Of a stretch of 32,000 nucleotides of DNA, positions 1-32,000 are shown piece by piece. This stretch comes from Nitratidesulfovibrio vulgaris str. Hildenborough. Lineage in GTDB: Bacteria > Desulfobacterota > Desulfovibrionia > Desulfovibrionales > Desulfovibrionaceae. The number at the start of each line of letters is the position of its first letter. Positions within the stretch are counted from its first letter, which is position 1. The notes beneath the pieces were generated by a model. It had not been told where the DNA came from and made no database searches. It saw only the letters and a list, made by a program, of their open reading frames with translations. The stretch spans positions 90,001-122,000 of the forward strand of contig NC_005863.1 of NCBI RefSeq assembly GCF_000195755.1, written 5' to 3'. The position numbers were made by a program, and so were the translations under genes.

Positions 1-315
1 GACGGGATGCTCCGCCATGCGGTCGAATATCGAGAAGAACGCCACGAAAGGCGCAGAGAGTACGCCAATGCCCGGAGGTACGGGCGGGGTTCCCCTGTAG
101 GACTTGGCGTATTTTCCGAGTGACACCTCGTTCATGTAGTCGAGGTCGAAGTCCAGCCCCATGGTGAAGCTGTGCCCAAGCGTGCAGGCGTCGTCATGGA
201 TTGCCTCTTTCGAATACCACCATGCATTGGCTCCGATTGTATAGGAAAGGCAGAAGACGGTGCCGATGACGAGAATGATGCCTATGGCGTCTTTCCATGC
301 ATAGCGGGATGGCAT
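1..315 (-). CDS. hypothetical membrane protein, N-terminal fragment (gene continues past the left edge of the window)
   Basis: My own minus-strand translation from ATG (315-313) reads MPSRYAWKDAIGIILVIGTVFCLSYTIGANAWWYSKEAIHDD... and stays open for all 105 codons down to position 1. It is missing from the ORF track only because it has no stop in the window. AAGGAA lies 5 nt upstream of the ATG, and a hydrophobic helix (IGIILVIGTVFCL) sits near the N-terminus. It is on the same strand and 43 nt downstream of the methyltransferase gene. No family is assignable. Confidence 0.5.
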   Translation of the reverse strand, partial: MPSRYAWKDAIGIILVIGTVFCLSYTIGANAWWYSKEAIHDDACTLGHSFTMGLDFDLDYMNEVSLGKYAKSYRGTPPVPPGIGVLSAPFVAFFSIFDRMAEHPV

Positions 316-358
316 GACAGTTCCTTGCGATTGATGGTGCGTGCCTGTTGTCTGTCGA

Positions 359-988
359 TCACGCTGTCTTGCGTACGATGATGATGCCCTGGGTCAGGCC
401 CAGTCGATAGCTCATGCCCTGCTTCAGGATGGTCCCGTGGCGGCTGGCTGTTCTGAGGACTTCATCGAACGTGAGGGGGCGTTCATCATGGAAGGGCCAC
501 CGCCCGATGAATTCGAGAAGCCCGCGTGTGAGCCTGTACAGCCATGTAGGCGTGGGGAACGAGATGTAGACGGTCCCCCCGGGTCTGGCGAGGGCGAAGT
601 GTCTGTCTATCATGGTTGCGGTATCGGCTTCGTCGAAGTGTTCGATGAGTCCGAAGCTGATAACGCAGTCGGCCGTCTCGTGATATTCGGTGAGGTCATC
701 TTGAAGGATGTCACGTTGTATGTATGCCGTATTCGGGTCGCCTGAAATCTTGCGCGCAAAGGCCTCGGTGGGGGCGCACCTGTCGACGAGGCTCAACCGT
801 GCATGCGGGAAGAGGCTCTTGAAACGGTCATAGAAGATGGAATTGGCGCCGCCAAGCTCGACGAGGCTCTTCAGGCCGGGAGCGAATCGGGCCATGTCCT
901 TCTTGAAGCTTGCGAAGGCAAGTTTCGAGGTGATGTCGGAGCATGTGCTTCTCGTGTCATAGTACGTGCACCAGTCCGTAACGCGCAT
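359..988 (-). CDS. class I SAM-dependent methyltransferase
   Basis: This is the C-terminal 209 aa of ORF 359..1471(-). Motif I-like LVELGGANS lies about 40 aa after the proposed start, followed by DCVISFGLIEHFD and ARPGGTVYISFP in the usual methyltransferase order. I set the start at ATG 988 (MRVTDWCTYYD...); ATG 895 is an alternative. The upstream 161 codons of the track ORF are R/H/P/Q-rich and lie out of frame over the GT2-GtrA gene, so I excluded them. Confidence 0.7.
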   Translation of the reverse strand: MRVTDWCTYYDTRSTCSDITSKLAFASFKKDMARFAPGLKSLVELGGANSIFYDRFKSLFPHARLSLVDRCAPTEAFARKISGDPNTAYIQRDILQDDLTEYHETADCVISFGLIEHFDEADTATMIDRHFALARPGGTVYISFPTPTWLYRLTRGLLEFIGRWPFHDERPLTFDEVLRTASRHGTILKQGMSYRLGLTQGIIIVRKTA

Positions 989-2094
989 CTCCCCCGGGCA
1001 TCCTTCTGCTTCGTGAAGATGAGTTCGCGCTGGATGATGAAGCTGAACAGGAAAAGGACACACTCTATGAAGATCTTTGCGGCATAGACATTGGTGCCGG
1101 ACGCCGCAAGAGCCTTGATGGAGACATAGGCGATGCTGCCCATCAGAAGGACGGTGAGGGCATACAGGAGGAGCGTGACGGAATGGCGCCGCGTGGAGCG
1201 GAACACGATCTCCCTGTTGACGGTGTAGTTGAAGGCACCCGCGCACAGCCGCGCAAAGACGATGCTGAGCCCCACGCTTGAACTGAGGGCGAAGAACGCG
1301 CCGAAGACGAGGTAGTCTATGGCGAAGGTCAGCAGCGCGGAGATGTTGAACCGGAGGAACACCATATAGATCTTGATGGAGTCCCAGAACGGGTTGAAGC
1401 TGGATGTCGCATTGTTGTCGATGTAGACGGTTTCGATGGGCAATTGTCTTAAAGGGATCTTCTGCTCGCAAACGGTCATGAGCATGTCCAGTTCGAAGTC
1501 GTAGCCACCAGACTTGAGTCTGAGCAACGAAGTGAACAGGAACGATGGGATGCCACGTAGACCGGTCTGCGTGTCTGTGATGTCGACGCCTGCGAGAAAG
1601 CGTGCGACGCTACGGGTCACGGTGTTGCCGAACCTGCTGCGGAACGGAACGGACTCCCCGTCGAATGCCCGCACCCCCAGCACCAGTTCCCGCCCGCCCG
1701 CCTGAAGGGCCTTTGCAACGGCGATGCAGTCCTTGGCGAGGTGCTGACCGTCAGCGTCCAGCGTCACAGCCCCCACGGTTTCGGGGTGGTTGACGGCGAT
1801 GTGGTTGATGCCCGTCTTGAGTGCGTTGCCCTTGCCGAGATTCGTCGCATGGCGCAGGACGGTGACCCCCATCCCCTCCAGGGCGTCGAACAGGTGCCGG
1901 TACTCCATGCCGCTACCGTCATCGACGCAGACGATGGCATGGAACGTGCCCGACTCTCCGAGTTCACGGACAATCCCGAGAAGACCGGGCGTGGGCTTGT
2001 AGGCGGGGATAAGTGCGACAGGCAGCATGAAGCCCTCAGGGGCTGGTGCGTCATCGTGTCTGGGAGTGGTGTCCACGGTGGGGGAGGTGCTCAT
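871..2094 (-). CDS. family 2 glycosyltransferase fused to a GtrA-like membrane domain
   Basis: The N-terminal half shows GT2 signatures: ALIPAYKP, VCVDDGS, LDADGQH. The C-terminal half has about four hydrophobic helices typical of GtrA (FNISALLTFAIDYLVFGAFF, LSIVFARLCAGAF, VTLLLYALTVLLMG, IFIECVLFLFSFII). An ATGA start/stop overlap with the upstream gene at 2091-2094 suggests translational coupling. The last ~40 aa are R/S/T/P-rich, overlap the methyltransferase gene and are probably just a late stop. Confidence 0.85.
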   Translation of the reverse strand: MSTSPTVDTTPRHDDAPAPEGFMLPVALIPAYKPTPGLLGIVRELGESGTFHAIVCVDDGSGMEYRHLFDALEGMGVTVLRHATNLGKGNALKTGINHIAVNHPETVGAVTLDADGQHLAKDCIAVAKALQAGGRELVLGVRAFDGESVPFRSRFGNTVTRSVARFLAGVDITDTQTGLRGIPSFLFTSLLRLKSGGYDFELDMLMTVCEQKIPLRQLPIETVYIDNNATSSFNPFWDSIKIYMVFLRFNISALLTFAIDYLVFGAFFALSSSVGLSIVFARLCAGAFNYTVNREIVFRSTRRHSVTLLLYALTVLLMGSIAYVSIKALAASGTNVYAAKIFIECVLFLFSFIIQRELIFTKQKDARGRCALRTGARTMTREAHAPTSPRNLPSQASRRTWPDSLPA

Positions 2095-4022
2095 TTCGTT
2101 GCCTCCACGAACAGGCTTTCAGGTTTGTATGGGCTGCCGTCGTTGCAGGTATCCAAAGCATACGAAGAGAAACCGGGAATGGCCGACTCTGCCGCCGTCA
2201 TCCGCCGAATCCGTGTAAAGCCGACCTGCCTGAGCAGCAGTTCAAGCGAGACCTCGTCATACATCCACAGGCGCGGTTCGCCCGAAAGTCTGAACCTGCC
2301 GAGACGTTCATGGTCTGTCTCCCGAGGCGGGGGCGGGGTGAGCGGATGTCTCTCCGGCGCGAAGGCGTAGCGCAGGCGTTGCCAGAATGTGGGGTGCGGT
2401 GCGTCGTCGGGCGTCGTCGTGTCGCTTTGCGGGGGCTGCACATCGGGGGCACCCCGTCCATGCTGCTGCAGGGCGAGGATGCTTCGCACCGCCTCCACGC
2501 CATTGGTTTCGAACACATATCCAGCTGCGGGCATGGGGTCGTACATCCGGAAGCGGAGCATCTCCCCGCCCGGTTCATGGCGGCAAAGCTGGTCGATGAG
2601 GTTGATCACCGCATAGTCATGCCGTGCCAGCGCATCGTCTCCGGTGGCCCCTGCGGCAAGGGCCGCACGGGCGTCTTCGAAGGCTCTGCGGTAGTTCTCC
2701 GTCAGCCAGAGAAGATCGGCGACGACGAGGCGAAGCACCCCGCCGTGACGGATAACCCTGTGGCATTCCGAGAGAAAGCGCGATGCCTCGGCGCGGTCGA
2801 AATGTTCCAGCACGTGTGAGGCGTAGATGGCGTCGGCATGTGCATCGTCGAACGGCAAGGGCTGTCTCAGGTCATGGGGCAGCACACCGGGGGCGGTCGT
2901 CGCGAGGTCGACGTTGACCCATCCCTCGCAGACGCGTTCGCCGCATCCGAGATTGAGGTACGTTCCATCCGGACGGGGGCGGATGGAAGGCATCGCGTTG
3001 CCACGGCGTTCGGCGGCGCGTCGTTCGCAAAAGGTGTGCAGCCCTTCCTGCCACTGGCGGATGGCGTCGCGGGGGAGGGTGATGGTCGAAGGGCCGTCGT
3101 GTCGTCCCGCGTGCCAGCGCCTGATGCCGTCCATGTCGTCCCGCGCGACCACGGCAAGCCCTGTCTCTCGGGCAATCTCCTTCGCGCGGTTGTCGACATG
3201 GAGGATGAGTGAGCTGTGCCCCTGCTCAAGACTCCAGATGCCGGCATGAAGCCGCGTGCCCACATAGTCCCATGTGTCGCGGGCGGCGAGCACATCGAGG
3301 CTCGATGGCTGATGCCCCAGTATCTCGATGTGTTCGCGGTGCTCCTCGAAGGCGGGCAGCGACGTGATGTACTCCATGTCGTGGCTGCCCTGCGGAAAGA
3401 AGACGAGGCCTTCGGGGTAGAGGGCGGCGAGGGTGCGTATCAGGGCGTCATCCGCCGGGCTTCTGGAATAGTCCGTGAGCGTGAAGAGGCAGGCTTTCGC
3501 CGCACCTGTCCGGGCCGTCTCACGTCCGTGCAACTGCCACAGCGTGGGACAGGTGGTGTTGTACAGCCCCCCGACCCGGCACTGATGAAGTTGCGAGAGG
3601 CTGTAGCCGTCGCGAAGCGAATGCGGCCCCGCAGGCGCAAGCACCTTGCGATAGAACCACGCGGTCTGGGCATCGGGTTCATCCTGATACTGCCACCAGC
3701 CCACGCCGCAGAGTACCGCATTGAAGGCGGGCGGGTCGGCGTGGCGTAGCGGGTCGTCGAACAGCTTCCACTGGTTGTAGTGCCCGATGTGCGACGAAAG
3801 GAGATTGGTGCCGGCGACAAGGTTGAGGTCGGCATCCACGGCGCGTTCGAGCAACTCCCGTGCGGGTGGAGTATGGGTCGAGATGCGTTCTATGGTGGCG
3901 TCGGGAAACAGGTCATCGACGATGCGATCGACACTTTTCCTGATGATGAGGTCGCCGAGATTGGTACTCGGTCGCCCTTCATTATCCTGAAGGGCCGGGT
4001 CGAAGATGTTGATGCGTGTCAT
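2091..4022 (-). CDS. polysaccharide pyruvyl transferase domain fused to a SAM-dependent methyltransferase domain
   Basis: aa 1-~330 carry NLGDLII near the N-terminus and VGTRLHAGIWSLEQGHSSLILHVDNRAKE, the two hallmark segments of the PS_pyruv_trans (CsaB/WcaK-like) family. aa ~350-643 carry YLNLGCGER (motif I), AIYASHVLEHF and IRHGGVLRLVV, typical of a class I methyltransferase. Confidence 0.75.
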   Translation of the reverse strand: MTRINIFDPALQDNEGRPSTNLGDLIIRKSVDRIVDDLFPDATIERISTHTPPARELLERAVDADLNLVAGTNLLSSHIGHYNQWKLFDDPLRHADPPAFNAVLCGVGWWQYQDEPDAQTAWFYRKVLAPAGPHSLRDGYSLSQLHQCRVGGLYNTTCPTLWQLHGRETARTGAAKACLFTLTDYSRSPADDALIRTLAALYPEGLVFFPQGSHDMEYITSLPAFEEHREHIEILGHQPSSLDVLAARDTWDYVGTRLHAGIWSLEQGHSSLILHVDNRAKEIARETGLAVVARDDMDGIRRWHAGRHDGPSTITLPRDAIRQWQEGLHTFCERRAAERRGNAMPSIRPRPDGTYLNLGCGERVCEGWVNVDLATTAPGVLPHDLRQPLPFDDAHADAIYASHVLEHFDRAEASRFLSECHRVIRHGGVLRLVVADLLWLTENYRRAFEDARAALAAGATGDDALARHDYAVINLIDQLCRHEPGGEMLRFRMYDPMPAAGYVFETNGVEAVRSILALQQHGRGAPDVQPPQSDTTTPDDAPHPTFWQRLRYAFAPERHPLTPPPPRETDHERLGRFRLSGEPRLWMYDEVSLELLLRQVGFTRIRRMTAAESAIPGFSSYALDTCNDGSPYKPESLFVEATK

Positions 4023-4114
4023 GGCTACGTCCTAGGCTCCTGCCCCGTTTCCGTGTGTGTGTCGCGCCGTTGCCGTAAAGCGCGGCATGGGGCCTTCGGC
4101 CCGCCGGGACACGG

Positions 4115-6271
4115 TCATGGGTGCATTCCGAGGCGGGATTTCGTGCCCCTGTAGACGCGGCGCAAGGCCATCCATACCGGCGTGGGGAGTTCCCTGCGCA
4201 GCCAGTTCTTGAACGCACTGCCGGGCCGCGGGTCTGAAACGGGGATGGACGGTTCTGCCTCGTGCGCTTCGGTATGCGCGAAGAAGATGTTCTTGCCGAG
4301 ACGTCCGGGCGCAAGCAGGCCTGCCTCTTCGAGATTGGTGTGAAAGCTGTGATACTCCGCCTGCAGGCAGCGGCTGTTCCGTGCGTAGAGTGCCGCCCAT
4401 GTGCCGAGGCTGGCCCGCAGGTTCGCGTCCGCATGCAACTGGTGCAGCCTCGTGATGAGGGCGTCAGGGGTCTCGTCCACGAGAAAACCTGAAACACCGT
4501 CCACGACCGCGTCTGGCAACCCCGTGCAGCGGTAGGCGAGGGAGGGGATGCCGCAGCAGGCGGCTTCCATGAGTGTCTGCCCGAACGTTTCGGCATGGCT
4601 GAAGCTCACCACCACGTCTGCCGCACGGTAGGCCGTAGCAACGGCTTCAGGGTCATGCAGGTAGCCGAGGGCCGTGAGTATGGGGAAGCGTGCGATCATC
4701 TCCTGTTCGACCACGCCGAAGCATATCACCTGAAGGTTCTCAAGCCCGGCCCCTGAAAGAGCCTCAAGACCCTCCACGGAACCCTTGAACGGCGACGAGA
4801 AGTCGACCATGGGCATGAGGACCACGAAGGCGTCCATGTCCAGCCCGAGTTGGCGGCGCGCTTCGAGCCTGTCTCCGGGGTGGAAGATGGATTCGTCGCA
4901 ACCGAGGCGAAGCAGCCGCGCCTCATGCCCGGGCGTGGTGCAGCCATCATGCTGGGCGCGTGTCCAGTTGCTGTTGGCCAGTGCGAGAAACGTGTCGCGG
5001 GCCATGACCTCGCGCTTGGCGTCCCATGCCTTGCGGATGTCCCCGGCGGCGATGGTGGGATAGGTGTCGGGGCTTGGGCAGGTGTGGTCGCACCCTGCAA
5101 GGTGTCTGACGCAGTCGAGAAAGCCGGGATGCGGGCAATGTCCGGTGAGCAGCCACAGGTCATGCAGGCAGAAGCATGTGGGCCAGCGGTCTGTAAGCCT
5201 GACGAGCATGTCCGAGTCGGCGATGGTGCAATGGAGATTGCCGCAGACGACGACATCGGGCTCGAAGGCCTCGATCTCGGAAATGATCCTCGCCGCAGTC
5301 GCCTCGAAAACATCGCGGGGACTCTGGAACCCCGTGGCCCATCCCCTGACCGTGTGCCCCGCCGAGGAAACGGCCGTGAAAAGGCGCTGGTGCGCGATAC
5401 CCGCCCCGTACTGGAACCCGATGTCGTTGACGAAGGCGACCTTGAGGGGGGGCGGGGGTGGCGGAAGAGTGGTGCGCGTGATGGGCGGCAGGCCATGCGT
5501 GGTGCGCCAAGCATTGGCCACCGGGATGTATTCGTCGGGGGATGCGTCGGGGTTGTTGGTCTTCTGTTCTTCATGCAGGCGGAACATGGCGACGGGTGCG
5601 CCGATGACATGCAGTCGGGCACCGCATGAGGCGAAGCGAAGCCACATTTCGACATCCATGCAGTAATGGAGGTCCTCCCGCACTTGCCCGCCCGCCCGCT
5701 GCCACAGGTCGCGGGTGAACATGACCTCGGGCTGGTAGAAGAACTTGCCTGTCTGCCAGCCGCCGTAGAGGTCTGAAATCTCTTCCGCAGGCAGGGTGCC
5801 ATCGGCGCAGGACGTGAGATGGGTCCCCAGATATCCCCCGTTCCGATACAGCTGGCAGCCTCCGGCTACCATGTCGGCACCGGACATGTGAAAGGCCATG
5901 GCCACAGCCGCAAGCGCCCCCGGGGCAAGCAGGTCGTCGCTGTTGAGCCATGTGACGATTTCGCCCGTGGCAAGGCGCATGCCCTTGTTGATGGCGTTCG
6001 ACTGACCGGTGTCGGGCTCTTGTATGATGCGGGCGACGTGACCCCTGTATCTGTCAAGGATGGCGGCTGTTCCGTCCTTCGATGCACCATCGACGATGAT
6101 ATGCTCTACATCGGGGTATCCCTGTTCGAGAACGGAGATGATGGTCTCTTCGATGTACTTCGCATTGTTGTAGGACGGCGTGACGATGGATATGCGAGGC
6201 CATGCACTGCCGTCGGGAAGCGTGGATGGTATGGCGACGGGGTGCTGGTTTTTCCTGAAAGCTTTGAGCAT
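4115..6271 (-). CDS. bifunctional glycosyltransferase (N-terminal GT2, C-terminal GT4/GT1-fold)
   Basis: The GT2 part shows ISIVTPSYNNAKYIEETIISVLEQGYPDVEHIIVDGASKDGT and LNSDD. The GT4 part shows SHAETFGQTLMEAACCGIPSLAYRCTGLPDAVVDGVSGFLV, an E-x7-E-like nucleotide-sugar site. Length is 718 aa. Confidence 0.85.
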   Translation of the reverse strand: MLKAFRKNQHPVAIPSTLPDGSAWPRISIVTPSYNNAKYIEETIISVLEQGYPDVEHIIVDGASKDGTAAILDRYRGHVARIIQEPDTGQSNAINKGMRLATGEIVTWLNSDDLLAPGALAAVAMAFHMSGADMVAGGCQLYRNGGYLGTHLTSCADGTLPAEEISDLYGGWQTGKFFYQPEVMFTRDLWQRAGGQVREDLHYCMDVEMWLRFASCGARLHVIGAPVAMFRLHEEQKTNNPDASPDEYIPVANAWRTTHGLPPITRTTLPPPPPPLKVAFVNDIGFQYGAGIAHQRLFTAVSSAGHTVRGWATGFQSPRDVFEATAARIISEIEAFEPDVVVCGNLHCTIADSDMLVRLTDRWPTCFCLHDLWLLTGHCPHPGFLDCVRHLAGCDHTCPSPDTYPTIAAGDIRKAWDAKREVMARDTFLALANSNWTRAQHDGCTTPGHEARLLRLGCDESIFHPGDRLEARRQLGLDMDAFVVLMPMVDFSSPFKGSVEGLEALSGAGLENLQVICFGVVEQEMIARFPILTALGYLHDPEAVATAYRAADVVVSFSHAETFGQTLMEAACCGIPSLAYRCTGLPDAVVDGVSGFLVDETPDALITRLHQLHADANLRASLGTWAALYARNSRCLQAEYHSFHTNLEEAGLLAPGRLGKNIFFAHTEAHEAEPSIPVSDPRPGSAFKNWLRRELPTPVWMALRRVYRGTKSRLGMHP

Positions 6272-6399
6272 AACGTTCCGATCACTTGCTGTTACAAGAC
6301 ACGTTTCGCCATGTCTTTGCCGTGGTTCATGATGTGAATCGCTGCGTCACTTGACGTTGTGAATGTATCACGTGACGTATCAATGGTATATGCCGTACA

Positions 6400-7737
6400 T
6401 CATGGTGCTGGCTTGTCGAATGGCGCAACCTTGAGAAATCCATCCATCGCATTGGATGCAAGTCTCTCATCTGCGGGCCCATGCATCCCATGATGTTCTT
6501 GATTTATGATGTCATCCTCATATATATCTGTGTATCTTTGTGCAATGTTTTTTCCATTAAAACGGTTCATGGCGAACATCCGGGCTTTCTGACGGAGAGA
6601 CTCCATGTCACTCGAAAGCAGCCTGTCGAGTGCTTCGGCAAGGTGTTGCGGCTGGTTGCCCGAGATGAAACCCGTTTCCCCGTCCTGGAAAGCCTCTGTG
6701 CTGCCACCCGCATCGAAGGATATGACCGGGGTTCCGCAACATTGCGCCTCGCAAAGGGTGTTGGAGAGGTTGTCGAGACGTGATGGATGCACGAAGACAT
6801 CCGCCATGTTGTACCAGTCCACCAGTGATTCCGCATCGAGGCTTCCGACATGCCGCGTGGGGAACGATGCCAGCAGGTTCGCCCCGCCTGCACCGAAGAG
6901 TACGAGTTCGAATGAGATGTGCGGACGTCTCTGTGCGAACTGTTCCATCGCTTCGACCATGCACCCGATGTTCTTGCGGGGATTGTCGAGGGACTCGACG
7001 CCGGTGAGTACGATGAACGTGTCCTTCTCGACCCCGTACTGGCTACGCAGGCTTGCCCTGTCGCGCGGCGCGAAAAGGGTCGTGTCGTGCGTGTTGGGAA
7101 TGACAGCGACCTTCTTCCCGGTGAAGAGCGGGCTTCGGCGGGCTTTGTCGGCCAGCCATGCGCTGGGGCTGACCATGGTGATGTCGAGTTCACGGTACAG
7201 AAGGCGTTTGAACCGGTGCGCCTGCAAGCTGACATCGTTGGGGGCAGGATGCGCCAGCAGGGGACAGTTGCCGCATTCATGCTCATACCGTTCGCATGAG
7301 ACATGATAGTGACAGCCACCCGTGAAGGGGTTCATGTCGTGGAGTGTCCACACGAGCTTCTTGTTCCGCAGCAGCCTGAAGAGGGCGGGGGAGTAGAGGA
7401 TGCCTGACGCCCAGTGGAGGTGGACGACGTCGGCGGCCTCGACGATATGGTCGGGCAATGCCGGAGAGGCGAGAAGTGTGGACGTGTCGGAAAAGAGCTC
7501 ACACGCGCCTTGTTCGCGTGTTTCGGGCGTGGAGAGTGTGCTCCAGTACCGGAAGAGTGGAGACATGAAGGGCGTTGCGTCAGGTCGCTGGTAATTGAGC
7601 GCCACATGCCCCGGCTGCACGGGGTCGCAGCAGGCGAGGGTGCATGCATGTCCGTACTCGACAAGTGCGGAATGGAGGCGCTGTGCCGCATAGGTCGCCC
7701 CGCCTGCGGGCAGCGCCGTGATGGTCAGTATGTTCAT
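6400..7737 (-). CDS. GT4-family glycosyltransferase
   Basis: I set the start at ATG 7737 (MNILTITALPAGGATYAAQRL...), a typical GT4 N-terminus. The C-terminal segment VHPSRLDNLSNTLCEAQCCGTPVISFDAGGSTEAFQDGETGFI is also typical. The 17 extra N-terminal codons of the track ORF are not needed. Confidence 0.85.
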   Translation of the reverse strand: MNILTITALPAGGATYAAQRLHSALVEYGHACTLACCDPVQPGHVALNYQRPDATPFMSPLFRYWSTLSTPETREQGACELFSDTSTLLASPALPDHIVEAADVVHLHWASGILYSPALFRLLRNKKLVWTLHDMNPFTGGCHYHVSCERYEHECGNCPLLAHPAPNDVSLQAHRFKRLLYRELDITMVSPSAWLADKARRSPLFTGKKVAVIPNTHDTTLFAPRDRASLRSQYGVEKDTFIVLTGVESLDNPRKNIGCMVEAMEQFAQRRPHISFELVLFGAGGANLLASFPTRHVGSLDAESLVDWYNMADVFVHPSRLDNLSNTLCEAQCCGTPVISFDAGGSTEAFQDGETGFISGNQPQHLAEALDRLLSSDMESLRQKARMFAMNRFNGKNIAQRYTDIYEDDIINQEHHGMHGPADERLASNAMDGFLKVAPFDKPAP

Positions 7738-7845
7738 TGGCGGGCCATGTCTCCTGAAGTAAGGCTCCTGATTCGGGGCGGGCGGCACCTGTCCGCCCAG
7801 CCAGCGTCCGGGGCATGACGCCCCGTCCTGCGGTGTGCACGGCGG

Positions 7846-10515
7846 CTAGTCGCCGGGCCGGTGTACGTCCGTCTCCTGTCCGTCAGCCTTGGTGCGGACG
7901 AGGTGAACCCGGGCGTACCGTTCGCGGATGAATTGTCCGTTCGAGGCTTCAAGGAATTCGTCAACCGCCCTGCGGCATCCGCTGTAGTGGTCATAGTCGT
8001 CGATGATCATGCGGCCCCCCGGTGAGATGTGGGGGGCGATACGCTCAAGGCAGGTCTTCACCGACTGGTACCAGTCGCAATCTATGTGAGCCAGCGCCAC
8101 CGGCCCGGAAGGGTAGAGGGTGTTCTCGTAGAGGCCGGGGACGAAGGTTATGCCATGTTCGGCAGGGGGCAGTCCGAGAGCGACGAAGTTGTCCTGCACA
8201 TTCTTGAGCAGGTCAGGTTCGTAGCCGTAATAGCGCTTGCCGTTGAGCCCCGTGGACTCTCCGGCGGCAATGACCGCAAAACGGGCACGTGCCTCTTCGC
8301 CATCGTTGCTGCCGGGGGGCGGGATGCACCCGAAGACATCGAAGACATGCAACGGTCGCTCTTTAGCCTTGGCCGTGGCAAGAACCATGGTCGACCCGCC
8401 GAGGGCACACCCGGCTTCGATGATACAGCCCGGGATTGCCGCCGATTCGATGAGCCCTACGGTCTCGGCGAGCCCGTGCAGGGCTCCCGGTTCGAGATAC
8501 GAAAGCCCCTCGTCGAGCACATGCCTGATGACGGCGGTCCTGCCAGTGCCGGAGGGCACCCCCCCGATGCGCTCTGCCATCTCGTCGTCGACGAGTCGGG
8601 GCAAGGGGGTCTGCGCCGTCCATTCCTCGATTCCGCTCACATCCAGCACGGCAAGGCTGCAAAGCCGCCACCAGACGATGCCGGGAAGCTGCTGCGGGAG
8701 TTTCTGCAGGTCGACAAGCTCACGCAGCAGGGGGCTTCGGTGCACAAGGGGCATGAGGTCTGCCTGCAACTGTGGCAGCTTGGAGCTGATGTCCGTGTAA
8801 AGCCCCCGTTTTATCTGGTGAAACCGCAATGATTCAGGGATGGCGGGGAACAGCTGCCGTGCGAGTCCCTTAAGGTACCCGTCCTGACACAGGTCCTTCA
8901 GCGGGACGCTGGCACAGAACTCGTACAGCCGCGTATCCAGCAGGGGAACCCGTTCTTCAATGCCGTGGGCCATGGAGTTCCGGTCGGCGTCCCGCAGCAG
9001 GTATTGCAGTTCATATGTGAACAGGGATTTCTGCTGTTGTTCCCCCCACGAAGAGGCGCCGACGAATGTCGAAATCCATTCTTCAGGGTCGGCGATGGTG
9101 TGCTTGAGGTGCAGGGCTGCGATGTCGTGTGCGTAGTCGTTTGCCCAGCCTAGCGGGTGGCTGTAGCTGTCCCATGTGCTTCTGATGGTGCGTCTGTCCT
9201 GCATGAGATGCCTTGACTGACGCAGACACCACCAGATGAGAGACATGATTCGTCTCTGTGCGAGCATGTCGCGAACGACAGCCGGATAGTACCGTTGATA
9301 GCCGCAGAACAGTTCGTCGCCACCGTGTCCGCTCATGGACACGATGACACCCAGCTTGCGCATTTCACGATACAGATGGAACTGGTTGTACGACCCCCAG
9401 AAGAGCGAAGGCTCGTCGTTGAACAGCATGTAGCGGACGATGTCGGCCGTGGGAATGGCGTCGGGATGCCGTATGGGGTTGACATGAAGCCCCAGTTTGT
9501 CAGCCAGCGCCGTGATGAGCGGAAATTCGTCGAGCATTGAAGAACTGGCAGCGTCGATGGAATAGCACTCAGGGGCGATGCCTTCCGCGACAAGGGCAGC
9601 CGCCACGTTGGCGGAATCGATCCCCGAACTGAGACACAGCCCGACATCACGGTCGCTGCGCATCCGTATGCGGCATGACTGGCGAATGAGCCCCGCCCCT
9701 TCGTCGACGAGTTCGTGAAGGCTACGCGGTGTCTCCGTGATTCTGGGCGCGTAATAGCGTGTCACCGACGGCTCATCGTCGGGGCTGGCGAGCGTAAGGC
9801 AGTGACCGGGCGGGATTTGCCTGATGTTCTCGAAGAAGGTCCGTCCCTGCGGGGCAGTCGTCAGCGCATAGGAAAGATAGGCGGAGGCCACGTCCGGGTC
9901 CCACTTTCGCAGCACCAGTCCGCTGGCGGATATGGCCTTGATCTCCGAGGCGAAGATGAGGAAATCGTGCGTGACGGCGTAGTGGAACGGCTTGACGCCG
10001 TAGTGGAACGGCTTGACGCCGAACGGGTCGCGTGCGGCGAAAAGACTGCCACGGCTGGCATCGAAGATGGCGAAGGCGAATATGCCGTTGAACCGTTCAA
10101 GGCATCCTGCGCCCCAGTGGCGGTAGGACGCAAGAAGCACCTCGGTGTCTCCGGAGGTCTCGAAGTGCTCGCCGAGTGCGGTCAGTTCACTTCGAAGTTC
10201 GATATAGTTGAAGAGCTCACCATTGAAGACGATATGCAGGTCCCCCCGGCGTAGCGGCTGGGCCGACTTGTCGGAGAGGTCGAGAATGGACAGCCTTCTG
10301 TGGCCAAGCCAGACCGGCGCGGGTTCCAAGCCGGCTGCGAGGGCGTCAGCCGAGTGGCGTCGTCCTGCCGCGAAGGCCCCGGTCGACTGCCGCCGAAAGG
10401 ATACACCGTAACCGGCGTCAGGCCCACGATGCTCCTGACTGGTGAGCATCCTGTTCAGGGGCTGGCTCGATACGTTTCTGTCTTTGCGAGATATGATGCC
10501 TGCAATGCCGCACAT
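7846..10515 (-). CDS. asparagine synthase-like glutamine amidotransferase fused to a TylF/MycF-type methyltransferase domain
   Basis: The N-terminus MCGIAGI carries the Cys2 nucleophile of class II GATases. It is followed by RDPFGVKPFHY and FASEIKA, then the synthetase PP-loop region CLSSGIDSA. The last ~228 aa (7849-8532) read IIEAGCALGGSTMVLA...AHIDCDWYQS...GGRMIIDDY, which resembles the macrocin O-methyltransferase (TylF) family. AGAGG lies 6 nt upstream of the ATG. Confidence 0.85.
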   Translation of the reverse strand: MCGIAGIISRKDRNVSSQPLNRMLTSQEHRGPDAGYGVSFRRQSTGAFAAGRRHSADALAAGLEPAPVWLGHRRLSILDLSDKSAQPLRRGDLHIVFNGELFNYIELRSELTALGEHFETSGDTEVLLASYRHWGAGCLERFNGIFAFAIFDASRGSLFAARDPFGVKPFHYGVKPFHYAVTHDFLIFASEIKAISASGLVLRKWDPDVASAYLSYALTTAPQGRTFFENIRQIPPGHCLTLASPDDEPSVTRYYAPRITETPRSLHELVDEGAGLIRQSCRIRMRSDRDVGLCLSSGIDSANVAAALVAEGIAPECYSIDAASSSMLDEFPLITALADKLGLHVNPIRHPDAIPTADIVRYMLFNDEPSLFWGSYNQFHLYREMRKLGVIVSMSGHGGDELFCGYQRYYPAVVRDMLAQRRIMSLIWWCLRQSRHLMQDRRTIRSTWDSYSHPLGWANDYAHDIAALHLKHTIADPEEWISTFVGASSWGEQQQKSLFTYELQYLLRDADRNSMAHGIEERVPLLDTRLYEFCASVPLKDLCQDGYLKGLARQLFPAIPESLRFHQIKRGLYTDISSKLPQLQADLMPLVHRSPLLRELVDLQKLPQQLPGIVWWRLCSLAVLDVSGIEEWTAQTPLPRLVDDEMAERIGGVPSGTGRTAVIRHVLDEGLSYLEPGALHGLAETVGLIESAAIPGCIIEAGCALGGSTMVLATAKAKERPLHVFDVFGCIPPPGSNDGEEARARFAVIAAGESTGLNGKRYYGYEPDLLKNVQDNFVALGLPPAEHGITFVPGLYENTLYPSGPVALAHIDCDWYQSVKTCLERIAPHISPGGRMIIDDYDHYSGCRRAVDEFLEASNGQFIRERYARVHLVRTKADGQETDVHRPGD
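9979..10020. repeat. perfect 21-bp tandem duplication (2 copies) inside the amidotransferase gene
   Basis: gtagtggaacggcttgacgcc occurs at 9979-9999 and again at 10000-10020 with 21/21 identity. It is in frame and duplicates the peptide GVKPFHY. Confidence 0.95.
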
Positions 10516-10605
10516 GAATGCCTCTATGGAAGCAGGGATGCCGCAGGGTGCACGTGTTGCATCCTTGCTGGCGCACCTGGGTTGATCGCGAGAATGGCCC
10601 GGTAG

Positions 10606-11295
10606 CTATCTGAAAAGCGTGAAGATGCTACGCCTTGCCGAGTAGCCGAACCTGTCCATCCAGAGCCTGTTCCGGCTCATGAAGTAGTCTATTTCAGATT
10701 TCTTGATCGACCATGGAACGCTGACCTTGCCCCTTCTGAAATAGTTCTTCCCCATGCCTTGCAGCGTGTCGAACGGGTTCACCCATTTGCGAAGCATGGG
10801 CAGACCTGTGAAGTCTGCAATCCTGTCGATGTTCTCCTGTGCTGCCGGAGACAACAGGTCTTCATAACGAATGAGCAATGTATTGGGTCGATCCATAGGA
10901 GACCATGCTTCTATGTGGGCAGACCATGTGGGGAATGCCGTCCCGTCGACCACCTGCTGCCAGGTGCACTGCACATTCTCTATTTTCGCCAGATAGTGGC
11001 GGTATGAATCGGTCGCGATGAGACCGTTGCGTATGATATAGATGGCCCGGTCGTCGCTCTCCGGTTCTTCATGGGTCTTGACGACCGTGACATGCTGTTC
11101 CGCACGTGCCTTTTCGAGAAAGTCGTCAAGTTCACCCCCGAATGGTCGCGCACCCATGAATTTGGCGATGTCGACATTGGAGTACTCGTTCGTACGTTCA
11201 TATTTCGAGTAGGTTTCAAGCCCGAAACAATGGTTGAAAATCGTCCGTAGCAGCGAATTGCCAGACCGGGGAAAGGATGTGAGCCAGACAAGCAT
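10606..11295 (-). CDS. PAPS-dependent sulfotransferase
   Basis: A 5'-PSB-like loop (SFPRSGNSLL, aa 7-16) and a 3'-PB-like segment (IIRNGLIATDSYRHY) are present. Size (229 aa) and order fit small bacterial sulfotransferases. An APS kinase gene lies in the same locus. Confidence 0.75.
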   Translation of the reverse strand: MLVWLTSFPRSGNSLLRTIFNHCFGLETYSKYERTNEYSNVDIAKFMGARPFGGELDDFLEKARAEQHVTVVKTHEEPESDDRAIYIIRNGLIATDSYRHYLAKIENVQCTWQQVVDGTAFPTWSAHIEAWSPMDRPNTLLIRYEDLLSPAAQENIDRIADFTGLPMLRKWVNPFDTLQGMGKNYFRRGKVSVPWSIKKSEIDYFMSRNRLWMDRFGYSARRSIFTLFR

Positions 11296-11382
11296 GTTGC
11301 GACCTTCTTCTATTCTGTGTTTCGTATGCTACTTGCCCATGGGACAATGATTTCCGGATGCAATGCCCATCCAGTTGACACG

Positions 11383-12804
11383 TCACCTGCGAAGAAGGCG
11401 GTTCCACAACTTTTTGAGTGTGAATCCGGTTTTCTCATCCTGTGGTGAGAATTTGACGAAGGCAGCTTCCTTGTCGGACTTGCGTTCGCTGAACCGGTAC
11501 CCTTCCGCATAGGCCGAAACGTACTCCGAATTCACATATGTAGAGAGCCTTCCTATGCACATGGCGCATCTCTGCCGGTACGGGCTTGCCGGGTCGGTTC
11601 GCATCTTCCTGTAGTAGCGTATGATTTCATCGAACGGCGCTTCGGAGATATGTTTCATCCATGAAGACGAGAGCGACGACCATTCAGCCTGATAGTTGCC
11701 TGTGCATGGTGCCACATAGCCGTTCGTCATCAGTACCGGAGTGATGAGACTGTTGAAACAGGCATGGGTCTTTACGGGCATGACCTTGTCTTCATGCATC
11801 GGAATACATTGGAACCAGCCCACCTGTTCAGCAAAGAACGAGAATGTATCTATGCCGAATTCTTTCCAGAATTCGAGGATTTCGTCTTTGCGGGTCTTGA
11901 CCTCGTCGAACCAGCCACTCTGTACCCCGATGATCATGCCTGAACCGGCCTCGTCCCTGACGCGCATCAGATTGCGGAGGTTGGCGAGAATCCTGTCGTA
12001 GTCAGCCCCAAGCCTGATGCTCTCGACGATTTCCTTTGTGTGCCCGTCGATGCTGAAGAGCACTGCGCCGACACCGAGCTCGACAAGTTCCCGGGCCACC
12101 TTGTCATCCACCAGCATGCCGTTGGTGAGGATGCGGACATGCAACCCCCTTCTGATGGCCTCGCGGATGTAGGGCATGGCCTTCTTCGATACGAACAGTT
12201 CACCTGTGCCGCAGAAGAGAAGGTCGTCTCCGGGCTTCCTCTGGTCGAGGAAGAGGTAGTAGTCCTCTTCTTTCAACTCTTGCCGTTCGGTCTTGCCCCG
12301 GCTCGCTGCGAAGTCGTAGCGCGAGTCGTCACCATGGAACGAGCACCCCCGGCATCGCAGGTTGCAGAAGTCCGTAACGCTCACCATGGTATGGTGGTAG
12401 AATGTGGAGAAGAGGAAGACGACCTCGAATGCGTCGTTGTAGTCCAGAAGGACAGGGTTGCTGCTGTAGAAGGCAGTCATGTCCAGGGCGGCAACCTTGT
12501 CCGCGAACGAGTCTCCCCATCGTGCCGGGTCGACGATGATCGTCTTTGGCAGGACTTCGGAGGTCAGCATGGGGGCTTTCCATTCCTTGTCCTCCATGAA
12601 ACGTCGCGCGTCGACGGTGCGTATGGCATCAGTGCCCAGCCATTCAGTGGCATGGTCACTGACATAGGCAAGAAAGTCGTCTCCGGCGTCTCCGAAATGG
12701 ATGACGACGGGGAGTCCGCCGCGCTGTATTTCGCGAAGTTCGTCAGGACCGAGCGCCTTGATTCCTTCAAGGGAGAAGATCGAAGACATCGTGTATCCCT
12801 TCAT
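11383..12804 (-). CDS. radical SAM enzyme (unknown reaction) with an N-terminal extension
   Basis: The canonical CxxxCxxC cluster motif FCNLRCRGC spans aa 146-154 (nt 12343-12366), followed by GTGELF and a Cys-rich C-terminal part (CFNSL...APCTGNY...RCAMCIG) that could be an auxiliary-cluster or SPASM-like region. ATG 12804 overlaps the wzt stop by 1 nt (TAATG). ATG 12789, preceded by AAGGGA, is an alternative start. Confidence 0.8.
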   Translation of the reverse strand: MKGYTMSSIFSLEGIKALGPDELREIQRGGLPVVIHFGDAGDDFLAYVSDHATEWLGTDAIRTVDARRFMEDKEWKAPMLTSEVLPKTIIVDPARWGDSFADKVAALDMTAFYSSNPVLLDYNDAFEVVFLFSTFYHHTMVSVTDFCNLRCRGCSFHGDDSRYDFAASRGKTERQELKEEDYYLFLDQRKPGDDLLFCGTGELFVSKKAMPYIREAIRRGLHVRILTNGMLVDDKVARELVELGVGAVLFSIDGHTKEIVESIRLGADYDRILANLRNLMRVRDEAGSGMIIGVQSGWFDEVKTRKDEILEFWKEFGIDTFSFFAEQVGWFQCIPMHEDKVMPVKTHACFNSLITPVLMTNGYVAPCTGNYQAEWSSLSSSWMKHISEAPFDEIIRYYRKMRTDPASPYRQRCAMCIGRLSTYVNSEYVSAYAEGYRFSERKSDKEAAFVKFSPQDEKTGFTLKKLWNRLLRR

Positions 12805-14246
12805 TATTGTGATTGTGAAGTGCGGAATGAAATGTCCGTTTCAATGTCTACAAGACCTATGAATGGAATCTGTAGACCATGCGACGGCTTGCAGACTACG
12901 AACGATCCAGCTTTCAGCAGACTGAAAAGCGGTTTGCCGGATGCAATGAGCGTCTCTGCAGAAATATACTCCAGTTGCTCTGCTATCCATGAAGGGTGCT
13001 CGCCAATCCCCACGCTGAAAGTATAGTCGCCGCAGGCCACCGGAAGCCTCATCTTCCAGCAGAGACGTAAGCGAACGTCGCGGCCGAGCGTTGCCGGAAT
13101 GCCCGAACGGGTGAGGAGGGAATTGGTGCAATAGAGGGGCAGGTTGTCCTTGGTGTTGATCGTGAGCCCTATGGCCAGTTGTTCGACATCGCGAAGCGTC
13201 GTGACTTCGATGAAGAAATGGGCGTATTGCCCCTGTTCGAACATCCGGCATGGACTACCGGCAGGGGTGCACAGGGCAACCCTGTCTATCCTGACGCTCT
13301 CTTCTTCGGCCACGATGGACTGTGCAGCATCCAGTGGGAGGAAGGCCTCGTCGGGAGGCCAGAAGTCCATGTCCCCCGCCTCGTCAACGCTGGCGGAGTG
13401 CGAGGCCGAAGCCGTTCGCGTCTCGTCGCTGACTGCAGCGGAGGCCTCGAGGCCCTTCGCCAGCGTAGGGCGGCTGTTCCCATAAAGCCGAAGCCCCGTT
13501 TCGACTTCGCCCTGATGGGTCACCCTGCCGTTTTCCAGAAGGATGACCGACGAACAGTATTTGCGCACCGCCTGTACGTCGTGGGTGACAAGCAGAATGG
13601 CAACCCCCTTGTCCAGAAGGCCCGCCATGTGGGCATGGCATTTCTGCTGGAAAAAGATGTCGCCCACCGCAAGCGCTTCATCGACGATGAGGATGTCGGG
13701 AGAAAGACATGCCTGCACAGCGAAGGCGAGGCGGACGAACATGCCGCTGGAGTAGGTCTTGACGGGCTGGTCGAAGAATTCGCCGATCTCTGCGAAATCG
13801 CGAATCTCGTCGAGCCGTTGCTCCACCTCGCGTGTAGACAGGCCGAGTGCCGTGCCGTTCACGAAGACGTTCTCCCGACCTGTGAAGTCGGGCAGGAAGC
13901 CGCTGCCGAGTTCGAGAAGCGACGCCACCCGCCCGCGAAGCAAGGCTTCGCCTGTGGTCGGCTTGAGCGCCCCCGCGAGAATCTGGAGCAGCGTGCTCTT
14001 TCCGGCACCGTTATGCCCGACAACGCCAAGGGCCTCACCCTTGCGCACAGTGAACGACACGTCCTGCAACGCCCAGAAAGGACGCCCCAGCGAGCGGCGC
14101 AGCAGCATCTGCTTGAGTCGGTCGGCCGGTCTGTCGAATATCTCGTAGCACTTGCCGAGGCGTTCTGCGGCGATGGCTACCGTAGGGTCGTCGCGCATGA
14201 TCGCGGCGACCTGCCCGTTTTCGTTGGTGTCATAGAACATCGGCAA
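12804..14246 (-). CDS. wzt: polysaccharide ABC exporter ATP-binding protein with C-terminal extension (Wzt-like)
   Basis: Walker A is GHNGAGKST, the signature is YSSGMFVRLAFA, and Walker B is ILIVDEALAVGD. An extra ~180-aa C-terminal domain (nt 12807-13349) follows the NBD, as in Wzt proteins that carry a glycan-end-binding module. The gene overlaps the wzm stop by 17 nt. Confidence 0.9.
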   Translation of the reverse strand: MPMFYDTNENGQVAAIMRDDPTVAIAAERLGKCYEIFDRPADRLKQMLLRRSLGRPFWALQDVSFTVRKGEALGVVGHNGAGKSTLLQILAGALKPTTGEALLRGRVASLLELGSGFLPDFTGRENVFVNGTALGLSTREVEQRLDEIRDFAEIGEFFDQPVKTYSSGMFVRLAFAVQACLSPDILIVDEALAVGDIFFQQKCHAHMAGLLDKGVAILLVTHDVQAVRKYCSSVILLENGRVTHQGEVETGLRLYGNSRPTLAKGLEASAAVSDETRTASASHSASVDEAGDMDFWPPDEAFLPLDAAQSIVAEEESVRIDRVALCTPAGSPCRMFEQGQYAHFFIEVTTLRDVEQLAIGLTINTKDNLPLYCTNSLLTRSGIPATLGRDVRLRLCWKMRLPVACGDYTFSVGIGEHPSWIAEQLEYISAETLIASGKPLFSLLKAGSFVVCKPSHGLQIPFIGLVDIETDISFRTSQSQ

Positions 14247-15114
14247 AGGCCTTGCGTGCTTGCATGAATACGAGATGCCCCACCCACAGGACGCAGGCGC
14301 CGAGAACAGTGACGATACCGAGGGAGACCGGTTCGGGAGCCTGACCGAAGTAGATGACGTGCCGGAATGCCTCCACGATTTCCGTCATGGGGTTGCAGCG
14401 AAGCAGGAACCGCCATTGCTCTGGCACCATATCCAGCTGGTAGACGATGGGGGTCGCGAAGAACAAGAGCTGAAGCGCTACACTCACGGCATGTTGCATG
14501 TCGCGCAGGAACACCCCAAGAGCGGAAAGCAGAAAGGCACCCCCGAGACTCCAGAGGCAGAGAGGCACGTACAGGGCAGGAATCCACAGGAGTGTGAGGT
14601 GGAATGGCATTCCCTTCATGGCAAGGGCTGCCAGCAAGATGACGAGTGCCGCCAGTGAATTGAAGAGAGACACCCCGAGATGGACAACGGGGAGGATTTC
14701 CAGCGGGAAGCACATCTTCTGTACGAAGCTGGGGCGCGCCTGAATCAGGGTGGGGGCACCGCCCGTCACCTCCGCGAAAAGCCACCACGGAACGAAACCG
14801 CAAAACAGCATGAGGGCGTAGTCGCCCACGCCCCCGCTGAAACGTGATGCCTGGTAGATGACCCCGAAGACGAAGGTGTAGACCCCCAGCACGAGAACGG
14901 GTGTGGCAAGCACCCACAGCCAGCCGAGACAGGTTCCACGGTAGCGCGCGGCGATGTCCCGGCGCAGCAGCTGCATGAAGAGGTCCCTACGTGCCACCAG
15001 CGTGCGTAGCAAGGTCACCGGATTGTGTGTCAGCGAGGTGCCTCTCCGGGAAGAGACGCACGTTATTGTGTGCGACGCAAGCGGCCCCTTGCAGGCGGAT
15101 ATATGTTCTTTCAC
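14230..15114 (-). CDS. wzm: ABC-2 type polysaccharide exporter permease (Wzm-like)
   Basis: The conserved N-terminal box reads LFMQLLRRDIAARYRGTCLGWLWVLATP, followed by about six hydrophobic helices. It lies immediately upstream of wzt. The start is a GTG at 15114, with in-frame stops just upstream. The exact start is uncertain but must precede residue ~33 to keep the conserved box. Confidence 0.85.
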   Translation of the reverse strand: MKEHISACKGPLASHTITCVSSRRGTSLTHNPVTLLRTLVARRDLFMQLLRRDIAARYRGTCLGWLWVLATPVLVLGVYTFVFGVIYQASRFSGGVGDYALMLFCGFVPWWLFAEVTGGAPTLIQARPSFVQKMCFPLEILPVVHLGVSLFNSLAALVILLAALAMKGMPFHLTLLWIPALYVPLCLWSLGGAFLLSALGVFLRDMQHAVSVALQLLFFATPIVYQLDMVPEQWRFLLRCNPMTEIVEAFRHVIYFGQAPEPVSLGIVTVLGACVLWVGHLVFMQARKAFADVL

Positions 15115-15175
15115 TAGCTAGCAGCCTGTTTTCATTCAATGATTGCGTCATGGCTATGACTATGCTTATTGAATA

Positions 15176-15190
15176 CACGGTTTTACCGTG
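15176..15190. promoter_or_regulatory. perfect 6-3-6 inverted repeat in the divergent wzm/cysC control region
   Basis: cacggt-ttt-accgtg sits inside the A+T-richer stretch about 60 nt upstream of the wzm start. The repeat itself is certain. A regulatory role is only suggested by its position. Confidence 0.35.
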
Positions 15191-15620
15191 CAGTGCAAAT
15201 GCAAGAATGAAGAATAGATGGGGCTTGCTTCATGTGATGAGGACAAAATCACCGATTTGGAGTATCCACTGGCTCACAGCCGGAAAAAAGCAGGCGCTGC
15301 CGACTGCCATCTTCCCTGAAGGCTTTTGCGGCGTTACACGCGTCATCCCTGTTTGAGGTGTTCCGGGCTGTGCATGAGCGTGATGCATGGAGTCTCCGGT
15401 GCAGGCCCGCTGTTTGATGCAGTGCCCCGTGCAGGACCGCCGGCCGGTGAGTCACGACGACGCATGCGGCGTGAGTCTCCAGGCAGACGTTGACGGCGAC
15501 AGGGACGTGTGCCGGAAGCGTTGATACGGACGCCGGGGCCCGACACCGATGTCGGATACCGATGCCGGATGCCGGGGATTGATGCCATGTTACCCCACAT
15601 ACCCAACCGACGGACAAGAC

Positions 15621-16268
15621 ATGAAATCGTGCAATACGTTTTTTTGTGACGGGAGAATACGGCGCCCCGACCGTGAGCGTCTGAACGGACATCCGGCGCG
15701 CGCCTTCTGGTTCACCGGATTGCCCAGTGCCGGAAAGTCGACCCTTGCCCACATCGCGGAAGAGGTGTTGCATCAGCGTGGCATACGTACCTATGTATTC
15801 GACGGTGACAATGTCCGGCACGGGCTTTGCGGCGACCTCGGCTTCTCGGAACATGACCGCAAGGAGAACGTACGGCGCATCGCTGAAACCGTACGACTCT
15901 TTCTGGATGCGGGGATACTCTGCCTGTGCGCCTTCGTCTCGCCGTTGCGGGCTAACAGGCAGGCAGTCCGGGATATCATCGGGCCGTGCGATTTCTTCGA
16001 GGTCTATGTGAAGTGTCCGGTCACGGTATGCGAATCACGCGACGTGAAGGGGCTCTACGGCAAGGCCCGTCAGGGGCTTGTGGAGAACTACACGGGCATA
16101 TCGGCTCCCTATGAGGAACCGGAGTCGCCCGATATTGTCGTGGATACCAGCCGGAACACCATCGAGGAGAGTGTGCAGAGTCTTACCGATTTCATCTTGC
16201 AGGTGATGACCGTCCCGTGCGCGCAGAAGGATGCCCAAGCCCCCGGCAAGGCCGTCCGTTTCCCGTAG
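15621..16268 (+). CDS. cysC: adenylylsulfate (APS) kinase
   Basis: The match to APS kinase hallmarks is near textbook: FWFTGLPSAGKST (P-loop), FDGDNVRHGLCGDLGFSEHDRKENVRRI, CAFVSPLR and YEEPESPDIVVDT. I set the start at ATG 15621 (MKSCNTFF...), which gives the usual ~29 aa before the P-loop. ATG 15549 is possible. Confidence 0.9.
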   Translation: MKSCNTFFCDGRIRRPDRERLNGHPARAFWFTGLPSAGKSTLAHIAEEVLHQRGIRTYVFDGDNVRHGLCGDLGFSEHDRKENVRRIAETVRLFLDAGILCLCAFVSPLRANRQAVRDIIGPCDFFEVYVKCPVTVCESRDVKGLYGKARQGLVENYTGISAPYEEPESPDIVVDTSRNTIEESVQSLTDFILQVMTVPCAQKDAQAPGKAVRFP

Positions 16269-16365
16269 CCGACGGAAGGCGGGCCTTTGGCGGTGCTGGC
16301 AACCCGCGTGTTCCCCTGATACGTTGCGCCCCTTGAATGCACACTGTCGTGATGAAGGCCAGACC

Positions 16366-17247
16366 ATGAATCAACCGTTCCTGAGCGTCGTCATTGCGAC
16401 CTTCAATGTTGCAGAAGTGCTCCGGGAGTGCCTGCACAGCCTCGCAAGCCAGACATTCCGTGACTTCGAGGTGGTCATCCAGGATGGCGCGTCCACCGAT
16501 GGTACCCTCGCAGTCGCACAGGAGGCTGCCGGGCGGCTGCCCAGACTGTCACTCGCAAGCGTTGCCGATTCGGGCATCTATGATGCGTGGAACCGTGCCC
16601 TGCCCCGCGTGACGGGGGACTGGGTGCTCTTTCTGGGGAGTGACGACACGCTTGCCGGGCCGGATGTACTGGCACAGTGCGCCCGCCGCCTCGCCGATTT
16701 GCCGCCGCAGGTGCTCTATGCCTGCGGTGACGCGCTCGAAGTCTACCCGGACGGTTCTTCACGCGCTGTGACCTGCACAGCCGAAGGGGCCACGCGCCGA
16801 ATGGCCGACCACATCCCGTTCTGCCATTCGTCACTCTGGCATCGGGCCTGCCTGTTCGAGGCGCGGCACTTCGACGCCACGTTGCGCATTGCCGCCGACT
16901 ACGACCTCATCTGCCGCACATGGCCCCACGACGGCGTGGGACATACTCTTGGCATCACTGTGACGCATATGGGGGTCGGGGGTGTCTCTTCAAGCCCCGC
17001 CCACAGATTGCGAACCCAGTGGGAACTTGTGCGCGTGGCAGCCCGGCACGGCCATGGGGCCTTCTCGCGTCGGCGTCTGGTCCCGCTGTGCAAGGCCGTG
17101 GGCTTGTGGGTCTTGTGCAGGCTGGCGGGCCGTCGGGCTTCTGTCATGCTGGACAGGTTGCGGGTCATGCGCGGGCTGCCCCCCTGCTGGACGACGGCAG
17201 ACCCCGCGCGCGTGGGTGGTCGCGACTCTGCCCGTGGTGATGCGTGA
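16366..17247 (+). CDS. family 2 glycosyltransferase
   Basis: The protein starts MNQPFLSVVIATFNVAEVLRECLHSLASQTFRDFEVVIQDGASTDGT and contains FLGSDD. The ATG at 16366 is preceded by GAAGG. The upstream 45 codons of the track ORF are R/P/C-rich filler. Confidence 0.85.
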   Translation: MNQPFLSVVIATFNVAEVLRECLHSLASQTFRDFEVVIQDGASTDGTLAVAQEAAGRLPRLSLASVADSGIYDAWNRALPRVTGDWVLFLGSDDTLAGPDVLAQCARRLADLPPQVLYACGDALEVYPDGSSRAVTCTAEGATRRMADHIPFCHSSLWHRACLFEARHFDATLRIAADYDLICRTWPHDGVGHTLGITVTHMGVGGVSSSPAHRLRTQWELVRVAARHGHGAFSRRRLVPLCKAVGLWVLCRLAGRRASVMLDRLRVMRGLPPCWTTADPARVGGRDSARGDA

Positions 17248-19361
17248 TGCACTGTGACGACGTCATGCTGCCGGCAGCCCTGCACCGGGAATCCTGCCCC
17301 GCCCCTGAAGGGGTTGTCACCGTTGCCGACACGACCCGGAACGCTTCCGGCCACGCGCGGCCCCGCATCTCCATCATCATCCCGGCATGGAACATCGCAC
17401 CGTGGATAGGTCAGACCCTGCGTTCCATCCTTTCGCAGACCGTCGACGACTTCGAGTGCATCGTCATCGACGACGGTTCAACCGACGGCACGGCGCAGGT
17501 GGTCGCCTCGGTCGCCGACCCGCGCATCCGCTGCATCCGGCAGCCCAACGCCGGAGTCAGCGCTGCGCGCAACAGGGGGATTGCCGAGGCGCAGGGTGCG
17601 TTCATCACCTTTCTCGATGGCGACGACTACTGGTTGCCATGTTTTCTCGAGACGCTGCTGCCTCCCTTGCTGACCCGGCCCGAGGTCGACCTCGTTTACT
17701 GCGGCATGACCATGTTCATGGACGACGACGGCACGGTGAAGCCCCAGCCGTGGGGGAATGTGCATGCGACCGGCAACGTCTGGTGGGATATGCTTTCCGA
17801 CTCGGTCATGCTCATGGGCGCATGGCTTGCCCGCGCCGAGGTCGTCAAGGGATGCCGACCTTTCGACCCGACCTTGAGGGTGGGCGAGGACAGGGACTTT
17901 CTCCTCTCGATGCTGGAGGACATCTACCATCAGCGGCACCATGAAGCCGTCGGCATCGACGCAAGGCTGTTGCGCTACCGCCAGCGCCGTGGCAGTGGCG
18001 TCAGGCAGGTGGCCGACGCCCTGCAATGCGAGTGGCACATGATGGACAGGCACCTGCGGCATGAGGGAATCCCGCCTGCCGTGCGCCGTCGGGCCTATTC
18101 CGACCTCGCCTTCAAGATGGGCGTCATCGCCGCATTCGGGGCACGTGACATCGCCCTCGCCCTGCGATGGTATGGCAAGGCATTCGCGCTATGCCCCATG
18201 AACGGCAATCTCTACTGGCTGCCGCTGCGCAAGATGTTCCTTTCACTTCGCCCACGCAGAAGGCTGCACATGAAGGTGCTCTTTCTCTCGGCCCGCGCCG
18301 ATTTCGGAGGCGGGCCTGAACATGTGCTGCAATTGCTCAGGAGACTGCCGCCAGATGTCGAAGCGGCTGTCGCCTGCCCCGAGGATGTCCCCTACTGGGA
18401 GCGCTTCCGCAATATCGTGGGTGATGACAACATGTTCAGCATGCCGCACCGGGCCTTCACGCTGGAGGCAGTGGCGCGCCTTCGACGCTTCTGTCGCAAG
18501 CGAGGGTTCGACGTGCTGCATGCCCACGGCAAGGGGGCGGGATTGTACGCCCGTGTGCTGAGTCTGCTGTGCGGCATCCCTTCGGTCTACACGTTCCACG
18601 GGGTTCACCTCGGCGGCTACGGGCCGCTCAAACGCTGGTTGTATGGTGCCTATGAACGGGCGGCCTCGTGGTGCACCCGGCGCGGCATTGCCGTCTCGAG
18701 GGGGGAGAGGGACGCCATCGAGGCCCACGGACTCATGCCCGCGTCGAAGGTCTCCGTGATCATGAATGGCGTTGAGATGCCGGAGGGCACCGCGCCGCGA
18801 CCTGCTGGCCCACCTTGGCTGGTGGTCTCTTTCAGTCGGTTCGACATGCAGAAGAACAGCCTGTTCCTTCTTGATGTCGCCCGTGCGCTGCAAGAACAGG
18901 GGCGGCTGGACGGGTTCAGGTTCCTGCTGGTCGGCGACGGCCCCGACAGGGCAAGGCTTCTGGAACAGGCGGCAGCACAGGGTCTAGGCGACAGGGTGTC
19001 CTGCCCCGGGGCGACCCCGACCCCGCATGAAGCCTACGCCGGGGCTCTATGCTATTTTTCCTCGTCACGCTGGGAAGGCATGCCTCTTGCCGTGCTGGAG
19101 GCCATGGCCCACGGATTGCCTGTCGTGGCCACGGATGTGGTGGGCAACCGCGACGCCGTCGCCGATGGAGTGACGGGGCTGCTCTATCCTGAAGGCGATG
19201 CTGGCGCTGCCGCAAGAGGGCTTGTGCGGCTTGCCGACGAGGCCGCACTATGGGCCGCGATGGCGCATGAGGCGCGTGCGTGGGTGGCGACGCGCCATGA
19301 CGTGCAGAGGATGGCCGACCGTACGTTCCATGAACTGCGCAAAGCATGCGGCAGGGCGTGA
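17247..19361 (+). CDS. bifunctional glycosyltransferase (N-terminal GT2, C-terminal GT4)
   Basis: The GT2 part shows ISIIIPAWNIAPWIGQTLRSILSQTVDDFECIVIDDGSTDGT and FLDGDD. The GT4 part starts about MKVLFLSARADFGGGPEH and ends with SSSRWEGMPLAVLEAMAHGLPVVATDVVGNRDAVADGVTGLLY. The start overlaps the previous stop (TGATG; GTG 17244 would give GTGA). Confidence 0.85.
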   Translation: MHCDDVMLPAALHRESCPAPEGVVTVADTTRNASGHARPRISIIIPAWNIAPWIGQTLRSILSQTVDDFECIVIDDGSTDGTAQVVASVADPRIRCIRQPNAGVSAARNRGIAEAQGAFITFLDGDDYWLPCFLETLLPPLLTRPEVDLVYCGMTMFMDDDGTVKPQPWGNVHATGNVWWDMLSDSVMLMGAWLARAEVVKGCRPFDPTLRVGEDRDFLLSMLEDIYHQRHHEAVGIDARLLRYRQRRGSGVRQVADALQCEWHMMDRHLRHEGIPPAVRRRAYSDLAFKMGVIAAFGARDIALALRWYGKAFALCPMNGNLYWLPLRKMFLSLRPRRRLHMKVLFLSARADFGGGPEHVLQLLRRLPPDVEAAVACPEDVPYWERFRNIVGDDNMFSMPHRAFTLEAVARLRRFCRKRGFDVLHAHGKGAGLYARVLSLLCGIPSVYTFHGVHLGGYGPLKRWLYGAYERAASWCTRRGIAVSRGERDAIEAHGLMPASKVSVIMNGVEMPEGTAPRPAGPPWLVVSFSRFDMQKNSLFLLDVARALQEQGRLDGFRFLLVGDGPDRARLLEQAAAQGLGDRVSCPGATPTPHEAYAGALCYFSSSRWEGMPLAVLEAMAHGLPVVATDVVGNRDAVADGVTGLLYPEGDAGAAARGLVRLADEAALWAAMAHEARAWVATRHDVQRMADRTFHELRKACGRA

Positions 19362-19665
19362 TGCATGGCGTGAGACAGGCGACGCCCCCTTGGGAGTGTT
19401 GCAGCGTGGCACCTGTAGGCTGCCCATTACGGTCAATGGCAGGGGAAAGCCCGCATGAGCGCGCCGCATCACAAAGCGTGGCCGGCATGGCCGGAAAACC
19501 AGCGACATGACGCGGGCGAGACGCCGCCATGGGCCGTCATCCGCACGAAGCGCGTGACATTCGACGACGGTCGACGCGGGGCGTGCACTCCGACGCCCTG
19601 ACCGCAATGACGACCGGTCTGTCACCAGTGACGGATGCCGCGAAACGTACAGGCGGGGCAAGCCC

Positions 19666-20697
19666 CTAACCTTTCGTCCCGACGCCCCTTCTCTCCAGAA
19701 TCTCCCCGGCGGGTTCCGTCAGGTGCGGCGAGTGCTCGTACCGGATGGTGGTCTGGATGGACTCATGGCCCAGCGCCACGCGAATCTGTTCCAGCGTGGC
19801 CCCGGCGAGGCGCGAGTGGGTGGCGAAGGTGTGCCGCAACCAGTGGGGCGAGATCTTCCGTCCGAGGGCGGCCTCTCCCCATCTGGTGACGATGCGGTAG
19901 GCCGTCTTCACCGTTATCGGCTGCGTGAGCACGCGGCGGTTGGGGAACAGCGGAACGGCATCGAGACCCGGTGCCGGCTGATAGGGCTCGATACTGTACA
20001 GCGCACCCTTCCATACCAGCAGGTCGGCGGCCAGATCCTTGGGAATGTGCAGATGCCGTGTCTTGCGCCCCTTGCCCATGACCGTCGCATACCAGCGCCC
20101 ACGTACGTCGCGCCTGAGGTCGCCCCACCGGAGTGAAACCGCCTCGGCGGCACGTGCCCCTGCGGCAAAGAGCAGTCTGCACATCAGGTGGTCGCGCGCC
20201 GGGGCGTGGCGCCGTGTATGTTCAAGCAGTTCTTGAACTTCTTCTGCCAGCAAGACCCGGTCGCCGTGATGTCCCTCGATATGCTTCGGCCCTTTCACGG
20301 GTGCCGCGGGGTTCAGGGGCAGCAGGCCGCATTTCCACAGGTACCCGAAGAACGACTTGATGCAGGCGAGCTTGGTGGCGATGGTCGCGGGTTTGTAGGC
20401 GGCCTGTTCCAGCGAGTTGAGCCAGTCTTCGATATGCCACACCCGTATGTGGGTGACCGGGGTCTCTGCGAAGCGGAAGAAGGCCAGAAGGGTGGGCAGG
20501 TAGACCCGGACGGTCCCGGGTGAACCTCGCCGCAGGGAGACCATGTGGGCTGCGATGGCCTGTTCAGTCGGTGACAGCCCGGTGGACGCCGTGAGGATGT
20601 CGGAGATGCGCCCGCCGGAAGACTCTTCGGTCACGGCGGCAATACGTCTCTTGTCCGGAGGCGTGAAGTACTGTTCGACGGGCAACTCGCTAACCAT
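19666..20697 (-). CDS. tyrosine recombinase / phage-type integrase
   Basis: The catalytic signature is in order: ARAAE (Arg I), GKGRKTR (Lys), HWLRHTF (His-x-x-Arg), LGHES (His) and TIRYEH (Tyr nucleophile). The N-terminal SAM-like core-binding region contains IKSFFGYL. Length is 343 aa. Confidence 0.9.
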   Translation of the reverse strand: MVSELPVEQYFTPPDKRRIAAVTEESSGGRISDILTASTGLSPTEQAIAAHMVSLRRGSPGTVRVYLPTLLAFFRFAETPVTHIRVWHIEDWLNSLEQAAYKPATIATKLACIKSFFGYLWKCGLLPLNPAAPVKGPKHIEGHHGDRVLLAEEVQELLEHTRRHAPARDHLMCRLLFAAGARAAEAVSLRWGDLRRDVRGRWYATVMGKGRKTRHLHIPKDLAADLLVWKGALYSIEPYQPAPGLDAVPLFPNRRVLTQPITVKTAYRIVTRWGEAALGRKISPHWLRHTFATHSRLAGATLEQIRVALGHESIQTTIRYEHSPHLTEPAGEILERRGVGTKG

Positions 20698-20995
20698 GAC
20701 TGGGCCCTCATTCCGGGTACGCGCCGCACCGGGGCATCAAGACCATGCAGCGCAGTGGAAGCCTGTGTCAGGCATGTCAGGGTCTGACCATGACTCGCAG
20801 CGGGCATGCCCCGGCAGCTGATATGCCTCGTGCCGACCGATGCGCCAGATGGTGTGCTGGTCTTCACGCGCGGCAAGGCTTGCTATCTGGAATACCCACT
20901 GAAGCTCTTCGTGCCATCCTCGATTCCATCATGATCGATATAACACACGAATGTGCTTTTCTGATTTTAAGATGATTGTCAAGAAAAGTCGTGTT

Positions 20996-21023
20996 ATGTC
21001 CGAAAACATTTATTTTCGGACAT
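20996..21023. promoter_or_regulatory. 11-bp perfect inverted repeat (operator-like palindrome) upstream of the AbrB-type gene
   Basis: atgtccgaaaa (20996-21006), a 6-nt spacer cattta, then ttttcggacat (21013-21023). It lies in the A+T-rich divergent region, 66 nt upstream of the ATG at 21089. Confidence 0.45.
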
Positions 21024-21050
21024 TGCATAAAAACGCTGTTTTCATATGCT
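21023..21050 (+). promoter_or_regulatory. candidate sigma70-type promoter for the AbrB/helicase-nuclease pair
   Basis: TTGCAT (21023-21028), a 16-nt spacer, then TATGCT (21045-21050), about 40 nt upstream of the ATG. The -35 hexamer overlaps the right arm of the palindrome. The hexamers match consensus only 3/6 and 4/6, so this is weak. Confidence 0.3.
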
Positions 21051-21088
21051 CACCCAAATGGCAAACACGGCAAGACAAGGAGCTGTCC

Positions 21089-21301
21089 ATGGCAAGACCT
21101 GAATATGAAGTGCTCAAGCAGACTTCCACCGGAACCGTACAAATCCCGAAGGGCCTTCTGCAGAGAATCGGCATCAAGGAGAACGAGGCCATTCTTGCGA
21201 TGCCGCGCCCTGACGGGACAATCGTCCTGCACCGTTTCGACCCGCTTCGGGCTATCGTGACCAACCAAGAGGACGATTTGCCACAGGGCGAAACGGACTG
21301 A
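21089..21301 (+). CDS. SpoVT/AbrB-type (MazE-like swapped-hairpin) DNA-binding protein, 70 aa
   Basis: MARPEYEVLKQTSTGTVQIPKGLLQRIGIKENEAILAMPRPDGTIVLHRF fits the AbrB-domain pattern (x-v-t-IPK-x-l-x-x-lGIk-x-g-d...dG-x-IvL). A consensus AAGGAG lies 7 nt upstream of ATG 21089. The 46 upstream codons of the track ORF run through the A+T-rich promoter region and I excluded them. Confidence 0.7.
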   Translation: MARPEYEVLKQTSTGTVQIPKGLLQRIGIKENEAILAMPRPDGTIVLHRFDPLRAIVTNQEDDLPQGETD

Positions 21302-21355
21302 ATAGCCCGCCCCGAGACTCCCGATTTTCCAGCTTACCCCACATAGAGCACACTC

Positions 21356-24300
21356 ATGCACTCACTCGCTCGCAATCTTACCCAGTACTTTCGCGATTCG
21401 CTTATCGATGAACTCATTCTCGATGAGGTCGGAAGCCCCAAGGGCGCCAACACCTACACCACCATCTCGCCAGAACAATTCGAGCGTGGTGCGTTGCCTG
21501 CAAAGCTTGCAGAGGGGTTGTTGGGCGACCAGGATGAGCAGCGACTGCTTATTGCCCCGATGCAGCTCAAGCGAGGCTTCTTTCGTGACGCACGGCACTG
21601 GAGGCAGCCTGAAGTCATTACCCCCATGCTAGTGCCATGCGTTCTCAGCAGGGACGGAAAACTGGCAGCCCAAGAGCGAATCATGCCGTGGTTCATTCGT
21701 GACTATCTTGATCCAGTCGTCTCTGCAGATAGCGTCGTTATCAGTTCGGTCGATGATGTTGAAGAGTTCATCGCACGTAACAGCCAAGACTTCGCTTGTA
21801 CAAGTTGGCAGGAGTACCTCAGCTTTTGCTCTAAAATGCTGCAAGATCTGATCGGGTTCGACGCCGATGGCAGAGTACAGCTTGGGCATGCGGCCTATTT
21901 CGCGTGTAACGAACCTCGCGTGTATCTGGACAGCGGGCAAGGCGGGGCAACCAGCAATATCAAGAAGCTCTATGACAGTGTGCTGAAAAAGAAGGACATG
22001 CCCAAGGCGTATGAGAGCTTTGTGGCTGGGTGTTCCGCGCCAAGAGCCTTATTGACTTTGGAAGAGGAAGTTGACGTGGCCGCCCATAGCCATTTGGGGC
22101 AGATGAGCGGGGCTTTCGGACTCGGTGCCAGCCAGCGTGAAACCATTCATCATTTTCTTTCCATCAATGAAGGTGAAGTGCTGGCAGTGAATGGTCCTCC
22201 CGGAACAGGCAAAACCACGCTGTTACAGAGCGCCATTGCTTCATTATGGGTAAAAGCCATCATGGTCGCCGGGAATGATTATCCGGACCCGCCTGTCATA
22301 GTGGCCACTTCATCCAACAATCAGGCTGTGACGAATGTCATCAGAGATTTTGGCGAGGTGCTCAAGCTTGAGTCAGATAACCCTCTCGAAATGCGCTGGC
22401 TTCCTGAAGGGGTTGGTAGCCTTGGCACCTACGCCGTTGCTGAGGCTAGACAAAAAAAGCTGGAATCAGAGGACAATCGCCTCCTTTGCGTGTCTCTTGC
22501 GTGGGTCAGTGGTGGCTACAAACTGAAAGGTTTTTTTGAAAAGACCGAATCTCCGGAATTCATCGGGCAGGCAGTTACAACATATCTGGAGATGTACGAG
22601 CGGTTCTCCGGGGCATCCATGAAGAGGGAAGCGCCCGCTGAGCTGGTGAAGGCCATCCGCAAAGAGCTTCGCAGGCGTATGCTGCATATTGCTGCGGATA
22701 TGCAGGAGACTCTTGCCTCCTGGAAACGGTGTCGTCAGGACGTCGAGCGTAAGGCCGAGACGGAAAAGAATCTGACTGGACTGAAAACTTCCTTGCGCAG
22801 ATGCACCGAAGCGTCATCAGCCAAGGCTACCCAACTGATCAAGGCTGGCGAAGAGCTAACCCGTACTGGCACCGTGGCAATGGAAGCGGCGTCTACCATT
22901 GCTGGACAGCCTTTTTGGGAAAGTCTGCTAGGGGCTTTGGGTTTTGTCAAAGAACGCCGGAGAGCCCGCGCAAAAGCCTTCACCCTGAAGCATGGCCTTG
23001 AGATGGATCCTGCTCCACAAAGCCTGCATGATGTGGAAAAGCATGTTGATGATTTGCTGGACACCGTTAAAAAACGTCACAAGGCCCTGAGTCGTGAACT
23101 CGATGAATTACAACGTGCCGCAGCAGGCATGGAACAGGAGAAAGGAGAGCTGAAGGCGTTACTGCAAGGAATTGCAGGACGCGCAAGCAGGTTGGCGGAA
23201 ATCCTCGGCGTGCAAGAGTGTGAGTTAGATTTTACCCGCGCTGGTTTGTATCGTGTTCTGGACCAGTTCGACCGGAACGCGCGTTTCGAGATGTTCCTTC
23301 TCGCCGTGCACTATTACGAAGGGCTCTGGCTCGAACACATGCTTAGAAGTGAGAACGGCAAGGTCTCCGGAAAGGATCGGTTGAAGCGCCTTGCCATGCT
23401 CACGCCCTGCATTGTTTCCACCCTGTTCATGGTGCCCAAGTTCTTCAGCGAGTCCGGGGCACCTCTCTATGAGTTCGTTGATCTGCTCATTCTTGATGAA
23501 GCCGGTCAGGCTGGACCGGATAAGGCAGCAGCCGTCTTCGCGCTAGCAAAGCGCGGACTTGTGGTGGGTGATGTGCACCAGATAGAGCCAGTGTACAAAA
23601 TCCCCGTTTCCGTGGATTTGGGAAACCTGAAGCGCAACAACGTCTATGTGGGGCGCGAAGAAGAAATGCCCAGGGCGGTTGCCGTTTCCAAGGGAAGCGC
23701 CATGCGCATGGCACAGGATGCGAGCCCGTACCATTGCATTCTCAATGGTCACCCTGCCGAAGAGCGCGGCATGTATCTCTTGGAGCATCGTCGATGCCAT
23801 AAAGATATCATCGGGTACTGCAAGGAGTTGGTGTATCCGCATCTTGAGGTGCTCACACGGCAGGAACCGGACGACTTTTATCTTTTTCCACCGCTAGGTT
23901 ATGCTCATATCCCCTCTTCCGGCCAAAAGAAGGGCGGAAGCTGGTGCAACCCTTATGAGGCACACAACATCGCGCAGTGGTTGGCTGATAACCGTGATCG
24001 AATCCTGGCACGCTATAAGGCGTCTTCGCTGGCAAGCGTGATTGCCATCGTGACCCCGTTCGCCCGACAGGTCTCGTCCCTTCGCGAGAGCATGCAGGGG
24101 TGTCTTCCGGAGAGCGATTATGCGGAAATGGTGGTGGGGACGGTGCACAAGCTGCAAGGAGCAGAACGGCCCATCATTGTTTTCTCGCCCGTGTATGGTC
24201 CCGGCAACGTGGCTGTTCCCTTTTTCGACCGGGGTAGGAATATGTTGAATGTTGCCGTTTCACGGGCGAAGCATTCGTTCCTTGTCTTCGGCAATATGGC

Positions 24301-24886
24301 CCTGTTTGACCCGGGCAATGGACGTCCTTCTGGAATCCTTGGCAAGCATCTGCAGTGCAACATGATGGCCGGGGAGCTGGATGGCTTCCGCTTGGCCCCT
24401 CGTCCCATTCAAGGCCGTATCGAGCACCTTACAACTCTCGACCAGCACAGAGAGACCTTACGTAAGGCATTTGAAACGGTTCGCGAACAGCTGGTGATTG
24501 TCTCGCCGTTCATTACGCGCAATGCCCTCAAGGCGGACAACGTGCTTGAGATGATCCGTTCTGCAGTAGGTCGTGGCGCTGCCGTCGATATATATTCGGA
24601 CTCTCGCTTGGCGTTGTCCTGCTGCCAGAATCAACAGGCTGCACTTGATGATCTGGCTCAGGCTATCCGGGATGCAGGTGCAAGGATCGAGTTTAAAAAT
24701 GGCGTGCACAACAAAACGCTGATTGTGGACAAGCATACCCTCGTTGAGGGGTCGTTCAACTGGTTGTCTGCACGGCGGGATGATTTAGCTAGGCGAGAAC
24801 ATTCGATTTCATATCATGGCATTGAAGCCGGTGCATTAATGGAGGATATTCTTCCCGGACTCTCGGAAAGCGATACCAAAGGTTAA
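21356..24886 (+). CDS. Upf1-like SF1B helicase (AAA_11/AAA_12, COG1112-type) fused to a C-terminal single-HKD PLD-family nuclease domain; Mokosh type II-like
   Basis: Helicase motifs are all readable: I GPPGTGKT (aa 280-287, nt 22193-22216), Ia ATSSNNQAVTNV, II LILDEAGQ (aa 711-718), III LVVGDVHQIEPV, IV LLEHRRCHKDII, V IVTPFARQ and VGTVHKLQGAERPIIVFS, VI LNVAVSRAKHSFLVFGN. The C-terminal HKD motif is HNKTLIVDKHTLVEGSFN (aa 1118-1135, nt 24707-24760). The start is pinned because an in-frame TAG at 21344 leaves ATG 21356 as the first possible start codon. It lies 54 nt downstream of the AbrB-type gene. Confidence 0.9.
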   Translation: MHSLARNLTQYFRDSLIDELILDEVGSPKGANTYTTISPEQFERGALPAKLAEGLLGDQDEQRLLIAPMQLKRGFFRDARHWRQPEVITPMLVPCVLSRDGKLAAQERIMPWFIRDYLDPVVSADSVVISSVDDVEEFIARNSQDFACTSWQEYLSFCSKMLQDLIGFDADGRVQLGHAAYFACNEPRVYLDSGQGGATSNIKKLYDSVLKKKDMPKAYESFVAGCSAPRALLTLEEEVDVAAHSHLGQMSGAFGLGASQRETIHHFLSINEGEVLAVNGPPGTGKTTLLQSAIASLWVKAIMVAGNDYPDPPVIVATSSNNQAVTNVIRDFGEVLKLESDNPLEMRWLPEGVGSLGTYAVAEARQKKLESEDNRLLCVSLAWVSGGYKLKGFFEKTESPEFIGQAVTTYLEMYERFSGASMKREAPAELVKAIRKELRRRMLHIAADMQETLASWKRCRQDVERKAETEKNLTGLKTSLRRCTEASSAKATQLIKAGEELTRTGTVAMEAASTIAGQPFWESLLGALGFVKERRRARAKAFTLKHGLEMDPAPQSLHDVEKHVDDLLDTVKKRHKALSRELDELQRAAAGMEQEKGELKALLQGIAGRASRLAEILGVQECELDFTRAGLYRVLDQFDRNARFEMFLLAVHYYEGLWLEHMLRSENGKVSGKDRLKRLAMLTPCIVSTLFMVPKFFSESGAPLYEFVDLLILDEAGQAGPDKAAAVFALAKRGLVVGDVHQIEPVYKIPVSVDLGNLKRNNVYVGREEEMPRAVAVSKGSAMRMAQDASPYHCILNGHPAEERGMYLLEHRRCHKDIIGYCKELVYPHLEVLTRQEPDDFYLFPPLGYAHIPSSGQKKGGSWCNPYEAHNIAQWLADNRDRILARYKASSLASVIAIVTPFARQVSSLRESMQGCLPESDYAEMVVGTVHKLQGAERPIIVFSPVYGPGNVAVPFFDRGRNMLNVAVSRAKHSFLVFGNMALFDPGNGRPSGILGKHLQCNMMAGELDGFRLAPRPIQGRIEHLTTLDQHRETLRKAFETVREQLVIVSPFITRNALKADNVLEMIRSAVGRGAAVDIYSDSRLALSCCQNQQAALDDLAQAIRDAGARIEFKNGVHNKTLIVDKHTLVEGSFNWLSARRDDLARREHSISYHGIEAGALMEDILPGLSESDTKG

Positions 24887-24997
24887 AGGTCGACGCTTCC
24901 CGTGTCGGCAGTATCACGTGCTTCGTCGGTATAGGGCACCCCTTCTCAAGTTCCTGTTGGTACGGAGAAACCACGCAAGCCGGGACAGGCAGCACGG

Positions 24998-26089
24998 TCA
25001 GTCGCGCCAGCGGTCGCGGATGGCGTCGATTTCGGTGCGGTGGCACAGGAACGCATCGACCACGGCGGGGTCGAATTGCGTGCCCGCGCCGTCGCGGATG
25101 AGGATGGCGGCCTCATCGGGAGGCATGGCGGTCTTGTAGGGACGGTCGCTGCACAGGGCGTCGTAGACGTCCACCACCGAGACGATACGCGCCTCGACGG
25201 GGATGTCCTCGCCGGACAGGCCGAAGGGGTAGCCCCCGCCGTCCCATCGTTCATGATGGCAGAGGGCGAGGATGCGGGCGAGGGCGAGTTCGTCGAAGGG
25301 CTGCTGGTCACGCAGCAGGGGCACGTCGGAGCATATGCGGTGGGCGGCCTCCCTGTCGTCGAGGGGGCCGAGTATCTCGCACCCGTAGAGGCAGTGCCTG
25401 CGCATGATCACCAGTTCATCGTCGTCGAGGCGACCGGGCTTGAGCAGCACCTCGTCGGGGATGCCTATCTTGCCCACGTCATGCAGGGGGGCGCACTCGC
25501 CAAGCAGGTCGCACTGCTGCGTCCCGAGTCCCATGGCGGCCCCCAGAAGACGGCTTATCTGCCCCACGCGGATGACGTGCCGCCCCGTCTCGTTGTCCTT
25601 GTACTCGGCGGCGCGGCTGAGTCGCTGCATGACCTGCCGCCGCGTCTCCTCCAGTTCTTCCGTACGTTGCCGCACGAGGCATTCGAGGTTCTCGCGGTGC
25701 ATCCTGTTCTCGCGCAGCAGGCGCGCCCTCTCGAACACCCTGTTCAGGGTATGGTCGAGCATCTCGAACGAATGCAGCGGCTTGGTGATGAAGTCCCACG
25801 CCCCACGGCGCATGGCGGCGATGGCGTCCTCGATGACGCCGACGCCGGAGAGGACGATGATGGGCATTTCGGGGGCCTCCTGCGTGGCGTGCCCGATGAA
25901 CGACGCCCCGTCCATGACCTGCATGTTCAGGTCGACGATGACCGCTTCGATGCTGTCGGCGTGTTCGCGCAGCACCTCAAGCCCTTCAAGGCCGTTGCAG
26001 GCTTCGAGGGTATCGAGGTCGAGGTCTTCGAAATGAGCGGCGAGGGAACGCCGCAAGCCCGGTTCGTCGTCGATGATGAGGATGCTCAT
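24998..26089 (-). CDS. response regulator with HD-GYP output domain (c-di-GMP phosphodiesterase type)
   Basis: I set the start at ATG 26089 (MSILIIDDEPGLRR...). The receiver shows DD, VIVDLNMQVMDG and ITKP. The HD-GYP domain shows HDVGKIGIP and HHERWDGGGYP. ATGA overlaps the stop of the upstream receiver gene. Confidence 0.9.
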   Translation of the reverse strand: MSILIIDDEPGLRRSLAAHFEDLDLDTLEACNGLEGLEVLREHADSIEAVIVDLNMQVMDGASFIGHATQEAPEMPIIVLSGVGVIEDAIAAMRRGAWDFITKPLHSFEMLDHTLNRVFERARLLRENRMHRENLECLVRQRTEELEETRRQVMQRLSRAAEYKDNETGRHVIRVGQISRLLGAAMGLGTQQCDLLGECAPLHDVGKIGIPDEVLLKPGRLDDDELVIMRRHCLYGCEILGPLDDREAAHRICSDVPLLRDQQPFDELALARILALCHHERWDGGGYPFGLSGEDIPVEARIVSVVDVYDALCSDRPYKTAMPPDEAAILIRDGAGTQFDPAVVDAFLCHRTEIDAIRDRWRD

Positions 26090-26478
26090 GCGGTCTCCCC
26101 GTCGGGCCAGAGAAGGGCGCGCATACGCGCGATCATGCGTTCCATGTCGCAGGGTTTGAGGAACACGTCGTCTTCGGGCAGGCCGCATTCCGCCAGCGCC
26201 GGAGGGCTGGCCAGTTCGACAGACCCCGTATGCAGCATGAACCGGGGGCACAGAGTCTGCCGCCGTGCCGTCTCGATGAACGTCAGCCCGTCCATGCCCG
26301 GAAGTCGCGTATCGACGATGCACACGTCGGCAGGTTCGCGGGCGAGCATGTCGAGAGCCTCTTCAGCCGAACCGCACAGGCGCACCTCGAATTCGTCATG
26401 GTCTTCGAGATAGTCGAGCATCAGCTGCCGGATGCGCTCTTCGTCGTCGATGATCAATAGCCTTGCCGGTATGTTCAC
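26086..26478 (-). CDS. stand-alone response regulator receiver domain protein
   Basis: VNIPARLLIIDDEERIRQ...VCIVDTRLPGMDG...VFLKP has the D-D, D and K receiver pattern. The proposed GTG start at 26478 overlaps the kinase stop (GTGA). The upstream 165 codons of track ORF 26086..26973 lie out of frame over the kinase gene. The exact start is uncertain. Confidence 0.75.
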   Translation of the reverse strand: MNIPARLLIIDDEERIRQLMLDYLEDHDEFEVRLCGSAEEALDMLAREPADVCIVDTRLPGMDGLTFIETARRQTLCPRFMLHTGSVELASPPALAECGLPEDDVFLKPCDMERMIARMRALLWPDGETA

Positions 26479-29400
26479 GAATGCGCCTCTGTGCTGCCCT
26501 GCAACGGAAGTTCGATGCGGAAGAGCGTGCCACCTTCGGGCGGGGTTACCACTGTCAGGTTGCCGCCGTGCCCCTTGGTGACGATGAAGTACGATACCGA
26601 AAGACCAAGCCCCGTGCCAACCCCCGGAGGCTTGGTGGTATAGAAGGGTTCGAAGATGCGCCGCTGCAACGCCACCGGGATGCCGGGGCCGTTGTCCTGC
26701 ACGTCGATGACCACGGTCTCGTCCTGTCGTCGCACCCGCAGGTGTATGGCCGGTCCTTCGCCGTCCCGGTGCGACTCGGCAAGGGCGTGGGCGGCGTTGC
26801 GCAACAGGTTCAGCAGCACCTGTTCCAGTTCCGTCGGCGAACAGTCCACAAGCGGGAGCCCCGCCTCGTAGTCGCGGGTGATGGTGATGCGCCTGAAATC
26901 GTAGCTCTTCTTGAGGTCGTAGTCGCTGCCAGCCAGCGCCACGGCCTTGTCGAGGATGGACGTGACATCGCACGGCACACGCTTTGACCCGCCCGAACGG
27001 CTGAAGTCGAGCATGTGCCGGATGATGGCGGAGGCACGCACGGCCGCGTCGCGGATGTCTTCGATGAAGACGTCGAGCTTGCGCTGCGCCATGTACTGGC
27101 GCAGGGCGTCCATATCGAGGCCGACCCGTGTCGCCACGTCGAGGTTCTTGGCGAAGTCGGGCCGTGTCCGCTGCGCGAGGTTGTGCGCGGCTTGCAGGAT
27201 GATGCCGAGGGGGTTGTTTATCTCATGGGCGATGCCGGCGGCGATGCCCCCCACGGAGATCATCTTCTCCGTCTGTATCATGACCTCCTGCATCCGCTTC
27301 ATCTCCGTGATGTCGCGCACGAGGCCGAGGATGAACCGCCGGTCGCCTATGGACAGGATGCTGCACGAGATGGAACAGGGCATGGGCGTGCCTTCCTTGG
27401 TGCGCCCCTCGAACTCGTAATTGTCGACGAAGCCCTCCGTGTGAATGCGGCGCAGCAACTCCGCACGGGTTGTGGCGTCGGTGTAGAAGGCCATCTCGAT
27501 GGTCCCTCTTCCCACCAGTTCAGACGCCTCGTAACCCGTGAGTCTCTCGAAGGCGTGGTTCACGTCGGCGAAGCGCTGGTCGGCCATGTCGACGAGGGCC
27601 ATGGCCTCGGGCGAATACCGGAACAGCCGCGAGAAACGCTCCTCCGACTGCCGCAACTGCTCCTGCGCGGCAAGCGATTCGGTGATGTCGCGGATGAGCC
27701 CGAGCACCCCCACGGCGCGGCCATCGGCAGCCAGCAACGGAAGTTTGCTCGTCTCGAGCATCCGCTCGCGCCCGTCGGCGAAGGCCAGCCTTTCGACATA
27801 GCCGAGCATGGGCGAGAGCGTGGCCATCACCTTCCTGTCGGCTTCCCTGAACGTCTCTGCCAGCCCCGGCAGCAGGCCCAGGTCGGCGTCGTCCTTGCCG
27901 ATGACCGTTTCGGGGGTGTCGAGGCCCACCATCTGCGCGAAGGTCCGGTTACACCCCATGAAGCGGCCTGCCGCGTCCTTCCAGAAGATGGAGACCGGGA
28001 CGGAATCGAGAATGCCCTCGAGCAGCAGGCGCTTCTCATGCAGTTCCTGCTCGGCCCTGTAGCGTTCCGTCATGTCGCGGACCACGGTAAGGCGATAGTT
28101 GGCCTCGCCGATGACCATGAGCTGACTTGAAAGCGAAAGGTAGAGTTCCTCTCCTTTCAGGCTGCGGGCCCGCAACTCGAGGTCGACCACCCGGCCCTTC
28201 TCCCGGACGAGGGTGATGATGCCATCAAGCTGTGCGGGGTCGTCGTAAAGGCCTATGTCGCGCAACGAACGTCCCACCACCTCGTCACGCCCCAGACCGT
28301 GCAGTTGGCAGAAGGAATCGTTCACATCCACGACCAGTCCGGTGTCGAAGCTGGAGAGGACGATGCTGTCGGGCGACAGGCGGAACAGGGTGGCGAAACG
28401 CTTCTCGGACTGTTGCAGGCGTTCCTGTGCCATGCGCCGTTCGGTCACGTCCTCGAACGTGGCCACCACGCCATGGTTGCGCTGTTCACGCCCCACCACC
28501 AGCGGCGTGGCGTTCACCGACAGCAGCTTCCGGGTTCCGTCGGGCATGGGAAGCCACGCCTCGAAATCGGTGAGGGTCAGCCCCTCGCGGAACACGCGCA
28601 CGAAGGGCGAATCGTCGCCGATGAGCGAACCGCCGTCCGTATCTTCGAGTGCGAAGAAGGCGGGCAGCGGGTCGTCCGCCGTCATGCCGGCGATGTCGCG
28701 GCCCTGCCTGTTCAGATAGGAGGGGCGTCCTGCCGGGTCGAAGGTGACGATGCCCACAGGCGAGAGTTCCGTCAGCGTCCGCTGGTCGGCCTCGGAATGG
28801 CGCAGGCTGACCATGGCACGGCGCAACACGCCAAGGATGAGGGCGACGGTGATGAGCGTGACAAGCAGGATGGAACCGCTGACGGCGGCCAGCCTGCGGG
28901 CCGGGGCGAGGACTTCGCCCTCGTCGGCCTCGAGGGTCAGCAGCCAGTGCGTCGCACCGTTCAGGCGGCTGTAACTCGCCCTGTGGTTGCCCCCTCGCGT
29001 GAACCGGTAGACCTCGCCCGTCTCGGCACTCTGCTTCAACGCGGCCACGTGCGCGTCAGAGAAGCCGCCCCCCTCATGCAGACCGAGCGACCCGGCAGAT
29101 AGCCAAGCCGGAAGCCCCAGCACGACACCATCGGTGTCGGTGATGAAGGCGCCTCCCGTACGACCGATGTGCGAACCTTCGAGAATGGCCTTTGCGAACG
29201 TCTCGATGTTGGTCACCCCGGCGACGACACCCACCACCGTTCCGTCGAAGGCCCGCAACGGCGAAGCCATGACGAGCGACGGTTTTCCGGTGGAACGTGA
29301 CACCACCACGGTCTCGAGGGCGGCACGGCCCGCTGCCGCCTCGCTGAAGTAGCGCCTGTCAGCCACGTTGACCCTGCCAGCCAGTGAAGGGTCGCCAGCG

Positions 29401-29780
29401 AGGATGGCCTCGCCCTCGAGGTTGAAGAGGAACACCTGGTCGAACGTGCCGTTCCTGATATAGGCATCGAGCTTGCGTTGTGCCGAGGCACGGGCCGAAC
29501 GACCGATATACGAATTCTCCAGTGCGAGGACGAGCACCTCTTCCCGCGCGATGGACTCGGTCTGCATGACCATGTCGCGGGCCTGCATGCAGACCTCGCG
29601 GTCGATGAACGCCAGCGCCTGTGCTATCTGCCCGTGGGCGAGGTCGGTGACGGTCGCCTTGGTATAGAGATAGGCCACCGTCGTGGTGATGAGCACCCCC
29701 GCGGCGACGACACTCAGCACCGGGAAGACCAGCCTGTCGAGGGTGAAACGGTCACGTAGCGCATCCATGAAACGTCTCAC
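26475..29780 (-). CDS. sensor histidine kinase: TM - Cache-like periplasmic domain - TM - four PAS-like modules - HisKA - HATPase_c
   Basis: Two hydrophobic helices (VFPVLSVVAAGVLITTTVAYL and GSILLVTLITVALILGVL) flank a region of ~265 aa. Four repeats of the PAS pattern follow (for example SEKRFATLFRLSPDSIVL and SEERFSRLFRYSPEAMALV). The H-box is GIAHEINNPLG, the N-box LLNLLRNAAHAL, G1 DNGPGIP and G2 GTGLGLS. The GTG start at 29780 overlaps the upstream stop (GTGA); ATG 29768 is an alternative. Confidence 0.9.
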   Translation of the reverse strand: MRRFMDALRDRFTLDRLVFPVLSVVAAGVLITTTVAYLYTKATVTDLAHGQIAQALAFIDREVCMQARDMVMQTESIAREEVLVLALENSYIGRSARASAQRKLDAYIRNGTFDQVFLFNLEGEAILAGDPSLAGRVNVADRRYFSEAAAGRAALETVVVSRSTGKPSLVMASPLRAFDGTVVGVVAGVTNIETFAKAILEGSHIGRTGGAFITDTDGVVLGLPAWLSAGSLGLHEGGGFSDAHVAALKQSAETGEVYRFTRGGNHRASYSRLNGATHWLLTLEADEGEVLAPARRLAAVSGSILLVTLITVALILGVLRRAMVSLRHSEADQRTLTELSPVGIVTFDPAGRPSYLNRQGRDIAGMTADDPLPAFFALEDTDGGSLIGDDSPFVRVFREGLTLTDFEAWLPMPDGTRKLLSVNATPLVVGREQRNHGVVATFEDVTERRMAQERLQQSEKRFATLFRLSPDSIVLSSFDTGLVVDVNDSFCQLHGLGRDEVVGRSLRDIGLYDDPAQLDGIITLVREKGRVVDLELRARSLKGEELYLSLSSQLMVIGEANYRLTVVRDMTERYRAEQELHEKRLLLEGILDSVPVSIFWKDAAGRFMGCNRTFAQMVGLDTPETVIGKDDADLGLLPGLAETFREADRKVMATLSPMLGYVERLAFADGRERMLETSKLPLLAADGRAVGVLGLIRDITESLAAQEQLRQSEERFSRLFRYSPEAMALVDMADQRFADVNHAFERLTGYEASELVGRGTIEMAFYTDATTRAELLRRIHTEGFVDNYEFEGRTKEGTPMPCSISCSILSIGDRRFILGLVRDITEMKRMQEVMIQTEKMISVGGIAAGIAHEINNPLGIILQAAHNLAQRTRPDFAKNLDVATRVGLDMDALRQYMAQRKLDVFIEDIRDAAVRASAIIRHMLDFSRSGGSKRVPCDVTSILDKAVALAGSDYDLKKSYDFRRITITRDYEAGLPLVDCSPTELEQVLLNLLRNAAHALAESHRDGEGPAIHLRVRRQDETVVIDVQDNGPGIPVALQRRIFEPFYTTKPPGVGTGLGLSVSYFIVTKGHGGNLTVVTPPEGGTLFRIELPLQGSTEAHS

Positions 29781-30796
29781 TGGATGACCTCGCTGGCGGA
29801 CTGGATGATCTCGAAGGGCACGGAGACGCCGAGCCTCTCTGCCGTCTTGAGGTTGAGAAAGACGATGCCCTCCTGATTCGTCCGCAGCGGCAACGTCTGC
29901 GCCCTGAGCATGGGGTCGAACAGCAGCCTTGCCATGCCGCCCGCGATCAGCCCCTGTTCATGGGCCGACTCGAGAACGCCGCACAGCTGCCCGTGTTCGC
30001 GCACGTAGTCTGCGAAGCCCACAGTGGGCACACGATTGACGGTGTCCGTCCACCGGGCCTCGGCCTCGGCGGGGACGACGGACCCGGTCGCCTCGTCGCG
30101 TAGCGAGAAATACAGCCCGAAGGCCAGACCTTGGGCCTCCTGCGATGCCAGCACCGCCTTCTGCCATTGCTGGAAGGTCTGCACCTGCCGGATGCTGAAG
30201 TCCTCCACGGCATAGGGCCCGCCCTGCCGCAGGTCGGCGCGGATGTCGGCCAGCATATAGTCGCTCGATTCGGAACCGTCGGTCAGCAGCACCACACGCC
30301 GTGCCGTGGGAACGATCTTTCGCAGCAGGGACAGCGATTCGCGCACGTGCCAGCGTTCGCTCACCCCCGTGACGTTGGGTGCGGGGTACCCATAACGGGC
30401 AAGAGGGGCGTTGACGCCACAGAACACCACCTGCGGCGTGTCGCGCCCCAGAAGATGGGGCACCACCAGCAGTTCCTGCACCGCATCGTCCACGGCGACC
30501 ACCACCTGCGGCTTCTCCTCCGTGATGCGGGAGGCGATGGCAAGGGCCTTGCGCCGCTGGCTTGCGGGGTCGAGGTCGTGCTTGGCGTCGAGGTGGAACG
30601 TCCTGATGGTGACGGGAAACCCGCGCAGGGCCGTCTGCAATCCCCGGTCGATGTTGCGGCACCAGATGAAATCGTCGTCGTAGCTGTGCACCACGAAGAG
30701 CAATGCGGGTCTGGCTGGCGCAACGGCGTCGGCGAGGGCTGTCGCGACCACGCACAGCGAGAGGATGCAGAACAGACAGGCTACGGGCCAGCGCAT
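29777..30796 (-). CDS. periplasmic ABC_sub_bind (PF04392)-type substrate-binding protein, no cognate permease or ATPase in the window
   Basis: I set the start at ATG 30796, which gives a signal peptide (MRWPVACLFCILSLCVVATALADA). The body shows LLFVVHSYDDDF...VVAVDDAVQELL...VFCGVNAP, and the C-terminus VFLNLKTAERLGVSVPFEIIQSASEVI is characteristic of this family. The stop overlaps the kinase start. Confidence 0.75.
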   Translation of the reverse strand: MRWPVACLFCILSLCVVATALADAVAPARPALLFVVHSYDDDFIWCRNIDRGLQTALRGFPVTIRTFHLDAKHDLDPASQRRKALAIASRITEEKPQVVVAVDDAVQELLVVPHLLGRDTPQVVFCGVNAPLARYGYPAPNVTGVSERWHVRESLSLLRKIVPTARRVVLLTDGSESSDYMLADIRADLRQGGPYAVEDFSIRQVQTFQQWQKAVLASQEAQGLAFGLYFSLRDEATGSVVPAEAEARWTDTVNRVPTVGFADYVREHGQLCGVLESAHEQGLIAGGMARLLFDPMLRAQTLPLRTNQEGIVFLNLKTAERLGVSVPFEIIQSASEVIQ

Positions 30797-31229
30797 GAAG
30801 AACCCCGGACATGGACGGCCTACGTCGCGGCCACCTCGGGCGAGGCGGCAACACGACTTCATGCACTCTATGTAAAGATGCCGTCCTTTGTCCACACGCA
30901 TGGAACACGCGAGCGTACAGCCGAGAACGGAGTCCGCACGAAGTTGCACACGGCCCCGGCCCCCTGCTGCATCATGCTGCATGACGAGCGTCCCATACTG
31001 CACGGCGAAGCCGCACCAGACGGGCATGGCGCGTCGGTCATACGGCCCGTGCGCAGGTGCATGTCACGATGGAACGTCCGCGCCAGCTGGCGTAACAGGC
31101 GTACAGGAATGGTGCTTGTGCGCTCATGCGGACAAGGCGTGGCAGGCGGGCGCCTCTCCGGAACAAGGAAGACCGCCACGCCGTCTGGGTGCCTCCGGCG
31201 ATGGGGGCTGAAGCAGGGGACAGGACCCC

Positions 31230-31269
31230 GAAAAGAAACGGGGAGTGTCAGGAATACCGACACTCCCCG
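31230..31269 (-). terminator. rho-independent terminator of the PEP-CTERM gene
   Basis: A perfect 11-bp stem, cggggagtgtc (31239-31249) and gacactccccg (31259-31269), encloses a 9-nt loop. On the minus strand the hairpin is followed directly by TTTCTTTTC (31230-31238). It lies 19 nt after the TAG stop at 31289-31291. Confidence 0.7.
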
Positions 31270-31288
31270 TCCGGGTTCGCAGATGTTG

Positions 31289-31906
31289 CTAGACGTCGCG
31301 CTGGCGATTGCGGCGCAGCAGGGCGAGTGCACCGAAGCCGAGGCCCATCAGGATGATGGTCGAAGGTTCGGGCGTAGGCACGGTGGGGTCGTCGATGACC
31401 GCACGGTCCACGTTCAGGATGTGGAAGGCGTAGTTGCTGGTGCGGTAGCCGTTGGCGGGCTGGTCCCACGATGCGATGGGAATGGGGTTGGTGCCGTCGA
31501 AATCGAACCCCTGCGAGAGCAGGTCGCCGACGTTGAAGTTGTTGTACGTGGAGAGCGTGAGGATGTAGGACCCCGGCGCAAGATTCACGGTGTAGTACGA
31601 GTCCCAGTTGCCATGAGTGTAGAGAATGCCGTTGGATGCCGTGGAACCTGTCCTTCCCCCGTCATCCTGGAATTCGATCTTGTTCCCCGCCGCGCTCCAC
31701 AGGCCCAGCATGGGGTCGAAGCCGCCATCATCCCATGAGGAGCTGAAGAACGTGCGATCACCCGTCGTACTCACGTCAAAGTCGAATCTCAAGACTGTGT
31801 TGTGATACGGGAGGTTGCCGAAAAAGTCGTAGTCCATCGCCGCTGAAGCTTGCCCTATCTGTGAAAACATCATGAACATCGAAAGAAGTAAGATTCTGAT
31901 TGCCAT
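31289..31906 (-). CDS. PEP-CTERM sorting-signal secreted protein
   Basis: The C-terminus VPTPEPSTIILMGLGFGALALLRRNRQRDV has the PEP motif, a hydrophobic helix and a basic tail. The N-terminal signal peptide is MAIRILLLSMFMMFSQIGQASA, from ATG 31906, with AAGGAG 6 nt upstream. The 22 upstream codons of the track ORF are not needed. Confidence 0.8.
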   Translation of the reverse strand: MAIRILLLSMFMMFSQIGQASAAMDYDFFGNLPYHNTVLRFDFDVSTTGDRTFFSSSWDDGGFDPMLGLWSAAGNKIEFQDDGGRTGSTASNGILYTHGNWDSYYTVNLAPGSYILTLSTYNNFNVGDLLSQGFDFDGTNPIPIASWDQPANGYRTSNYAFHILNVDRAVIDDPTVPTPEPSTIILMGLGFGALALLRRNRQRDV

Positions 31907-32000
31907 GGCCGACTCCTTTATTGCGTTATTCCACCTCCAAGCAAATTGCATTCCATAAAATTCTCCTTTCATGATACATTGTTATATGTGAAAGATGTGT

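What the first reader, a model, noticed from the sequence alone, without database searches (positions are those of the whole stretch)
10606..16268. Dedicated sulfation branch in a glycan locus: sulfotransferase plus its own APS kinase
Seen: a small sulfotransferase with 5'-PSB and 3'-PB-like motifs (10606-11295), and a near-canonical APS kinase (15621-16268) transcribed divergently from the wzm/wzt operon and followed by two glycosyltransferase genes. Established: sulfotransferases use PAPS, which is made by APS kinase. Inference: the exported glycan, or its terminal cap, is sulfated, and the locus supplies its own PAPS. Sulfated bacterial surface polysaccharides are uncommon. If the host is a sulfate reducer, which composition and gene content hint at but do not prove, this kinase would tap the respiratory APS pool for cell-surface chemistry.
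Basis: partly seen in the sequence, partly recalled or inferred. Interest (0 to 1): 0.6.

Follow-up and report, generated by a model that had tools for sequence, protein, structure and literature searches.

The report
Glycan sulfation branch on Desulfovibrio megaplasmid

Summary
10606-11295(-) encodes a sulfotransferase: Pfam Sulfotransfer_1 at 40.7 bits (cut-off 22), an AF2 model with pLDDT 93, and only PAPS sulfotransferases as best PDB fold matches. 15621-16268(+) encodes a canonical APS kinase (203 bits, about 50% identical to solved APS kinases). It is transcribed divergently from wzm/wzt and followed by two glycosyltransferase genes.

The window lies on plasmid pDV1 of Desulfovibrio (Nitratidesulfovibrio) vulgaris Hildenborough. 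The host is a dissimilatory sulfate reducer, with dsrAB and a single sat. These are the only APS kinase and the only detectable sulfotransferase in the genome, 4.3 kb apart. No cysDN is present, and plasmid-cured strains grow in defined sulfate medium, so the kinase is not an assimilatory gene.

Relatives of the sulfotransferase are often fused to glycosyltransferases. In several phyla they sit directly after wzt genes that carry a cap-reading module. Other Desulfovibrionaceae repeat the cysC + wzm/wzt + sulfotransferase design.

It is a new member of a known kind (compare the Vibrio KMM 8419 sulfated capsule cluster). This scan has noted similar modules in at least 13 other genomes. Whether sulfate is the chain-terminating cap read by Wzt remains open.

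The parts
10606..11295 (-). Sulfotransferase, 229 aa. It is the only one detected in the genome.
   Evidence: Pfam PF00685 at 40.7 bits. It is the only PF00685 hit in the genome, and no Sulfotransfer_2/3/4 hit was found. Motif residues are conserved. The fold model has pLDDT 93 and matches PAPS sulfotransferases.
15621..16268 (+). APS kinase CysC, 215 aa, with an alternative ATG at 15549. It is the only copy in the genome.
   Evidence: Pfam PF01583 at 202.9 bits, NCBIfam apsK at 230.9 bits and PRK03846 at 249.5 bits. It is the sole hit in the genome. It is about 50% identical to solved APS kinases.
14977..15620 (.). Divergent intergenic region between wzm and cysC.
   Evidence: Sequence read. 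No sigma-54 or sigma-70 consensus match lies within it and scan totals over the wider region are at chance level.
14230..14976 (-). Wzm, the ABC-2 permease of the glycan exporter.
   Evidence: Pfam ABC2_membrane at 77.4 bits. RefSeq coordinates were taken from the identical RCH1 plasmid.
12804..14240 (-). Wzt, the exporter ATPase, with a C-terminal carbohydrate-binding module.
   Evidence: ABC_tran at 80.2 bits and Wzt_C at 47.8 bits (cut-off 30.4). The nucleotide-binding domain scores 219 bits against Aquifex aeolicus Wzt structures.
11383..12789 (-). Radical SAM/SPASM enzyme between wzt and the sulfotransferase. Its role is unknown.
   Evidence: Radical_SAM at 65.9 bits, with no NCBIfam equivalog reached. 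It is kept next to the sulfotransferase in orthologous metagenome contigs at 79-85% identity.
7846..10515 (-). Fusion of an AsnB-type amidotransferase with a TylF-type O-methyltransferase.
   Evidence: Asn_synthase at 148 bits, GATase_7 at 130 bits and TylF at 76 bits. The same fusion follows the sulfotransferase in contig L015.
6400..7737 (-). GT4 glycosyltransferase.
   Evidence: Glyco_trans_1_4 at 77 bits. Its orthologue in L015 is 60% identical.
4115..6271 (-). Two-domain GT2-GT4 glycosyltransferase, 718 aa.
   Evidence: Glycos_transf_2 at 101.7 bits and Glycos_transf_1 at 58.7 bits. Its orthologue in L015 is 76% identical.
2091..4022 (-). Polysaccharide pyruvyl-transferase-like domain fused to a methyltransferase domain.
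   Evidence: PS_pyruv_trans at 37.2 bits and Methyltransf_11 at 37.8 bits.
871..2094 (-). GT2 fused to a GtrA-type membrane domain (polyprenyl-phosphate sugar synthase type).
   Evidence: Glycos_transf_2 at 39.5 bits and GtrA_DPMS_TM at 33.1 bits. It resembles PpgS at 74.8 bits, below the cut-off.
359..895 (-). Class I SAM methyltransferase.
   Evidence: Methyltransf_23/25 hits. RefSeq coordinates.
16366..17247 (+). GT2 glycosyltransferase downstream of cysC.
   Evidence: Glycos_transf_2 at 80 bits. The start codon is taken from the identical RCH1 record.
17247..19361 (+). Two-domain GT2-GT4 glycosyltransferase, 705 aa. It is the last gene of the cysC operon.
   Evidence: Glycos_transf_2 at 114 bits and Glyco_trans_1_4 at 105.8 bits.

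Best explanation
This is a sulfation branch built into an ABC-transporter-dependent (Wzm/Wzt) surface-glycan locus on megaplasmid pDV1 of Desulfovibrio vulgaris Hildenborough. The chromosomal dissimilatory ATP sulfurylase Sat makes APS for respiration. The plasmid's CysC, the only APS kinase in the cell, phosphorylates a small share of that APS to PAPS. The 229-aa sulfotransferase, the only one in the cell, transfers the sulfate on the cytoplasmic side. The acceptor is the polyprenol-linked glycan that the locus's glycosyltransferases assemble, and transfer happens before Wzm/Wzt exports the glycan. Shown here: the identity, integrity and uniqueness of both genes, the host's sulfate respiration, the exporter type, and the glycan affinity of the sulfotransferase family. 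Inferred: the acceptor, the flux from the respiratory APS pool, and the presence of sulfate in the product. Undecided: whether sulfate decorates the chain or forms its terminal cap.
For: Enzyme identity rests. There is one APS_kinase hit and one Sulfotransfer_1 hit in a 99.95%-complete genome, both in this locus. No Sulfotransfer_2/3/4 was found. The genome has one ATP sulfurylase, dsrAB, and no CysD above cut-off. The genome is 3,570,858 + 202,301 bp, and the window is 100% identical to the N. vulgaris RCH1 plasmid and 99.7% identical to the DP4 plasmid. Plasmid-free strains are cultured in defined sulfate medium (PMC3691511). cysC heads an operon with two glycosyltransferases and faces the wzm-wzt-rSAM-sulfotransferase-... 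operon. The sulfotransferase family has 1483 representatives, and many are N-terminal domains of proteins that also carry GT2, GT4 or methyltransferase domains. Relatives lie in glycan loci. Of 80 genome loci with relatives, 20 have a Wzt-type ATPase within 10 kb. An orthologous operon is kept in metagenome contigs. Only 1 of those 80 loci has a cysC within 10 kb. That fits a host which, unlike the others, has no other PAPS source. Other Desulfovibrionaceae repeat the design. G141 has cysC-wzm-wzt-GT4-sulfotransferase. G013 has a Wzt-GT2-sulfotransferase fusion with cysC 10 kb away. In the family sample, 49 of 55 genomes with Sulfotransfer_1 have a strong APS kinase, against 45 of 96 without (counted by hand, and related genomes are not independent). 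As precedent, the chemically proven sulfated capsule cluster of Vibrio sp. KMM 8419 holds extra cysC/cysDN, sulfotransferases and an ABC exporter (PMC11641403).
Against: No chemical evidence of a sulfated glycan in D. vulgaris was found in the paper library. D. vulgaris biofilm matrix is reported to be poor in carbohydrate (PMC3431258), so the locus may be weakly expressed in the laboratory. No clear CysQ-type PAP phosphatase was found. The only IMPase-family protein scores 93.9 bits against a CysQ cut-off of 228.8, so disposal of the by-product PAP is unexplained. The PSB loop has Arg where eukaryotic enzymes have the catalytic Lys, although this holds for at least 90% of the family and an R-x-G loop is described for NodH (PMC11625862). 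The acceptor is inferred from context only.
Confidence: 0.75

Rival explanations
1. The sulfotransferase acts on something other than the exported glycan. Candidates are a lipid, a small metabolite, or one of the plasmid's PEP-CTERM proteins. Its position in the operon would then reflect co-regulation only.
For: The best sequence and fold matches in the PDB are cytosolic small-molecule sulfotransferases. The locus is flanked by XrtA/PEP-CTERM system genes: prsK upstream and a PEP-CTERM protein at 31289-31972.
Against: The family is repeatedly fused to GT2, GT4 and sugar-type methyltransferase domains. It is also embedded in wzm/wzt operons in several phyla. The resemblance to SULT enzymes is only 13-19% identity, which reflects the shared fold.
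Confidence: 0.1
2. cysC serves sulfur assimilation or some other need for PAPS, for example feeding the chromosomal CysH-like protein. Its place beside the sulfotransferase would then be coincidental.
For: A PAPS_reduct-family protein exists on the chromosome (137 bits to PF01507).
Against: That protein is below every NCBIfam cut-off for PAPS or APS reductase (112 against 154). A sulfate reducer makes sulfide in excess. Plasmid-cured strains grow in defined sulfate medium. The other species of the genus that was sampled has no APS kinase. cysC is co-transcribed with glycosyltransferases.
Confidence: 0.05
3. The module is intact in sequence but silent or non-functional in laboratory D. vulgaris, so that no sulfated product is made under the usual conditions.
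For: The biofilm matrix is carbohydrate-poor. No promoter consensus was found in the 644-bp divergent region. The plasmid is readily lost without a growth cost.
Against: All reading frames are open and the catalytic residues are intact. The locus is kept at 99.7-100% identity in three N. vulgaris strains. An orthologous operon at 52-85% protein identity exists in other organisms, which indicates purifying selection.
Confidence: 0.1
4. The kinase and the sulfotransferase-fold enzyme handle a PAPS-like cofactor other than PAPS, as in the Campylobacter O-methyl-phosphoramidate pathway (Cj1415 kinase). This would fit the amidotransferase-methyltransferase fusion next door.
For: This lead came from an earlier scan note (e1-2130611). 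An AsnB-TylF fusion lies directly downstream of the sulfotransferase.
Against: The kinase is about 50% identical to bona fide APS kinases and passes the apsK equivalog cut-off by 92 bits. The window holds no homologue of the other phosphoramidate-pathway genes, namely a nucleotidyltransferase, a class I glutaminase or a glutamine kinase. APS is abundant in this host. I did not compare the kinase with Cj1415 itself, because no reference sequence was to hand.
Confidence: 0.03

Closest known systems
Sulfated capsular polysaccharide cluster of Vibrio sp. KMM 8419 (PMC11641403); the authors call PAPS-synthesis genes plus sulfotransferase genes in a polysaccharide cluster a hallmark of sulfated polysaccharide synthesis
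   Same: A sulfotransferase, a cluster-borne cysC, glycosyltransferases and an ABC exporter sit in one surface-glycan locus.
   Different: The Vibrio cluster carries second copies of cysD, cysN and cysC, has three sulfotransferases and uses KpsMT-type export, and its product is chemically proven. Here only cysC is supplied, APS must come from the dissimilatory Sat, export is Wzm/Wzt with a Wzt_C module, and the product is unknown.
Capped ABC-transporter-dependent O-antigen systems (E. coli O9a WbdD/Wzt-CBM, Klebsiella O12 WbbB, Aquifex aeolicus WzmWzt; PMC9445017, PMC3482155)
   Same: Wzm is paired with a Wzt bearing a C-terminal carbohydrate-binding module. Multi-domain GT2-GT4 polymerase-type enzymes are present. 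Modifying enzymes are encoded directly after wzt.
   Different: The caps listed in PMC9445017 are methyl, methyl-phosphate and Kdo, and sulfate is not among them. The sulfotransferase here has no coiled-coil ruler. Several methyltransferases in the locus could supply the cap instead.
Rhizobial sulfation systems: NodPQ + NodH, and the polysaccharide sulfotransferase KpsS of Mesorhizobium loti (named in PMC11625862; details from my own knowledge)
   Same: A dedicated PAPS supply is paired with a carbohydrate sulfotransferase for a surface or secreted glycoconjugate. The R-x-G type PSB loop is shared with NodH.
   Different: NodPQ duplicates the whole ATP sulfurylase plus kinase. The rhizobial enzymes belong to other sulfotransferase subfamilies (NodH is in PF13469). 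Those hosts are aerobes with assimilatory sulfate reduction.
Aeromonas salmonicida A450 O-antigen cluster, ORF19 (PMC4483657)
   Same: A small (216-aa) sulfotransferase-domain protein is encoded directly after a 438-aa wzt in an ABC-transporter-dependent O-antigen cluster.
   Different: No sulfate was reported in that O-antigen repeat unit, and no cysC was described in the cluster. I could not test whether ORF19 belongs to the same subfamily.

Membership tests
PAPS-dependent sulfotransferase (Pfam PF00685 Sulfotransfer_1) | Profile match above the curated cut-off | tested here: met
   40.7 bits against a cut-off of 22, E 2.4e-10.
PAPS-dependent sulfotransferase (Pfam PF00685 Sulfotransfer_1) | 5'-phosphosulfate-binding loop (P-K-x-G-T-T type) | tested here: met
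   P9-R10-S11-G12-N13-S14 aligns with PKSGTT of SULT1A1. Arg replaces Lys in at least 90% of 71 family members. An R-x-G loop is described for NodH.
PAPS-dependent sulfotransferase (Pfam PF00685 Sulfotransfer_1) | 3'-phosphate-binding Arg...Ser pair and catalytic His | tested here: met
   R89, S97 and H75 are invariant in the family alignment and align with R130, S138 and H108 of SULT1A1.
PAPS-dependent sulfotransferase (Pfam PF00685 Sulfotransfer_1) | Sulfotransferase fold | tested here: met
   The model has pLDDT 93.3. The top Foldseek hits are all sulfotransferases crystallised with PAP or PAPS, with E down to 4e-8 and TM 0.54-0.63.
PAPS-dependent sulfotransferase (Pfam PF00685 Sulfotransfer_1) | Sulfate transfer from PAPS to an acceptor | not testable with these tools
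   This needs an enzyme assay.
Adenylyl-sulfate kinase CysC (TIGR00455, PF01583) | Equivalog profile above the cut-off | tested here: met
   apsK at 230.9 bits (cut-off 138.7) and PRK03846 at 249.5 bits (cut-off 163).
Adenylyl-sulfate kinase CysC (TIGR00455, PF01583) | P-loop and D-G-D-N substrate motif; close likeness to characterised enzymes | tested here: met
   The translation shows GLPSAGKST, FDGDNVRHGL and FVSP. The alignment to the human PAPSS2 kinase domain is about 50% identical over 174 residues.
Capped Wzm/Wzt (ABC-transporter-dependent) glycan pathway | ABC-2 permease plus Wzt ATPase | tested here: met
   ABC2_membrane at 77.4 bits; ABC_tran at 80.2 bits; 219 bits to A. aeolicus Wzt.
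Capped Wzm/Wzt (ABC-transporter-dependent) glycan pathway | C-terminal carbohydrate-binding module on Wzt | tested here: met
   Wzt_C at 47.8 bits against a cut-off of 30.4, residues 315-417.
Capped Wzm/Wzt (ABC-transporter-dependent) glycan pathway | A chain-terminating enzyme that makes the cap | tested here: inconclusive
   Candidates in the locus are the sulfotransferase, the TylF domain and two further methyltransferases. None has a recognised coiled-coil ruler, and context cannot choose between them.
Capped Wzm/Wzt (ABC-transporter-dependent) glycan pathway | Initiating polyprenol-phosphate transferase and ligation to lipid A-core | not tested
   The initiating transferase was not searched for. 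Two Wzy_C/WaaL-family genes exist (C2:58882 and C1:742983), but no link to this locus was shown.
Polysaccharide cluster with its own PAPS supply (Vibrio KMM 8419 type) | Sulfotransferase and PAPS-synthesis genes inside the glycan cluster | tested here: met
   The sulfotransferase and cysC lie 4.3 kb apart around wzm/wzt. Only the kinase step is cluster-borne. No cysDN is present in the genome.
Polysaccharide cluster with its own PAPS supply (Vibrio KMM 8419 type) | Sulfate ester in the product | not testable with these tools
   No structural study of a D. vulgaris surface glycan was found.

The most novel reading that the evidence does not exclude
Sulfate is the non-reducing-end cap of the glycan. 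On this reading the small sulfotransferase encoded after wzt terminates chain growth, and the Wzt C-terminal module reads the sulfated terminus as the licence for export. This would be a cap chemistry beyond the methyl, methyl-phosphate and Kdo caps described so far. In this host the cap would be paid for from the respiratory APS pool, so glycan chain length and export would depend on sulfate respiration. In support, relatives of this sulfotransferase lie directly downstream of Wzt_C-bearing wzt genes in at least six loci from different phyla. In some of those loci, sulfotransferases (plus, in L068, a hexapeptide acyltransferase) are the only non-GT enzymes among the annotated neighbours, and one neighbouring sulfotransferase carries a coiled coil. 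Against it, this locus also has several methyltransferases, and relatives also lie beside wzt genes without the module.
Probability: 0.3. Interest if true: 0.7.

Novelty: new member of a known kind. Interest (0 to 1): 0.45.

Why it matters
D. vulgaris Hildenborough is the genetic model for sulfate-reducing bacteria, and its plasmid affects biofilm formation. A strain without pDV1 makes about three times less biofilm (PMC3333781). A sulfated surface glycan would change cell-surface charge, metal binding, and mineral and steel attachment, all of which matter for corrosion and bioremediation work. It would also show that a respiratory intermediate, APS, is shared with an anabolic branch through a single plasmid-borne kinase. 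Deletion tools, a barcoded transposon library that covers pDV1, and plasmid-cured strains already exist (PMC10102598, PMC3691511). The prediction can therefore be tested directly. The same strains would show whether sulfate can act as a Wzt-read chain cap.

Tried and rejected
- Folding the sulfotransferase without an alignment gave an unusable model (pLDDT 35). I repeated it with a 71-sequence alignment.
- The word-indexed homologue search found only 9 relatives and gave a false impression of rarity. The exhaustive search found 1483.
- Full-text searches for twelve guessed DVUA locus tags returned nothing. My tag guesses are unverified and are not used.
- No paper in the library links D. vulgaris to PAPS, an APS kinase or a sulfotransferase of this locus.
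- The 2019 Glycobiology census of chain-termination chemistries is not held. I cannot say whether it already lists sulfotransferases.
- A sigma-54 consensus search and the sigma-70 and terminator scans gave chance-level counts and nothing in the divergent spacer.
- The Wzt C-terminal module aligns too weakly to the A. aeolicus structure (4.3 bits) to map cap-pocket residues.
- phmmer with the Wzt C-terminal part found no match in 80 related loci, although Pfam recognised Wzt_C in all ten that I tested. That earlier blank was a sensitivity limit.
- An anaerobic sulfatase-maturase role for the radical SAM gene was considered. I dropped it because no such NCBIfam model appeared among the 25 best hits shown; whether the genome holds a sulfatase was not checked.
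- The lower G+C of the sulfotransferase (52%; GC3 0.66 against 0.70-0.78 for its neighbours) is too mild to argue for separate acquisition.

Full report

- The 229-aa product of 10606-11295(-) matches Pfam Sulfotransfer_1 at 40.7 bits, against a curated cut-off of 22.
- The product of 15621-16268(+) matches APS_kinase at 202.9 bits. It also matches the NCBIfam apsK equivalog at 230.9 bits, against a cut-off of 138.7. A longer frame starts at 15549.
- Between them on the minus strand lie wzm (14230-14976), wzt (12804-14240, with a Wzt_C module at 47.8 bits) and a radical SAM/SPASM gene (11383-12789).
- cysC is followed by a GT2 gene and a GT2-GT4 gene.

**Where the window lies.** The genome has two contigs of 3,570,858 and 202,301 bp, and the window is on the smaller one. 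Seven kilobases around the finding are 100% identical to plasmid pDEVAL01 of Nitratidesulfovibrio vulgaris RCH1 and 99.7% identical to the DP4 plasmid. From memory, the two contig sizes equal those published for D. vulgaris Hildenborough and its plasmid pDV1. RefSeq annotates the two genes as 'sulfotransferase domain-containing protein' and 'cysC'. The host is a dissimilatory sulfate reducer: dsrA scores 693 bits with dsrB next to it, and there is one ATP sulfurylase.

**The sulfotransferase.**

- phmmer against the PDB gives SULT1A1 as the best match (E 1.5e-5). That alignment, together with a 71-member family alignment, places all the cofactor motifs.
  - The 5'-phosphosulfate loop is P9-R10-S11-G12-N13.
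  - K73-T74-H75 contains the catalytic His.
  - The 3'-phosphate pair is R89 and S97.
  - F-R-R-G lies at 186-189.
- H75, R89 and S97 are invariant in the family.
- The Arg in place of the textbook Lys is a family trait (at least 90% of members). It is not a lesion of this copy.
- A model built with the alignment has pLDDT 93.3. Its best PDB fold matches are all PAPS sulfotransferases.
- The family is large, with 1483 representatives at E <= 0.001.
- In many members the domain is the N-terminus of a long protein that also carries GT2, GT4, FkbM-type or class I methyltransferase domains. This is the strongest argument for a glycan acceptor.

- The kinase is about 50% identical to the APS kinase domain of human PAPSS2, and all 24 PDB hits are APS kinases, including those of Arabidopsis, Penicillium and M. 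tuberculosis.
- It is the only APS_kinase hit in a 99.95%-complete genome.
- The sulfotransferase is the only Sulfotransfer_1 hit, and no Sulfotransfer_2, 3 or 4 was found. The cell therefore has one maker and one evident user of PAPS, 4.3 kb apart.
- There is no CysD or CysN. The one PAPS_reduct-family protein on the chromosome is below every curated cut-off for PAPS or APS reductase and for CysD.
- APS can therefore come only from the respiratory Sat.
- Strains cured of pDV1 are routinely grown in chemically defined sulfate medium (PMC3691511).

**Locus anatomy and conservation.**

- The minus-strand genes run wzm, wzt, radical SAM, sulfotransferase, AsnB-TylF fusion, GT4, GT2-GT4, pyruvyl-transferase/methyltransferase, GT2-GtrA, methyltransferase.
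- Gaps between them range from overlaps to about 130 bp, with no convincing terminator.
- Three metagenome contigs carry the same order. Protein identities to the window are:
  - Wzt ATPase domain, 81%
  - Wzt C-terminal module, 52%
  - radical SAM, 79-85%
  - sulfotransferase, 69%
  - AsnB, 70%
  - TylF, 66%
  - GT4, 60%
  - GT2-GT4, 76%

. The unit is therefore under selection in other organisms.

**Comparative pattern.**

- At least 508 genome loci encode a relative of the sulfotransferase, and I examined the best 80 with 10-kb flanks.
- Only one of the 80 has a cysC nearby. That is expected if those hosts make PAPS for assimilation anyway. It explains why a sulfate reducer without any other APS kinase needs one in the locus.
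- Twenty of the 80 have a Wzt-type ATPase within 10 kb, and twelve of these ATPases carry a C-terminal extension of at least 147 residues.
- All ten extended ATPases that I tested are Wzt_C by Pfam.
- In L020, L030, L049, L058, L066 and L068 the sulfotransferase gene starts at or just after the stop of such a wzt.
- Within Desulfovibrionaceae, a strong APS kinase occurs in 94 of 151 sampled genomes and Sulfotransfer_1 in 55.
- 49 of the 55 genomes with Sulfotransfer_1 also have the kinase, against 45 of the 96 without. I counted these by hand, and related genomes are not independent.
- Two family members repeat the design with other sulfotransferase subfamilies.
  - G141 has GT2-cysC-wzm-wzt-GT4-sulfotransferase.
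  - G013 has a 1004-aa protein joining a Wzt ATPase domain, a GT2 domain and a sulfotransferase domain, with cysC 10 kb away.
- This particular subfamily is rare in the family, found in 2 of 151 genomes.

**Cap or decoration.**

- A Wzt with a carbohydrate-binding module normally reads a terminal cap. The caps listed so far are methyl, methyl-phosphate and Kdo (PMC9445017).
- The order wzm-wzt-modifying enzyme recalls wzm-wzt-wbdD of E. coli O9a (from my own knowledge).
- In L068 the only non-glycosyltransferase enzymes found after wzt are the sulfotransferase and an acyltransferase.
- In L020 and L089 three sulfotransferases follow wzt. One of those in L020 carries a coiled-coil region, as terminator 'rulers' do.
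- In Aeromonas salmonicida a 216-aa sulfotransferase-domain gene follows wzt, although no sulfate was seen in the repeat unit (PMC4483657). That would be compatible with a substoichiometric cap.
- Against a cap in D. vulgaris, three points stand:
  - The locus has a TylF domain and two more methyltransferases.
  - The enzyme has no coiled coil.
  - Relatives also lie next to wzt genes without the module (L024, L060, L018).
- I put the cap reading at about 0.3.

**Rivals.** The alternatives below are each unlikely, for the reasons given in the Rival explanations section.

- A non-glycan acceptor.
- An assimilatory role for cysC.
- A silent module.
- A phosphoramidate-type cofactor, a lead from an earlier scan note.

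The main weakness of the favoured reading is the lack of any chemistry. A second gap is the missing PAP phosphatase: the only IMPase-family protein in the genome is well below the CysQ cut-off.

**Novelty.**

- A sulfotransferase plus PAPS genes inside a polysaccharide cluster with an ABC exporter has been described and backed by a solved sulfated capsule structure in Vibrio sp. KMM 8419.
- This scan has noted comparable modules in at least 13 other genomes, and some of those notes raise the same cap idea. I reached that idea independently (note).
- Three things are new here:
  - The host is a genetically tractable sulfate reducer.
  - The supply is kinase-only and must draw on respiratory APS.
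  - There is comparative evidence that this sulfotransferase family is tied to Wzt exporters that carry the cap-reading module.
- I found no paper that states this for D. vulgaris.

Noticed in passing
L107:7067-10081 (-) (genome G013, Desulfovibrionaceae): A 1004-aa protein encoded directly after a wzm gene joins a Wzt-type ABC ATPase domain (residues 70-202), a GT2 domain (447-534) and a sulfotransferase domain (718-993; Sulfotransfer_3 at 126.9 bits). No Wzt_C hit was found. A second sulfotransferase, a WsaF-like glycosyltransferase and a GT4 follow, and an APS kinase lies 10 kb away. An exporter ATPase fused to a sulfotransferase looks undescribed.
   Followed up: partly
L101:7989-13746 (genome G141, Desulfovibrionaceae): This stretch shows a second family example of the same design: GT2-like, cysC (243 bits to the window's CysC), wzm, wzt without a binding module, a GumK-like GT4, then a 296-aa Sulfotransfer_1 protein on the opposite strand.
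   Followed up: partly
L020:1774-8568: A groundwater Deltaproteobacteria MAG has wzm-wzt(Wzt_C) followed by three sulfotransferases interleaved with GT2 and GT4. The second sulfotransferase (526 aa, Sulfotransfer_3) carries a coiled-coil region at 377-460, which is the architecture of WbdD-type terminators.
   Followed up: partly
G000:C1:1758106-1758819 (L014:1462-2253, -): This is the only inositol-monophosphatase-family protein in the genome. It scores below the curated cut-offs for CysQ (93.9 against 228.8), HisN and SuhB. How this cell removes the PAP made by sulfotransfer is therefore unclear.
   Followed up: partly
G000:C1:1649142-1649651 (L007:1225-2097, +): This is a chromosomal PAPS_reduct-family protein of 290 aa. 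It is below every NCBIfam cut-off for CysH, APS reductase and CysD, and is not in a cys operon. Its function is unknown.
   Followed up: partly
Desulfovibrionaceae genomes: Many APS kinase domains in the family sit in open frames of 560-650 aa, probably fusions with CysN or an ATP sulfurylase. A second, weaker class of hits (65-90 bits, frames of about 200 aa) is common in the family but absent from this genome. Neither was examined.
   Followed up: no
window 12804-14240 compared with L016:2-1108: In the orthologous metagenome operon the Wzt ATPase domain is 81% identical but the C-terminal binding module only 52%. The sulfotransferase (69%) is also less conserved than the radical SAM enzyme (79-85%). 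This may mean that the recognised terminus differs between the two organisms.
   Followed up: no
G000:C2:58882-59295: The plasmid carries its own Wzy_C/O-antigen-ligase-family gene (76 bits), about 31 kb upstream of the window, in addition to a chromosomal one at C1:742983. It could attach the plasmid-encoded glycan to its anchor.
   Followed up: no
window 11383-12789 (-): The radical SAM/SPASM protein has an N-terminal extension of about 135 aa and reaches no curated family. It is the best-conserved partner of the sulfotransferase in the orthologous contigs. Its chemistry on the glycan is unknown.
   Followed up: partly
window 19666-24886: A tyrosine recombinase and a 1176-aa helicase-PLD protein bound the glycan locus on the right. 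An earlier scan report reads the latter as Mokosh type II. Its G+C (54%) is well below that of the locus.
   Followed up: no

Follow-up and report, generated by a model that had tools for sequence, protein, structure and literature searches.

Mokosh type II anti-phage defence is defined as one gene that encodes a helicase with a C-terminal PLD domain, this gene is active on its own once transferred to E. coli, and Mokosh mutants of either the ATP-binding site or the PLD site lose defence (10.1101/2022.05.11.491447). A purified type II protein behaved as a 132-kDa monomer, and the same protein conferred protection against an ssDNA phage only, in one panel (10.1101/2025.07.10.664194). Here we describe a gene of this kind, mkoC, within a 32,000-nucleotide stretch of DNA (the window) carried by a Nitratidesulfovibrio (Desulfovibrio) vulgaris megaplasmid of roughly 200 kb; the RCH1 megaplasmid of this species matches the window at 100% identity. 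A sequence-only reading had proposed that mkoC might form, with a small AbrB-type gene directly upstream, a distinct two-component variant of Mokosh. The elements of the locus are:

19666..20697, minus strand: tyrosine recombinase gene, 343 aa, Xer-like, divergent from abrB
20996..21023, no strand assigned: perfect 11-6-11 palindrome between recombinase gene and abrB
21089..21301, plus strand: abrB, 70 aa, DVUA0084; coordinates identical in RefSeq
21266..24977, plus strand: cargo segment, 3712 bp, running from the last 12 abrB codons through mkoC to 91 nt beyond its 3′ end
21302..21355, plus strand: abrB-mkoC spacer, 54 nt
21356..24886, plus strand: mkoC, 1176-aa ORF; coordinates identical in RefSeq

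Both ORFs were confirmed at the positions proposed earlier. The AAGGAG ribosome-binding site of abrB lies at 21077-21082, six nucleotides ahead of the ATG, and the mkoC start is fixed at the ATG at 21356, the first start codon after an in-frame stop, TAG, at 21344-21346. RefSeq lists the mkoC product as WP_011176663.1, an 'AAA domain-containing protein'.

The MkoC protein

The mkoC protein scores 1030.8 bits (E=0) against the PADLOC MkoC profile PDLC03924, its residues 1-1164 aligning to profile positions 1-1127 of 1136. Because this fit runs end to end, mkoC is, by its predicted product, an ordinary anti-phage gene of the single-protein Mokosh type II and a regular member of the family, a firmer assignment than the 'Mokosh-II-like' originally offered. 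The AlphaFold2 model (pLDDT 87.2, pTM 0.81) and the profile searches divide the protein as follows:

21356..22105, plus strand: N-terminal domain (about aa 1-250); the MkoC profile extends over it, starting at its position 1
22109..24310, plus strand: SF1B Upf1-like helicase core, about aa 252-985; Pfam AAA_11, AAA_12 and AAA_30
22634..23347, plus strand: long helical, coiled-coil-like insertion, about aa 427-664, separating the Walker A from the Walker B part of the helicase
24416..24820, plus strand: C-terminal PLD-family nuclease domain, about aa 1021-1155
24707-24730, plus strand: single HKD motif, HNKTLIVD, in the C-terminal PLD domain

All eight of the SF1B/Upf1-like and HKD motifs that had been read from the sequence are present, at these residue positions:

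GPPGTGKT: aa 280 (Walker A, 22193-22216)
ATSSNNQAV: aa 317
LILDEAGQ: aa 711 (Walker B, 23486-23509)
VVGDVHQIEPV: aa 736
EHRRCHKDI: aa 810
TVHKLQGAERPIIVFS: aa 929
LNVAVSRAK: aa 964
HNKTLIVDKHTLVEGSFN: aa 1118

Among 31 homologues no variation occurs at the catalytic residues K286, D714, E715, H1118, K1120 and D1125, or in the GSFNW motif. The N-terminal domain, for which a Pfam search returned no family, is likewise kept across homologues, with conserved columns including Y11, G45, P68, R115, W151 and H246. Four Pfam profiles had been suggested as a check on the two genes. For the helicase core the check succeeded with matches that, like the one to the MkoC profile, are far beyond chance (AAA_12, E=2.8e-17; AAA_11, E=9.3e-11), while PLDc_2 reached E=7.7e-6 and 26.2 bits, just below the Pfam cut-off of 27, and PF04014 matched the abrB product below its cut-off as well (E=0.006, 16.9 bits versus 24.7). 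A profile search of the PDB placed the helicase core with Dna2, UPF1, Sen1 and IGHMBP2 at E values of 1e-17 to 1e-14, and its best Foldseek matches were UPF1, SETX and IGHMBP2 (E about 1e-15). The same PDB search linked the PLD domain to Nuc (1byr, 7e-6) and PLD6/Zucchini (4ggj, 2e-5). The PADLOC profiles of type I agree with this division, MkoA matching aa 709-985 (E=4.7e-30) and MkoB aa 1024-1110 (E=3.1e-15); no kinase domain was detected in the protein by Pfam search. The helical insertion is built, in the predicted secondary structure, from helices at 427-516, 557-617 and 628-664, and gave weak matches of coiled-coil type only (Mce4_CUP1, RmuC, JetC and LmuB).

By analogy with the family, MkoC would unite, in a single polypeptide, an SF1B Upf1-like ATPase/translocase and a C-terminal PLD (HKD) nuclease. 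Its helicase part would engage single-stranded invader nucleic acid, be it phage RNA, an RNA/DNA intermediate or ssDNA, which the PLD nuclease would then cut. A PLD active site normally requires two HKD motifs, and a strict HxK(x4)D motif occurs once in the mkoC protein, so cleavage probably takes two MkoC molecules meeting on the substrate.

Co-occurrence of abrB with mkoC and with the recombinase

The abrB product has a predicted beta-beta-alpha-beta-beta topology (AlphaFold2 pLDDT 74), its best Foldseek matches are SpoVT and AbrB (E 0.2-0.6), and TIGR01439, like PF04014, matches below its cut-off (E=0.015). RefSeq/NCBI names the family AbrB/MazE/SpoVT, and we regard the product as a probable DNA-binding protein of this type, the sub-threshold profile matches being supported by the predicted fold. 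Since published cloning primers match exactly at 21110-21129 and 21278-21301, the gene is DVUA0084, an AbrB-family regulator already described as expressed, and highly so, in D. vulgaris (PMC6170446). Compared with the swapped-hairpin proteins of PF04014, which include type II antitoxins, its size and predicted topology agree, but all sequence and structure scores fall below significance, and in place of the conserved cognate toxin of such antitoxins its conserved neighbour is a tyrosine recombinase.

That AbrB and MkoC might be a true two-component system, with AbrB as an antitoxin-like brake or dedicated repressor, was suggested by the arrangement of the two genes: they lie on the same strand 54 nt apart, both are below the plasmid in G+C, and the AbrB/MazE-type fold serves many antitoxins. 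A consensus scan of the spacer revealed no terminator-like or promoter-like site, and the RNA fold of 21270-21375 (z-score 0.23) shows no stable structure. Their distribution, however, speaks against a partnership. A search of 5.8 billion proteins yielded five clusters of AbrB homologues. A related tyrosine recombinase adjoins the AbrB homologue in all five, with fic in between in four, and outside the pDV1 lineage MkoC accompanies none of them. Conversely, among 14 other MkoC lineages (29-80% identity) an AbrB profile found no match anywhere in the fetched loci, which for three of the relatives include less than 400 nt of upstream sequence, and in eight of the 14 the co-oriented ORFs tested upstream of the MkoC gene gave no AbrB/MazE domain by Pfam. 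Moreover, on plasmids L006, L007 and L008 and the strain L2 plasmid NZ_CP116248.1 (L144), which are 98-99% identical to this locus on both sides by BLASTN, the recombinase and an intact abrB are kept and mkoC is absent, the 3712-bp cargo segment being replaced, as read across the junctions, by an unrelated 378-bp filler. Because abrB thus tracks the recombinase rather than MkoC, the partner reading fails: abrB is, as far as gene neighbourhoods tell, part of the neighbouring recombinase module and not a new partner of mkoC. Together with the single-gene activity in E. coli and the monomeric state of purified type II protein, this survey largely refutes, at the level of gene content, the proposed two-component variant, to which we now give very little credence.

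Horizontal acquisition of mkoC, also part of the original proposal, fared better. Its G+C content is 54.0% and its GC3 0.59, against 64.6-66.1% and about 0.8 in the genes for the recombinase, a glycosyltransferase, a response regulator and a kinase, and this foreign composition, combined with the presence/absence polymorphism between near-identical plasmids, supports such a transfer. In the other MkoC lineages the gene adjoins Thoeris together with a NACHT protein, a gene for a Schlafen-like ATPase, or type I R-M, BREX or CRISPR I-E genes. Around mkoC itself no defence island was found within the window, where RefSeq annotates the flanks as glycan-biosynthesis and two-component signalling genes.

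Given the lack of co-conservation and the occurrence of abrB without mkoC on near-identical plasmids, mkoC counts as variable cargo, situated just downstream of a conserved module of recombinase, palindrome and abrB, at a place where relatives differ in their cargo. That it stands alone as a defence gene, with abrB belonging to this plasmid module and outside the defence system, is the reading we hold to be likely. Transcription of mkoC may still read through from the abrB promoter, but this would merely reflect where mkoC happens to lie, not a partnership conserved between the two genes. Being co-oriented, 54 nt away and without an intervening terminator or a recognisable mkoC promoter, the abrB product may likewise influence mkoC expression here.

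The recombinase-palindrome-abrB module and its cargo

The upstream recombinase noted before is confirmed 391 nt from abrB by Phage_integrase (E=1.8e-25) and Phage_int_SAM_1 (1.6e-9); XerC and XerD models match at 1e-40 and 1e-36, both below the model cut-offs. Its DNA is 84% identical to that of the recombinase in recombinase-fic-abrB plasmid loci, and on comparative grounds tyrosine recombinase, sometimes fic, a 28-bp palindrome and abrB are a conserved Nitratidesulfovibrio plasmid module. As the recombinase belongs to this module whatever cargo comes next, it is weak evidence for a mobile island. The palindrome, ATGTCCGAAAA-CATTTA-TTTTCGGACAT, occurs once in the window (0 expected by chance). 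All related recombinase-abrB loci have it too, with 0-2 mismatches in the arms, even where the flanks have diverged. It is a candidate operator or a candidate recombinase core site. The abrB product would most likely act on the divergent promoter region as a small autoregulator, for which the palindrome is the candidate operator. A 28-bp 11-6-11 inverted repeat beside a Xer-like recombinase has the geometry of a dif-type site. Comparable are single-recombinase Xer-type systems whose site adjoins the gene, such as XerS/difSL and XerH/difH, and plasmid multimer-resolution systems. The sequence of the palindrome, however, is dissimilar to dif, and in relatives it is located between fic and abrB, not directly by the recombinase.

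The position of fic raises the question of whether abrB once served a Fic toxin as antitoxin or regulator and was orphaned when the pDV1 lineage lost fic, having no functional tie to mkoC. The four clusters with fic are all the other plasmid-type loci, fic is absent from the window, and the abrB product weakly matches TIGR02609 'doc_partner' (E=0.052). Between the recombinase gene and abrB, tblastn found no fic remnant, the sole weak match (E=0.043) lying elsewhere. We consider this origin unlikely, since known Fic antitoxins have a fold different from the AbrB type, and since fic is divergent from abrB and overlaps the recombinase gene, so that its operon partner is the recombinase gene rather than abrB. 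In addition, D. vulgaris has an intact abrB, and expresses it at a high level, in the absence of fic (PMC6170446).

Rather less probable still is that the module acts as a cargo platform, in which AbrB gates interchangeable and possibly toxic downstream genes. Here abrB and its promoter would form a regulated leader for MkoC, for a weakly GNAT-like 205-aa protein or for a 188-aa protein. Co-oriented genes follow abrB at 54, 13 and 15 nt, the last two, of a different kind and in other plasmid contexts, having their own Shine-Dalgarno sequences, and this hints at a possible functional relation between abrB and the downstream gene. The two alternative cargo proteins are mutually unrelated, homology between loci ends within or just past the abrB 3′ end, and the palindrome and upstream region are conserved. 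In at least three contexts, however, no co-oriented gene follows abrB (the 378-bp filler; a convergent methyltransferase or other genes), and the cargo has neither a repeat nor a second palindrome copy at its borders, which gives no indication of site-specific capture. The known abrB contexts number six, all from a single bacterial family.

Comparison with known systems

The literature has drawn the likeness of Mokosh to Upf1-like helicases and PLD6/Zucchini (10.1101/2022.12.12.520048). The mkoC protein agrees in helicase fold and motifs with eukaryotic UPF1, SETX/Sen1, IGHMBP2 and MOV10L1, and its PLD domain agrees by sequence profile with PLD6/Zucchini of the piRNA pathway and with bacterial Nuc. 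Unlike these eukaryotic proteins it fuses both activities and has another N-terminal domain and a long helical insertion; small-RNA biogenesis as in the piRNA pathway is not evidenced for it. With Mokosh type I (MkoA and MkoB) it has the helicase and PLD families in common, but type I splits the activities over two genes, MkoA carrying a Ser/Thr kinase domain (10.1101/2022.05.11.491447), whereas here they are fused. Although mkoC lies on a Desulfovibrionaceae megaplasmid outside a defence island, and its product shares about 33% identity with homologues from proteobacteria and Firmicutes, the protein has the same conserved N-terminal region, SF1B helicase and PLD domain as Mokosh type II (Millman et al. 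2022; PADLOC PDLC03924, DefenseFinder), with Walker A, Walker B and HKD residues intact and an architecture that does not differ.

Layout and family membership of mkoC

The elements of the locus, in window coordinates, are as follows:

19666–20697, minus strand: tyrosine recombinase gene, divergent from abrB and 391 nt upstream of it
20996–21023: perfect 28-bp 11-6-11 palindrome, ATGTCCGAAAA-CATTTA-TTTTCGGACAT, between the recombinase gene and abrB
21089–21301, plus strand: abrB, 70-aa ORF, with AAGGAG six nt 5′ of the ATG and a 54-nt spacer before mkoC
21356–24886, plus strand: mkoC, 1176-aa ORF

Reading of the ORFs bore out what the sequence-only reading had described, namely the two ORFs, their spacing, the ribosome-binding site of the small gene and the fixed start of the large one, the ATG of mkoC being pinned by a TAG in the same reading frame at 21344 and by the absence of any start codon between the two. 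The tyrosine recombinase that had been reported upstream of the small gene is present, and all eight motifs quoted from the large protein lie at the residues assigned to them, with a single strict HxK(x4)D at residue 1118. The lower G+C content of the large gene also held up, at 54.0% (GC3 0.59) for mkoC versus 64.6–66.1% (GC3 about 0.8) for the flanking genes. The 202-kb megaplasmid pDEVAL01 (NC_017311.1) of Nitratidesulfovibrio (Desulfovibrio) vulgaris RCH1 matches the window at 100% identity, and on it RefSeq annotates the same three ORFs as a tyrosine-type recombinase, an AbrB/MazE/SpoVT family DNA-binding protein and an ‘AAA domain-containing protein’, and the DP4 megaplasmid carries the same abrB–mkoC segment at 99% identity.

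Stretches of low G+C content are also found at 5500–7000 and 10500–12500 (0.52–0.54 versus about 0.64), within a glycan-biosynthesis cluster. The genes within these two stretches encode a family 4 glycosyltransferase, a sulfotransferase and a radical SAM/SPASM protein. Their composition suggests that the glycan-biosynthesis cluster, too, may be a product of mosaic acquisition.

The large protein matches the PADLOC MkoC profile (PDLC03924) along its full length, with residues 1–1164 on profile positions 1–1127 of 1136 (E=0, 1030.8 bits). The next-best PADLOC profile, MkoA, gave a partial match of 102.7 bits, and the match to MkoB was also partial. Within the single 1176-aa ORF Pfam detected AAA_11, AAA_12, AAA_30 and PLDc_2; the helicase domains expected by the sequence-only reading were thus recovered through AAA_11 and AAA_12. 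The predicted PLD nuclease found support in the PLDc_2 match and in a C-terminal resemblance to Nuc and PLD6/Zucchini, although the PLDc_2 score of 26.2 bits falls slightly below the cut-off of 27. This resemblance emerged when the homologue alignment (31 sequences, 30–79% identical) was used as a profile against PDB sequences, in which search the helicase part retrieved Dna2, UPF1, Sen1/SETX and IGHMBP2. The AlphaFold2 model (pLDDT 87, pTM 0.81) contains a long helical insertion within the helicase, and the structures closest to it in Foldseek are UPF1, SETX, IGHMBP2, Aquarius, Dna2 and ZNFX1.

The motifs for ATP binding and hydrolysis, GPPGTGKT (K286) and LILDEAGQ (D714/E715), are intact, as is the PLD active-site motif HNKTLIVD (residues 1118–1125). 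Residues K286, D714/E715, H1118, K1120 and D1125 and the GSFNW motif are invariant across the 31 aligned sequences. In the Mokosh systems tested, mutations in the ATP site and in the PLD site abolish defence (10.1101/2022.05.11.491447). Mokosh type II is defined by one gene whose product has a helicase and, C-terminal to it, a PLD nuclease (10.1101/2022.05.11.491447). Since the profile match is end to end and the architecture fits this published definition, mkoC is, as judged from its sequence, a regular Mokosh type II member; the earlier ‘Mokosh-like’ designation is therefore strengthened. A search of one literature library returned no paper naming both Mokosh and Desulfovibrio.

Relatives of MkoC and their neighbourhoods

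We compared 14 MkoC lineages besides that of the window, at 29–80% identity, the closest being 80%, 68% and 63% identical. A scan of genome contigs with the full MkoC alignment was dominated by the generic Walker A sequence GPPGTGKTT and yielded at least 2–5 true MkoC loci; metagenomes were instead scanned with the PLD-domain part of the alignment alone, and the resulting 80 loci, mostly redundant human-gut copies, reduce to a handful of lineages. The scan of viral contigs returned one MkoC-type locus only and provides no evidence for phage carriage.

The relatives adjoin a variety of genes: Thoeris with a NACHT protein, a Schlafen-like ATPase, type I R-M, BREX, CRISPR-Cas I-E or a ParE toxin gene. 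Four of the related loci contain the following defence neighbourhoods:

L013, 4225–9657; L146, 1–3518; L147, 8679–13564; L062, 1–5673: between them, Thoeris (ThsB TIR and ThsA Macro), a 1314-aa NACHT protein, BREX PglZ/BrxL, CRISPR-Cas I-E (Cas3, Cse1, Cse2) and type I R-M

The survey of homologues placed relatives of MkoC in the defence setting that had been anticipated for them, and these neighbours support a probable defence role and stand-alone nature of the family. In an abundant human-gut lineage (L070, 1982–2529) the ParE toxin gene (PF05016, E=2.4e-10) is immediately preceded by an overlapping 80-aa ORF, a putative antitoxin gene without a match to any antitoxin family. The two genes lie upstream of MkoC on the opposite strand, and the pair is not kept in other lineages.

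The abrB gene and the recombinase–palindrome module

The 70-aa protein scores below the cut-offs of PF04014 (E=0.006, 16.9 bits versus 24.7) and TIGR01439 (E=0.015, 15.0 bits versus 28.3), and its matches to AbrB and SpoVT in a profile search of PDB sequences are non-significant (E 0.5–1.2). In the AlphaFold2 model (pLDDT 74) the secondary structure elements follow the order beta-beta-alpha-beta-beta, as in a swapped-hairpin half-barrel; SpoVT, AbrB and an AbrB-like archaeal protein make up its six best Foldseek matches (E 0.2–0.6), and RefSeq uses the family name AbrB/MazE/SpoVT. Each of these lines is weak alone; an AbrB assignment is plausible. The gene corresponds to DVUA0084 of strain Hildenborough, as published dvua0084 primers match 21110–21129 and 21278–21301 exactly; in the older annotation the start codon is the GTG at 21110, which gives a product of 63 rather than 70 aa. 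In a published biofilm study dvua0084 is listed as an AbrB-family transcriptional regulator, is highly expressed in biofilm cells (TPM 4851) and, when expressed ectopically or overproduced, affects biofilm formation (PMC6170446). In Supplementary Table 3 of that study dozens of megaplasmid genes drop jointly to TPM 0 in the ‘dispersed’ sample, a pattern suggestive of plasmid loss or low coverage rather than of gene regulation; for this reason we draw no conclusion on co-transcription from the RNA-seq data.

The sequence-only reading had proposed a distinct two-component variant in which AbrB is the partner of MkoC. Conservation of the two genes does not support this proposal. Homologues of AbrB form only five clusters among 5.8 billion proteins, and in all five the gene lies on Nitratidesulfovibrio-type plasmid DNA and has a related tyrosine recombinase as its neighbour, with a Fic-family gene between the two in four of them; MkoC is present at none of the five loci. 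Conversely, the AbrB profile matched nowhere in the fetched loci of the 14 other MkoC lineages, no conserved upstream partner gene was found in these lineages, and the co-oriented upstream ORFs of the eight lineages tested contain no Pfam AbrB/MazE domain. L063, the sole further locus with both genes, represents the same element (99.3% identity), and abrB persists in plasmids that do not carry mkoC. A type II toxin–antitoxin pair, with AbrB as antitoxin and MkoC as toxin, is unsupported on the same counts, the adjacency being conserved in 0/5 clusters and 0/14 lineages. One type II protein has been described as a 132-kDa monomer that, in the panel tested, protected only against an ssDNA phage (10.1101/2025.07.10.664194). 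Taking the 14-lineage survey and this single-gene, monomer description together, MkoC would need no partner gene.

What is conserved around abrB is a core with differing flanks:

Window 19686–21265 (approximate); L144 (strain L2 plasmid NZ_CP116248.1) 5994–7574; L001 (second plasmid of strain L2, CP116247.1) 5885–8210: recombinase gene and abrB, with the intergenic region from which they diverge, behaving as a mosaic unit

Sequence homology with relatives breaks off just within the 3′ end of each of the two genes, and to the left of the core lie patatin and PrsK genes in strain L2 and glycosyltransferase genes in the window. Because this core recurs across related loci, the recombinase is best read as a mark of a plasmid backbone module and not as the edge of an mkoC island. 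It matches PF00589 (Phage_integrase, E=1.8e-25) and its translation reads HWLRH...LGH...IRY at the C-terminus, in agreement with the R..HxxR..Y signature of tyrosine recombinases; since its scores fall short of the equivalog cut-offs for XerC and XerD, it is not a true XerC or XerD. In plasmid relatives a 304-aa Fic gene overlaps the recombinase start, at which position the window has about 240 nt of unrelated sequence (20712–20953); tblastn found no fic remnant between recombinase and abrB, the sole weak match (E=0.043) lying elsewhere in the window. The palindrome occurs once in the window; every related recombinase–(fic)–abrB locus retains it with 0–2 changes in the arms, even where the adjoining sequence has diverged. 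Its geometry would suit either the operator of a dimeric regulator or a dif-type/Xer-type core site. A few kb from the module, L001 contains an apparent class 1 integron 3′ segment (11356–15918) with Pfam matches to Pterin_bind (sul1-like), Multi_Drug_Res (qacE-like), a LinB-like nucleotidyltransferase and a Transpeptidase-fold protein; at the corresponding position L002, a related locus, has Tn3 and mer genes.

Near-identical plasmids differ in mkoC. Three metagenome contigs (L006–L008) and plasmid pDsulf-L2-1 (NZ_CP116248.1) are 98–99% identical to the window on both sides and retain recombinase and abrB, with 378 bp of filler DNA in place of 21266–24977. Since the filler of strain L2/L006 resembles neither mkoC nor any other fetched locus, the event may have been an insertion or a replacement. 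The C-terminal tail of AbrB in the window is closer to that of plasmid relatives than the filler-type tail is, which hints, if weakly, at a derived origin of the filler state. Matches to direct or inverted repeats, or to a second palindrome copy, flanking the mkoC segment were at chance level, and site-specific cassette capture of mkoC is therefore unsupported.

A different reading is that the recombinase–palindrome–abrB module of Nitratidesulfovibrio plasmids is a small cargo platform, on which abrB and its operator gate interchangeable downstream genes and AbrB would restrain toxic or defence cargo in general rather than be a dedicated Mokosh partner. It is kept in play by the different genes that follow abrB in two other plasmids:

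L001, 8223–8840: 205-aa gene after abrB, weak GNAT similarity (Acetyltransf_7, E=8e-4)
L058, 2668–3234: 188-aa gene after abrB, no family

These mutually unrelated genes start 13–15 nt past abrB, each with its own Shine-Dalgarno sequence, and might be toxin-like cargo. Together with MkoC they are the downstream genes seen so far; other loci have a convergent methyltransferase gene and conjugation genes downstream of abrB, or nothing. With a basis of six contexts in one bacterial family, half of them without a co-oriented gene downstream of abrB, we consider a cargo platform improbable.

AbrB may nonetheless influence the expression of its present neighbour. A scan of 20600–25100 for promoter and terminator consensus sequences gave nothing informative near abrB or mkoC, and RNA folding of the spacer revealed no stable hairpin or structure. 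Because the two genes are co-oriented, with neither a terminator between them nor a recognisable promoter of mkoC's own, transcription from the abrB promoter may run on into mkoC, and in this one plasmid lineage the expression of mkoC could then be modulated by AbrB autoregulation.

Proposed mechanism and comparison with Mokosh systems

In the mechanism that we propose, the SF1B helicase of MkoC would load on single-stranded nucleic acid of the invader and translocate 5′→3′ using ATP, and the C-terminal HKD nuclease would then cut it. Since each chain has one HKD motif and a PLD active site needs two, two MkoC molecules would be expected to meet on the substrate for nuclease activity. The first 250 residues, like the helical insertion, lie outside these assigned functions.

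Defence biology is little changed by these results; given the end-to-end match to the PADLOC model, PADLOC and DefenseFinder should call mkoC as Mokosh type II. What is new is a predicted defence gene on the well-studied megaplasmid of D. vulgaris Hildenborough/RCH1, labelled merely by its AAA domain in RefSeq, and the polymorphism of this gene among otherwise near-identical plasmids. The conserved recombinase–palindrome–abrB core with its variable flanks could, on further study, interest plasmid biologists. The locus also calls for caution, as a small DNA-binding gene adjoining a defence gene is commonly over-read as a component of the system.

Mokosh type I consists of separate MkoA (helicase and Ser/Thr kinase) and MkoB (PLD) proteins, whereas the mkoC product is a fusion in which Pfam detected no kinase domain. 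The fused COG1112/Upf1-like helicase and C-terminal PLD of Mokosh type II, encoded in a single gene, are the same in mkoC.
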